NCBI GenBank assembly: GCA_022013385.1
Contig: JAKLQJ010000202.1
Location: 1 to 49,201 of the forward strand
Origin: Elusimicrobiota bacterium
GTDB taxonomy: Bacteria; Elusimicrobiota; Elusimicrobia; Elusimicrobiales; UBA9959
Direction of reading: 5' to 3'
Length of the DNA: 49,201 nt
Shown here piece by piece: positions 1-49,201 of the stretch. Within the stretch, counting starts at the first letter, position 1; every line of letters starts with the position of its first letter. Under the pieces are notes generated by a model. The model did no database searches. It was not told the origin of the DNA and saw only the letters and a list, made by a program, of their open reading frames with translations. The position numbers and the translations under genes were made by a program.

Positions 1-206
1 CCGTTTAGTATCTTGCGGGAAAGCTGTAGTTGCGCGCTGATGTCTTTATTATGCCTGTTCTTTAGCTCAAAACTTATACTGTCTCTGGCGGACAGCTTGG
101 CTTCCGCTCCAAAGACAATGGCATTGATTTTTTTATTTTCGCATTCTACTTCAAATATCAAGCCTATGTCTTTTTTTATTTTCCATTTGCCGAATAGAAT
201 AAGCAC
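1..206 (-). CDS. partial ORF running off the left edge; second copy or frameshifted continuation of the beta-repeat protein at 304..1002
   Basis: Checked codon by codon: the minus-strand frame is open from 314 down to base 1. The only canonical start is GTG at 204-206. The translation (VLILFGKWKIKKDIGLIFEVECENKK...) repeats the 'hxFxGxW...hxFxV' unit seen several times in the upstream 232-aa ORF. Not in the supplied ORF track. Confidence 0.3.
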   Translation of the reverse strand, partial: MLILFGKWKIKKDIGLIFEVECENKKINAIVFGAEAKLSARDSISFELKNRHNKDISAQLQLSRKILN

Positions 207-303
207 GCGCTTTACTGTTTCCGGTTTACCTGTGCCCGATAGGGTGCGGGAAGCACCTATGCCTATTTCGTATTTAATATATTTATCCTTAAATATCCCC
301 GCG

Positions 304-1002
304 CTAGTCTTGACTCAATTCAAAAACAGAGTCAGTTTGCGCATCAAGCACATAACTTATGCGGCCTTTGTCTTTTATATTCCAATAGCCTTGGAAGATC
401 AGTGTGTGAATTTTTTTGCGTTTGCGGATGAGCTGGGCTTTTTCATACTGATAGATAATCTGATGCTGTTTACCTGCCCCGCCGTTTCGCCCAGTGGCGG
501 GGGTTATTTCCCAGGCGCCTCTAAAAGTCAGGATATCGTGGCTTCCTTTTTCTTTTTGAACTCTGAACGTAAGACGATTATTTTTATCTGCTTGCCATGC
601 TCCCTTAAGCTGTAGAATATAGATTGATTGCATGTTTTCTTTAGTGCGAGTTGTAAGGCTGAATGCTATAGAATTTTTTGAGGTGTCGATAATATCCGCT
701 TGCAGAGTTAATTTATCGCCCAAGGTTTCTCTACCCCATTTATTAAGCGTCAAGCACAGGTTCTGATCTTCAGATAAAGACCATTTCCCCTGGAGTTCAA
801 CCTGATACGGCATTTCCGTACCTTGAGGCGTCGGAGCTTTTATATAATAGGATACAGTATTGTTTTCATCAGTTTTAAAGCGACCGTCAAGAACTTGCCT
901 GAACCTTGAGAGTTCACTTTCTTTACCGGATTTGTTAATGATAAGTCGATTGTAAGGGTCTATTTCGTAGGTGATTTTTTCGTTGTTTTGTTTCTTGTCC
1001 AT
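304..1002 (-). CDS. hypothetical protein with internal beta-strand-like repeats (units such as LQGKWSL..LCLTL, LKGAWQA..LTFRV, FRGAWEI, FQGYWNI..ISYVL)
   Basis: 232-aa ORF on the same strand as, and downstream of, the restriction operon. Internal repeat periodicity is visible in the translation. I do not recognise the family. Confidence 0.55.
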   Translation of the reverse strand: MDKKQNNEKITYEIDPYNRLIINKSGKESELSRFRQVLDGRFKTDENNTVSYYIKAPTPQGTEMPYQVELQGKWSLSEDQNLCLTLNKWGRETLGDKLTLQADIIDTSKNSIAFSLTTRTKENMQSIYILQLKGAWQADKNNRLTFRVQKEKGSHDILTFRGAWEITPATGRNGGAGKQHQIIYQYEKAQLIRKRKKIHTLIFQGYWNIKDKGRISYVLDAQTDSVFELSQD

Positions 1003-1030
1003 TATAAATATCTGTTGGTTAGTATTGGAT

Positions 1031-1162
1031 TTATTCTTTTTTTATAATCTTCCCGCACTCCGGGCATTCGACTTCGTTATCAAAAAACAAACTGCACGGC
1101 ACGTCAGCCCCGCAATGCGGGCACTTCACGACGTCTGCTCCCATGGCAAAGTCGAATTCCAT
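1031..1162 (-). CDS. 43-aa zinc-ribbon mini-protein (MEFDFAMGADVVKCPHCGADVPCSLFFDNEVECPECGKIIKKE)
   Basis: ORF found by hand, below the track's size cutoff. ATG at 1160-1162 and TAA at 1031-1033. Two CPxCG knuckles (CPHCG ... CPECG) are typical of a zinc ribbon. It lies between res and the 232-aa ORF on the same strand. No clear Shine-Dalgarno at the proper distance. Confidence 0.4.
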   Translation of the reverse strand: MEFDFAMGADVVKCPHCGADVPCSLFFDNEVECPECGKIIKKE

Positions 1163-1247
1163 GAATTCATCCCAAAAGTCTTCCTTATTCTATAGCTGAT
1201 ACTTTCAAGGTCTAACTTTGTTTCACCAATGACCAAAGCTGATTATC

Positions 1248-4200
1248 CTACTTCATTATTTTATCTCTCAATGCCTGATATGAATCAATGACATCGTATT
1301 TAATATCTGCATGCCCCAGGGCTTCAAAGTGTTTTCTCGCATAGCTGATTTTCTTCTGCTCTATTTCTTTTAATTGCAGGCTTTCCATGCTGCCTTTTGT
1401 TTCCGCGATAAAATAGACATACTTGTATTTATCGGTATCAAAAACTATCGCCCAATCAGGGGAATAATTTCCCAGCGGAGTTGGTATTTGAAAACCTTTT
1501 TGGCCTCTCGGTAATTTCGCGTAAACCAATACATCTTCTGTTTCAAGCGCCTTCGCGAAATCTCTTTCTATTTTAGAATCGGTTTTAACATAGTCATGCA
1601 CATGTTTTTTCACTTCGAGGATATTGTCCGCGAGAGAACCTTTAAAATTGTTTATGGTGAATATTTTGTCATCGTAGGATTGGTCTGTCTTTGAATAGAC
1701 AATATTATTGATGAGGGTTGCCGCTTTTTCACTGTTGATAAGATTTACAACTCCGTGTATAAAACTCTCCGGATTTACTTTGAAGTTATGAAAAGTATCA
1801 ACGCGCAGACTCTGCAATATCTTAACGACCGTCCTTCTTGTAAGGTTCGTCTCTTTCGCGATTTCAGCCACTAAATCATACTTCAACGAACCAAGGAGCG
1901 AATCGGCCTTTTCAGTAATATTCTTTTGTTTTTTCATGCTTTCGCCGGATTTGAGGCTTGATTCGTCAATTTTGTCTTCTTGTTCACCCGAAGTAATATG
2001 CACCAGAATCTTCTTAACCGTTAGATTCTTATCAATGGCTTCCGCGCTCTTTTTAATCAGTTCGTCGCTATCAAAATCCACCTCATAAACAGTTTTGACT
2101 TTTATTTTTTTCCATAAATCCTGAAACTCTTTTTTAGCGAAATTCTCGTTAGGTTTTAAAACATCGGCAGTTACATTGTTCGCATTTTCATTTTCTGACG
2201 CTTTAAAATTAGCCGTTGTGTAGATCTTGCTCATCAGATCGGCAACTTGTGTTTCAAACCCTTTTAACTTCTCCGGTACCTTATATTTTTTATCCGAGAT
2301 ATCTTTAATCAGCGTATCCGTTATCTGGTAAGCCTCGTTTACGTACCCTTTTGTTTTGAGGTCAAAAATCAGATCCATCGACGTCTGATTGTCAAAAATA
2401 AACTTCTCACCTTTGTCATTGTTTAAAACAAGGTCTTTCAATACATCGATGGTCAGCTTAACCGGCCTTTCAGAAAGCGACTCAACGATCTCGTTCTGCA
2501 ATTCTCTCGCAAAAGAGTCATACGATTCACTGGCAACAACGGTTAACTTATTCACATCAAAAAACTCCCCCTCGAGCACTGATGTGTCCATCCTGTCACC
2601 GTTGGAATTAACGCAGATTCTTAAACCCCGGCCAATCTCCTGCCTTTTACTTATGGTTGACTGGCTGTGCTTTAGAGTGCATATCTGAAAAATATTTGGA
2701 TTATCCCAGCCTTCCCGAAGCGCCGAGTGAGAAAATATAAACCTCGTCGGCTCCTTCAGATCCAAGAGTTTCTCTTTATTCTTCATGATGAGGTCATAAG
2801 CGCTCTCATCATCACTCCCGCCTTCACTCTTTTTCTCTTTAGAATCAACAAAGTGGCCTTTCTTATCGATCGAGAAATATCCTTTATGAATATCCTCAAC
2901 CGGATGCCCCAAAAGATATTTATTGTATTCTTCTTCAAAAAGGTTAAGTTGGCTTATGGCTTCCCTGTACTCCTCTTCGAAAACTTGCGCGTAATCACCC
3001 TTCTGATCAGGATTAGAGTAATCACGGTATTTCACCACCTCATTAATAAAGAACAGCGACAACACCTTGATCCCCTTCGCGAACATGATCCGTTCTTTTT
3101 CAATATGCGACTTTATTGTCTCCCGTATCTGAATACGCCGCACATGTTCTTCATCGACATGCCCTGCGGTCTGCCCGACGGATAATTTAACGCCATTTGT
3201 AAACGTTACCGTATTACTCAATCCATTAATTTCTTTTACAACAAATCCTTTGTATTGCTTAAGCTCATTGGATAAAACAAACAAATCATCCTTTTCCTTG
3301 ATCTGCCTGATTTTCTTCTGAATACCACTCGCCTGCTTTACTTCAAGCTCCACATAAGCAACCGGATATTTATCTGTGCTGATCTGGATCCGATCCATAA
3401 ACAAATAGCTGTTGGTTCCGCTGTTCCCCACGACTTCAATACCCTTCACGCTAATCTTTTTAACTAATTTCTGGTTATAGGCATCAATAGCGTCAAGGCG
3501 GTAGATTTTATTAAAATCTCGTCTGTGGGTCGCGGAATAACGCAAAGTGAACAACTGGTCAAATTCCCTGTCGGAAAAAATCTTTTCCGCCTTCTCCCCA
3601 AATCTTTGCGGCTCATCAATGATCAAGATCGGACGCGCTCTCTTTATGATATCGATCGGCTTCTCGGACTGCAGAGTATCGAGCTTCTGGAAAATTTTTC
3701 TGGATTCCTGACTGGTTGTGGCAAAGGCCTGATAATTCATAATGATCACTTCAATATTCGAGGTGTCCGCAAAGCTCTTGATATTAATGAGATTTGACTT
3801 GTTCTGGGTGTTGTAAATGGAAAAACGGATCTTTTTGCCGTATATTTCCTGAAAATGCTCTGCGGTTATTTCAAGGGATTTATGTACACCTTCACGAATA
3901 GCCACCGATGGCACCATGATAATAAACTTGTTCCAGCCATAATGCTTATTCAGCTCATACATAGTTTTGGTATAAACATAGGTTTTGCCGGTTCCAGTCT
4001 CCATTTCAATGGTAAAATTAAGACCATCTAACCAATCAACTACCTTTAACCCCTGTTCTTTTTGCAAGGTTTGAACATTCTTTAAAATATCACTATCGGT
4101 GATTCCCAGTTTTTTGTTGGAAAAAATCTCTTCAACTTTAATCTCTGTGCCAAATAGACCTCCGTCAATTGTTTTTCTGCTGACTACTTCTTTTCTGCCA

Positions 4201-4283
4201 CCTTTGCTTTGCCCTTCAAAACATCTGATAACTGCTGAGGCGGCATCGGCCTGATACTGCTGGTGTTTAAATTGCAGTTTCAT
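1248..4283 (-). CDS. res: Type III restriction enzyme Res subunit (DEAD/DEAH-type helicase plus C-terminal PD-(D/E)xK nuclease)
   Basis: Walker A 'METGTGKTY' and motif II 'IIDEPQRF'. C-terminal nuclease-like 'SPDWAIVFD...YFIAETKG'. 1011 aa. The ATG overlaps the rhuM stop (ATGA at 4280-4283). Confidence 0.9.
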   Translation of the reverse strand: MKLQFKHQQYQADAASAVIRCFEGQSKGGRKEVVSRKTIDGGLFGTEIKVEEIFSNKKLGITDSDILKNVQTLQKEQGLKVVDWLDGLNFTIEMETGTGKTYVYTKTMYELNKHYGWNKFIIMVPSVAIREGVHKSLEITAEHFQEIYGKKIRFSIYNTQNKSNLINIKSFADTSNIEVIIMNYQAFATTSQESRKIFQKLDTLQSEKPIDIIKRARPILIIDEPQRFGEKAEKIFSDREFDQLFTLRYSATHRRDFNKIYRLDAIDAYNQKLVKKISVKGIEVVGNSGTNSYLFMDRIQISTDKYPVAYVELEVKQASGIQKKIRQIKEKDDLFVLSNELKQYKGFVVKEINGLSNTVTFTNGVKLSVGQTAGHVDEEHVRRIQIRETIKSHIEKERIMFAKGIKVLSLFFINEVVKYRDYSNPDQKGDYAQVFEEEYREAISQLNLFEEEYNKYLLGHPVEDIHKGYFSIDKKGHFVDSKEKKSEGGSDDESAYDLIMKNKEKLLDLKEPTRFIFSHSALREGWDNPNIFQICTLKHSQSTISKRQEIGRGLRICVNSNGDRMDTSVLEGEFFDVNKLTVVASESYDSFARELQNEIVESLSERPVKLTIDVLKDLVLNNDKGEKFIFDNQTSMDLIFDLKTKGYVNEAYQITDTLIKDISDKKYKVPEKLKGFETQVADLMSKIYTTANFKASENENANNVTADVLKPNENFAKKEFQDLWKKIKVKTVYEVDFDSDELIKKSAEAIDKNLTVKKILVHITSGEQEDKIDESSLKSGESMKKQKNITEKADSLLGSLKYDLVAEIAKETNLTRRTVVKILQSLRVDTFHNFKVNPESFIHGVVNLINSEKAATLINNIVYSKTDQSYDDKIFTINNFKGSLADNILEVKKHVHDYVKTDSKIERDFAKALETEDVLVYAKLPRGQKGFQIPTPLGNYSPDWAIVFDTDKYKYVYFIAETKGSMESLQLKEIEQKKISYARKHFEALGHADIKYDVIDSYQALRDKIMK

Positions 4284-5329
4284 GCTTCGCTCCCATTCTT
4301 GCCAATCCGTTTTTTGATTTCTTTATCAAAATCCGATTCAAAAAGATTGTCCTGAATAGGACGGTATTTTTCAAATTCGCCTTCCGCAAATGCTTTGGCA
4401 ATTTCTGCAGTAACTTTTCCCGCATCTTGCAAAATTTCTTCTTCGTTAAACTGTAAAAAAGCATCCAATTTTGCAACCCAGTCTTCCATAGTCATGGGAA
4501 TTCTTTTTTCTGCCTGATGTTCGGCATAATCAAGGTACATGGTAACAAAACGATTTAATGGCGTTAACTCTTCTTCATTAAGGTAATTTTTAGCTATGTT
4601 CACATCAGATTTTCTAATTTTGCCATGAGGAGAATTTTTCCATGAAGTAAGACCCATCTTGTCTTTTTTATGATTAACTCGTGAAACTATGATTTCTGCC
4701 GCTGTTTGTTTGGTTATTGCCCAGTGAAGTTTATTTTGCACAGTAGCAAAAAACTTTTGCGTTATCTCTGAGCTTACATTGTAATCAATACTACATTCCG
4801 CATAAATATCAGTGATTTTCTGATACAACCTTCGTTCACTACTGCGAATATCTCTAATTTTTTCAAGCTGTTCATCAAAATAATCTTTACCGAAAACAGG
4901 TTTTGGATTTTTCAAACGCTCCACATCCATTGTGTAGCCTTTAATGATATACTCTTTGAGAACTTGTGTCGCCCAGATACGGAATTGAGTTGCCCTCATT
5001 GAGTTGACTCTGTACCCAACAGCAATAATCGCATCAAGATTATAAAATTTTGTCTGGTTTACCTGATATTTGCCCTCAATCGCCCCATGCTGGGTGGGTA
5101 TTTCCAAAATGGAAACAACCACTTCTTCATCAAGTTCTTTTGTTGCAAAGATATTTTTTAAATGTTTCGATACAGCGGGTACTCCAACATCAAAAAGCTG
5201 AGCTATTTTCTTCTGCGACAGCCAGATAGTCTCATTTTGCAGGTAAACATCAATTTTTACATCACCATTGGGATTCTTATAAAGCAAAAATTCTGTTAGT
5301 TTTTGATTTTTCTCTATATCTTTTTTCAT
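4280..5329 (-). CDS. rhuM: RhuM-family protein (virulence-protein RhuM-like; often embedded in R-M operons)
   Basis: N-terminal region 'IWLSQKKIAQLF...VSKHLKNIF...YNLDAIIAVGYRVNSMRATQFRIWATQVLKEYIIKGYTMDVERLKNP' matches the conserved RhuM core as I remember it. One nt separates the mod stop from its ATG, and a 4-nt overlap joins it to res. Confidence 0.8.
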   Translation of the reverse strand: MKKDIEKNQKLTEFLLYKNPNGDVKIDVYLQNETIWLSQKKIAQLFDVGVPAVSKHLKNIFATKELDEEVVVSILEIPTQHGAIEGKYQVNQTKFYNLDAIIAVGYRVNSMRATQFRIWATQVLKEYIIKGYTMDVERLKNPKPVFGKDYFDEQLEKIRDIRSSERRLYQKITDIYAECSIDYNVSSEITQKFFATVQNKLHWAITKQTAAEIIVSRVNHKKDKMGLTSWKNSPHGKIRKSDVNIAKNYLNEEELTPLNRFVTMYLDYAEHQAEKRIPMTMEDWVAKLDAFLQFNEEEILQDAGKVTAEIAKAFAEGEFEKYRPIQDNLFESDFDKEIKKRIGKNGSEA

Positions 5330-5330
5330 A

Positions 5331-7457
5331 TCATATCACCGTAACCTTTGTTTCAGGTGAGAGCCTCTTAAACCGTTCTTCCACATTAATACGGTCTTTG
5401 TCATCTTTGAAGCTGGCATCTTTGAATACAACTTTAAATGGCTTTAAAGCTGCTATAGAATCCACGATCTTGAAATCAATATCATTATCAAAGCAGGCCA
5501 CAAGAGCATTGGTCTGAACAATGAAAACGGTATTTTCCAGCATTTTCTTTGTTTCAACCGGCAGAGAGAGCTCCAAACCCAGATCAAGAATCACCTGAGT
5601 TAAAAGATCTTCCGGGGTACGGTCTTCTTTGATGTTGCTTTCAAGTTTAAAAAGTTCTTCTTGTTTAAGTTTAGCCGGATGATAAAACACATCTTTCATG
5701 TTGGTATCAGCGGTTTTGTAAACACGGAAACCGATATCAAGATTTTTTTGCCACGAAAGGCACGAAAGGTCACTAAAAGTTTCTTCTTTATTTTCACTGA
5801 ATAAACTTTTCTGGCTTTTCCCTTCTTCTTTTTCGTGTTTTTTCGTGTTTTTCGTGGCTAATTCTTCCAGTATCTTCTTCCCCGCGCGGCGGATACGTTC
5901 TTTGCCTATTTCGGCGATGGTTTTATAACCGGCTTTATAAGCTTCGCTGTTTTCGTCGGTTTTTTCGGGGAGCTGAACCATGATGAATTTGCGTTTACCC
6001 TTTTTTTGCCACGAAACACACGAAAGGTCACGAAATTTTTCTGAATCGGCATTCCCTTCATTTTCGTGTTTTTTCGTGTTTTTAGTGGCAAACTCTTCCA
6101 TCAGTTCTTCGGCGTTGAGTTGCATTACTGCGTGGGCGGTGGTGGCAGAACCTGAGAAGAAGTCGAGAATGACTGAATCGCTTTTGGTAGAAATTTTAAG
6201 TAACCGTTTAATTAGATCTACAGGTTTAGGAAAATCGAAATATTTTTTGTTATCGAACAGTGCCTTTGTTTCGAGTGTACCTCTATCTGTTTTGATTTCT
6301 TTATCATTCCAAATTGTATTTAACGTATATGTAACAGCACGGTATTTTTTTACAATTTGATAACCTGCCTCATTCTTAGCTTCCTTAGCGAAGAGAACAG
6401 TATTCAAATTATTTGCTGCTTTTTCTTTACCCCATCTCCAAACAGTTTTAATTCCTTGAGATTCTTGTGGATATACTTCTACCCACCCTTGTTTATTAAC
6501 AAGTGAAATTTCAAACAGCTTGTTTTCATCCATATTATTTGGATTAACATAAAACGGATAATAAAGATTTGGCCGATTTTCAACATTAAAGGTTATATTC
6601 CTATTTCTTAATTCGTACAAATCAAATCCACCTTTATCATCTTTATCATTAAACTCTTTTTCTGTATCTTCTAGAATTTCATATATAAAATCCTGATATT
6701 TAGAATACACAAGGATATACTCATGGGTTGTAGCTAATGAGCCATAAGGTCTTGCGCGCGAATCATTTTCTAAACAAATTGTATTTAACAAATTCCCCTC
6801 ACCATAAATTTCATCGCATATTTTTTTTAAATTATCTTGTTCACCATCATCAATACTAATAAAAATTACCCCATCATCCTTCAACAAATCCCTCGCAACA
6901 ATAAGCCTCTCATACATCATACTCAACCAGTCGGAATGAAACCTACCATTGCTATCGGTATTCCTAAATAGCTTTCCGCCTTCTTCATCAGTAGTTCCCA
7001 GTTCTTCTTCATACTCTTCTTTACTTTTCTTAAAATCATCTTTATAAATAAAATCATTTCCCGTATTATAGGGCGGGTCAATGTATATCATCTTTACTTT
7101 ACCCAAATAGCTCTCCTGCAAAATCTTCAACACTTCAAAGTTATCACCTTCAATATAAAGATTTTCCGTAGTATCGAAATTTACAGATTCTTCACGGCAA
7201 GGGCGCAAGGTTTTGGTAATTGGGATATTAGCTTTTAGTAAGGATGCCTTTTCCCCCGGCCAGTCAAGGCGATAGCGTTCGTTATCATCCTCCACCAGAG
7301 TTTTAGATAAAGCTTGTTTCAGCAGGTCAAAATCCACCGCTTTTTTAACCACGCCGTTTTCATCTCTTGTTTCGGTTATCACATTGGGAAACAATTGTGC
7401 GATCTGTTCAATATTCTTATCGGTTAAATCGGGTGTCTGCATTTTTAGTTTATCCAT
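5331..7457 (-). CDS. mod: Type III R-M Mod subunit, N6-adenine/N4-cytosine DNA methyltransferase (beta class)
   Basis: Catalytic motif IV 'IYIDPPYNTG' and AdoMet motif I 'ILDFFSGSATTAHAV'. The conserved tail 'RKFIMVQLPE...KAGYKTIAEIGKERIRRAGKKI...LDIGFRVYK' is interrupted by two repeat-derived inserts. Confidence 0.9.
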   Translation of the reverse strand: MDKLKMQTPDLTDKNIEQIAQLFPNVITETRDENGVVKKAVDFDLLKQALSKTLVEDDNERYRLDWPGEKASLLKANIPITKTLRPCREESVNFDTTENLYIEGDNFEVLKILQESYLGKVKMIYIDPPYNTGNDFIYKDDFKKSKEEYEEELGTTDEEGGKLFRNTDSNGRFHSDWLSMMYERLIVARDLLKDDGVIFISIDDGEQDNLKKICDEIYGEGNLLNTICLENDSRARPYGSLATTHEYILVYSKYQDFIYEILEDTEKEFNDKDDKGGFDLYELRNRNITFNVENRPNLYYPFYVNPNNMDENKLFEISLVNKQGWVEVYPQESQGIKTVWRWGKEKAANNLNTVLFAKEAKNEAGYQIVKKYRAVTYTLNTIWNDKEIKTDRGTLETKALFDNKKYFDFPKPVDLIKRLLKISTKSDSVILDFFSGSATTAHAVMQLNAEELMEEFATKNTKKHENEGNADSEKFRDLSCVSWQKKGKRKFIMVQLPEKTDENSEAYKAGYKTIAEIGKERIRRAGKKILEELATKNTKKHEKEEGKSQKSLFSENKEETFSDLSCLSWQKNLDIGFRVYKTADTNMKDVFYHPAKLKQEELFKLESNIKEDRTPEDLLTQVILDLGLELSLPVETKKMLENTVFIVQTNALVACFDNDIDFKIVDSIAALKPFKVVFKDASFKDDKDRINVEERFKRLSPETKVTVI
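5750..5858. repeat. palindromic 'GCCACGAAA' element, copy A, in-frame inside mod
   Basis: Left arm gccacgaaaggcacgaaaggtcac and right arm ttttcgtgttttttcgtgtttttcgtggc are reverse complements. Translated on the minus strand as ATKNTKKHEKEEGKSQKSLFSENKEETFSDLSCLSWQ. Confidence 0.8.
6008..6089. repeat. palindromic 'GCCACGAAA' element, copy B, in-frame inside mod
   Basis: Arms gccacgaaacacacgaaaggtcacgaaa ... ttttcgtgttttttcgtgtttttagtggc. Translated as ATKNTKKHENEGNADSEKFRDLSCVSWQ, the same frame and peptide ends as copy A. Confidence 0.8.
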
Positions 7458-7477
7458 TTATTTATCCCCTTTATCAA

Positions 7478-7503
7478 CCATTTTCCCGGCATCGGGAAAA
7501 TGG
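7478..7503 (-). promoter_or_regulatory. perfect 11-bp stem / 4-nt loop hairpin between the DUF4391 gene and mod
   Basis: ccattttcccg-gcat-cgggaaaatgg. On the minus strand it ends about 20 nt before the mod ATG (followed by ttgataaaggggataaataaATG). No U-tract follows, so it is not a classical terminator. Confidence 0.5.
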
Positions 7504-7522
7504 TCTTAAGTTTTTTTATAAT

Positions 7523-8164
7523 TCATAATTTACAATTCATAATTATATCCAACTGTTTCTTTCTTTCCAGTAATACCTTATTTATCTCAACCTTACGGTT
7601 AAACTGTTTCTCTTTTGATATTTTGTTCCGTAAAACACTGATCTCGTTTTCTAAAGCCTTGATCTTGTTATCAATATCTATGATCTCATTAAAACTGCTT
7701 TTAGCTTGCGCTTCAGTTCGTATAAAGGTTTTTACTATCTTTTGATATACCTTTTCAAGATCAATACCGGTAAAATCAAAGTGCTTCTCTTCGTTCCAAT
7801 CAGAGAAGTAATAGTTTTCGGCGTTTTTGTTCTCTTTTAATGTGATCCCGTATGCCTCGTTTTCTTTGTAGATAAAGCGGTACAAAATCTGATACGGAAT
7901 GGCTTTATCAATGACCTTAAGGACGTTTTTGGGTATCACCTGTTCTTTAAGCTCAATTTCAAATATCTGTATCTCGATTACCTTGTCGGTTTTCGCAATA
8001 CCGACGGTGCTTTCAGCCAGTTTATATTTCCAGGTAATCTTCTGTATTTTATCAACAAACTCTTTCTGCAGCTTCGCGCTTAAAACCGCCTTCTCATAAA
8101 ACTTGTTCTTTGGAATAAATTTATTTACAAAAGCGGCCCTTGGTAATTTAAAGTTATCATTCAC
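7523..8164 (-). CDS. DUF4391-like protein
   Basis: 213-aa ORF with a GTG start (cac at 8162-8164) preceded by AAGGA. Size, the N-terminal 'LPRAAFVNKFIPKNKFYEKA' segment and its position between an SNF2 helicase and a Mod methylase fit the DUF4391 family as I recall it. Needs an HMM check. Confidence 0.65.
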   Translation of the reverse strand: MNDNFKLPRAAFVNKFIPKNKFYEKAVLSAKLQKEFVDKIQKITWKYKLAESTVGIAKTDKVIEIQIFEIELKEQVIPKNVLKVIDKAIPYQILYRFIYKENEAYGITLKENKNAENYYFSDWNEEKHFDFTGIDLEKVYQKIVKTFIRTEAQAKSSFNEIIDIDNKIKALENEISVLRNKISKEKQFNRKVEINKVLLERKKQLDIIMNCKL

Positions 8165-8181
8165 GATTAATCCTTTTTTTT

Positions 8182-8264
8182 GCCACTAAATACACAAAAG
8201 GTCACGAAAATTTTCTGTATCATTTTTTTTCTTCCTTTTAGTTTTTTTTCGTGTTTTTCGTGGC
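8182..8264. repeat. palindromic 'GCCACGAAA' element, copy C, intergenic
   Basis: gccactaaatacacaaaaggtcacgaaaa ... ttttttttcgtgtttttcgtggc. Lies between the GxxExxY stop and the DUF4391 start. Confidence 0.75.
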
Positions 8265-8284
8265 TATCTCTTTATTCCACTTGC

Positions 8285-8659
8285 TCATAGTATGATTCTT
8301 TTAATCTCAACCTTAGGATATGAACCAAAATTAATAACCAGGCCGAGTTTTAGACCTGTTGCTTTCAAATAATTTAAAACCTGTGCCTGATGCTCTTTTG
8401 CAATTATTTTTACACCTTTTATTTCCACAATTATTTTATCAAACAAAATAAAATCAGGCTTATACGTTTGATTTAACTTATCACCTTTATATTTTATTTC
8501 TAAGTTTTTCTTAGAAACAAAAGGTATATTATTCTTTGAAAATTCTATTTCCAGGCACTCTTGATAAACAGCCTCTAAATAACCATTTCCCATTTCTTTA
8601 TATACTTCAAAAACAGCTCCCTGAATCAAATAGCTCTCATCCTTATAAATTAAATCCAT
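8285..8659 (-). CDS. GxxExxY protein (PD-(D/E)xK-fold family)
   Basis: Eponymous motif 'GNGYLEAVYQECL'. Downstream 'YKPDFILFDKIIVEIKG' is a nuclease-fold-like D...ExK. 124 aa. Confidence 0.8.
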   Translation of the reverse strand: MDLIYKDESYLIQGAVFEVYKEMGNGYLEAVYQECLEIEFSKNNIPFVSKKNLEIKYKGDKLNQTYKPDFILFDKIIVEIKGVKIIAKEHQAQVLNYLKATGLKLGLVINFGSYPKVEIKRIIL

Positions 8660-8670
8660 AATTATAAATC

Positions 8671-8700
8671 CTTTTCGTGTAATTTCGTGCCTTTCGTGGC
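8671..8700. repeat. solo right arm of the 'GCCACGAAA' element (copy D)
   Basis: cttttcgtgtaatttcgtgcctttcgtggc, between the GxxExxY start (8659) and the SNF2 stop (8707). Same orientation as the right arm of copy C. Confidence 0.65.
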
Positions 8701-8706
8701 TTATTC

Positions 8707-11700
8707 TTATTTTATCACCACAAAGGTAAGCAGTTCAAAATCCTCCAGCCCCTTTATATTGTTCATAAGAGCCGTTGTTCCGCCTGATGCAAATAGGCTG
8801 TCGACATCGCTTTCGTCCTTCATGCGGAGCGCTGATTCGATGGATTTATTTAAAAGATCGGAATACTTTTCCATATTCTTCCCATCGTCAGTCTCATCGT
8901 TAAATAATTCATAAACATCTTTTATCGCGTCACTATTTCCTTTGCAAAGCGCGCGGAGAATATCCAATGTGTTTTTTACATTCAAATGATTTGATACTAT
9001 TTTCCCCTCCGCGCTTATATACACCAGATAAAACAGATGAAGCTGATTGGTTTTATCAATATTAACTTCGCTGTTTATATTTTTTAAAACAAAAACCACG
9101 CCTTCTTCAATCCCGCGCTCTATGTCTTTTTTGCAAACAGCATGCATTCCATTGGCAACGCTTGCAAGGCTCCCGTTGGCTTTTATGTAGTTCACCAAAT
9201 CCATGCGGAAATCATTTAATCCTAAGTCGGTTATGGAAACCCCCGAACCCATCTCTTCAATATCCACTATCTCTTCCTGCAATTTTTCCAGTTGTTTTTT
9301 TCTGAATAGTAAATCCGAAGATTTATTGGTCAGGACATTATCTTCGCCGGTTGCCGTCGCGTCAACCATAAACATTTTGTTTTCAACCCGATTTTTCAGA
9401 TTTATATAATCATCAAGAGATAATTGAGGCCAGAAGTTAATCAGCTGGATATCTTTGTTAATCGACCCAATTCTATCTATACGCCCAAACCGTTGGATAA
9501 TACGCACGGGGTTCCAATGGATATCATAATTGATCAGCATGTCGCAATCCTGCAGATTTTGCCCTTCGGAAATACAATCCGTGGCAATTAGAACATCTAT
9601 CTCGGGAGCGGCTTTATCTTTGCGCTCTTTGGATCGGGGGGAAAAATTGGTCAGAATATTATTGAAGTTGTTATTTAATTTCAGGGTTGTCTGATTTTCA
9701 TTTGAGCCGGTTAGCTTAGCGGTTTCCAGATTAAGAGTTTTATTGTATCCGGCAAGGTTCTCGTATAAATAGTTCACCGTATCCGCAAAAGCGCTGAATA
9801 TCAGGATTTTTTTATTTCCCGGATTTATAGGGGCTTGGGGTTTGTTTTTAATAAAAGCCTTCAAATCTCTAAGCTTTGTATCGCGCGCGGGTGTTACTTT
9901 TTCCATCTCTCTAAATATTGCCTTAGCAATAAGAACATCGGCCTCCAAATCCTGTTTCCATCCGGAAGTGTTCATATCCTCTAGATTGACTTTTACTTTT
10001 CCGCCGACATTAAATTCATCATTCAGCCAATCATCGCTGTCAGCATCCAGATTGATATCATTAAACTGGGTAGCCTCGACTGAAGTTTGAACGCCGGTCT
10101 TTTCAAACGCTTCGATTTTGTCGATAATCCGCTCAATCTCTTTTATAAATTTACCAAGAGTGATCCTGAATGAATCAACTGAACTCTCTAATCTCTTGAG
10201 AAAATTTACCCTCATTAATGTAGTAAGACCTTTTTCTCTATTTGATAATCTTGAGACAAGATTACCAGCAACATTAGTATCATATAAACCACTATAAAAT
10301 TCCCGTTTACTTTCAAGGATATACTCAGTGGGTGAGTATATAGCTAATGTTAATTTCGAGAGTTCCTTATAAAGTTCTGATATTTCAATAAACCCTTCAA
10401 GGTCCGTTATATCCGCGTGATGGGTAATCGGCTTTAACCTGTTGGGGAATTTGCCAATCTTATTTATATCATAATACTTCTCGATATGTTTTCTGCTTCG
10501 GGCTATTGTGACACTATCAAGTAATTTGAAGAAATCAAAATTCGCATTGAGCCGCTTCAAGAGATCTTGGCTGGTTCTTTCTTTTACCGGCAGTTTAGAC
10601 CATGTGTTAAATATCCTCTGAGCATTGGTCAAAATAGTTTCGATTGATTTATCCGCATCCATTTTCCCATCAGCTATACCTGTTTCACCTTCACAAGCCA
10701 AAGCGATCTGATTTTTTAGATCAGTAAACCTGTTATTGACCGGCGTTGCTGAGAGCATAAGGACTTTAGTTTTAACCCCTGCCTTCATCACATCATTCAA
10801 AAGTCTTTGATATCGGGTTAGCCTATCTTTTCGCGGGTCATTATTTCTAAAATTATGCGATTCATCAATTACGACTAAATCGTAATTACCCCAATTTATT
10901 CTTGATAAGTCTATTCCGTTTGATTCACCACGATCACGAGATAAATCTGTATGATATAAAACATGATAATTCAGGCGGTCTTTGATTAAAGGATTGTCAT
11001 CATAATTATTCAAAAATGTTTGCCAGTTATCCCCCAGTCTTTTGGGACAAAGGACAAGTACGGTGCGGTTTCTCTCCTGATAATATTTAATAACGCCTAA
11101 TGCTGAAAAAGTCTTACCAAGTCCGACGCTATCGGCAAGAATACATCCATTGTGCCGCTCTAGTTTATTAATAATTCCTAAGGCGGCGTCTTTTTGGAAA
11201 TCGTAGAGTTTATTCCAAATCACAGATTTCTTAAATCCGGTTTTTTCATTAGCAAGTTCATCTTCGGAAATGTCTTCTAAAAACTCATCAAAAATATTGT
11301 AAAGCGCCAGATAGTAGATAAATTCAGGGGAGTTTTCCTTATAAAGGTCAGCAATGTATCCGAGAACTTCGTCGGTTACATTTTTCAATACCTTCTCATT
11401 GTTCCAAACTTCTTCAAAACTTTGGATGTATTGCTTAGTCGCTTCATAATCATCTGTTTTGATGATCTGGTGCAGAATAGAATTATCTTTTTTATAGCCA
11501 AAACCAGCGCTGCTAAATTCGTTTATCCCCATGTACACATATTTATTATCACCATTTTCAAGCGTTATATGTGGCTGGATATATTTGTTCCCTATGTTGG
11601 CCTTGAATACTGCTTTTTGTTCTATCCATTTTTTACACTCCATGGCAATAGCTTTTCCCTTGAGTTCATTTTTCAACTTTATTTCAAACTCAGACCCGCT

Positions 11701-11958
11701 AATGGCTTTTTGCCGAAAATCAGCCTTAATTTGAAATTGTTTTTTCTCTCGTCTATTTTTATCAACCTCAATGAAGGTAGGATCTGTAAATATGAAGCTT
11801 AACTTATCGATCTTTTTTAATTCGGTGTTGAGACATTCGAAACCATATATAGAAAAAATACCAGCCGCAACTTGCAGTCGGCTGTCTTTACCGATATTCT
11901 TTTTAAAATCATCACCGACTTTCTCGGTTTTATTATTAAAGCTTTGAATCATAGCCAT
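8707..11958 (-). CDS. SNF2/Rad54-family helicase-related protein with a long N-terminal extension
   Basis: Motif I 'LADSVGLGKT', motif II 'VVIDESHNFRN', motif III 'LMLSATPVNN', C-terminal helicase lobe 'ISEGQNLQDCD...NYDIHWNPVRIIQRFGRIDRIGS'. 1083 aa. Confidence 0.9.
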   Translation of the reverse strand: MAMIQSFNNKTEKVGDDFKKNIGKDSRLQVAAGIFSIYGFECLNTELKKIDKLSFIFTDPTFIEVDKNRREKKQFQIKADFRQKAISGSEFEIKLKNELKGKAIAMECKKWIEQKAVFKANIGNKYIQPHITLENGDNKYVYMGINEFSSAGFGYKKDNSILHQIIKTDDYEATKQYIQSFEEVWNNEKVLKNVTDEVLGYIADLYKENSPEFIYYLALYNIFDEFLEDISEDELANEKTGFKKSVIWNKLYDFQKDAALGIINKLERHNGCILADSVGLGKTFSALGVIKYYQERNRTVLVLCPKRLGDNWQTFLNNYDDNPLIKDRLNYHVLYHTDLSRDRGESNGIDLSRINWGNYDLVVIDESHNFRNNDPRKDRLTRYQRLLNDVMKAGVKTKVLMLSATPVNNRFTDLKNQIALACEGETGIADGKMDADKSIETILTNAQRIFNTWSKLPVKERTSQDLLKRLNANFDFFKLLDSVTIARSRKHIEKYYDINKIGKFPNRLKPITHHADITDLEGFIEISELYKELSKLTLAIYSPTEYILESKREFYSGLYDTNVAGNLVSRLSNREKGLTTLMRVNFLKRLESSVDSFRITLGKFIKEIERIIDKIEAFEKTGVQTSVEATQFNDINLDADSDDWLNDEFNVGGKVKVNLEDMNTSGWKQDLEADVLIAKAIFREMEKVTPARDTKLRDLKAFIKNKPQAPINPGNKKILIFSAFADTVNYLYENLAGYNKTLNLETAKLTGSNENQTTLKLNNNFNNILTNFSPRSKERKDKAAPEIDVLIATDCISEGQNLQDCDMLINYDIHWNPVRIIQRFGRIDRIGSINKDIQLINFWPQLSLDDYINLKNRVENKMFMVDATATGEDNVLTNKSSDLLFRKKQLEKLQEEIVDIEEMGSGVSITDLGLNDFRMDLVNYIKANGSLASVANGMHAVCKKDIERGIEEGVVFVLKNINSEVNIDKTNQLHLFYLVYISAEGKIVSNHLNVKNTLDILRALCKGNSDAIKDVYELFNDETDDGKNMEKYSDLLNKSIESALRMKDESDVDSLFASGGTTALMNNIKGLEDFELLTFVVIK

Positions 11959-12071
11959 ATATTACAAAATATATAATAGGGCTTTCCTTCATGTCGGACT
12001 GAGGGTAATTCCGATGTATCGTAATTCGGGTGGGATTCTCCCCCCAATAGCATTAAGGTCAAATAAAAGGA

Positions 12072-12370
12072 ATTGGCAAAGATTTTGTGGCGAACGACTT
12101 TGGGTTTTTGACCGAGGATTTGGTCGTTCGCAGAGCTTCCGACACCTTATGTGGCATAGCCACCTTGTTTGCAGTGAATTCTACTATGAACAGCGAGGAT
12201 GTTTGAAGGCAAAAGCTATGCCTTTTGACTGAGTGGACTGGGCTCTCGGAAGGACAGCTGTGGACACAAGTTCTCGAGTTTCTATCCCGCAGTGTTCCGG
12301 AAACTGACGAAAAATCCGAAGGTCACATAATTAAAAAACCTGCGAGGAGTGAGTGCAAAACTTTGCCAAT
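12072..12370. ncRNA. candidate structured RNA domain (unknown family), closed by long-range pairing
   Basis: 12072-12086 (attggcaaagatttt) is complementary to 12356-12370 (aaaactttgccaat) with a 1-nt bulge. Internal perfect hairpins: gcgaacgac 12090-98 / gtcgttcgc 12123-31; gtggc-ata-gccac 12151-63; aaggca-aaagcta-tgcctt 12206-24. Visibly GC-richer than its surroundings. Overlapping ORFs look non-coding. Strand unknown. Confidence 0.25.
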
Positions 12371-12403
12371 GACTAAACATGACTGCATAAATATAACCGA
12401 TTC

Positions 12404-12444
12404 AACCCCGCGGGATTCCTTGACAGCAGGCAACCCACGGGGTT
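12404..12444. repeat. CCCCGCGGG...CCCACGGGG hairpin repeat, copy 1
   Basis: aaccccgcggg (12404-14) pairs with cccacggggtt (12434-44), one mismatch, 19-nt loop. Confidence 0.7.
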
Positions 12445-12483
12445 TTATCAATCTCGAGTGTGTTTGTAATTATTTTCATTCCA

Positions 12484-12531
12484 ATCCCCGCGGGTTCTTG
12501 GTTAAACACATTGAACCTAATCCGCGGGGAT
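12484..12531. repeat. CCCCGCGG...CCGCGGGG hairpin repeat, copy 2
   Basis: atccccgcgg (12484-93) pairs perfectly with ccgcggggat (12522-31). The 28-nt loop contains its own ggtt/aacc stem. Confidence 0.7.
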
Positions 12532-12540
12532 GCTAAACAT

Positions 12541-12586
12541 TTGCGTCAAAGCAAAATTTTACATGTAAATATTTGCTTTGACGCAA
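12541..12586. repeat. 46-bp near-perfect palindrome
   Basis: ttgcgtcaaagcaaa (12541-55) and tttgctttgacgcaa (12572-86) are exact reverse complements. The centre tttacatgtaaa is itself palindromic. An A-run follows. Confidence 0.8.
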
Positions 12587-12633
12587 AAAATATCATACTT
12601 TCGTAATTAGTTAGCGGCAAGGTAATTAGGCAA

Positions 12634-12650
12634 TCCCGCCTATGGCGGGA
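12634..12650. repeat. TCCCGCC-WWW-GGCGGGA hairpin (REP-like family)
   Basis: tcccgcctatggcggga. Confidence 0.75.
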
Positions 12651-12780
12651 CAACAAGAAATAAGGAATAGTTTCCTCATACAAATCGGCATTAACCCTTA
12701 CAGAAACTTCATTACATTTCCCGCGAATAGGTCATTCTCAACGGTTTAAGCTGTCATTTTCACATTAAAGTTTAAATTAG

Positions 12781-12797
12781 TCCCGCCATAGGCGGGA
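12781..12797. repeat. TCCCGCC-WWW-GGCGGGA hairpin (REP-like family)
   Basis: tcccgccataggcggga. Confidence 0.75.
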
Positions 12798-12860
12798 AGC
12801 TACACTTTGAAATTTCTCTAATAGCGTCTATATTTTGTACTACGGGATGGAAGTATACTT

Positions 12861-12892
12861 CTAATCGCCAGCTAATCGCCATAATCGCCAAC
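12861..12892. repeat. short tandem repeat (TAATCGCCA x3)
   Basis: ctaatcgccagctaatcgccataatcgccaac. Confidence 0.6.
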
Positions 12893-13060
12893 TTTTCACC
12901 AACTAATTGCCAGCTAAGAGATAACAATTACTAAGTCTCTTACATTTTGTTATTGGCTTATTTTTGACTCATAAAGAATATAAAATAAAGATCTCTTTCC
13001 TACGCCCTTTAAAGTAAAAACTTTTTTTTTATGTCAACTCCGTTAAATCGCGAGACGCTG

Positions 13061-13273
13061 TTATTTGACCACTTCCCAGTGTCCCCCTTTATCAGGACCT
13101 ACCCTTTTAAGAAGCTTCTTTTTCCTGAGCGCGTCAATGTGTTTTCGAATCGCGGATACATTGATGTCCAGTTTATTCGCAAGCTCATTGCGCGATATTG
13201 AAGGATTTGCTCGAATAATATTTAAAACAGTTAATTGCTTAGAGGTGATTTTCTGGCCACCTTTTCTGGCCAC
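13061..13273 (-). CDS. small winged-helix/HTH DNA-binding protein (70 aa from GTG; 77 aa if the 13-bp duplication is collapsed)
   Basis: 'LTVLNIIRANPSISRNELANKLDINVSAIRKHIDALRKKKLLKRVG' is a typical wHTH recognition module. The ORF starts at GTG (cac 13271-73). The upstream ATG at 13305-07 is out of frame because of the tandem duplication. Confidence 0.6.
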   Translation of the reverse strand: MARKGGQKITSKQLTVLNIIRANPSISRNELANKLDINVSAIRKHIDALRKKKLLKRVGPDKGGHWEVVK

Positions 13274-13274
13274 C
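13249..13274. repeat. perfect 13-bp tandem duplication (ttttctggccacc x2) at the 5' end of the wHTH gene
   Basis: 13249-13261 equals 13262-13274. 13 is not a multiple of 3. Confidence 0.9.
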
Positions 13275-13766
13275 TTTTCCTGTGGTTTCCTGCTTTAATG
13301 CGCTCATCGTTCGATAAAATGTTACTATAAATCCGCTTTTGATTTTATTGAATTCCACTTTCACATTATATAACATTGAGATTAGAGTCCGAGAGTCTTG
13401 ATGCTAAGCGTCTGAGAGTCCAAACAAATAGAGAATCTCATTATGTAGGGTGGGTAATACAGCGTATCAATGATTAGGGAGCGGACATATTTCTTCCACT
13501 TAATATAAAAGTCAAATCAAAAGCATGGTAGTTGTGTTTGCTCAACAGGGATGTTCGGAACCCGACTTGGGCTTATTCGGAGGGTGAGAGACATAAGGGC
13601 GACCTCTAGGAGACCCTGGTCCTGTGAGTAAATACAACTGGTATGCCATGCAAGACAATTCAAATATTTAGTATATAAGAAAGGTTACTTTCATTTTGGC
13701 GCCACACTCCCACAAGATAAAAGTCAAATAAAAAGCGGGTGAAAAAATTTAATGAGAGGAATTTCG

Positions 13767-13808
13767 CCATGGGCATGTCATGGGTTTATCCCATGGTTTA
13801 TCCCGTGG
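13767..13808 (+). repeat. 42-bp repeat, copy 1 (ccatgggcatgtcatgggtttatcccatggtttatcccgtgg)
   Basis: Differs by 1 nt from 17458-17499. Contains internal tandem ggtttatccc(a/g)tgg units. Confidence 0.85.
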
Positions 13809-13900
13809 CGAAAGGCCTCTAATCACAGTGACCCGCTGAATAGTTACAATGACAAATCATTAATTGTAGTTCTTTACTCCATATATGGGATAATAGGTAT

Positions 13901-15256
13901 ATGACCGACGATACAACAAGACCCGCATCAGCCGATAGTTTTTATGGCCTAGGCATCGCGCCTAAACTCATGGAAACTTTAGATAAACTCAAATGTAAAA
14001 TTCCCACGCCCATACAGAAGAAAGCCATACCAATTGCCTCCCAAGGCAAAGACATAGTGGGCATAGCCCAGACCGGCACCGGTAAAACCATAGCTTTCGC
14101 CATACCAATGGTTCAGAGATTGGCGGCCGCCCAAAGAGAAAAAGGTTTAGTGCTCGTTCCCACGCGGGAATTGGCATTGCAGGTAGCCGAAGTTATAAAG
14201 GAGTTCTCGTCGGTGATGGGTATTCGAACCGCTGTGATAATAGGCGGCGAGAGTATTAAACATCAGCTTCGGGAATTGCGCAAAAAACCCCGCATACTAA
14301 TAGCCACGCCGGGCCGTCTTATAGACCATTTAAACCATCACACCGTGAATCTTTCAGATGTCCGCGTACTTGTGCTGGATGAGGCCGATCGTATGTTTGA
14401 TATGGGTTTTGCCCCCCAGATAAAAAAAATAATTGAATACATCACGACAAAGCGGCAGACCATGCTTTTTTCCGCCACCATGCCAGGCCAAATAATGAAA
14501 CTAGCCGCAGAGCATATGAAAATTCCCACCCGCATTGAAGTAGCCCGCTCGGGCACTGTGGCAGATGATGTGAAGCAAGAACTTTTTATAGTAAGCCGCG
14601 GCGATAAGCCCGCCCTGCTTGCCAAACTATTGGACAAATATTGGGGTACCGTGCTCTTGTTCGTGCGCACCAAGCGCAGCGCAACCAGAATTGCGGCCGC
14701 CATACGCGCACTGCCGCATAATGCAACCGAAATACATTCAAATCGTTCTCTCGCTCAGCGCCGCAGAGCTCTTGATGGTTTTAAATCAGGGCAATTCCGC
14801 GTGCTAGTGGCCACCGATGTGGCGGCGCGAGGCATAGATGTGACAGACATAGAACTGGTAATAAATTATGATCTTCCCGATGAGGAAGGTAATTATGTGC
14901 ACCGCATAGGCCGCACCGGCCGCGCCGGGAAGCCCGGCCATGCCATAACATTTGCCGCGCCGGAACAAGGCAGAGAGGTAAGGACTATTGAAGGTATGAT
15001 GCGCATGGACTTGCCAATTTCTATGCACCCGGACATCGCATCGTGTAGAGAGGGCTTTGGTTCAAATTATAAAGGCAAGGGAAAAGGCAAAAAACAGAAG
15101 CATGGAGAAAAGCGCGGTACGGGAGAAAAACACAGTCACGGAGAAAAGCGCAGTCCCTCAGCGCATCAGAAACCGCGACATAGGTCAAATAATAATCCTT
15201 ATGCCAAACAGCGCGCTAGAGCGCGCGCCCGCCGCAATGCGGGAATCGGCCGCTAA
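13901..15256 (+). CDS. rhlE: DEAD-box ATP-dependent RNA helicase (RhlE-like) with a basic C-terminal tail
   Basis: Q-motif region 'PTPIQKKAIP', motif I 'AQTGTGKT', motif II 'VLDEADRM', 'SAT', motif VI 'YVHRIGRTGRAG'. Lys/Arg/His-rich tail. Confidence 0.92.
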   Translation: MTDDTTRPASADSFYGLGIAPKLMETLDKLKCKIPTPIQKKAIPIASQGKDIVGIAQTGTGKTIAFAIPMVQRLAAAQREKGLVLVPTRELALQVAEVIKEFSSVMGIRTAVIIGGESIKHQLRELRKKPRILIATPGRLIDHLNHHTVNLSDVRVLVLDEADRMFDMGFAPQIKKIIEYITTKRQTMLFSATMPGQIMKLAAEHMKIPTRIEVARSGTVADDVKQELFIVSRGDKPALLAKLLDKYWGTVLLFVRTKRSATRIAAAIRALPHNATEIHSNRSLAQRRRALDGFKSGQFRVLVATDVAARGIDVTDIELVINYDLPDEEGNYVHRIGRTGRAGKPGHAITFAAPEQGREVRTIEGMMRMDLPISMHPDIASCREGFGSNYKGKGKGKKQKHGEKRGTGEKHSHGEKRSPSAHQKPRHRSNNNPYAKQRARARARRNAGIGR

Positions 15257-15290
15257 AAAATAAATAACAAAAAACGGAAATAAGTAAATA

Positions 15291-15451
15291 TAGAGGTATG
15301 GATGTGTAGAAGAATAGAGGCATGGATGTATAGAGACGTGGAGGCGTGGAAGAATAGAGGCGTGGAAGAATAGAGGTGTGGAAGCGTGGATGTATGGAAA
15401 CATAGAAGATTAGCTTGGCAGTAACAATATTAAAAATCCGAGAGTCCAAAC
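15291..15451 (+). repeat. about 160-bp composite repeat, left copy (C-poor tandem ~8/16-bp units, then ..GGCAGTAACAATATTAAAAATC.GAGAGTCCAAAC)
   Basis: Units of the type tagaggcgtggaagaa. Direct-repeat partner at 17201-17357. Confidence 0.8.
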
Positions 15452-15469
15452 TCAACTCTGAACTCTAAA

Positions 15470-17167
15470 CTATTTGGAATAATCCGGTAGTTTCTTGCCG
15501 ACTTTATAAAGCAAGCCCGCCATTACCAGAAGGCAAACAATATTCAATATCCAAGGGTTTAGTCCGAAGCCCGCCGGCAAATAACCCAAAAGAAGACATA
15601 CCGCAGCTGTTGAAAGGGCATAGGTTATTTGCGTGCGGACATGGTCTATATGGTCTACCGCGCTGCCGATTGAAGATAATATGGTAGTGTCCGATATCGG
15701 CGAGCAGTGATCTCCGAAAACCGAACCCGAAAGAACGGTTCCGACTGTGGCATATAAAATATTCATGGATTGCTCGGGCGAAAAATCGACGGCAATTGCC
15801 ATTGTATGTGCGAGCGGAACGGCAATCGGAAAGATTATCGCCATAGTCCCCCATGATGTTCCCGTTGCAAACGCGATAGAAGCCGATGCGACAAATATAG
15901 CGGCAGGCAATGCCCAGACGGGCAAAGCGCCGGAAAGAAGCTGAGTTACATATTGCGCCGTTCCGATTTCCTTTGTAACGCCGCCGATAGCCCAAGCAAG
16001 CGATAAAACAAGCACTGCCATAAGCATTGATTTTACTCCTGAAAACCACGCGTTCATTGATTCTTTAAATGAAAGAGCGCGCAATGCGAGAGCTAAAAGC
16101 AATGCTGTTAAACTGGAAGCTAAGGATGCCCATAATAAAGCTTTAAAAGAATTGGCATTGCCGAGTATATCGCGCATACTTATATTTTTAGCGGCTTCCC
16201 CCCCTTTTGCCGCTATCTCATGAAGGCCGCTGCCGATAAGCCCGACTATAACCGCGCCGATAAGCACAATTACCGGCACAATGGCGAGAGCCGCCGTTCT
16301 TTGAACAGGCGGTTTTTTATTATCAAAATCAGTACTTTCACTTAAGGGGTTTGAACCCGGGCGAAGCGGCTGGTTTTTATTTATTGCTCTTTGTTCTGCT
16401 TCTAACATAGAGCCAAAATCCCGTTTCATGAATATTGTAAGAGGAATAAACAGTAATATTATTACCACATAGAATCTATATGGTATGGAATTCAGAAATA
16501 CCATATAAGCGTCGCCTTGAATTTGAGCGCTTTTCATAGCGTCCGATATAAGGCCAAGTTCAAATCCTATCCATGTTGATACCAGAAATAATGAAGATAC
16601 AGGCGCGGCGGTAGCGTCTATAATGAAAGAAAGTTTTTCTCTTGATATTCTGAATTTATCCGAGAGAGGTCTCATCATATTGCCGACTATCAGGCAATTT
16701 GAATAATCGTCAAAGAAAATGGCTATGCCCATCATCCATGTTGCCAGTTGTACTTTTACTCTTGAGGATACTTTTTTGGCTATTGCCGATACAAAACCCT
16801 CAAGTCCGCCAGAACGCGCTATTAAGCCGACGGTGCCGCCTATTACAAGGGTGAACAATATTATGGAAGAATGGTCGGAATCGGCAACCGCTTTAAGTAT
16901 ATGCGTGTCTAAGGCGGTGAAAAGTCCGATGCCCGCGGCTTTTACCGTTTCAAAGGCATTTGTGGGTTTTAGCGCAAGTGCGGCTCCGACCCATACGCCT
17001 GAAAAAAGTGAAAATAAAACATCGCGTGTTATAAGAGCGAGGGCTATGGCTATTGCCGGCGGCCAAAGAGGAGAGGTGCCGATAAGCGCTTGATGCCCGC
17101 CGAAGATAAGTATTAAAAACGCCGCAGCGCCGAATACCATTAGTGATATATAAAATCTTTTAAGCAT
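15470..17167 (-). CDS. nhaC: Na+/H+ antiporter, NhaC family
   Basis: 565-aa polytopic membrane protein. 'FFDDYSNCLIVGNMMRPLSDKFRISREKLSFIIDATAAPVSS' is characteristic of NhaC-type antiporters. Confidence 0.85.
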   Translation of the reverse strand: MLKRFYISLMVFGAAAFLILIFGGHQALIGTSPLWPPAIAIALALITRDVLFSLFSGVWVGAALALKPTNAFETVKAAGIGLFTALDTHILKAVADSDHSSIILFTLVIGGTVGLIARSGGLEGFVSAIAKKVSSRVKVQLATWMMGIAIFFDDYSNCLIVGNMMRPLSDKFRISREKLSFIIDATAAPVSSLFLVSTWIGFELGLISDAMKSAQIQGDAYMVFLNSIPYRFYVVIILLFIPLTIFMKRDFGSMLEAEQRAINKNQPLRPGSNPLSESTDFDNKKPPVQRTAALAIVPVIVLIGAVIVGLIGSGLHEIAAKGGEAAKNISMRDILGNANSFKALLWASLASSLTALLLALALRALSFKESMNAWFSGVKSMLMAVLVLSLAWAIGGVTKEIGTAQYVTQLLSGALPVWALPAAIFVASASIAFATGTSWGTMAIIFPIAVPLAHTMAIAVDFSPEQSMNILYATVGTVLSGSVFGDHCSPISDTTILSSIGSAVDHIDHVRTQITYALSTAAVCLLLGYLPAGFGLNPWILNIVCLLVMAGLLYKVGKKLPDYSK

Positions 17168-17200
17168 GATCTTTAATGTCTAATATTATATAACAATAGA

Positions 17201-17357
17201 TAGAGGCGGGGAAAAGAATAGAGGCGAATAGAGGCATGGAGGCGTGGAAGAATAGAGGCGAATAGAGGCGTGGAGGTATAAGAGGCATGGAGGTGTGGAA
17301 GCGTGGAAGAATAGCAATAACTTGGCGGTAACAATATTAAAAATCAGAGAGTCCAAA
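17201..17357 (+). repeat. about 160-bp composite repeat, right copy
   Basis: Shares ggaggcgtggaagaatagaggcg, ggtgtggaagcgtgga and cttggcggtaacaatattaaaaatcagagagtccaaac with 15291-15451. Same orientation. Confidence 0.8.
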
Positions 17358-17360
17358 CAA

Positions 17361-17404
17361 AATTAGGCTACAAGGTAATTAGGCAACAAGGCAATAAGGA
17401 ACAG
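17361..17404 (+). repeat. 'GGTAATTAGGCAACAAGG' intergenic module
   Basis: attaggctacaaggtaattaggcaacaaggcaataaggaacag. Confidence 0.75.
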
Positions 17405-17457
17405 AGTCAAAACACAACCCTACACTTTACAACTTTACCCCGATATACATCAGGGTA

Positions 17458-17499
17458 CCATGGGCATGTCATGGGTTTATCCCATGGTTTATCCCATGG
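17458..17499 (+). repeat. 42-bp repeat, copy 2
   Basis: ccatgggcatgtcatgggtttatcccatggtttatcccatgg. Confidence 0.85.
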
Positions 17500-17505
17500 T
17501 AAACT

Positions 17506-18528
17506 CTAAACTTTTGTCAAGGATTGTTCGGTGTATTTGATTATTTTATTCATCATCTCTACTGATTCAACCGGATATTTTCCCGCCGCGCTTTCGCCCG
17601 ATAACATAACATAATCGGAGCCGTCTAAAATGGCGTTTGCCACATCTGAAACCTCGGCTCTTGTGGGCTGAAAGCGTTCGGTCATTGATTCCAGCATTTG
17701 CGTAGCCGTTATGACGGGTTTCTTTTTTAAATTACATTTTTTGATAATGAGTTTCTGAATAATGGGTATTTGGTAAATGGGAAATGATATGCCCATATCT
17801 CCGCGCGCTATCATTATGGCGTCGCTGGCGTCGATTATTTTATCTATATTTTTCACTGCTTCTCGGGCTTCTATCTTGGCTATTATTTTGCAATTCGGGA
17901 GTAGAGACTTTAATATGCTTTTGGCGGCGATAATTTCTTTTTCAGAGCGGACAAATGAAAGGGCGATATAATCCACTTTGTGCTTTATGGCGAATTTCAA
18001 ATCTTTAATGTCATCTTCATTAAGCAAGGGAAAATCCAAGCGCGCTTCGGGGATGTTCACTCCTTTGCGCTCTTTTAAATAGCCGCCAGCCACAACTTCC
18101 GTTTCAATTTTTGTTTTTAAGATTTTTTTAATTTTGAGGCAGATATTGCCGTCGTCAATAAAAATAAAAAAACCTTTTTTAAGCGGCTTTAATGAGCCAC
18201 GATAATCAAACGGGATTATTTTGCCAAAGCCTTCCAGATTTTCTTTAGTAAGATAAACTGTTTGGCGAGTTTTCAAAGATAAAGGTTTCGCCCCTTTAAG
18301 GCGGCCTATTCTTATTCTATTTCCTTTTAAATCCTGAAGAACTTTGATATGGCGGCGATATTTTTTATTGAGCTTTCTTATTATTTTTATTTTGTCCAAA
18401 TGGCTTTTGTCTGAGCCGTGGGAAAAGTTAAGCCGCGCCACATCAAGACCGGATAGAATCATTTTTCGCAAAATGGTTTCTGTTGAAGAGGCGGGGCCAA
18501 GGGTCGCGATTATTTTTGTTTTTGGCAT
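17506..18528 (-). CDS. pyk: pyruvate kinase, short form (A and B domains only)
   Basis: 'KTKIIATLGPAS...LDVARLNFSHGS', 'DLKGNRIRIG', 'IMIARGDMGI', 'VITATQMLESM', 'MLSGESAAGKYP'. The ORF ends about 130 aa earlier than typical bacterial PKs. Confidence 0.85.
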   Translation of the reverse strand: MPKTKIIATLGPASSTETILRKMILSGLDVARLNFSHGSDKSHLDKIKIIRKLNKKYRRHIKVLQDLKGNRIRIGRLKGAKPLSLKTRQTVYLTKENLEGFGKIIPFDYRGSLKPLKKGFFIFIDDGNICLKIKKILKTKIETEVVAGGYLKERKGVNIPEARLDFPLLNEDDIKDLKFAIKHKVDYIALSFVRSEKEIIAAKSILKSLLPNCKIIAKIEAREAVKNIDKIIDASDAIMIARGDMGISFPIYQIPIIQKLIIKKCNLKKKPVITATQMLESMTERFQPTRAEVSDVANAILDGSDYVMLSGESAAGKYPVESVEMMNKIIKYTEQSLTKV

Positions 18529-19442
18529 AAGTCTATGAGTATTTGTTTTGTTCCGTCCACGACATCGGCCATTTTATTATAATCCAGTTTCTCAATAGTA
18601 TCCTGCGGCGTGTGATAATGCGGGGTTCTGAAAAAGGCGGTATCGCATAGCATAATGGCTTTGTAGCCGCATTGCCAGAATGCCCATTGGTCTGAAAGTG
18701 TTATAGCGTTCACTATGGTCGCGGGAGCCCATAATTTTTCAATCGGCAGTTTTGACGCGCTTCTAAAGGATGCGGTCGATTTTTCAAGGAGTTTCCTTGA
18801 AGGCATATTTGAAACCATGCTGAGAAAGTTGCCTGCGCTCGGATAGAAGAATTTTAATACATGAGGATAATTTTGCGATTGCGGCTTATCCGAATAATAG
18901 CCGACCGATTCAAGGCATATCATGGCTTCTATATTTTCGCCGAGTGTTTTGCACATCTTGGCATAGCGCAGACTGCCCATGTCTTTGGTTTTGAAAAAAG
19001 GAGGCTCTTCATTCGCGAAGGCCACAAAGCGCAGTGTTTTATTTGTTTTGATATTTGCAAATAATCTTGCAAGTTCCAGAAGGACAGCTACTGCCGAAGC
19101 ATTATCATCAGCGCCGGGAGTGTCTGAATAGGTGTCATAATGCGCTCCGATGACTATTATGGAGTCTTTATCGGATGAGCCGGGTATTGAAATAATTATA
19201 TTTTCAAAATCCATATCCACCGAATTCGCTTTATAAATCTGCGCATCAATGCTATAGCCGTATTTTTCAAGTTTATATTTTATGTAATTGACGGTTTTCT
19301 TGAGGCCGGATGGATTTAAGTGATTTCTTTTGCCGATATCCCTTGCCAGAATGTTTAGATGTTCGGTGAGATTTTCGGCGACGGAATTCTTTGGAGTATT
19401 TATGGTTGCCGCGCTTATTGCGCTTATATTATTTTTAATCAT
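18510..19442 (-). CDS. M28-family zinc aminopeptidase
   Basis: 'IVIGAHYDTYSDTPGADDNASAVAVLLELAR' and 'FVAFANEEPPF' are M28 metal-ligand motifs. Overlaps the pyk start by 19 nt. Confidence 0.85.
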   Translation of the reverse strand: MIKNNISAISAATINTPKNSVAENLTEHLNILARDIGKRNHLNPSGLKKTVNYIKYKLEKYGYSIDAQIYKANSVDMDFENIIISIPGSSDKDSIIVIGAHYDTYSDTPGADDNASAVAVLLELARLFANIKTNKTLRFVAFANEEPPFFKTKDMGSLRYAKMCKTLGENIEAMICLESVGYYSDKPQSQNYPHVLKFFYPSAGNFLSMVSNMPSRKLLEKSTASFRSASKLPIEKLWAPATIVNAITLSDQWAFWQCGYKAIMLCDTAFFRTPHYHTPQDTIEKLDYNKMADVVDGTKQILIDLCQKQK

Positions 19443-19534
19443 TCTCTTATTATAATAAAAAAAGAACTGTTTTTGATAAACAGTTCCCCTTACAAATTTC
19501 CATTAATAATGAAAATTCGCTAATTAGAATATTT

Positions 19535-19571
19535 TATGTGAGCGCGAAATTCGCGCTCACATAATTTTTTG
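19535..19571. terminator. strong GC hairpin with a T-run downstream of the tal-pgi gene
   Basis: tatgtgagcgcga-aat-tcgcgctcacata followed by attttttg on the plus strand. The U-tract is on the plus strand although the flanking genes are minus-strand, so orientation and function are uncertain. Confidence 0.45.
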
Positions 19572-19594
19572 AGAGAGTGTAAAAAACGGTCAGT

Positions 19595-22500
19595 TTATAC
19601 TATCTTGCAGCGTCGTTTTGTTGAAATGATATACTGTCCGTTTGTTTTAGTCATTCTGGCTGTTAATTGATGAGTGCCCGGAGTATAATTTGTCCAGTCA
19701 TACCACCAATAACCGTCGGAATATCTGCAGGTTTGCCAAGGCTTGTCATCTATGGAGATATCAACTTTCTCGCAATTTAAACCTGTTCCGATTCTTACGG
19801 CATAATGCCAAGAGTTTATGGTTTCAAGATTTTTAGGATAATCTATGACCACATACTCGGTTTTATTCGTCGTTGTTTTTGTGTTCACGGGTCTTACGGT
19901 TTTGTCTGTGTTTCTAACCGTTGTCGTCGTTGTTTTCTTTGTATTTGTGTTTCTGTTTTTTACTGATAGTCTAAGCATTTTTTTCCCCTCCATTATTTTT
20001 TGAGATTTTTTTTTAAGTTTTTTCGGTTTTGAAATCATATTAAGTACATGAGTTAGCGATTTATCGGCCGGGCATTTCAGATCAATCCAAAGCGCGCGTC
20101 TTTTTTTGGCTTCCAAGGCATTAAAATCTCCGATTGCCTGAGCCATCTCAAGTTGGCCGAATGTATAGCTTTCACCAGCTATAATGATGTCTTTTTTTGG
20201 CCTGTTTGTCAATATGAGGAACACTCCGTTATCAGCGCCGCCTTTATGCAATTGGCCTGATGAATGAAGATATCTTGGGCCATAGCCGAATAATGTGGCC
20301 GAAAATGAGCGATCTTTAACGGCTATTCTTAATTTTCTTAACAGGCTGTCAATTTTTTTATCATAGGGAAGATAAGGGAGGATGCCGATATATTCCTTTC
20401 CTTTGACAGCCGAAAAGAATCTTTCAAGCGCATCGCCCGAGTTTCCTGTTTTTTCATTTGAATTTAGGGTTTTAATCTCCGGAGAGAGAAATGCGTCAAA
20501 AAATTTCCCTGAATAATCGGGATTACGGGTTTTAAGTTCGCCTGTTTTCTTTATTGTCTCCAATAATTTCCCCGCAAGCAACTTAGCGTCTTGAACATTT
20601 GGCTGGTCAAAGGGATTTATTCTCATAATGGCGCCCGCGGCCGCCGTGGCTATTTCCCATCGCATAAACTCGGCGCCAATATCATTTAAATTTTCCACTC
20701 GCGTTTCAAGAACAGGTTGTCCGGCTTTAGCTAGGCAGGATAAACCGCGTGAAATGGATTTATCTAGGAGCTCTGTAAGTTTTATGTGAATAAAAAATCT
20801 ATCCGCCTGATATTTTTCGGGCTGGGATATTTCTTCCTGACATATGGGAACCACTCCTTTTCCTTCTTTGCCGAGGCTTTCAGCCACCAATTGTTCTATC
20901 CATAGAGTAAAGGAGCTTATTTTAGCGTGAGTAATTATGGTTAGTTTATCTCTCCTCAAGTCCCATGCTCCGGCTATTATGGCGCCAAGCATGGCGCCGG
21001 GGTTCTGTTTTATTTCGGAAGTTTTGCAAAGATTGGCCATATTAACAGCGCCGTCTATAACGGTTTTTATATCGGCTCCGCATATAGCCGCAGGCACCAG
21101 GCCGAAATATGAAAGAGCGGAGAATCTGCCGCCGATATCCGACGGATTGATGAAAATTTTTCTAAAGTTTTTGGCTTCCCCCAATTTTTCAAGCGATGAT
21201 CCTTTGTCAGTTATAGCCACGAAATGGGACCCGGGATTTTCAATTTTATTTTTAAGCAGGAGATTAAAGAAGTGTTTAAATTGGCTATTGGGTTCTATCG
21301 TTCCGCCCGATTTGCTGGAAAAGATAAACAAGGTTTTTTTGATGTTTATTGAATTAGTGACAGTTTCTATTTGAGCGGGATCGATAGTATCCAGAACAAT
21401 GAGTTTTGGATTTTTTGCTTTCTGGAATATAGAAGAGAAAACTTTCGGCGCTAAACTTGAACCGCCCATGCCCAAGAGAACCGCGTGTGAAAAAGAGGAT
21501 ACTTCCTTGGCGAATTGTTCTATTTCGCCCACTTTATCCCTCATTTTATAGGGTATATCCAGCCAGCCTAGAAAGTTTTCAATCATGGTTTTATGATTGA
21601 TATCATCCTTCCATAAGGACGCGTCTTTAAGCCAGAGCCGTTTTGGGAAATTTATTTTTTTTAGATGTTTTGCCGAACTGATGATTTCAGATATATTTGC
21701 GCCCGAGTATTTTGACATATTGCCTCGTATTGCCGAAGATAAGGCTTGAGTTTTAACAAGAACATACCTAACGACATGGTTATAAGAGCGGATAAATTTT
21801 TTAACACCCTCTTGCTCTAGCGTATTAAATATAGTTTCCAAATTGACGCCCATATCGCGCAATTTAATTAAAATTTTTTCGGCTTCCGCCACGCGAAGTT
21901 CTATTTTTTCTTTATTAACGGTTCCATGGTTTATGAAAGCTTCAAGCGTGGACACAGGCAGAGTATTTACGGTTTCGGGTAGGGCAAGCTCATCTATATA
22001 GAGGGTATCTTTATAATCGGGATTCTTGGTTCCCGTAGAAGCCCATAATAAGCGCTGAGCGCGCGCGCCTTTATCTTTGAGAGCTAAAAATTCAGGGCTT
22101 GAGAAAAAAGCTTTATATTTTTCATAAGTGAGCAAACAATTCGCGATGGCTGTTTTGCCTTTCAGTCTTTTTGCTTTTTCTCTTGCGGTTTTATTTTTTT
22201 TGGATATTTTATCCAGCAATTTATCGATGTGAGTGTCTATTCTGCTCACAAAGAAACTTGCCACTGAGGCAAGTTTGGATATGGGAAGATTATTACTTGT
22301 TCTGTATTGCAGAGCCTGCAAGTAGGCGGCCATGACTTCCTGATATCTTTCAACGGAAAATATCAGCGTTGCGTTTACATTTATGCCGCGTGATAAAAGA
22401 TGCTTAATCGCTCTTACGCCTTCAATAGTCGCCGGCACCTTTATCATTAAATTTTCTCTTTTGGTTCTTTCCCAAAGTTTTTCGGCTTCTTCTATGGTTT

Positions 22501-22855
22501 TTTCATAATCGTCGGCATATAGCGGAGGTATCTCCATGCTGACATAGCCGTCGGTATATTCCGATTTTTTATAGACATCCGACAATATGTCCGCGGCTTT
22601 TTTGATATCTTCAATCATGAGATTTTCAAATATCGCTTCCGCCGATATATTTAGTTTGGCCAGTTTTATAATTGAAGCGTCATAAGCTTTGGATTTAAGC
22701 AGAGCGTTCTCAAAAATTGTCGGATTTGAAGTTAATCCTTTTACGCCCATTTCTTCTATCGCTTTTTTTAGGCTACCATCCATTAAAAAATCTTTTTGGA
22801 TATTGTCTAGCCAAAGACTTTGATTGCTTGATTGGAGTATTTCCAGAAAATTCAT
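19595..22855 (-). CDS. bifunctional transaldolase / glucose-6-phosphate isomerase with a C-terminal Lys/Thr-rich linker and an Ig-like (E-set-like) domain
   Basis: The N-terminal part has transaldolase-like features ('GLTSNPTIF', 'MIKVPAT'). The middle is PGI-like ('LGMGGSSLAP', 'IFSSKSGGTIE', 'GGRFSALS'). The last ~140 aa are KKTTTTTVRN... low complexity, then 'VDISIDDKPWQTCRYSDGYWWYDWTNYTPGTHQLTARM'. Confidence 0.85.
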   Translation of the reverse strand: MNFLEILQSSNQSLWLDNIQKDFLMDGSLKKAIEEMGVKGLTSNPTIFENALLKSKAYDASIIKLAKLNISAEAIFENLMIEDIKKAADILSDVYKKSEYTDGYVSMEIPPLYADDYEKTIEEAEKLWERTKRENLMIKVPATIEGVRAIKHLLSRGINVNATLIFSVERYQEVMAAYLQALQYRTSNNLPISKLASVASFFVSRIDTHIDKLLDKISKKNKTAREKAKRLKGKTAIANCLLTYEKYKAFFSSPEFLALKDKGARAQRLLWASTGTKNPDYKDTLYIDELALPETVNTLPVSTLEAFINHGTVNKEKIELRVAEAEKILIKLRDMGVNLETIFNTLEQEGVKKFIRSYNHVVRYVLVKTQALSSAIRGNMSKYSGANISEIISSAKHLKKINFPKRLWLKDASLWKDDINHKTMIENFLGWLDIPYKMRDKVGEIEQFAKEVSSFSHAVLLGMGGSSLAPKVFSSIFQKAKNPKLIVLDTIDPAQIETVTNSINIKKTLFIFSSKSGGTIEPNSQFKHFFNLLLKNKIENPGSHFVAITDKGSSLEKLGEAKNFRKIFINPSDIGGRFSALSYFGLVPAAICGADIKTVIDGAVNMANLCKTSEIKQNPGAMLGAIIAGAWDLRRDKLTIITHAKISSFTLWIEQLVAESLGKEGKGVVPICQEEISQPEKYQADRFFIHIKLTELLDKSISRGLSCLAKAGQPVLETRVENLNDIGAEFMRWEIATAAAGAIMRINPFDQPNVQDAKLLAGKLLETIKKTGELKTRNPDYSGKFFDAFLSPEIKTLNSNEKTGNSGDALERFFSAVKGKEYIGILPYLPYDKKIDSLLRKLRIAVKDRSFSATLFGYGPRYLHSSGQLHKGGADNGVFLILTNRPKKDIIIAGESYTFGQLEMAQAIGDFNALEAKKRRALWIDLKCPADKSLTHVLNMISKPKKLKKKSQKIMEGKKMLRLSVKNRNTNTKKTTTTTVRNTDKTVRPVNTKTTTNKTEYVVIDYPKNLETINSWHYAVRIGTGLNCEKVDISIDDKPWQTCRYSDGYWWYDWTNYTPGTHQLTARMTKTNGQYIISTKRRCKIV

Positions 22856-22875
22856 TTTAATTCCCCCACTAAGGG

Positions 22876-22936
22876 AGTAACGAGTAATTAGTAATGGGAA
22901 TTTCCCTAATTTATTTGTTGTTAATTACTCGTTACT
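22876..22936 (-). promoter_or_regulatory. 15-bp perfect inverted repeat (long hairpin) between rpiB and tal-pgi
   Basis: agtaacgagtaatta (22876-90) pairs with taattactcgttact (22922-36). The inner part contains gggaa-t-ttccc. On the minus strand it ends 21 nt before the tal-pgi ATG, followed by a GGGGGAA Shine-Dalgarno. Confidence 0.5.
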
Positions 22937-22998
22937 GCTCACTACTTCTAACACTCTCCTATTCTTTTACTTTGCTTTGTTTCAAGTTCGAACTAAAT

Positions 22999-23451
22999 TC
23001 AAATCTGATTACTTTCAAAATCGTTTACTTTTGCCAATCTTCTTTTATGGTGCTCTTCATTTGAAAATTTTGCGCCCAAAAAAGCTTTGATTATCTCTTC
23101 GGCAAGGGCGATGCCTATTACGCGCGCTCCCATGCAAAGAGTATTCATATCATCATGTTCCACCGCTTGATGCGCCGAATATGTGTCATGACACAGACCC
23201 GCTCTTATGCCTTTAAATTTATTTGCCGCTATAGAAGCGCCGACGCCGCTACCGCATATTATTATTCCTCTTTGGGCTTTGCCCGAAAGTATTTCAAGCG
23301 CGACTTTTTTGGCAAAATCGGGATAATCCACGGATTTATCTGAGGAATCTGTTCCGAGATCTATTGCCGTATGGCCGAGTTTTTTTACAATTTCTAAAAT
23401 TTGAGATTTAAGGATAAATCCCGCATGATCGCTGGCTATGGCTATGTTCAT
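22999..23451 (-). CDS. rpiB: ribose-5-phosphate isomerase B (RpiB/LacA/LacB family)
   Basis: 'IAIASDHAGF', 'GIIICGSGVGASIAANKFKGIRA', 'HDDMNTLCMGARVIG'. 150 aa. Confidence 0.9.
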   Translation of the reverse strand: MNIAIASDHAGFILKSQILEIVKKLGHTAIDLGTDSSDKSVDYPDFAKKVALEILSGKAQRGIIICGSGVGASIAANKFKGIRAGLCHDTYSAHQAVEHDDMNTLCMGARVIGIALAEEIIKAFLGAKFSNEEHHKRRLAKVNDFESNQI

Positions 23452-23488
23452 GGGTATATTTTAGCATAAAAAAAGAAAGGGTATAGTT

Positions 23489-23531
23489 GTTAGGCGACAA
23501 GGTAATTAGGCAACATGGCAACAAGGAACAG
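23489..23531 (+). repeat. 'GGTAATTAGGCAACAAGG' intergenic module
   Basis: gttaggcgacaaggtaattaggcaacatggcaacaaggaacag, 38-80 bp upstream of the rpiB start. Confidence 0.75.
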
Positions 23532-23667
23532 CGCCAAAGCTGGTTGCTAAACTACTTTAGCAATTAGTGCTCTCTGCGGACTAAACCGTCTTGGCAGTTA
23601 GACAGCGAGGCAGAATGAGAGCCTAAGTGAATAGCCTCCCTCATGAAGCTTTTTATACTTTTAATAT

Positions 23668-23704
23668 AAAAAAGAGCGCGTTCGAAATAATTCGAACGCG
23701 CTCC
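23668..23704 (-). terminator. rho-independent terminator of the Cys-rich ORF-gdhA transcript
   Basis: Minus strand reads ggagcgcgttcgaa-ttat-ttcgaacgcgctc followed by TTTTTT. Begins 22 nt after the gdh stop. Confidence 0.75.
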
Positions 23705-23725
23705 AGTGACTTCTTGTAAAACAGA

Positions 23726-25009
23726 TTATGGAAATATCCCTCTTTCCTTGTAGACTGTTTCAAGATGGCTTAAAGCTACTATATAAGCCGCCGTTCTCCA
23801 ATTGCATTTGTGTTTCTCTGCCATTTCCTGAACTCTTTTGTAGCCATTGATAATTTTTTTGCTTAATTTTTCATCTACTTGTTCAATGTCCCATGCTTCA
23901 CTTCTCTTATTTTGTAGCCATTCGAAATAGCTGACTATCACACCTCCTGAATTGCATAGGACATCGGGAATCAAATGTATTCCTTTTTCTTCAAGTATTT
24001 TATCTCCCGCCAAGTCTGTCGGTCCGTTTGCTCCTTCCGCGATAAGTTTGACATTGAGAAGATGGGCTGTTTTTTTTGTTATCTGTTTTTCCAAAGCCGC
24101 CGGAATAAATATATCCGCTCTAGTTCTCAAAAAACTGTCATGATTTAGGGGTTCTGATTTTTTAAATCCTTTTACCCCGCCGGTTTTTTTTACATATTTG
24201 GAAAGTTCATCAGGGTCAATTCCATTTGAATTGAATATTGCTCCCGTCATATCTTCGATGGCAACCAATTTAGAGCCATGGTTTTTTAATAATTTCGCGC
24301 TCCATGAGCCTACATTGCCAAATCCCTGCACCATATATGTCGCTTTTGAAAGATCAAAATTTGTTTCTTTTGCCCATTGCTCTATAAGAAACACCACGCC
24401 TTGTCCTGTGGCTTTATCTCTTCCCAAGCTTCCGCCCAAGCCAATGGGTTTGCCGGTGACTATATGGAAGCAATGCTGTCTATTATTGGGCGTAATTGTT
24501 GAAATATAAGTATCCAGTATCCAGCCCATAATCATGGCATTTGTATTTACATCGGGAGCCGGTATATCGTATTCGGGTCCTATATTGTTGCCAAGCGCGA
24601 ATGTGAATCTTCGCGATATTCTTTCAAGCTCCGTTTTGCTGTACTTGCTTGGGTCTATTTGTATCCCGCCTTTTGCTCCGCCAAAAGGTATTTGAACTAT
24701 GGCGGATTTCCATGTCATCCATGTTGCAAGCGCGCGCATTTCATCTATATCCACATCGGGATGGAAACGAAGCCCCCCTTTAAATGGTCCAAGGGCATTA
24801 TTATGTTGAACGCGATATCCTGTAAAAATCTCAAGTGAACCATTATCCATTTTCACAGGAAAGTTAACTACCAATTCATTCATTGTTGTTTCAAGTATTT
24901 TACTTATGCCCGTATCCAGTTTTATTATTTTTTTTGCAAGATTAAACTGGAGTTTTACATTCTCATAAAGACTTAATTCTTTTTCAGATTTTTTTAATGT
25001 TTTTCCCAT
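23726..25009 (-). CDS. gdhA: glutamate dehydrogenase (Glu/Leu/Phe/Val dehydrogenase family)
   Basis: Catalytic 'IPFGGAKGGIQIDP', Rossmann 'VQGFGNVGS', 'PAPDVNT'. 427 aa. GGAGG Shine-Dalgarno 6-7 nt upstream. Confidence 0.92.
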   Translation of the reverse strand: MGKTLKKSEKELSLYENVKLQFNLAKKIIKLDTGISKILETTMNELVVNFPVKMDNGSLEIFTGYRVQHNNALGPFKGGLRFHPDVDIDEMRALATWMTWKSAIVQIPFGGAKGGIQIDPSKYSKTELERISRRFTFALGNNIGPEYDIPAPDVNTNAMIMGWILDTYISTITPNNRQHCFHIVTGKPIGLGGSLGRDKATGQGVVFLIEQWAKETNFDLSKATYMVQGFGNVGSWSAKLLKNHGSKLVAIEDMTGAIFNSNGIDPDELSKYVKKTGGVKGFKKSEPLNHDSFLRTRADIFIPAALEKQITKKTAHLLNVKLIAEGANGPTDLAGDKILEEKGIHLIPDVLCNSGGVIVSYFEWLQNKRSEAWDIEQVDEKLSKKIINGYKRVQEMAEKHKCNWRTAAYIVALSHLETVYKERGIFP

Positions 25010-25036
25010 ATACTGCCTCCATGTAGTTTAGTTGCC

Positions 25037-25333
25037 TTATTCATACTCTTCACAATGCCATATGACCGATGCGGAATTTTTATAAATACAATCTTTTCTT
25101 TTTGCGCAGTTCTTACATAAACCGGTATCGGTTTTCTTGTCTTTGAAGATATTGTGATTTGTTTTTTTGCTTTCACTTTTCTTATTCAATGTTTCGGCCA
25201 ATTCAAATTCCTCGCATTGAAAAACAGTCTTATTATGTTTATTTCGCAATTTACAACTGCCGGCAAATCGGCAAGATTGACATAAGCCGCTGAATGCGGA
25301 TGGTTTTTGAGATAAAACTCTTTTTTCGTTCAT
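25037..25333 (-). CDS. 98-aa Cys-rich protein with two GLCxxCx5Cx11-12CEE[FY]E modules
   Basis: 'GLCQSCRFAGSCKLRNKHNKTVFQCEEFE' and 'GLCKNCAKRKDCIYKNSASVIWHCEEYE'. AAGGAG Shine-Dalgarno 8 nt upstream. 27-nt gap to gdhA. Sigma54 promoter upstream. Confidence 0.6.
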   Translation of the reverse strand: MNEKRVLSQKPSAFSGLCQSCRFAGSCKLRNKHNKTVFQCEEFELAETLNKKSESKKTNHNIFKDKKTDTGLCKNCAKRKDCIYKNSASVIWHCEEYE

Positions 25334-25386
25334 CTTAATTCTCCTTTGTTCCTTTGATATATTTTTTGCCCTTCATACTTTTATAT

Positions 25387-25402
25387 AGCAACATTTTTGC
25401 CA
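25387..25402 (-). promoter_or_regulatory. sigma54 (-24/-12) promoter
   Basis: Minus strand reads TGGCAA-AAATG-TTGCT, i.e. GG-N10-GC with one mismatch to TGGCAC-N5-TTGC. About 54 nt upstream of the Cys-rich ORF ATG, immediately downstream of a sigma54-dependent response regulator gene. Confidence 0.65.
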
Positions 25403-25478
25403 TTTTCTAATTTAAATCAATTTAATGTTTCTCATTGGGAAAAGTGAAATGACTAGGAAATATAAAAGAAAATAAACC

Positions 25479-25511
25479 GAGGAAAAAAAGGATAGTGAGT
25501 ATTTTTTCCTC
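25479..25511. promoter_or_regulatory. inverted repeat GAGGAAAAAA-N13-TTTTTTCCTC, about 80-110 bp upstream of the sigma54 core (candidate enhancer/UAS, or weak terminator of the regulator gene)
   Basis: gaggaaaaaa 25479-88 pairs with ttttttcctc 25502-11. The position is typical for bacterial enhancer-binding-protein sites. The stem is AT-rich. Confidence 0.35.
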
Positions 25512-25577
25512 AGTTTTCAAACAAGAAGAAAGCTTGTATTATGGAGTAATATTAAAGATGTAGGGGATATATAAATA

Positions 25578-26927
25578 TTATTTGGAATTTAAATATTTAG
25601 CTAGAGTTTTTCGGTCTATACCAAGTGTCTTTGCGGCTTTTGTTTTATTGTTTGCATGATTTTCAAGAACTTTTTGAATATGATCTTTTATTACATAACT
25701 AAGAGGAGCATTGAAATAGTCATTTTTTATTGTAGATGAATAAAATAGTTTTGGTAAATCCGAGACATTTATAATTTCGCCTTCGCTCATAATCGTTATT
25801 TGGTTTATTACATTTTGCAATTCTCTAACATTTCCAGGCCAACTGTAATTTTTAAGAATATCCAATGTTTCGTCGGAAAATTTTGCCAGAGGTTTGTTCA
25901 ATTCTTTTGAAAATTTTTCAAGAAACAAATTTAATAAAAGGAAAATATCATTTCCCCGTTCTCTAAGAGGAGGAAGTTTTATATTGACCACATTCAGTCT
26001 GTAAAATAAATCCTTGCGGAAAGAACCGCTTTCCACCGCTTTTTCAATATCTTTATTGGTTGCCGCTATGATGCGCACATTTACTTTTTGAGATTTTCTA
26101 GAGCCAATCATGAATATTTCTTTTTCCTGCAAAACCCGCAATAATTTTACTTGTATGGACAGGGGTGTTTCCGCAATTTCATCTAAAAAAATAGTTCCCC
26201 CATCCGCGGTTTGAAAAAAACCCGCTCTGGTTTCATATGCTCCTGTAAAAGATCCTTTCACATGTCCAAAGAGTTCATTTTCAAGCAATTCTTCCGGTAT
26301 GCCGGCGCAATGAATCGGTATGAAGGGATCGGAAGATCTTGAGCTTGTATAGTGTATTGCCCTGGCGGCTAATTCTTTGCCGGTTCCGCTTTCTCCGGTA
26401 ATAAATACCGTGGCTGATGATGTCGAAGCGGCTTTGCAAATTCGAGCATAAACTTTTTTCATAGGATGTGAATCTCCTATCATTCCGGTTATTATTGAAT
26501 TTGTCTGTTTTTTAGCCGCGCTTCTCCTGGTCTCAAGATTGGCCAGCACCTTTTCTATCGCCTTAAATAACTCTTGATCGGTAAAGGGCTTGGGAATGAA
26601 TTCTTCCGAGCCGGCTTTTATTGCTTTTACCGCGCCATCAATTGTGGCAAAGCCCGTTATCATTATTATGCCCAGATCATTGTAATTTCGTTTTACATGT
26701 TTGATAAGGTTAAGCCCGTCAACTTTTGGCATTTTTAAATCTGTTATAAGTAAATCGATTTTATGGTTTTCTAAAATATCAACCGCGCTTTGCGCGCTTG
26801 ACGCGGTAACAACAGTATAGTTTTTGCTTTTTAAATTTCGCTTAATAAGTTCCAGTGTGTCCAATGAATCATCTACAATCAATATATTTTTTCCATTTTT
26901 AGAAGCCATCTTTAGACTCCTTATCAT
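25578..26927 (-). CDS. sigma54-dependent response regulator (NtrC/Fis family: REC, AAA+, HTH)
   Basis: REC 'ILIVDDS...DLLITDLKMPKVDG'. AAA+ 'ITGESGTGKE', 'ENELFGHVKGSFTGA' (GAFTGA-type loop), 'LFYRLNV'. C-terminal HTH 'KTKAAKTLGIDRKTLAKYL'. Confidence 0.9.
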   Translation of the reverse strand: MIRSLKMASKNGKNILIVDDSLDTLELIKRNLKSKNYTVVTASSAQSAVDILENHKIDLLITDLKMPKVDGLNLIKHVKRNYNDLGIIMITGFATIDGAVKAIKAGSEEFIPKPFTDQELFKAIEKVLANLETRRSAAKKQTNSIITGMIGDSHPMKKVYARICKAASTSSATVFITGESGTGKELAARAIHYTSSRSSDPFIPIHCAGIPEELLENELFGHVKGSFTGAYETRAGFFQTADGGTIFLDEIAETPLSIQVKLLRVLQEKEIFMIGSRKSQKVNVRIIAATNKDIEKAVESGSFRKDLFYRLNVVNIKLPPLRERGNDIFLLLNLFLEKFSKELNKPLAKFSDETLDILKNYSWPGNVRELQNVINQITIMSEGEIINVSDLPKLFYSSTIKNDYFNAPLSYVIKDHIQKVLENHANNKTKAAKTLGIDRKTLAKYLNSK

Positions 26928-28605
26928 AATTTAGAGGAATAAAAACTTCAAAAGTTGTTCCATAATTCTCTTTGCTTTTGTAAAGAATAAAACCATTGTA
27001 AGAGCTTATTATCTCATTGCATACCAGTAAACCAAGACCTGTTCCTTCTCCGGATTTTTTTGTTGTAAAAAAAGGTTTAAAAATATTTTTCTTTACATCT
27101 TCACTCATGCCAATGCCGGTGTCTTTTATAGATAATAGGATATGTTTGTTTTTTAGACTTGTTTTAATTTCTAGTGTTCCGCCTTTTGACATTGCTTGTA
27201 TGGCATTTACAATTAAGTTTATCAAAACTTGCTTTAATTGTGTTTTATTGGCATTTATAACGGGAAGTTTAATCTGTTCCTTGACTATCAATTTTATGTT
27301 TTCTTTCTCGCATATTGCTTCAAAAATATAAAGGTTTTCTTTTATGAGAGTATTTATATCTAAGGCCTCTTTTTTATTGGCAGAGTGCGTTTTTGAAAAT
27401 AGCAATACTCGCCGAATAACTTCTCTTGCATGCATTGAGGATTTTTCAATTTTTAAGATATCATTGCGTAAAGTTTTTTTGAGAGATTTTGATTTAAGTA
27501 TAAGCTGAGAATAGCCCAAAATATTAGTAAGCGGTTCATTTAATTCATGGGCTATACTGGAGGATAATTGTCCTATGGTGGCAAGGCGATCGGCATGACG
27601 CAATTGTTCCTGCAATAAAAGACGATCTTGTTCAATATTTTTTTGTTCAATTATAAATTCAATTTGTCTCGTAATAATTTTCAGTAGGCTCATTTCTTCT
27701 TTTAAAAATGGACCTTCATCGGATTTTGGCATGAGTTTTGTGTATCCTACTTCAACTTTGCCTCTAGTTTTTTTGTTTATTATAATAAACACTTCTTGTT
27801 TTTGTTTGCATTTTTTGAAATTTTTAGCGCTGCAATAATATGAACCGTCGAAAATAATTTTAGCCGCCGCGATATCCGTGTATTGCCATGCCAATGGGAT
27901 AAATTCCACTATTTCCTGCAATATTTCGCTTAAGGATTTAGAGCTGTCACCCGCTATGGTGTTTATTTTCTGCAGGCAGGATAATTCCTTGACTCTTTCA
28001 TTCAATTCCGAATGTGTTTGCCAATTATTTATTCCAAGCCCTATTATTTGGGCTGTGTTTTCAAATATTTCAAAGTTAATTGCGCTAAAAAAATTTTTGG
28101 AAAGGCTTGCCAGCTCCAAGATAGCCGCGCATCTTTTTCCTGATAATACGGGTATAATCGCTATGGATTTAAACTTGGTGCTTAGCGGTATATCTTTTTC
28201 CACGGAACGGCTATTTTTAATGTCAAGCGCTCTTGAAGTATTATTTGTACAAAAGCTTCCGGTTTGGGTGAAATTGGAAGAATCCTGCTTGATATGAGCC
28301 CAAAATATTTTTTCCTTTAATTTTTCCAGTGAAGATAAAGATTTTTTTGCTTTATCGCTTATAGGATTATATTGAAGTATTTCAAATTTCCCGTTCATTT
28401 TCTGCGGAAATATTTTTTTGGTATTAGGCAAAGTCTCACTTGATATATAAAGTTTTATTCCGTCCAGATCAGGAAAGGTTTCAAGCAAGTTTAAAATTTT
28501 TTCCAAAAAATTATTATTTGCCGTAGCGGCATAATGAAACATCTTATGAAAGATAAGAGAAGGCTTTACTTTTGAATGTGGGAGTTGTGGAAAATTAGGA
28601 AACAT
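26899..28605 (-). CDS. cytoplasmic sensor histidine kinase with GAF-like N-terminal region(s)
   Basis: H-box 'SSIAHELNEPLTNILGYSQL', N-box 'LINLIVNAIQA', G-boxes 'IKDTGIGM' and 'GTGLGL'. No obvious TM segments. Overlaps the regulator gene by 29 nt. Confidence 0.85.
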   Translation of the reverse strand: MFPNFPQLPHSKVKPSLIFHKMFHYAATANNNFLEKILNLLETFPDLDGIKLYISSETLPNTKKIFPQKMNGKFEILQYNPISDKAKKSLSSLEKLKEKIFWAHIKQDSSNFTQTGSFCTNNTSRALDIKNSRSVEKDIPLSTKFKSIAIIPVLSGKRCAAILELASLSKNFFSAINFEIFENTAQIIGLGINNWQTHSELNERVKELSCLQKINTIAGDSSKSLSEILQEIVEFIPLAWQYTDIAAAKIIFDGSYYCSAKNFKKCKQKQEVFIIINKKTRGKVEVGYTKLMPKSDEGPFLKEEMSLLKIITRQIEFIIEQKNIEQDRLLLQEQLRHADRLATIGQLSSSIAHELNEPLTNILGYSQLILKSKSLKKTLRNDILKIEKSSMHAREVIRRVLLFSKTHSANKKEALDINTLIKENLYIFEAICEKENIKLIVKEQIKLPVINANKTQLKQVLINLIVNAIQAMSKGGTLEIKTSLKNKHILLSIKDTGIGMSEDVKKNIFKPFFTTKKSGEGTGLGLLVCNEIISSYNGFILYKSKENYGTTFEVFIPLNYDKESKDGF

Positions 28606-28662
28606 ACAAACATAATTCTACAAAAAAAATAGTGGAGTTAATAATAGCGTTTTGTTACATTT

Positions 28663-28783
28663 ATTATTATCGGTAACCTGTAACCTGAGCCCTGTAACTC
28701 TCCAACTCTGTGACCTGTAACCTGTAACCTGCTGCCTGTAGCCTAATTCCCTTGTTGCCCAATAGCCTTGTTACCTAATTGCC
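28663..28783. repeat. tandem CCTGTAAC-type octamer repeats followed by a reverse-orientation 'GGTAATTAGGCAACAAGG' module
   Basis: gtaacctgtaacctgagccctgtaactc...ctgtgacctgtaacctgtaacctgctgcctgtagcc, then gcctaattcccttgttgcccaatagccttgttacctaattgcc (28741-83). Confidence 0.75.
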
Positions 28784-28812
28784 TTTTCTTGGTTTCTGTT
28801 CTCTTTTTAACT

Positions 28813-29646
28813 CTATATCCTTTTTATATCGGTTTTCTCTACCCAGCCTTTTAGTCCTTTTTCGGGAAGGCCTATTTGGACATAGACACTGCCGGGAATA
28901 TCGGCTATTTTAACTATTCTGCCCGCCGGCAAGGACGCATAGGTTTTAAAATTTTTACCAGGGCCGCTTAAAATGGGAGTATCGGACTCAATGATTATCG
29001 CGGCATTTTCAAAACGGGAATTGGCGCGCATTGTGCCCCAAATAAAAAATACCGCAAACAGGGCGATTGAATAAATAAAAATCGGCCATAATTTAGACCT
29101 GATATCTTTTTTTAAGATCGCGACTGTCAGTAATAAGCATAAAATCCAAAAAAGAATATATGTCATCGCCTTTAATTCGCCGAGCGCGAAAAAATAGAAT
29201 ATTTTATGCAACAATATGGGCGTTCCGTCCTGAATTAATTTTTGGCCTGTTTGATTCATCGCGAATTCCAAATTATGCCGTATATCGGCATTTCTTGGAA
29301 GCAGATTAAAAGCCTTCGTGTAATAAAGAAGGGAAAGACTCAAATTGTTCATCCTGAATTGGCAATTGCCAATATTATATAGCGTATATGGATTATCGGG
29401 CTTGGCAATATTTTCGCGTTCGTAAATTGTTAAGGCTTGATCAAACTTTTCATTTTTATAAAGTTCTGTCGGAGACGGTTCAATAGCCTTAAGACTTGCC
29501 ATAGGCAAGAGCGAAAAAATAAAAAACGACAGAAATAGTTTATTATAACTGAATTTCAAAGTTTGGCAGTTAAAAAACTGTTTGTTGTCGCGCTGCTCCC
29601 GCCTTTGGCGGGACAAGTCGTATTGTCGCGCTAAGTTGTTACTCAT
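28813..29646 (-). CDS. batE: BatE-like protein (TPR repeats, TM segments, C-terminal SH3b-like domain)
   Basis: TPR-like 'YKNEKFDQALTIYE...YTLYNIGNCQFRMNNLSLSLLYYTKAFNLLP'. Hydrophobic helices. C-terminal 'GRIVKIADIPGSVYVQIGL...GWVEKTDI'. ATGA overlap with the batD stop supports the long start, but the first ~30 codons are encoded by a repeat hairpin, so the start is uncertain. Confidence 0.7.
   Translation of the reverse strand: MSNNLARQYDLSRQRREQRDNKQFFNCQTLKFSYNKLFLSFFIFSLLPMASLKAIEPSPTELYKNEKFDQALTIYERENIAKPDNPYTLYNIGNCQFRMNNLSLSLLYYTKAFNLLPRNADIRHNLEFAMNQTGQKLIQDGTPILLHKIFYFFALGELKAMTYILFWILCLLLTVAILKKDIRSKLWPIFIYSIALFAVFFIWGTMRANSRFENAAIIIESDTPILSGPGKNFKTYASLPAGRIVKIADIPGSVYVQIGLPEKGLKGWVEKTDIKRI
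29597..29613. repeat. TCCCGCC-WWW-GGCGGGA hairpin inside the annotated 5' end of batE, flanked by 10-bp direct repeats
   Basis: tcccgcctttggcggga. ttgtcgcgct occurs at 29585-94 and again at 29623-32. Confidence 0.8.
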
Positions 29647-31568
29647 TGTTTAAATTCCTTTTCAAAAAATTTTAGTATCTCTTTATATTTTAAAATAAGC
29701 GTGTCAATTTTCTCTTTGTTTATTGATGTTGGAGCGAAGCGCAACATCTCCAATTCGTCCGAAAAGGTTTTTAATTCTTCTGTAAATTTCGACTCTATAT
29801 TCGGATTTTTTTGTTTTATTTCAGTGATAACCTTTCTTATTGTGAGAGAGCCGATATTATTTCGCAGTTTTGCCGATAAATAAGCGTTTAATGAATTATG
29901 AAGCAATAAAACGGCATTTGGATATTTTTCCTCGCGCGCGAGATTGGCCGCAAGCGACATTTCTTTCAAGGATTTTTTATACGCCTTTTTACTTTTTAAC
30001 ATGTCCGGATTTTTCGTTCTTAAACCGTTTATATAAGCGAATAAAACGGAGGCTAGCAAAATTAAAAGAAAAGCAAAATTCAGCCAAAGAGCGGAAGCCA
30101 GCTTTCTAGACAGTTTAACTGATGACGGAGTCCTTTTATTTTCAAGGATATAATGGATGTCGCTTGAAATTGTTTTTATTTGGGAATATTCCCCCGTCGA
30201 ATTTTGATAATAATCGATGGCCGGCGGTATAGCGCCGTTTTTTGCGACTTTTATTTTAAGCGGTTTGGTTTCTATCTCATTATAAATTTTAGTCTTGGGA
30301 TTGAAAAAAGAAAATTTTATAGGTTTTATTTCATATTCGCCGCTTATTCTGGGCATCATTATGTTTGTGAAAACTTTTTTGCCGCCGATGATATCATTTG
30401 TTTTGTTCATTGAAAGAGATGTCACGGTGTCATATATTTTAAAGTTCGGCATTTCAGGCAGAGCGGGCATTGTAATTGTTTTGAGGTTGCCCTCTCCGCT
30501 TATCGTTAAAAGCAAATTTATGGTTTCCCCTGCTTTTACTTCTGTTTTCTCAAACATTGCCGAAATTTTATAATTTCCTACCGCGCCGTTAAAGGAATCG
30601 GGTTTTCCTTTTTCGGGCAAAGGCAAAAGTTTCACTTTAAGCCGCGGCGATTCAACTTGTTTGTTTTCTCCTTGTCTGATTCCTGAGAAGAAATGCTGAA
30701 AAAAATTAGAGTCAAAAGGATCCGCCGAAGGGCGCGAGCTTTGAATTTGAGCATTTATAATGGCCGGATTTATAATGCCGACTCCTTCATCCATTGGGAA
30801 AAGCGCGGTTTTTATTTCATTGTAATAATAAAGCCTGCCGTCTATGGCGACTTGGCCGTTTCCAATCGGAGGCAAATCTTCAGATATGAAGCCTTCAAGC
30901 TTTGGCGGCGAGTATTGTGGATTATTGATTAAAGGCAGAGCGGTATAAAATTTTAAACTTAAGTTTATTTGTTCATTAACATAAGCGCTTTTTTTATTAA
31001 CTTCCGCTGTTAGAAATATCAATTTGTCCGTTTTAGGAGCGCTGGCGCCGGTCTCATTAATCGTTTGTCTTGTTTTTGCCGCTTTGCTCCCGCCTTTTTC
31101 GCCAATACTACTTAGCGAACCCGCCGATGCCGTAGTGGAGGGGGCGGGGCTGTTTGCTGAGGTATTTGCGTTTGGTTTTATAACCTCAATATCTATTGGG
31201 GATGTAAAGCGTTGTTTATTTCCCTCAAATACCGTTATGGATGGAATTTGGGCTTTGCCTAGTGTTTTAGGCGTAAGCACATATGAGAAATTTAGCGAAT
31301 ATGAAAATTTTCCGTTAATAAAACTTATATTTTGGCTTTGTCCCGATGAATAAATATTAAAATCTTTCATTGCCGGAATTACGGGATCTTTTACGCTGTT
31401 TGAGGATTGAATTGTTATGGTTAGCCTTATTGTGTCGTTTATAGCCACCGTTTCTTTATCAACAGACGCGGATAATTTCATTTCCGCTTTTGTTAAAACC
31501 GGCAGACTAAAAAATATAGCTAAAAAAATAGTTGTAATTTTCATAATCCAACTCGCCAACTCTTTCAA
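29643..31568 (-). CDS. batD: BatD-like oxygen-tolerance protein (secreted/membrane-anchored)
   Basis: Signal peptide 'MKITTIFLAIFFSLPVLTKA'. Repeated beta-sandwich segments, a late TM helix 'LWLNFAFLLILLASVLFAYI', and its position between batC and batE. The track start (31568) is a TTG; the ATG at 31544 is more likely. Confidence 0.75.
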   Translation of the reverse strand: MKELASWIMKITTIFLAIFFSLPVLTKAEMKLSASVDKETVAINDTIRLTITIQSSNSVKDPVIPAMKDFNIYSSGQSQNISFINGKFSYSLNFSYVLTPKTLGKAQIPSITVFEGNKQRFTSPIDIEVIKPNANTSANSPAPSTTASAGSLSSIGEKGGSKAAKTRQTINETGASAPKTDKLIFLTAEVNKKSAYVNEQINLSLKFYTALPLINNPQYSPPKLEGFISEDLPPIGNGQVAIDGRLYYYNEIKTALFPMDEGVGIINPAIINAQIQSSRPSADPFDSNFFQHFFSGIRQGENKQVESPRLKVKLLPLPEKGKPDSFNGAVGNYKISAMFEKTEVKAGETINLLLTISGEGNLKTITMPALPEMPNFKIYDTVTSLSMNKTNDIIGGKKVFTNIMMPRISGEYEIKPIKFSFFNPKTKIYNEIETKPLKIKVAKNGAIPPAIDYYQNSTGEYSQIKTISSDIHYILENKRTPSSVKLSRKLASALWLNFAFLLILLASVLFAYINGLRTKNPDMLKSKKAYKKSLKEMSLAANLAREEKYPNAVLLLHNSLNAYLSAKLRNNIGSLTIRKVITEIKQKNPNIESKFTEELKTFSDELEMLRFAPTSINKEKIDTLILKYKEILKFFEKEFKQ

Positions 31569-31572
31569 GTCA

Positions 31573-31589
31573 TCCCGCCTTTGGCGGGA
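31573..31589. repeat. TCCCGCC-WWW-GGCGGGA hairpin filling the batC-batD spacer
   Basis: tcccgcctttggcggga, directly abutting the batC stop (31590). Confidence 0.8.
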
Positions 31590-32303
31590 CTACCAATCTT
31601 TCCCCTGCGGCTTATCTTCTTTATCGCTTTTTTTAAGCATTCTTAAATTCATCGTTTCAGGTTTTACGGAAGATTTTTCTTTTTCTTTAATCATCTTAAG
31701 CAACCTTTCAGCGTTTTCTTTGGACATTTCAGGTTTATCGCTTTTTTGCTTGTTTTTTTCATTTTCTTTGCTCTGTTCATTCTTCTTTTTATCTTTTTTG
31801 CCGTCCTTGTTTTTTTTATCCTTATTATCGCAGGTTTTCTTTTGTTGACGAATCTTCTTTAAAGCCAGCTGAAGATTATGTTTAAAATTTTCATCTTCAG
31901 GATTTAATAGTATCGCTTTTTTATAGCTTTTCGCGGCGTTTTCATATTTTTGGTTTTTTAAATAAGCATTGCCTGCATTATAAAAACTTTTCGCTTTTAT
32001 TTTTTTATCTTTTGCCGCTTCTTCAAAAGAAGCTGCCGCGCTTTCATAATCGTTTAAGCGATAAAAGGCATTGCCGGTATTATATTTTATCCTAGCGTCA
32101 TCAGGAGAAATTTCTTCCGCCTTTTTATAATATTCATAGGCTTTGGGATAATCCTTTTTTTTATAATTGGAGTTTCCTTTATTAGCCAAAGAATTCGCGC
32201 TCGCGCAATAAGTTGCGGGGCGCGGCGCCATAATAGAAAATAAAAATAAACTTAAAACTGTCAGGATTTTTTTAGTTTTAATTTGTGCCACAAATTTCTC
32301 CAA
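31590..32303 (-). CDS. batC: BatC-like TPR protein with a Lys-rich C-terminal tail
   Basis: Signal/anchor 'ILTVLSLFLFSIMA'. TPR units 'YPKAYEYYKKAEEISPDD', 'YESAAASFEEAAKD', 'YENAAKSYKKAILLNPED'. Tail KKDKKKNEQSKENEKNK. Confidence 0.75.
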   Translation of the reverse strand: MEKFVAQIKTKKILTVLSLFLFSIMAPRPATYCASANSLANKGNSNYKKKDYPKAYEYYKKAEEISPDDARIKYNTGNAFYRLNDYESAAASFEEAAKDKKIKAKSFYNAGNAYLKNQKYENAAKSYKKAILLNPEDENFKHNLQLALKKIRQQKKTCDNKDKKNKDGKKDKKKNEQSKENEKNKQKSDKPEMSKENAERLLKMIKEKEKSSVKPETMNLRMLKKSDKEDKPQGKDW

Positions 32304-33310
32304 AATAATTTAAATCCTTGTTCAGGCAATATAAATTCTAACAAAAGAAGCAGGAAAACAATAAATAAAACAAATTGGTATCTATTTTTGAAACTCGCGC
32401 GGTTTGAAAATTTAACTTCTGAAAGCTGGGAAGTTCCGATGTTTTTATATATTTCATTTGCCACCGTTTCCGGCTGGCTATAACGGATATATTTTCCCGA
32501 GGTTTGGGCGGACAGTTCCTTTAGGACTCGTTCATTAAGTCGGGTAACCACCGTTTTTCCGTCTTTATCCTTTTTATAGCCGGCGGCATTTCCTTTGGAA
32601 TCCGTAATGGGTATTAATTCTCCGTCAGCGCTTCCTATTCCGATCGTAAAAATACGCGTTTGATTTTTAGCCGCGTATTCGGCGGCATCTTTGATATTTT
32701 CAGAAAAATCTTCTCCGTCGGTTATTATAATAACGGTTTTCTCGCCCCCTCGATCTTTTAGCATATCTACCGATTTTGTGACAGCTAGCGCTAAATCAGT
32801 GCCTTTTTGTTTTATCATGCCGACGCGCAGAGACGAGACAAAATAATTAAAAGCGTCTTTATCGGTGGTTAGAGGGCATTGAACAAAGGCGTTTCCGCTA
32901 AAGGCTATTATGCCCGCGCGATAATTGTCAAAGGAGCTTATTAAGCTCTTTATCATAAATTTGGCATTTTCCATCCTGGACGGTTTTAAATCTTGAGCAA
33001 GCATGGACGCGGAAGTATCAACCGCTATGACGATATTGCCGTTAAGCTCGCCCACAGGCGCGAATTCCACCCCCCATTGTGGCCCGGCGGCTGAGATAAA
33101 AGCCAATAATAAAGCCGCTAAGAAAAACCAGTTTTTTATTTTTATTCTTAAAATAGCCGAGCTTTCGGTAAGCCTCGTATACGCTTTTTCCGGCATTATT
33201 TTTTTAATAATATTTTTCTTTGAAGCTTCGGATTTAAAAAATACGATAAGCAATAAAGCGTAAAGGGCAAGAGAGTAAAGAAGAATATTTGAATATTTGA
33301 AAAGATTCAT
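32261..33310 (-). CDS. batB: BatB-like von Willebrand factor A (VWA) membrane protein
   Basis: MIDAS 'IAVDTSASM'. 'AGIIAFSGNAFVQCPLTTD', 'VIIITDGEDF'. N- and C-terminal TM helices. Confidence 0.85.
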   Translation of the reverse strand: MNLFKYSNILLYSLALYALLLIVFFKSEASKKNIIKKIMPEKAYTRLTESSAILRIKIKNWFFLAALLLAFISAAGPQWGVEFAPVGELNGNIVIAVDTSASMLAQDLKPSRMENAKFMIKSLISSFDNYRAGIIAFSGNAFVQCPLTTDKDAFNYFVSSLRVGMIKQKGTDLALAVTKSVDMLKDRGGEKTVIIITDGEDFSENIKDAAEYAAKNQTRIFTIGIGSADGELIPITDSKGNAAGYKKDKDGKTVVTRLNERVLKELSAQTSGKYIRYSQPETVANEIYKNIGTSQLSEVKFSNRASFKNRYQFVLFIVFLLLLLEFILPEQGFKLFWRNLWHKLKLKKS

Positions 33311-33363
33311 TTTTTTGTCGTTTTTTTGTTTCTTCTTCTGTTTCTCCTCTTAAATATAACTTG

Positions 33364-33404
33364 TCCCGCCTATGGCGGGAGTGACTTGTCCCGCCAAAGG
33401 CGGG
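33364..33404. repeat. two tandem GACTTGTCCCGCC-WWW-GGCGGG hairpin units
   Basis: tcccgcctatggcggga (33364-80) and tcccgccaaaggcggg (33389-404), each preceded by (g)acttg. Confidence 0.8.
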
Positions 33405-33418
33405 GGCGACTTGTGACT

Positions 33419-33442
33419 AAAAAAGCGCTCGGCGCTTTTTTT
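33419..33442 (-). terminator. rho-independent (bidirectional-type) terminator immediately after batA
   Basis: aaaaaagcgc-tcg-gcgcttttttt. The T/A runs overlap the batA stop codon (33441-43). Confidence 0.65.
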
Positions 33443-34424
33443 ACGGTATCCTCATAAAATAAGTTTTCTCAAGCAAAAAAACTATAAGTAAAAGCGCTAT
33501 TGCGGGAAACAAGAAATAAGGGTATAAATCCCTATAATTTGAAAATATTCTAATATCAAATTCCGTTTTTTCAAGAGAGTCTATCAGAGAGTATATTTCC
33601 TCCAAATCCTTATGGCTTTTGGCTCTAAAAAATTTTCCGCCTGTGGTATTGGATATTTCCATTAAAGTGGCTTCATCCAAATCCTCGTTTATATAGCCGA
33701 TGGGATTAAAAGGGTCATTTGTGGGTATTTCAGCTTTTCCTTTTGAAGCTGTGCCTATGGTATGGATTTTGATATCGAATGTTTCGGCTGTTTTCGCGGC
33801 ATAGACAGGGTCCGATATTATGCCGGTATTTGATCTGCCGTCCGTAAGGAGAATGATGATTTTGCTTTTTGCCGAACTTTCCTTTATGTGATTTATAGCA
33901 GTCATTATAGCGTCGCCTATTGCCGTGCCGGCATTATCAATCATATTAAGATAGACCGTATCTATAAATTCCGTTATGGCCGGATAATCAAGCGTAAGCG
34001 GACAAGTCATAATGGCTGTTTCGCCGAAAACCACAATTCCTATTCTGTCATTTGAGCGCTTTTTTATAAAATCAGCGGCCGCTTTTTTAGCGGCTTCAAG
34101 CCTATTGGGTTTGAAATCCAAAGCCGCCATGCTGTAAGATGTGTCCAAACATAAGATTATATCCACACCTTTCGCTGGAGGAATATCGCTTTTTGAAACT
34201 TCCTGCGGCCGCGCGAGCGCGATTATAATGAGAATAATGGCTATCAATCTTCCGCCATAGCCGAGAATATTGGATAATTGCGCTTTAAGAGTTTCTATCT
34301 GAGGGATATCAAAAGATATTTTTAAAGCCGCTTTTTTTGCGATTGTCGGCGCTAATTTTAAAAAGATTGCGGCAGCTAAAACTGCGGGTATCAAATATAA
34401 AAATTGATAGTTTTTAAAAATCAT
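33441..34424 (-). CDS. batA: BatA-like VWA membrane protein
   Basis: MIDAS 'LCLDTSYSM'. 'IGIVVFGETAIMTCPLTLDY', 'IILLTDGRSN'. I prefer the ATG at 34422-24 (MIFKNYQFLYL...) because it forms an ATGA overlap with the upstream stop. The track ORF extends to 34475. Confidence 0.85.
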   Translation of the reverse strand: MIFKNYQFLYLIPAVLAAAIFLKLAPTIAKKAALKISFDIPQIETLKAQLSNILGYGGRLIAIILIIIALARPQEVSKSDIPPAKGVDIILCLDTSYSMAALDFKPNRLEAAKKAAADFIKKRSNDRIGIVVFGETAIMTCPLTLDYPAITEFIDTVYLNMIDNAGTAIGDAIMTAINHIKESSAKSKIIILLTDGRSNTGIISDPVYAAKTAETFDIKIHTIGTASKGKAEIPTNDPFNPIGYINEDLDEATLMEISNTTGGKFFRAKSHKDLEEIYSLIDSLEKTEFDIRIFSNYRDLYPYFLFPAIALLLIVFLLEKTYFMRIP

Positions 34425-35467
34425 TTTGCTTCCTTGGAATTTTCTTTTTTTTCGATTGCTTGTGCGTGTTCGCAAGCAGTCAGACGATAAGAATGAAAAC
34501 TTTCTATAATTTCTTTTGACGCCGCAATATCCCTGTCTTTTTCCGTATCGGACGGTTTAAACTTGGCGAATTTTACAAGATCCGAAAATTGTAGAAGCTT
34601 CTTCACTTTTATCAATAATTCTATATCGTCGTTTGAAGCTTTTAATTTTTTCAAAAGGGTGTTTGTCGTCATTAAGGGAGCGACGATTGAGAATTCATCC
34701 ATGATATAAAGCCTTAAAATATCTGAAAGGCGTATATAGAATTTTTTTTGTTTTCCTTCCGTCCATAATTTGGACGCTGCCAGAATTCTTATGTTTTCCA
34801 TGGCTTTTTGATAAGGAGTCTTAATATCTTTCATTTTAGTTTTTGGTATAAGAGAAATATTTTTTTTTCTTATTATGGCAATGGCTACCGCGATAATGGC
34901 CGCGATTATTATGAAAATTATGATTGCCTTCCATATTGAAAAAAATTGAAACGGCGGATAAATATCTCGCACATCCTTATCTTCTTTTTTTAGATATGGC
35001 AGGATATCAATGGTAATAGCAGGGCTTTTAAACTTAAATGTTTTCTCCTCTTCATTTTGAAAAGACCATGAGAGGGCGGGAAAAGTGGCTATGCCTATTT
35101 CAAACGGGATAATATTAAATTCAAATTTTTTGTTTGCAAGATTTTTATCCTGCGGCGTTTCGATACCGAGTTCTTTGATTGAAATTATTTCAAAAGGCTG
35201 AGTGTCTTGCTCTGTAATATCTATTTTTATGTTTTTTGAATACGAGCTTTGGCTTATTTCAAAAATCAGTTTAAAGGGCTGGGCAAGCTTTATGTTTTCT
35301 ATTGACGGCGATAAAGAATATTTTATTGTTACGGCCTGCGATTTGTCTGCCTGCGCAGAGCCGGCTGATTCTTGCCCCCGCGCCTTGTTTTCGGAAGAAA
35401 TTGCGGGGGCGGCGCAATATAAGCAAAAAAACAGGAATATGGAAATTGTTTTCATTGAAGAGTTCAT
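34421..35467 (-). CDS. membrane protein at the DUF4381 position of Bat operons, with an enlarged periplasmic N-terminal domain
   Basis: Signal peptide, about 170-aa beta-rich region, TM 'IIIFIIIAAIIAVAIAII', C-terminal helical region. Sits between the DUF58 gene and batA, as in Bacteroides-type operons. Confidence 0.55.
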   Translation of the reverse strand: MNSSMKTISIFLFFCLYCAAPAISSENKARGQESAGSAQADKSQAVTIKYSLSPSIENIKLAQPFKLIFEISQSSYSKNIKIDITEQDTQPFEIISIKELGIETPQDKNLANKKFEFNIIPFEIGIATFPALSWSFQNEEEKTFKFKSPAITIDILPYLKKEDKDVRDIYPPFQFFSIWKAIIIFIIIAAIIAVAIAIIRKKNISLIPKTKMKDIKTPYQKAMENIRILAASKLWTEGKQKKFYIRLSDILRLYIMDEFSIVAPLMTTNTLLKKLKASNDDIELLIKVKKLLQFSDLVKFAKFKPSDTEKDRDIAASKEIIESFHSYRLTACEHAQAIEKKENSKEAK

Positions 35468-36358
35468 TTACATCCTCGTTCTTAAGTGTTCTCTTCGCTT
35501 GAAAAATTGCATAACGGGTTTATAGATTTCTTCATCGGTGGATATGTTTATAAAATCAATGCCGGCCTTTGAGAATAATTTTTCCGTTTTTTTTCGCCGC
35601 TCGTCGTTGAGATTGAAATAATCTTTTAAAAAGCGCGGATTTGAAAAATCCGCGAGAAATGCCGAGGATTCATTTTCCAAGTTTTCCGTTTGCGCCAAAA
35701 CATTAATCGGCTTAATGTTTTTTTCCAGTTTATCCGATACCACCACGGGGATGATATCATGTTTCAGTTTTGCCAATTTTAATGATTTTTGGAAATCATC
35801 GTCTAAAAAATCGGATATCAGGATTATTATGGAGCGCCTTTTTAAAAGTTTATTAACTTCATCTATGGCATGGGCTATATTTGTTTTTTTGCTTTTGGGT
35901 TTATAGGCTATCAGTTCGCGTATTATTCTTAAAATATGGTTTTTTCCTTTTCTCGGCGGAATATACAATTCCGTTCTGTCCGTAAACAGCAACAGTCCCG
36001 TTTTATCCCCGTTTTTAAGGGCCGAAAAAGCGAATGTGGCGGCAAGTTCCGCGGATACATCATTTTTAAATTTTGGTTGTGAGCCGAAAAATTGCGAGCC
36101 CGAAATATCACAAACCACCATAACCGTCAATTCTCTTTCTTCCGAATATTTTTTGACAAAGGGTTTTGAAAACTTGGCTGTTACATTCCAATCTATATCG
36201 CGAATATCGTCGCCCGGAACATATTCTCTCACTTCTGAGAATTCCATGCCGCGCCCTTTGAAGACACTTTGGTATTCTCCCGCGAAGGTTTCGCTCACGA
36301 GTCTTCCGGTTTTTATTTCTATTTGGCGGACTTTTTTTAGTATTTCTGCGGTATCCAT
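35468..36358 (-). CDS. DUF58 protein (MoxR-associated, VWA-like)
   Basis: 'FSEVREYVPGDDIRDIDWNVTAKFSKPFVKKYSEERELTVMVVCDISGS' is the hallmark DUF58 segment. Confidence 0.85.
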   Translation of the reverse strand: MDTAEILKKVRQIEIKTGRLVSETFAGEYQSVFKGRGMEFSEVREYVPGDDIRDIDWNVTAKFSKPFVKKYSEERELTVMVVCDISGSQFFGSQPKFKNDVSAELAATFAFSALKNGDKTGLLLFTDRTELYIPPRKGKNHILRIIRELIAYKPKSKKTNIAHAIDEVNKLLKRRSIIILISDFLDDDFQKSLKLAKLKHDIIPVVVSDKLEKNIKPINVLAQTENLENESSAFLADFSNPRFLKDYFNLNDERRKKTEKLFSKAGIDFINISTDEEIYKPVMQFFKRREHLRTRM

Positions 36359-36360
36359 AA

Positions 36361-36470
36361 TTCAGGTCTCAAGTTGCAAGTCTCAAGTCTCAGGCAACTG
36401 GTGACTGGTCTCAGGTCTCAGGCAACTGGTGACTGGTGACTTGGAAACTGGTGACTGGTTACAGGTTTTC
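36361..36470. repeat. short tandem repeats (GTCTCAGG / ACTGGTG words), including a perfect 23-bp direct repeat
   Basis: gtctcaggcaactggtgactggt at 36387-36409 and 36415-36437. A related ctgtgacctgcaacctg word at 36537-64 resembles 28700-28725. Confidence 0.75.
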
Positions 36471-36565
36471 CCTCTCTTAAACCCTCTTCATAAACTTCTT
36501 GCGCAACTTGCTTTTCTGATATCCGTTTTCAGTAGTTTGTTACCTGTGACCTGCAACCTGCGACT

Positions 36566-36589
36566 AAAAAGGCGCATAGCGCCTTTTTT
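36566..36589 (-). terminator. rho-independent (bidirectional-type) terminator immediately after moxR
   Basis: aaaaaggcgc-ata-gcgcctttttt overlapping the moxR stop (36588-90). Same 'gactaaaaa' left flank as the batA terminator. Confidence 0.65.
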
Positions 36590-37577
36590 ATGGCACTTCA
36601 ATTGTTTCAAAAACGGTTTTTATTATGGTTTCAGCGTTTATATCTTCGGCCTCTGCTTCATATGTCGGCAGAATTCTATGTCTAAGAATATCATAGCCTA
36701 TGGTTTTTATGTCTTCGGGCGTTACATATCCTCTTCCATCCATAAAAGCGAATGATTTTGCCGCCTGAATCATAAATATTCCGGCTCTGGGGCTTGCGCC
36801 ATAAAGTATCCAAGGTTTAAGCGAAGGCATACCGTATTTTTCGGGATATCTTGTGGAATGGACGATATCCAGAACATAGTTCTTGATTTTGTCGTCGACA
36901 TAAATTATATCGGCTGTTTTTCTGGCTTCCAAAATCTTTTCTATACTTACAACTTTTTTGGCGGCCGGGATCTCTTGTCGGCTCATTGTTTCAAGAATTT
37001 GTTTTTCTTCTATTTTGCTTGGATAGGTTATGTTCAGCTTGAGCATAAACCTGTCTACCTGCGCTTCGGGAAGAGGATAAGTCCCTTCTTGCTCAATGGG
37101 ATTTTGAGTGGCCATAACTAAAAACAATTCGGGAAGCTTGTATGTTGTATCCGATATGGTTACTTGCCTCTCCTGCATAGCTTCCAGCAACGCGCTTTGC
37201 ACTTTCGCGGGCGCTCTGTTTATTTCATCGGCGAGAATGATATTTGAGAAGACAGGACCTTTTCTGATAGAGAAGGAACTCTCTTTGGGATTGAAAATTA
37301 AGGTGCCCACAATATCTGCGGGAAGAAGATCGGGGGTAAATTGGATTCTTTGAAAATCGGAGTTTATGGTTTTAGACAAGGTATGAACGGTAAGCGTTTT
37401 TGCGAGCCCCGGCACGCCTTCAATCAAGATATGTCCGTTCGAAAGCATTCCGACCAATAAACCGTTTATCAAATCTTCTTGGCCGACTATAACTTTGGCC
37501 ATTTCTTTTCTAAGGTCATGAATAAAAAGGCACTCTTGGCCGACTTTTTTATTTAACTCAGATATCTCAATATCCAT
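36588..37577 (-). CDS. moxR: MoxR-family AAA+ ATPase
   Basis: 'IVGQEDLINGLLVGMLSNGHILIEGVPGLAKT', 'ILADEINRAPAKVQSALLEAMQERQVT', 'VMATQNPIEQEGTYPLPEAQVDRF'. Confidence 0.92.
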   Translation of the reverse strand: MDIEISELNKKVGQECLFIHDLRKEMAKVIVGQEDLINGLLVGMLSNGHILIEGVPGLAKTLTVHTLSKTINSDFQRIQFTPDLLPADIVGTLIFNPKESSFSIRKGPVFSNIILADEINRAPAKVQSALLEAMQERQVTISDTTYKLPELFLVMATQNPIEQEGTYPLPEAQVDRFMLKLNITYPSKIEEKQILETMSRQEIPAAKKVVSIEKILEARKTADIIYVDDKIKNYVLDIVHSTRYPEKYGMPSLKPWILYGASPRAGIFMIQAAKSFAFMDGRGYVTPEDIKTIGYDILRHRILPTYEAEAEDINAETIIKTVFETIEVP

Positions 37578-37631
37578 AGAAAAAACCTCCGAAATAAGTT
37601 TTAAAATTCAAAATTGTCGCATCGAATTTTA

Positions 37632-38237
37632 TTACTCGATCTTAAAAATGGGTTTCATTTCAAGTTCTTGTATTAGTTTTTCTTTGTCTGCTTCCACATC
37701 TTTCCGGATGGAATTTATGGCTTTAAGCGCTTCAATCTTTACATCTTCATCATAATCGTTTAGGGCTATATTCAGTATGGGAATAGCTTCTTTATTCCCG
37801 AAGCCGCCTATGGCTTTAACGGCGCTGATTTTGGTTTTTTTATCATAATTACCAAGCGCCTCGGCAAGAAGATGAAGGCTGATTCTGGTTTTGTCTTTTC
37901 CGAGCATGTTGATTAAATTTTGTTTAACACTGCTTTCGGTTTCCGTTTCAAACATATTTTTTATTATAGCGGGAGATTGTTCATCTTGCATTTGCCATAA
38001 GAGTTCCATGGCTGCGAATCTGACATCGGGATTTACATCCATGGTTAAGCCTCTCAGTATGACAAGGGTTTCTTTTGAGAATCTCATAATATAAACTCTT
38101 TCGGGCTTTGTAGGCAGAACTTCTTCCTGTTTTATTTGTTTGGTTTTTTTAATTTCTACTTGCGTTTTTTTCTCTTTTTGTTCGTTCAGATAGTATATGC
38201 CCGCAATGAAAACAAGAATCATTAAGAACCATTTCAT
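37632..38237 (-). CDS. membrane-anchored HEAT-repeat protein
   Basis: N-terminal TM 'FLMILVFIAGIYYL'. HEAT-like units 'DVNPDVRFAAMELLWQM', 'KKTKISAVKAIGGFGNKEAIPILNIALNDYDEDVKIEALKAI'. 54 nt upstream of moxR. Confidence 0.65.
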   Translation of the reverse strand: MKWFLMILVFIAGIYYLNEQKEKKTQVEIKKTKQIKQEEVLPTKPERVYIMRFSKETLVILRGLTMDVNPDVRFAAMELLWQMQDEQSPAIIKNMFETETESSVKQNLINMLGKDKTRISLHLLAEALGNYDKKTKISAVKAIGGFGNKEAIPILNIALNDYDEDVKIEALKAINSIRKDVEADKEKLIQELEMKPIFKIE

Positions 38238-38498
38238 ATTTCTAATCCTTCTTTTATCCCTTAAACTTGAATATTATTCTATCATTTTTTTGTTTGTTTT
38301 TTGCAAGGGGGCGCAAAAAAAATCGATTAGCTGTTTTTGCGTATTTTGCGGCGCTAATTTGTATAATAATAAAAACTTGCCCGATTAGAAGTTTGATTGA
38401 TTGAATATGTTAAAAAATGCGATTGTCAAATTATCTGCTGTTCCAAAGATTTGTTTTATGTCGGCCAAACTTCTAAAGGGATAGCGAGGTTAAATAAT

Positions 38499-39401
38499 AT
38501 GAACGATAAATTTGAATTTGATCCTTCCGTCGTTAATAAAGACCGTAAACCGATTCAACTGAATTCCGAGCCTGTAGATTCAGAAAATGACGATTATCAG
38601 CGGGATAATTTTGACATTTTAAAGCCCGCGGGTTTTAATGAAAGGCTTATTGCTTATGTTATCGACGCTTTGCCTTTTGTAGCGGTGTGCTATTGGACTT
38701 TAGTCAAACTTGTAAGCGCTGAGTTTATTGTTTTTAATCCGCGAAATGAGCTTAAATGGAAGCTTATTTGGATATTCCTATATTTGGTCTACGAGACAAT
38801 TTTTTCTTCCGGCGGCAGAGCCACTCTCGGAAAATATATTATGGGCATAAGAGTGAAAAACTCGGATGGAAATGATTTGAGTATAGGCAAGGCATTTCTA
38901 AGATCCATTGCTTATTTTATCAGTTCCATCCCTCTTAACGCTGGTTTTTTGATGGCGCTTTTTACCGCTAAAAAAAGAGCTCTGCATGATTATATCGGCT
39001 CTAGCAGAGTAATAAAGGTAAGAGAGAATGGGCCAATGGCGGAAGGATTTATTATTGTTGTCGCTTGGGGATTATTGGCTTTTTTTATAGGCAGCTGGGT
39101 AAATCAAAGTTTCTTAACGCTTGCTCCTTCGGAAAAAAAGCAAATTATTCTTGCCAAAAGAAGTCTTTCAAGAATAGGCCGGCTTGAAGAAATTCATAAA
39201 CAAAGATACGGCGGATATACAAGTGATATAAAAAGGCTTATTGTTTTAAGCCATGACGCTCGCGCTATAAAAGAAGACCTCGTAAAAAATATACAAATAG
39301 ATTCTCTTCTAATTTCATCAAACGGCAAGGATTATATCATTTCGGCCAAGGCAAAAAATTGGCGAAAAAGCGAAGTTAAAATAATATCCGCCCGTCGCTA
39401 G
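38499..39401 (+). CDS. RDD-family membrane protein
   Basis: 'RLIAYVIDALPFVAV', 'ATLGKYIMGIRVKNSDG', 'FLRSIAYFISSIPLNAGFLMALFTAKKRALHDYIGSSRV'. I prefer the ATG at 38499 (GAGG 9 nt upstream) over the track start at 38397, whose first 34 codons are Cys-rich and atypical. Confidence 0.75.
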   Translation: MNDKFEFDPSVVNKDRKPIQLNSEPVDSENDDYQRDNFDILKPAGFNERLIAYVIDALPFVAVCYWTLVKLVSAEFIVFNPRNELKWKLIWIFLYLVYETIFSSGGRATLGKYIMGIRVKNSDGNDLSIGKAFLRSIAYFISSIPLNAGFLMALFTAKKRALHDYIGSSRVIKVRENGPMAEGFIIVVAWGLLAFFIGSWVNQSFLTLAPSEKKQIILAKRSLSRIGRLEEIHKQRYGGYTSDIKRLIVLSHDARAIKEDLVKNIQIDSLLISSNGKDYIISAKAKNWRKSEVKIISARR

Positions 39402-39404
39402 CGC

Positions 39405-39956
39405 TCACGCATTTGTCTTATTTTCATTCACGCTTTGGCATACCAAGCAATATCTTGTCTGCGGAATAGCTTTAATGCGGAGTTTTTTTATGGGTTTTTT
39501 GCAATATTCGCATATACCGTAAGAGCCATTATCTAGTCTTCTCAGAGCCGCGTCCACATCCTCAAGCATGCCTAGTTCATTTCCGGAAAGTTCAAAAAAC
39601 ATCTCTTTGTCCAAACTTTGATTCGCTATGTCTATAACATCACCCGTATCGTGTTCAACCAGATCCAGTTCTTTTTTTGTTTTTACGATATTAGCGAGAG
39701 ATACTCGCAGTTCTTTAAGTTGTTTGGTTAAGGCGTTTAATTCCTTAGCGCTGAATATGTCTTCGCTTTTAGCGGTTTTTTTAATTTTTACCGAGTTTTT
39801 GCTTTGAATTGTTTTTTTAGTTTTAGCGGGTTTTTTGGTTTTAACAAACTTTTTTACAGGATTGTTCTTTTTGCTTTTTAAACTCTTTTTTGAAGAGGTT
39901 TTTTTTAGCTTTTTCTTAGTTTTCAATTTTGACATGTTTTTTCTCCTCTTGTCCAT
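39405..39956 (-). CDS. dksA: DksA/TraR-family C4 zinc-finger protein with a Lys-rich N-terminal extension
   Basis: C-terminal 'CEYCKKPIKKLRIKAIPQTRYCLVCQ' (CxxC-N17-CxxC) after a coiled-coil. First ~65 aa are KKKLKKTSSKKSLKSKK... low complexity. Confidence 0.8.
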   Translation of the reverse strand: MDKRRKNMSKLKTKKKLKKTSSKKSLKSKKNNPVKKFVKTKKPAKTKKTIQSKNSVKIKKTAKSEDIFSAKELNALTKQLKELRVSLANIVKTKKELDLVEHDTGDVIDIANQSLDKEMFFELSGNELGMLEDVDAALRRLDNGSYGICEYCKKPIKKLRIKAIPQTRYCLVCQSVNENKTNA

Positions 39957-41025
39957 ACGATGTTGTAAAGAACATCGGCTTATTTTTTCTTATGGTTTGT
40001 TTGTTTTGTGAAATAAGTTTTCTATGATATTTCGGGATGCTGAACATTCCGATTATTGTTTCACCGTCAATAAATTTTGGCTCATTTTTAAATTTTTGAG
40101 ATATGAGTTTATCTATTTGAGGCGCTTTCATTAATAACGGGTCCAATGCCCGATTATCCGCGCAAAAAGTAAAAGCCCAAGGCATATCATAGGACGGAAT
40201 ATAAATCATATAGGAACGGACAACTTTAAATACCTTTTTTAAAGTGTTGTTTATAGCGGGGTGCAACTTGAATTGCAGAGGCGTGCCGGGTCCGCTTTGC
40301 GCGGCGAAGATGCCGTTTTTATTAAGCTTTTTTTTAAGGGTTTTATAAAATTCAAGCGTATACATTTCAAAGGCAGGACCTCCTTCTATGGGGCTTGGCA
40401 GATCGGAATAGATAATGTCAAATTTGTTTTTTGTTTCTTCTACAAATTTTTTAGCGTCTTGCACGAGAAGTTTCATTCTTGTGTTTTTAAAAGAACCGCG
40501 ATGCCATGAAGGCATGAATTTTTTTGCGAATTCCACTATTTCCCGATCAATATCAACCATGATCAGATTTTCTATGCTTTTGGCATTCAATATATCTCTG
40601 GCGGTCGCTCCTTCTCCTCCTCCCAATATTAAAGCGGTTTTGGGATTTGGATGCGTTATAATCGCGGGACAGACAAGAGATTCATGATAAAAAACTTCGT
40701 CAAATTTACAGGATTGGGTTTCCGAGTCTATTACCAGGCATGTGCCGAAAGCATTTGTTTCAAGCAATGTCGCTTTTTGAAATTTTGTTTGAGATGATGC
40801 AATGACTCGCAAGATTTTATGGGCATGGAATTCACCTTCGCTAAACCATTCCACAAACCATTTCCCCTTAGGAAGTTTTGTCTCGCTCGTTTTCAGCCAA
40901 TCAAACTGTTTGGCCGTTTTTTTAGCCATAGGCTTTGATAATCCCTTTGTGTTTCCGGAGGAAACAATGCCGTGGGGACGCTGAGGCGCTGGCATAGACT
41001 TAAAACTATTGGATATTTTTTTCAT
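39916..41025 (-). CDS. speE: spermidine synthase / polyamine aminopropyltransferase with an N-terminal extension
   Basis: 'ALILGGGEGATARDIL', 'MVDIDREIVEFAKKFMP', 'FDIIYSDLPSP'. ATGA overlap with the speH stop. Confidence 0.85.
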   Translation of the reverse strand: MKKISNSFKSMPAPQRPHGIVSSGNTKGLSKPMAKKTAKQFDWLKTSETKLPKGKWFVEWFSEGEFHAHKILRVIASSQTKFQKATLLETNAFGTCLVIDSETQSCKFDEVFYHESLVCPAIITHPNPKTALILGGGEGATARDILNAKSIENLIMVDIDREIVEFAKKFMPSWHRGSFKNTRMKLLVQDAKKFVEETKNKFDIIYSDLPSPIEGGPAFEMYTLEFYKTLKKKLNKNGIFAAQSGPGTPLQFKLHPAINNTLKKVFKVVRSYMIYIPSYDMPWAFTFCADNRALDPLLMKAPQIDKLISQKFKNEPKFIDGETIIGMFSIPKYHRKLISQNKQTIRKNKPMFFTTSYGQEEKKHVKIEN

Positions 41026-41375
41026 TTGCCTATTATTCCCCGTTCCATTTTCATCACACTGAAATGTTTGGATTTGAAAAGTTTTTTTATCACTTTAAAC
41101 GCTTTCCACGGCATTGTTTTCGAGCCGCAAGTAAATAAATCAACTGCCGCGTATTTGTGCTCCGGCCATGTATGAATGGCAAAATGAGATTCGGCTATTA
41201 CAACCACGCCCGATACTCCGTGAGGCGTGAAATGATGGAAGAAGGAATCTATTATTGTTGTTTCAGCGGCTTTTGCCGCTTGTAGCATAATATTTTGAAC
41301 TTTATCCACATCAGAAAGAGTTTTAAAACTACAATCATAAAGTTCCACAATAAGATGTTCGCCCAAAACCTTCAT
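41022..41375 (-). CDS. speH: S-adenosylmethionine decarboxylase proenzyme (small, pyruvoyl type)
   Basis: 'GEHLIVELYDC', self-cleavage region 'VVVIAESHFAIHTWPE', 'AAVDLFTCG'. 117 aa. Confidence 0.9.
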   Translation of the reverse strand: MKVLGEHLIVELYDCSFKTLSDVDKVQNIMLQAAKAAETTIIDSFFHHFTPHGVSGVVVIAESHFAIHTWPEHKYAAVDLFTCGSKTMPWKAFKVIKKLFKSKHFSVMKMERGIIGK

Positions 41376-41553
41376 TTATAATCCCATTTGAAATGCCAAT
41401 ATCATTTATTTTAGTGTATAAATCTATAAAATTTTCATAGCTAAGTCAAAGCAATCGAGCCGGCATGGCGTTTATAGCGTTCATAGAGTTTACAATATAA
41501 TGCGCAATGCTCAAAGCCGTTAATAGCGTTAATAGCGTTTGGTGTTTGAGAAT

Positions 41554-41584
41554 CTAGGTAATTAGCAACATGGCAACAAGGTCA
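41554..41584 (+). repeat. 'GGTAATTAG(G)CAACATGGCAACAAGG' intergenic module
   Basis: ctaggtaattagcaacatggcaacaaggtca. Confidence 0.7.
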
Positions 41585-41610
41585 TTACCATAGTTCATGA
41601 CACCAGCTTG

Positions 41611-41640
41611 TCCCGTGGCGCCATAGGCTTCGCCACGGGA
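41611..41640. repeat. perfect 10-bp stem / 10-nt loop hairpin
   Basis: tcccgtggcg-ccataggctt-cgccacggga. The arm resembles tatcccgtggcg at 13799-13810. Confidence 0.7.
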
Positions 41641-41800
41641 ATAAGCCATAATCTCGCTGTTCCGGAACAAAGTTGAAACTCCAATCGCCAAAATCCTGAT
41701 GTGTCCCAATCCATGTAGTTGCAAAACTTTTTTGTCTAGAGGGAGACAACATGGCAGTAACGGACACAGTGCAACAAGATTTGATTGTTTGATGTCGCTC

Positions 41801-41818
41801 TCTCCGCCTATGGCGGGA
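41801..41818. repeat. degenerate CCGCC-TAT-GGCGG hairpin (REP-like family)
   Basis: tctccgcctatggcggga. Confidence 0.6.
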
Positions 41819-41969
41819 TAAATCGCGCAAGAACAAGCGCGGCACTAATGTACCATAATGAGGTTGTGTTTTTTGTGCATGGGGAGATATAAATGTGTAT
41901 GAATGGGGTTTTCTACCACTACAAGCCTTGTAAAAAGGCCATGATGTTCTTGATTGTCTTTTGATTTAT

Positions 41970-43061
41970 TTACTGCCCTACTGATTTATAACCTATTTTA
42001 TCAATCTTGGTAAAAATAGTCCTGTCTCTGCGTTCAAAAACGGGGCTTCGGAAGGGGAAGTCAAATGTGATTGACATTCTGTGCGCTGTTCCCAATTCCC
42101 CCATTGGAGTAAAGGCGTAATCCAAACTGAAAAAATGAAGAGTCGCTCCCAAACCGAAGCTGAATCCGCCTAAACTATTATCAAGCATTTGACTGTTTAA
42201 ACCGCCGCGAATACTTAATTTTGTAAGTTCATTCGGTTTAATATTAAGTTCGGCGCCGAGAATAAAATTTGGTTTATTTTGTTTTGGAAACACTATATCG
42301 GCGGCAAGCATAAAATTTTTAAAAGGATTTAGAGCGCCGGCCAGTTTCAATGTCATCGGCAGGGCATTGGATTCCGTGTCAAATTTTAATCCTTGTCCAA
42401 AATTAGTAAGCATTATGCCGAGCCTATAGGGTAGCGAAGTAAAATTATATGTCATTATTCCAAAATCACCGGCGAAAGACGATGTCTCTGACACTATTTT
42501 TGATTTTATATGCTTTACGGAAACACCCATTGATAAATCTTTCTCTTTATCTGAAAACTCCAAAACCGCTCTGCTGTAAGAAAGGGTAATAACTTGGTCT
42601 TTAGGAGTAAATGTTCCCAGCCTATTGCCGGAAATATCGGTTTGATTAATGGCTCCTATATCTGTTACCAAAGCTGAAGCGGCAAGAACGGAATCATAAC
42701 TCATGCGATGAGCATAGGCCATATATTGATAATTTATATCCGCGACATAAGATGTTCTCATAAATATTGCCGATAATTTTGAAATTTGAATAAGACCTGC
42801 CGGATTCCAGAAAATGGCGGACGCATCTTCGCTGATCGCGGTATACGCTCCTCCCATGGCGGCCGCCCTAGCGCCTATAGGAAGATTTAAGAAATCCGCA
42901 GTTGTAGTGCCTATGGCTTCTTTATTAAAGTAAGTTTCAGCATTTGAAATTGAAATAGAGACGCACATTAAAAGCGCCGAAACGCAAAATCTTAACCAAT
43001 ACAACCTACGCGGTTGTACTGGTTTATTTTTATTTTTTCTCATAAACAATTTCATATCCAT
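41970..43061 (-). CDS. PorV/PorQ-family (UPF0164-like) outer-membrane beta-barrel protein
   Basis: Signal peptide, then 'GARAAAMGGAYTAISEDASAIFWNPAGL' and alternating beta-strand pattern to the C-terminal aromatic residue region. Adjacent to a T9SS-type cargo gene. Confidence 0.7.
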   Translation of the reverse strand: MDMKLFMRKNKNKPVQPRRLYWLRFCVSALLMCVSISISNAETYFNKEAIGTTTADFLNLPIGARAAAMGGAYTAISEDASAIFWNPAGLIQISKLSAIFMRTSYVADINYQYMAYAHRMSYDSVLAASALVTDIGAINQTDISGNRLGTFTPKDQVITLSYSRAVLEFSDKEKDLSMGVSVKHIKSKIVSETSSFAGDFGIMTYNFTSLPYRLGIMLTNFGQGLKFDTESNALPMTLKLAGALNPFKNFMLAADIVFPKQNKPNFILGAELNIKPNELTKLSIRGGLNSQMLDNSLGGFSFGLGATLHFFSLDYAFTPMGELGTAHRMSITFDFPFRSPVFERRDRTIFTKIDKIGYKSVGQ

Positions 43062-43077
43062 TCACCGGCGTTTTCTA

Positions 43078-43179
43078 CTTCTGCCACACTGTATCGCTGT
43101 ATCTTTGTCGCTCTGACTTTATCTTTCCTCTTCTGCCGCGCTGTATCGTTGCCGCGCTGCCGCTCTGACTTTATCTTTC
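43078..43179. repeat. about 52-bp tandem duplication spanning the stop codon of the giant gene
   Basis: cttctgccacactgtatcgctg...gctctgactttatctttc (43078-43127) versus cttctgccgcgctgtatcgttg...gctctgactttatctttc (43130-43179). The 18-mer gctctgactttatctttc is exact at 43110-27 and 43162-79. Confidence 0.75.
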
Positions 43180-46100
43180 AACCGCAAGTTTAATTATCTT
43201 CTTGCCGGCTGAGGAGTCTATAACGCATAAATATATGCCGCTGGCTACGAGTTCGCCATATTTATTTGTTCCATCCCATATTGCCAAACCCGTCGGAGTA
43301 GCGTTTCCTTCCCATACTTTAATACCTGATAAAGTATATATTCTTATCTCGGAACTAGCGGGAATATTATCTATCGTAACAAAACCGTGCCCTCTATTGC
43401 TGTAAAAAGGATTTGGATATATTGAAATATTATTAAGGTCTGCGGCTGCTGTCTTCTTTATAAGTTGAAATATACTGAAATGGTTTAAAGTTGCGGTAAT
43501 TGTTTCCGCTCCGACATTTACCGTTGTTTTTAAAGGCAAACATTGTCCCGATACAGGATTGTATCTTGCCAATACCCATTGGGATTGAGTAGGGCTAATG
43601 ATATTTCTTTCGGCCTGATTCATTGCAAGTGTCAATGTTATCGGAACTTGCGGTTGAGAATTATTTTCTGAATAAATAGCCACTTCAAGAGGTTTCCCCG
43701 TCGTTGGTGGTAGGAGATAATTACAGGAGTTTGTTGCCGAAGATGATATCGCTATGTCAGTTGCCGCAGGGAAAGAACCTGAGGGAATGCTCATAATCAC
43801 TCTTCTTCCGTTATTATTGTCTTTCCAAATACCTTCAACCGGCAAAACACCGTCAATAATTGTTGTTTTTGACGGATCACTGGTGCCGGCTATTGAACCT
43901 TTAGGAGCGCCATTTGGCCCGGCTAGAGTAAGAGCGTTGGGAACACATTGAATTTTAGCTGTTTCAAGGAGTTCTCCGTTTATAGCCGTCACATCAAAAT
44001 AATATGTGGTGGATGTCATTAAACCGTTTATTTCTATTGATGAAGCGGTATGACAGTCGGAGAATGCCACATAGGTTGAAATGGTTACAAAATTATCTGT
44101 GCTGCCTCTTATCTCATAACAAGTGGTATCAGGGTTATCGCCGGTTTCCCACTCAATAATCACTCCTGACATTGAAATTGATGTGGTTGTTACATTTATA
44201 GGAGGTTGAGCTTTAGTATATTTTGAGCCAAGCTCTAAAGTTTCAGTCGGATTTTCATTTTCATCATTCTCATCCTCGTCCTCATCCTCGTCCTCATCAC
44301 TTCCCGCTCCATTATACGCTGTAATCTTTGCCGTATATTTGGTATTAGGCGTTAATCCTTCCACAGAAATATTAGTGCCTGTTGTGTAAAATATATCGGT
44401 ATTAGAATCATCAGAAATTGCAATGCTGTATTCCGTATAGTTGGGATTGCCGTTCGCAATCCAATTAACTCGCATACTGCCGGTAGATATGTTTGTAAGG
44501 GCGTTTGGAACTCCCGGCAAGGGAGCTACAGCAAAAGTATAAATATCCGGAGATATGGACGGAGGGCCATAATTGGCGCCTTCAAAAGCGATTACCCTAA
44601 CGATATGGGGCGTATTAGTGGATAATCCTGTTTGATAAGCATATGCTAATGAAGCGGTAGTTACGAAAACTGCGGATTCCGTGCCATCGGTTACATCATA
44701 AACAGTATAGGAGGATGCTCCAACAGTAGGATCCCATGACCATCTTATTTCAGAGATGCTTATCGCTGTGCCTTGTAGATTAGTTATACTTCCTACAGTA
44801 ATAGTTGAAGCAGGGGCGCTAAAATCTGTTATTTCTCCGGCGCCATTTTTGGCTCTGACTCTGAAACAATAAAATTGATTGGAGGACAATTGATTTAAAG
44901 TTGTGCTTGTGCTCGTATAATTATCATCGAAGATAATAGGAGTTGATATATTTGATGTGAAACAGTCGCTGTCATTCGTGGACGCGGACATTGAGAGTTC
45001 ATATGTGGTAATGTCGGAATTAAAATTAGGCGACCATTCCAAATCTGCTGTTTCAAAACTGGCATTATTTATAGTTAAATTTTGTGGTACGGCCGCAAGG
45101 GTATAATAAGTTGCCGATTTTACGAATTCCCCATATCCTCCCGTATTATAGCCCGCCACTTTAACGGAAGACATTGTATTTGGCGTTAAAGTCGCTTGCG
45201 AAAATATTTCGATATCTGATATAGCGATAAAAACATTATTGCTGGATGAAAATATCGCGTAACCGTCTGAACTAGCCACTGTTCCAATATTCCATGACCA
45301 ATTTATAGTGGTTGAGCTCGCTACCGTTCCTAGAAGATTAGCCACTATGCCCGTCGGGCGCTGGCTTGTAACCTGAACGGTATAGCCATTAGAGAAAACG
45401 CCGTTATTGGCTACCCAAAAATTATAAAAACCATAGGGCAATTGATTGGAAGACGGAGGCATTATGAGAGTGATGGAGGATGTTGTTTTTTTCCAATCAG
45501 TGTTTTGACTGCCGTATAAGGTATAAAGGCTGGTGGTTAAATCCGTTAGAAAGCCGCTTGGATTATCAATTTGCTGAATATAAACCCTTGGATTATGATG
45601 GGAAGAATTCATCGGGCCTGCGCCTCCGCCCGATGCTTCCGTTATGCCGTGAAAACTGGAAGTATCGCTCAAAAGGGTTATCCTATCGCCTTTATCAAAA
45701 GTTATCGTGCCTGAAGATATAAGCGGTTGTCTGTCTATGGCTGTTTCGCGTCCGAAAATATCGGGTCCAGAGCCAAAATAAACCTTTTCAGCGCTGTCTA
45801 AATAATTTACTCCGTCAAAACCGCCTATATTCATCAGATAACCGTCGCTCATAAGCACAGTGGTATGAGCGACCCTTTTCTGCATGGTTCCTTGAGATTG
45901 CCATGTGCTGAAATCAACATCAAAACCTTCCGCATATCCCTGCGCTATACTTGGTTCTTCCCCCCCCGCAACCAGAATTTTTCCATTGGGCAAAAGCGTG
46001 CTGGTATGGTTTGCTCTTGGCAAACACATGTCATTTCCTCTGCCGATTGCCGGAAAATTTAAGGTATAGGTCCAATTACTGCCATTATAAATTTCCGCGC

Positions 46101-48921
46101 TTTTTAAAACCTGAGTGCCGTCACTGCCGCCGGCAATAAGCGCTCTGCCGTCTTTAAGCAAATTCGCGGTGTGGTCATACCTTTGCATATTCAAGTTGGG
46201 GCCGGCGCTCCATTGTCTTGTTACTCGGTTATAAATTTCAGAGCTGTTTAATGCCCCGCCGTTTATTCCGCCTATTACCAATACATTGCCGTTTTTCAAT
46301 AAGGTTGCCGTGTGCTGAGATCTGGCTGTAGTGAGATTATCGCTCACAGTTTGCCAAGCTGCTTCGGTGGTTATGTATATTTCCGAAGTGTTTGAATAGC
46401 CGCTCATTGTTCCGCCGGCGGCTACTAAAACATTTCCATCCGGCAATAAGGTTGCAGTATGATTTGCTCTGGCATAAGTCATTGACGCTGTTTTCACCCA
46501 TTTTTCGGTATCCGGATAATAAATTTCGGCGGTATTTATGGCGGCGGTGGAGGAATTAAGTTTTCCTCCCGCAACCAAAACCGTCCCATTGGCAAGCAAT
46601 GTGGCGGTATGATTTGATCTTGTATAATTCATCGGATAGACATAGCCCCATTCTTTAGTCACCGGGTCTAGCAATTCACAAGAGCTTAACGGCTTGGTTC
46701 CGTCAGAGCCGCCACAAGTTAGAATACTATTGTCAGGCAAAAGGGTGCTTGTATGAAAAGCTCTTTTTGTATTGAGAGTTTCATCTTCTTGCGTCCACAT
46801 ATCGCTTTTTTGATTAATATACACGATTCCGTCGCTTATAGGTCTGAATGCCTTAATGCTTCTTGAGCAATCGTTTGTAGGATTTGCTTCGCAATTTTTT
46901 CCTCCGACGGTTAATAAGTCATCAGCCGGGGTTAGTATTGAGTTATGGTTAAATATCGGAAGATACAGAGCCTCTTCATCAAATTCCCATATACTGTCTT
47001 TGGGATTGTATTCAAGTCTATCCGCAAAAACCATTTCTCTAACCACCACAGTTGAAACATCAAAACTATACGAAGTATCCGTATCTTCCACTGTTAGTTC
47101 TATTCTACTAGAGGTAAATTCCATATCCAATGCGAATCCATCCGTCTCATCGCCAGCCGCATTTACGGGAGATGATAGGGTGTCGGTGGTATTTACTATC
47201 AATCCGTCAAGAGATGAAAAAACGACATTTGTTTGAGTAGCCAAACCGTAAACAATACCGCCTATTGGAAATGCCGTAATGAAATTAGTGGTAAAAGTAG
47301 CGACTCCTCCCGGTGTTCCGATATCAACATTGGGAGCCAGATTCACAATATAAAATTCACCATCATCGGTTATCATTCCGCCGGTTATTTGCGCCGAGGC
47401 GGTTATTTGTCCGCCTATGTAAATTGCTGGGACCATAAAGGAAATGTCCAATGTTAAAGTGGATGTGGGAAGTAAGTCGGCTTGTCCACCTTCATCGATA
47501 ATACCTGCAAAATTTAATGTTGAGCCGACTACATTAACGAAGGAGAGGCTTACATCTAACGGAGGAAAAATTACAAGCGACGGAGGACTTGAAGCTCCGA
47601 TATTATCAAGCTGAACAATATTTTCAAACACTCCTCCTACCCCGGTATCAGGGTCTTTTACTATCGGCATTCCGTCGATTACGGATGTGCTCCTTTGCAT
47701 ATATATTTCCACATTCTCTATCGTAATTGACGGCTGTTCAGGATCAAAGGGAAGCGAAAAATAAATATTTCCGTCTACCAGTCTTCCCGAAACTTCTCTT
47801 GAAAGTTGAATATCCAAGGGAAATTTTACATCGCCCCCTGCCCCTGAAATATTGGATGAACTAATGCCCACAGCTGTTAAATCCAAATAACTGCCTTCTT
47901 CAATGACAGGCTGGGCTTGAAAATAGCTTACGGGAAAATTACCGTAACCGCCCAACAAATTAACTTTACCGTCCGGCTTAAGAACCGCCCCATGACTGCT
48001 ATTTCTATACGGCATTACATCATAGTCCTCTCCCGAAACAGGAACTCTGGCGCCGCCGAGATCAAACATTTCAACACTTCCCAGAAAACCTTGACTTAAT
48101 TGGTTCTGATTGTATTGGGTTGTGGTAGTATCCACGCTGAATTTATCAAGCTGGTCCACAGCATTATAACCGCCGACTATCAACACATTTCCGTTGTTTA
48201 GTACTGTTGCGGAATGTTGCGCTCTACCTTCGGCCAAACTGTCAACGGGTGCCCAAATATTATCAACCGAATCATAAATCTCATTATCCGGCAAATAAAT
48301 AAACCCTCCTTTATAGCTAAGGCCGCCGGAAACAAAAACTCCTCCCGATGAAAATAGATTTGCGGTATGACCCATCCTTGAATTATTCATGGGTGTTACG
48401 GCAGCAAAACTATTTCCCGAAGTATCAAATACTTCGCAGGTGGCTGTTATGCTGGTAGCGTCGGCTGTTTGGCCTCCGCAGATAAGGACATTTCCTGAAT
48501 TTGGCCCGGTGCTTAAAAGTGTGGCGGTATGGCCGCCCCTCTCCGTTTGCATAGCTCCGGATAGATTTGTCCATGATACGGTTATGGGATCATATACTTC
48601 CGCGTCATCAATAGGAGTTCCGTCATTAAATCCTCCTGCTACCAAAATCCGTCCGTCAGATAATAATGTGGCGGTATGAGATGACCTTGCGGTATTCATC
48701 GGATTTCCCGCAATCCATTTGGCTTCGGACATGGAATAAATTTCTACGGTACTTGAAGGAGTATTGGGATAGACTGTTACGCCGCCGGTAACCATTATGT
48801 TTCCATCGGCCATAAGTGTAGTGGTTTGGCTATGTCTTGCCGTCAGAACGGCTGAAAGCGGGAAATTGCATAAAAAAAAGATAATTCCCAGAAATAGTGA
48901 AATGGTTTTCACGGTATTCAT
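43171..48921 (-). CDS. 1916-aa secreted protein: two Kelch-type beta-propeller blocks, FN3-like repeats, acidic linker, T9SS/FlgD-Ig-like C-terminal sorting domain
   Basis: Signal peptide 'ISLFLGIIFFLCNFPLSA'. About 13 units with the signature 'R..HTATLL.(D/N)G.VLV.GG' in two clusters. Several 'W.W....(A/S)..Y.(V/I)' FN3-like modules. 'GSDEDEDEDEDENDENEN' linker. C-terminal 'ISIYPNPFYS...IRIYTLSGIKVWEG...WDGTNKYGELVASGIYLCVI'. Confidence 0.85.
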   Translation of the reverse strand: MNTVKTISLFLGIIFFLCNFPLSAVLTARHSQTTTLMADGNIMVTGGVTVYPNTPSSTVEIYSMSEAKWIAGNPMNTARSSHTATLLSDGRILVAGGFNDGTPIDDAEVYDPITVSWTNLSGAMQTERGGHTATLLSTGPNSGNVLICGGQTADATSITATCEVFDTSGNSFAAVTPMNNSRMGHTANLFSSGGVFVSGGLSYKGGFIYLPDNEIYDSVDNIWAPVDSLAEGRAQHSATVLNNGNVLIVGGYNAVDQLDKFSVDTTTTQYNQNQLSQGFLGSVEMFDLGGARVPVSGEDYDVMPYRNSSHGAVLKPDGKVNLLGGYGNFPVSYFQAQPVIEEGSYLDLTAVGISSSNISGAGGDVKFPLDIQLSREVSGRLVDGNIYFSLPFDPEQPSITIENVEIYMQRSTSVIDGMPIVKDPDTGVGGVFENIVQLDNIGASSPPSLVIFPPLDVSLSFVNVVGSTLNFAGIIDEGGQADLLPTSTLTLDISFMVPAIYIGGQITASAQITGGMITDDGEFYIVNLAPNVDIGTPGGVATFTTNFITAFPIGGIVYGLATQTNVVFSSLDGLIVNTTDTLSSPVNAAGDETDGFALDMEFTSSRIELTVEDTDTSYSFDVSTVVVREMVFADRLEYNPKDSIWEFDEEALYLPIFNHNSILTPADDLLTVGGKNCEANPTNDCSRSIKAFRPISDGIVYINQKSDMWTQEDETLNTKRAFHTSTLLPDNSILTCGGSDGTKPLSSCELLDPVTKEWGYVYPMNYTRSNHTATLLANGTVLVAGGKLNSSTAAINTAEIYYPDTEKWVKTASMTYARANHTATLLPDGNVLVAAGGTMSGYSNTSEIYITTEAAWQTVSDNLTTARSQHTATLLKNGNVLVIGGINGGALNSSEIYNRVTRQWSAGPNLNMQRYDHTANLLKDGRALIAGGSDGTQVLKSAEIYNGSNWTYTLNFPAIGRGNDMCLPRANHTSTLLPNGKILVAGGEEPSIAQGYAEGFDVDFSTWQSQGTMQKRVAHTTVLMSDGYLMNIGGFDGVNYLDSAEKVYFGSGPDIFGRETAIDRQPLISSGTITFDKGDRITLLSDTSSFHGITEASGGGAGPMNSSHHNPRVYIQQIDNPSGFLTDLTTSLYTLYGSQNTDWKKTTSSITLIMPPSSNQLPYGFYNFWVANNGVFSNGYTVQVTSQRPTGIVANLLGTVASSTTINWSWNIGTVASSDGYAIFSSSNNVFIAISDIEIFSQATLTPNTMSSVKVAGYNTGGYGEFVKSATYYTLAAVPQNLTINNASFETADLEWSPNFNSDITTYELSMSASTNDSDCFTSNISTPIIFDDNYTSTSTTLNQLSSNQFYCFRVRAKNGAGEITDFSAPASTITVGSITNLQGTAISISEIRWSWDPTVGASSYTVYDVTDGTESAVFVTTASLAYAYQTGLSTNTPHIVRVIAFEGANYGPPSISPDIYTFAVAPLPGVPNALTNISTGSMRVNWIANGNPNYTEYSIAISDDSNTDIFYTTGTNISVEGLTPNTKYTAKITAYNGAGSDEDEDEDEDENDENENPTETLELGSKYTKAQPPINVTTTSISMSGVIIEWETGDNPDTTCYEIRGSTDNFVTISTYVAFSDCHTASSIEINGLMTSTTYYFDVTAINGELLETAKIQCVPNALTLAGPNGAPKGSIAGTSDPSKTTIIDGVLPVEGIWKDNNNGRRVIMSIPSGSFPAATDIAISSSATNSCNYLLPPTTGKPLEVAIYSENNSQPQVPITLTLAMNQAERNIISPTQSQWVLARYNPVSGQCLPLKTTVNVGAETITATLNHFSIFQLIKKTAAADLNNISIYPNPFYSNRGHGFVTIDNIPASSEIRIYTLSGIKVWEGNATPTGLAIWDGTNKYGELVASGIYLCVIDSSAGKKIIKLAVER

Positions 48922-49023
48922 AATTTCTTAACTTAGTGTACAAATGTTTTGTTACGGCCTTGTTAAATTTTCTTTACAAGCGCTTCTCAATTTATTATTT
49001 CCTTACCGTTACTTTTTGCCGTT

Positions 49024-49052
49024 CCCTGTTACCATAGTTGCTAATCACCTAG
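49024..49052 (-). repeat. reverse-orientation copy of the 'GGTAATTAGCAAC..GGTAACAGG' module
   Basis: ccctgttaccatagttgctaatcacctag is the reverse complement of ctaggtgattagcaactatggtaacaggg (compare 41554-41584). Confidence 0.6.
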
Positions 49053-49110
49053 TGTAGTGAGTCGTAAATAACTTGACATTTACTATTTACGCATCTTGCG
49101 TCGTGGTTTT

Positions 49111-49156
49111 AACCCCGCGGGTTTTTTCTACAACCAAGTTTACCCAACCCACGGGG
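49111..49156. repeat. CCCCGCGGG...CCCACGGGG hairpin repeat, copy 3
   Basis: aaccccgcggg (49111-21) ... caacccacgggg (49145-56). Same arms as 12404-12444. Confidence 0.7.
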
Positions 49157-49201
49157 TAAAAACAAGCATTTAAATGTAAAGAAGTGTTGGACGCACTACA
49201 C

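Follow-up and report, generated by a model that had tools for sequence, protein, structure and literature searches.

A conserved SNF2-DUF4391-Mod-Res cassette as a four-component variant of Type III restriction-modification

Several described systems resemble parts of the locus reported here. Type III restriction-modification (R-M) enzymes (EcoP15I and EcoP1I; Mod2Res) represent the textbook two-part system. MANTIS, or Gao_RL, consists of an AAA+ ATPase (MtsA), a small DUF3870 protein (MtsB), a methyltransferase (MtsC), and a PLD-helicase (MtsD) (bioRxiv 10.64898/2026.09.23.753747). An SNF2 plus methyltransferase sub-module occurs in DISARM class 1 (bioRxiv 10.1101/2021.12.28.474362) and in ARMADA. 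DISARM class 1 comprises DrmD (SNF2), DrmMI (methylase), and DrmA, DrmB, and DrmC, and ARMADA II comprises ArmA (SNF2), ArmB (methylase), ArmC, and ArmD.

The window analysed here (49,201 nucleotides of contig JAKLQJ010000202.1, assembly GCA_022013385.1, of an Elusimicrobiota bacterium) contained six co-oriented genes on the minus strand between positions 1248 and 11958, coding for SNF2, GxxExxY, DUF4391, Mod, RhuM, and Res proteins (Table 1). All six open reading frames of this string, as given in the original prediction, were retrieved, as were both tight junctions ascribed to it, namely a 4-nt rhuM/res overlap (gcATGAaa) and a 1-nt mod/rhuM spacer (TGA-t-ATG). Pfam searches agreed with the SNF2 and DUF4391 assignments, and the motifs that had been named for the SNF2 protein and for Mod as a DPPY methyltransferase were read from the translations. 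The four core genes constitute a real, conserved, and widespread variant of Type III R-M, which is uncharacterised, as had been supposed: no description of an SNF2-DUF4391-Mod-Res cassette was found in the literature searched, and PADLOC-DB 2.0 has no model for DUF4391.

Table 1 Features of the cassette, ordered from the 5' end of the minus-strand gene string
Feature	Position	Strand	Remarks
SNF2-family ATPase, 1083 aa	8707..11958	-	first core gene
N-terminal PLD/HKD-fold domain of SNF2 protein, aa 1 to about 205	11344..11958	-	AF2 and Foldseek; predicted catalytically inactive
C-terminal domain of SNF2 protein, aa 850-1083	8710..9411	-	highly conserved
Solo palindromic repeat arm	8683-8700		upstream of GxxExxY
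GxxExxY / PDDEXK_3 protein, 124 aa	8285..8659	-	embedded passenger
Third palindromic repeat element	8177..8270	-	between GxxExxY and DUF4391; fold z -3.9
DUF4391 protein, 213 aa	7523..8164	-	second core gene; GTG start
Stem-loop, 12-13 bp stem	7477..7504		in 65-nt DUF4391/mod spacer; -20.1 kcal/mol, z -6.45
Type III Mod methyltransferase (beta-class, DPPY), 708 aa	5331..7457	-	third core gene
Variable target-recognition region of Mod, aa about 200-400	6258..6860	-	called from identity to L001 and L020
Second palindromic repeat element, in frame within mod	6003..6095	-	arms 6008-6025 (+), 6072-6089 (-)
Palindromic repeat element, in frame within mod	5745..5865	-	arms GCCACGAAANNCACGAAA at 5750-5767 (+), 5841-5858 (-)
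RhuM-family protein, 349 aa	4280..5329	-	embedded passenger
Type III Res (SF2 ATPase and C-terminal PD-(D/E)xK endonuclease), 1011 aa	1248..4283	-	fourth core gene

Judged by their sequences, Mod and Res are true full-length homologues of the EcoP15I proteins with intact catalytic motifs. Indeed, Mod matched Pfam N6_N4_Mtase (PF01555) and, over its full length, PADLOC MTase_III (707 bits), EcoP15I Mod (4zcf_A; E 3e-56) is closest to it in the PDB, and the motifs IDPPY and FSGSATT are present. Similarly, Res matched ResIII and RE_endonuc (PF19778) and, over its full length, PADLOC REase_III (945 bits), its sole PDB relative being EcoP15I Res (4zcf_C; E 2e-64); its score against the NCBIfam type III endonuclease was under the equivalog cut-off (365 versus 564 bits). 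Of the two motifs originally ascribed to Res, the PD-(D/E)xK nuclease signature was found (SPDW...AETKG), besides GTGKT, but motif II reads DEPQ (IIDEPQRF) and not DEAH. Between otherwise near-identical cassettes, variation is confined to the target-recognition region of Mod, which is 22-38% identical to that of the related locus L001, compared with at least 90% for the Mod flanks and 92% for SNF2 and Res; its identity to locus L020 is 72-84%. This indicates that Mod sets the sequence specificity, both for self-methylation and for targeting.

The SNF2 protein matched Pfam SNF2-rel_dom and Helicase_C and carries intact GLGKT (DSVGLGKT), DESH, and LSATP motifs. Its best PADLOC match, over the full length, is the candidate family C3a139 'HKD+Snf2' (438 bits); an assignment as DrmD was rejected (122-149 bits versus an equivalog cut-off of 610). 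The N-terminal domain, for which Pfam and PDB gave no sequence-level match, was modelled with AF2 from a 37-sequence alignment (core pLDDT 82-97). Its top Foldseek match in the PDB was SauUSI (7clg; E 5e-6), further matches being the NgoAVII R-protein (4rct), PssA, NucT, Zucchini, and BfiI. The model points to a SauUSI-like PLD/HKD fold, which is a new point; the window has H-I-T at the position of the catalytic HxK motif, where other clades have Q/F/M-x-x, so that the motif is missing and the domain is predicted to be inactive. This leaves Res as the sole predicted active nuclease of the core. The earlier statement that the unit has a single obvious nuclease thus stands for predicted active core nucleases, but the SNF2 protein adds a degenerate PLD/HKD fold, and the GxxExxY protein itself belongs to the PD-(D/E)xK family. 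The C-terminal domain of the SNF2 protein had a mean column identity of 77% among nine diverse cassettes and no sequence match in Pfam or PDB.

No other component is as well conserved as the SNF2 protein, whose full-length identity was 42-92% in every cassette compared; this would fit a control or counter-counter-defence module, formed by SNF2 and DUF4391, for the Type III enzyme. Such a module could clear phage anti-restriction proteins or DNA-bound roadblocks off the DNA; RapA and Mot1 are SNF2 enzymes that take proteins off DNA. Alternatively, it could provide restriction alleviation, preventing self-cleavage at unmethylated sites born during replication, as Type III enzymes methylate one strand and this hemimethylation gives rise to transiently unmodified sites. 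This role is quite unlikely, however, as canonical Type III systems work without such a module, the sequences hold no specific pointer to it, and Pfam and PDB sequence searches revealed no domain for sensing or for binding inhibitors.

The DUF4391 protein matched PF14335 well above the cut-off (E 3.7e-44; 151.8 versus 29.9 bits). Clustered at 90% identity, this family yields more than 6,700 groups, and about 1,300 remain at 50%. Nearly all members are standalone proteins of 200-230 aa; neither DUF4391-Mod nor DUF4391-SNF2 fusions were found among the DUF4391 relatives searched. The AF2 model (pLDDT 88.6) predicts an α/β domain (aa 1-150) and a helical hairpin (aa 158-209), whose EKQFN turn is invariant, and had no Foldseek match with E<0.05 in PDB or BFVD. 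A confidently predicted model for which no structural relative was found is a second new point, and it makes any adaptor role of DUF4391 a guess.

Conservation of the cassette was surveyed in two directions. In the forward direction, at least 484 DUF4391 relatives were confirmed on one-genome-per-species contigs, and the best 80 loci were read, all from different species that span many bacterial phyla and DPANN archaea; their DUF4391 proteins share at least 34% identity with that of the window. Among these best 80, SNF2 immediately preceded DUF4391 in 70 of 73 testable loci, and Mod and Res downstream in 63 of 64 and 51 of 52 testable loci, respectively, with constant gene order and strand. 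The exceptions are presumably contig ends or genomes of lineages that probably recode UGA. The bit scores of the four proteins co-varied (Spearman 0.62-0.81), and the genes of uninterrupted cassettes abut or overlap; for example, in L001, the end of SNF2 and the start of DUF4391 coincide at position 10001, and spacers of 2 nt each precede Mod and Res. No other conserved neighbour was found in the surveyed loci. In the reverse direction, sampled plasmid Res homologues with at least about 35% identity were found in SNF2-DUF4391(-like)-MTase-Res cassettes of E. coli, Acinetobacter, Listeria, B. cereus, Paraburkholderia, and E. faecium, the small protein of the Listeria cassette matching DUF4391 in hhalign (99.4%). 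No such cassette surrounded the canonical Type III Res genes on plasmids. A counter-example is a Hydrogenophilus plasmid, which carries Mod and Res of the window's clade without SNF2 and DUF4391, with IS elements alongside. As predicted, mod and res have SNF2 and DUF4391 as conserved partners, and this adjacency is, on the genomic evidence, not accidental: SNF2 and DUF4391 are constant, strongly conserved, tightly packed against each other, and tied to this Mod/Res clade in both directions.

Recombinase and integrase genes were among the neighbours of cassettes, and cassettes also occurred on plasmids. This mobility, together with the phase-variable regulatory role that mod genes of Type III systems have in some pathogens, would suit a primarily non-defensive function. 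The cassette might then regulate in an epigenetic or chromatin-type manner, with a remodeller beside a phasevarion-like Mod, or serve mobile elements as a selfish addiction module. Such a function is highly improbable, given that mod lacks simple-sequence repeats, Res is intact and highly conserved, the target-recognition region diversifies as in arms-race systems, and neighbours and embedded genes are of the defence type.

The RhuM protein (PF13310, E 7e-112; PADLOC PDC-S05, 500 bits) and the GxxExxY protein (TIGR04256, E 2e-41; PF13366, E 3e-41) are independently acquired embedded genes outside the core, in line with their earlier designation as passenger-like. Of the 80 related loci, 14 have a RhuM gene inside the cassette, nearly always at the Mod/Res junction, and it is missing in the close relatives L001-L008. 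GxxExxY is missing in most related cassettes, although L020, L032, and L045 carry one at the same SNF2/DUF4391 junction, and L001-L004 lack both genes. The same junctions host ORF6N, KilA-N, Bro-N, or YhcG genes in other loci. This tolerance of inserted genes indicates that tight translational coupling is not essential. Both proteins are encoded co-oriented between core genes, as in the 'guilt by embedding' operons, for which the text of Payne et al. names Hma, BREX, DISARM, and Type I R-M as hosts (bioRxiv 10.1101/2024.01.29.577857). Cassettes of the present kind are absent from the hosts named in that main text, whose lone mention of 'type III' concerns DRT type III.

Palindromic repeat arms flank GxxExxY on both sides, and two further elements lie within mod. 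The one at 5745..5865 (RNA fold -31.9 kcal/mol, z -4.9) is translated as ATKNTKKHE...FSDLSCLSWQ, is also carried by L032, and lies in a variable linker that exceeds that of most relatives by about 22 aa. The other (fold -32.7 kcal/mol, z -6.2) forms a 34-aa insert past Mod motif I that is missing in, among others, L001, L005, and L011.

Since Mod and Res have kept all canonical motifs, they could in principle be self-sufficient, which speaks against a single machine. The cassette would then unite two co-inherited modules linked only by synergy, namely a complete Type III R-M system and an independent SNF2-DUF4391 pair with its own way of sensing or attacking invaders, for instance as a second restriction mode or as a back-up firing upon R-M inhibition. 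The acceptance of unrelated genes at cassette junctions and the stand-alone nature of the candidate 'HKD+Snf2' family would agree with this, as would the partly separable activity of the drmD-drmMI pair in Serratia DISARM (bioRxiv 10.1101/2021.12.28.474362). Yet, apart from the Hydrogenophilus Mod-Res pair, neither half occurred alone in the sample, SNF2 and DUF4391 bring no predicted active effector, and order and near-zero spacing are constant over many bacterial phyla and DPANN archaea, making two modules unlikely.

On balance, and somewhat more probably than not, the core is a horizontally mobile anti-phage or anti-plasmid cassette, derived from Type III R-M and acting as one machine. It is synteny that suggests a physical association of SNF2 and DUF4391 with Mod and Res. 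In the mechanism that we infer, the SNF2 protein would be a dsDNA translocase or remodeller whose dead PLD domain may mediate dimerisation or DNA binding, as that of SauUSI does, and the helical hairpin of DUF4391 might tether SNF2 to the Mod2-Res complex. Together they would provide an ATP-dependent licensing or communication step, either loading or activating Mod at unmodified sites or supplying a moving motor whose collision triggers cleavage by Res. Both ATPases would be needed for restriction, and perhaps for methylation, for which MANTIS is a shown precedent; the recurrent SNF2-methyltransferase pairs of DISARM class 1, ARMADA, and BREX suggest the same.

Compared with known systems, the cassette shares with MANTIS a four-part logic (accessory ATPase, small co-factor, site-specific adenine methyltransferase, and helicase-nuclease effector), two distinct ATPases, and a PLD fold fused to an SF2 motor. 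However, the accessory parts are not homologous (SNF2 versus DUF499 AAA+; DUF4391 versus DUF3870), its PLD-helicase is the accessory motor and predicted inactive, its effector is a PD-(D/E)xK Type III Res, and a PADLOC search of the window gave no match to MANTIS/Gao_RL. With DISARM class 1 and ARMADA II, it has in common a methylation-based defence operon that pairs an SNF2 ATPase with an adenine methyltransferase, and a B. cereus plasmid carries DrmA-DrmB immediately upstream of SNF2-DUF4391-MTase-Res in a single gene string. DrmA, DrmB, and DrmC were found neither in the window nor in the 80 related loci, the SNF2 protein is no DrmD equivalog (149 bits versus the cut-off of 610), the methylase is a Type III Mod and not DrmMI or PglX-like, and the nuclease is Res. 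SauUSI, the top structural match of the SNF2 N-terminus, and 'HKD+Snf2', the match of the full-length protein, display the same layout (N-terminal PLD fold, SF2 motor, C-terminal domain), but the cassette SNF2 family lacks the HxK motif and is, in the surveyed loci, accompanied by DUF4391, Mod, and Res instead of being solitary. The closest likeness in Mod and Res is to Type III R-M, including a beta-class DPPY Mod with a central variable target-recognition domain, a Res combining an SF2 ATPase with a C-terminal PD-(D/E)xK nuclease, mod immediately upstream of res, and Type III assignments of both proteins by PADLOC. Besides the Res score below the equivalog cut-off, the difference lies in two extra conserved genes, coding for SNF2 and DUF4391, upstream in the window's Res clade, which make it probable that the cassette functions as a four-part machine and not as the two-part one of the textbooks.

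The original prediction of six co-oriented ORFs on the minus strand was confirmed at every coordinate, and each of the family assignments was upheld by profile searches (see table). The motifs quoted at that stage were present in the translations, except that motif II of Res reads DEPQ and not DEAH. Similarly, the ATGA overlap of rhuM and res and the 1-nt spacer between mod and rhuM are real. No tRNA or Rfam features were found within the window, and promoter and terminator scans gave nothing better than shuffled sequences. A stem-loop fills the 65-nt spacer between the DUF4391 gene and mod, a spacer of only 2 nt in relatives, and may have a role in attenuation or RNA processing. Just upstream of the SNF2 gene, a near-perfect palindrome and a perfect inverted repeat pair occur in a region with small unassigned ORFs on the plus strand; this region may be regulatory or an island boundary. 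A housekeeping block, comprising an ORF that combines transaldolase and phosphoglucose isomerase domains as well as genes for pyruvate kinase, RpiB, and an M28 peptidase, places the cassette in a chromosomal context. A further long ORF lies at the far end of the window.

Features of the cassette and its surroundings, in order of position in the window
Feature	Position (nt)	Strand	Description
Res	1248-4283	-	ResIII + RE_endonuc; PADLOC REase_III, 945 bits, end to end
RhuM	4280-5329	-	PF13310; PADLOC PDC-S05; full length, above curated cut-offs
Mod	5331-7457	-	PF01555; PADLOC MTase_III, 707 bits, end to end
Palindromic element	5745-5865		
Palindromic element	6003-6095		
Stem-loop	7477-7504		12-13 bp stem; -20 kcal/mol, z -6.45
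DUF4391	7523-8164	-	PF14335, E 3.7e-44, 151.8 bits vs cut-off 29.9, profile positions 1-232 of 232
Palindromic element	8177-8270		
GxxExxY	8285-8659	-	124 aa; TIGR04256 + PF13366 (PDDEXK_3); full length, above curated cut-offs
Solo palindromic-element arm	8683-8700		
SNF2	8707-11958	-	SNF2-rel_dom + Helicase_C, both above gathering cut-offs
Small ORFs	12014-12536	+	Unassigned
Palindrome	12540-12587		24+24 nt, near-perfect
Inverted repeat pair	12634-12651 / 12780-12797		18 nt, perfect
1086-aa ORF	19595-22855		Transaldolase + phosphoglucose isomerase
1916-aa ORF	43171-48921	-	

The synteny of Mod/Res with SNF2 and DUF4391 is obligate. In a forward test, a one-genome-per-species scan with a DUF4391 alignment of 24 sequences gave 484 confirmed relatives, the best 80 loci of which were kept and their stop-to-stop ORFs all searched with the window proteins. 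The DUF4391 proteins of these loci are 34-83% identical to that of the window, and the loci span Bacillota, Bacteroidota, Omnitrophota, Desulfobacterota, Spirochaetota, Planctomycetota, Fibrobacterota, CPR phyla, and Woesearchaeota. SNF2 was found directly upstream of DUF4391 in 70 of the 73 testable loci, and Mod (63 of 64 loci) and Res (51 of 52) were found downstream, gene order and strand being identical throughout these best 80 of the 484 relatives. The exceptions fell at contig ends or in genomes whose lineages probably use UGA as a sense codon. Four cassettes from Gracilibacteria, Peribacteria, and Vampirococcus (L043, L048, L051, and L054) are split into many short ORFs under table 11, likely as a result of UGA being read as a codon in those lineages. 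In addition, the four proteins co-vary in bit score (Spearman 0.62-0.81), and the genes abut in uninterrupted cassettes; in L001, one of the closest cassettes, the SNF2 gene ends at 10001, where the DUF4391 gene starts, and Mod and Res each follow after 2 nt. Integrases, recombinases, and further defence genes flank the related loci; no fifth conserved gene was found in the flanks of the 80 loci. A role of the cassette outside defence is highly improbable.

In a reverse test, the Res protein was searched against 72,556 plasmids, whereby the matches fell into three groups. One group (about 35-38% identity) is annotated like the first group, and another consists of canonical 'type III restriction-modification system endonuclease' entries that align only partially (26-33% identity). 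Every sampled member of the first two groups, namely those of an E. coli IncFIB plasmid, Acinetobacter sp. NEB149, Listeria, B. cereus, Paraburkholderia, and E. faecium, sits in an SNF2-small protein-MTase-Res string, with Hydrogenophilus, in which IS elements abut Mod, as the one exception. In Listeria, a 185-aa 'hypothetical protein' matched DUF4391 by profile comparison (probability 99.4%). The one canonical Type III locus examined, of Glaesserella, consisted of mod-res only. SNF2 and DUF4391 are thus conserved partners of mod/res, and accidental adjacency, which the original prediction had named as a possible refutation, is ruled out in both directions. An organization of the cassette as two independent but linked modules is rather unlikely; from the sequence data, SNF2, DUF4391, Mod, and Res may well form one machine. 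The E. coli version (L089; CP095457.1, 3193-12220) adjoins repA on IncFIB plasmids of about 110-180 kb, and the cassette occurs in 10 of 5,426 complete E. coli genomes, nine times on a plasmid and once on the chromosome. Two contigs assigned to Woesearchaeota, which are DPANN archaea (L010 and L024), carry a cassette DUF4391 that is 72-82% identical to that of the window, implying either a recent transfer between domains or mis-binned contigs.

RhuM and GxxExxY do not belong to the core, since they are missing from the closest cassettes (L001-L004), and other genes occupy the same junctions elsewhere, in agreement with their earlier designation as passengers. Of the 80 loci, 14 have RhuM inside the cassette, nearly always between Mod and Res. 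GxxExxY lies between SNF2 and DUF4391 in L020, L032, and L045; the first two of these loci carry both genes at the junctions used in the window, plus one further ORF each between DUF4391 and Mod. Genes for ORF6N, KilA-N, Bro-N, or YhcG/DUF1016 occur at the DUF4391/Mod and Mod/Res junctions (L012, L014, L025, L029, L032, L033, L045, and L047), and the embedded ORFs of seven other loci (L058, L059, L060, L064, L067, L071, and L084) had no Pfam match. By analogy, the passengers fit the 'embedded gene' pattern that has been described for Hma, BREX, DISARM, and Type I R-M, and RhuM (PDC-S05) is one of the PADLOC phage-defence candidates (bioRxiv 10.1101/2024.01.29.577857).

Palindromic elements occupying about 95-120 nt each, the arms of which read GCCACGAAA-NN-CACGAAA, were found in the cassette only, with seven arms in the window versus 0.07 expected, and the units fold far better than shuffled sequences (z -3.9 to -6.2). 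Within mod there are two complete in-frame units, whose translation reads ATKNTKKHE...FRDLSC(V/L)SWQ, one of them adding 34 residues and the other being located in a linker that exceeds that of most relatives by about 22 residues; these units resemble the in-frame palindromic elements known from Rickettsia. A third unit follows GxxExxY and the solo arm precedes it, the gene being bracketed by arms (8177-8711). The element also occurs inside the cassettes of L020, L024, L027, L032, and L045, three of which contain GxxExxY too. The GxxExxY gene and the hairpin repeats may constitute one mobile unit, with the solo arms as its footprints.

The Mod and Res proteins are homologous to those of EcoP15I, which are also their nearest solved structures (E 3e-56 for Mod; E 2e-64 for Res, its sole PDB match). 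Indeed, Mod has the make-up of a beta-class N6-adenine methyltransferase with DPPY and FxGxG motifs (IDPPY and FSGSATT in the translation) and a central target-recognition region (TRD), and Res combines an N-terminal SF2 ATPase with a C-terminal PD-(D/E)xK endonuclease, its 365 bits falling below the NCBIfam type III equivalog cut-off of 564. Compared with L001, SNF2 and Res of the window are both 92% identical, DUF4391 86%, and Mod 61% overall; in the latter, identity is 90% or more in the N- and C-terminal parts but only 22-38% for residues ~200-400. Between the window and L020, these same residues are 72-84% identical. Such a divergence of the TRD is the pattern expected from TRD swapping, and, judging from the alignments, specificity is set by Mod, with SNF2, DUF4391, and Res as constant parts.

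Motifs I, II, III, and VI of SNF2 ATPases (GLGKT, DESH, SAT, and QRFGRIDR) were read in the SNF2 protein, its PDB sequence matches being SMARCA5, Snf2, RapA, and ISWI. Even in distant cassettes, no other component is conserved as well as SNF2 (42-50% identity where DUF4391 is down to 24-39%). The N-terminal 200 residues had no sequence match in Pfam or PDB, as was the case for the very conserved C-terminal domain (aa 850-1083). An AlphaFold model of the N-terminal domain, based on 37 homologues (core pLDDT 82-97, mean only 74), had 22 PDB matches by Foldseek at E<=1e-3, all PLD-superfamily or PLD-like (TrmBL2) folds, including SauUSI (E 5e-6), the NgoAVII R-protein, PssA (phosphatidylserine synthase), NucT, TrmBL2, and human BJ-TSA-9; Zucchini and BfiI matched at E 1e-3 to 2e-2. 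The model hence points to a PLD fold. The catalytic HxK(x)4D motif is absent from this domain, the window reading H-I-T-L-E-N-G-D, and in other clades aligned or read the His position is Q, F, or M and the Lys is missing. A PLD fold without HxK indicates a protein built like SauUSI but with a predicted dead nuclease domain. The best PADLOC match of the whole protein is the candidate family 'HKD+Snf2' of PLD-nuclease/helicase fusions (438 bits, full length). As read from the translations, the cassette contains a Mod/Res pair with intact motifs and two intact ATPases, Res being the one predicted active nuclease of the core.

Clustering of the large DUF4391 family gives about 1,300 groups at 50% identity and over 6,700 at 90%, nearly all members being stand-alone proteins of 200-230 aa. 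The confident model of the window protein (pLDDT 88.6, pTM 0.80) has an α/β domain (aa 1-150) and a two-helix hairpin (aa 158-209), the turn of which holds the family-invariant Q187 within EKQFN. Foldseek searches of this model against PDB and BFVD gave nothing better than E 0.05, and a profile search of PDB sequences returned coiled coils only. Identification as a PD-(D/E)xK nuclease was unsupported, as the top Foldseek matches of this kind (SPARDA, Hjc, tRNA-splicing endonuclease) had E>=0.13 and a probability <=0.2, and the E71-x-K73 of the window is not kept across the family. A relationship with phage proteins was rejected as well, there being no BFVD match. Concerning Rosetta-stone fusions, the long family members P0234 and P0243 carry unrecognised extra sequence that is neither Mod nor SNF2.

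In the textbook view, Type III R-M has two subunits, and its mechanism, with ATP-triggered sliding and two head-to-head sites, was established on EcoP15I and EcoP1I. Type III enzymes hemimethylate an asymmetric site, and for their ATP-dependent cleavage two unmodified sites in inverse orientation are required. In a joint machine of all four proteins, SNF2 would act as a motor on dsDNA, the dead PLD domain of which may serve dimerisation or DNA contact, and the DUF4391 hairpin would tether it to Mod2Res. The recognition of unmodified sites would then be licensed or communicated by the SNF2-DUF4391 module, which would load or activate Mod, or else collide with the site-bound enzyme and so trigger Res. 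A control or anti-anti-restriction module made up of SNF2 and DUF4391 could be envisaged too, but is unlikely. Tentatively, a joint action of the four proteins might extend to a distinct, widespread R-M class, in which a dead-nuclease SNF2 translocase and DUF4391, as an adaptor of new fold, couple the site recognition of a Type III Mod to ATP, thereby licensing methylation and Res cleavage or lifting the two-inverted-site rule. Cooperation of the four proteins would mean that defence-finding tools under-describe such loci, would provide a function for a common DUF, and would offer a simpler model, with known Mod/Res biochemistry, for the SNF2-methyltransferase pairing in DISARM, ARMADA, and BREX. 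ATP-dependent recognition, if true, would give Type III R-M an equivalent of the dual-ATPase logic that has recently been demonstrated in MANTIS and is suspected in BREX, DISARM, and ARMADA, and thousands of 'Type III R-M' calls would be miscounted by current tools. As an E. coli plasmid version exists, the question is directly testable with straightforward experiments.

Overall, the original prediction held as an observation and its interpretation was supported; the mechanism is inferred. The cassette is a real, conserved, and widespread four-component Type III R-M variant that is apparently uncharacterised. Indeed, the cross-phylum clade of Type III-like Mod/Res with SNF2 and DUF4391 comprises at least 484 species-level matches and thousands of protein clusters, including E. 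coli, Listeria, Acinetobacter, Bacillus, and Enterococcus plasmids. The four genes receive separate annotations from PGAP, and PADLOC would give only Type III R-M. In line with the earlier claim of an uncharacterised arrangement, the literature searched names DUF4391 only in a table entry and in the Goslar phage paper, where it is apparently a slip for DUF7941. PF14335 is not mentioned in the literature searched, which excludes subscription journals, supplementary tables, and REBASE; nor does that literature describe a cassette combining SNF2 with Type III R-M, an earlier informal recognition being possible.

Compared with known systems, the cassette would work like Type III R-M, from which it descends. 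Type III R-M systems consist of two genes only (mod and res), whereas the cassette has a conserved upstream SNF2 and DUF4391, and it is therefore filed as a Type III variant instead of a plain member. Membership of Hma, ARMADA, MANTIS, and DISARM was rejected on composition. DISARM class 1 consists of DrmA (helicase), DrmB (DUF1998), DrmC (PLD), DrmD, and DrmMI, unlike the window; DrmA, DrmB, and DrmC had no match among the ORFs scanned beside the cassette (13-1002 and 12014-23451), DrmA or DrmB was found in none of the 80 related loci, and the SNF2 protein scored 149 bits against DrmD (cut-off 610). On a B. cereus plasmid (L097; NZ_AP022875.1, 274723-288456), DrmA and a DUF1998 protein (DrmB) immediately precede SNF2-DUF4391-MTase-Res within a single gene string, an arrangement that was not found among the 80 genome loci. 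Hma is composed of HmaA, an SNF2 protein with a C-terminal PD-(D/E)xK nuclease, the m5C methyltransferase HmaB, and the AAA+ protein HmaC (PMC11232893). The cassette differs in lacking the HmaC ATPase and the m5C methylase, and its match to HmaA (95 bits) covers the helicase C lobe only. Pairs of SNF2 and an adenine methyltransferase occur elsewhere too, namely DrmD-DrmMI in DISARM class 1 and ArmA-ArmB in ARMADA. The parts of the four-component MANTIS/Gao_RL system, namely the DUF499 AAA+ protein MtsA, the DUF3870 protein MtsB, and the active PLD-helicase MtsD, had no Pfam or PADLOC match in the cassette. In MANTIS, loading and activation of the methyltransferase depend on the accessory AAA+ ATPase together with a small protein, and the PLD-helicase restricts (bioRxiv 10.64898/2026.09.23.753747). 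By analogy, MANTIS/Gao_RL is the closest functional precedent of the cassette.
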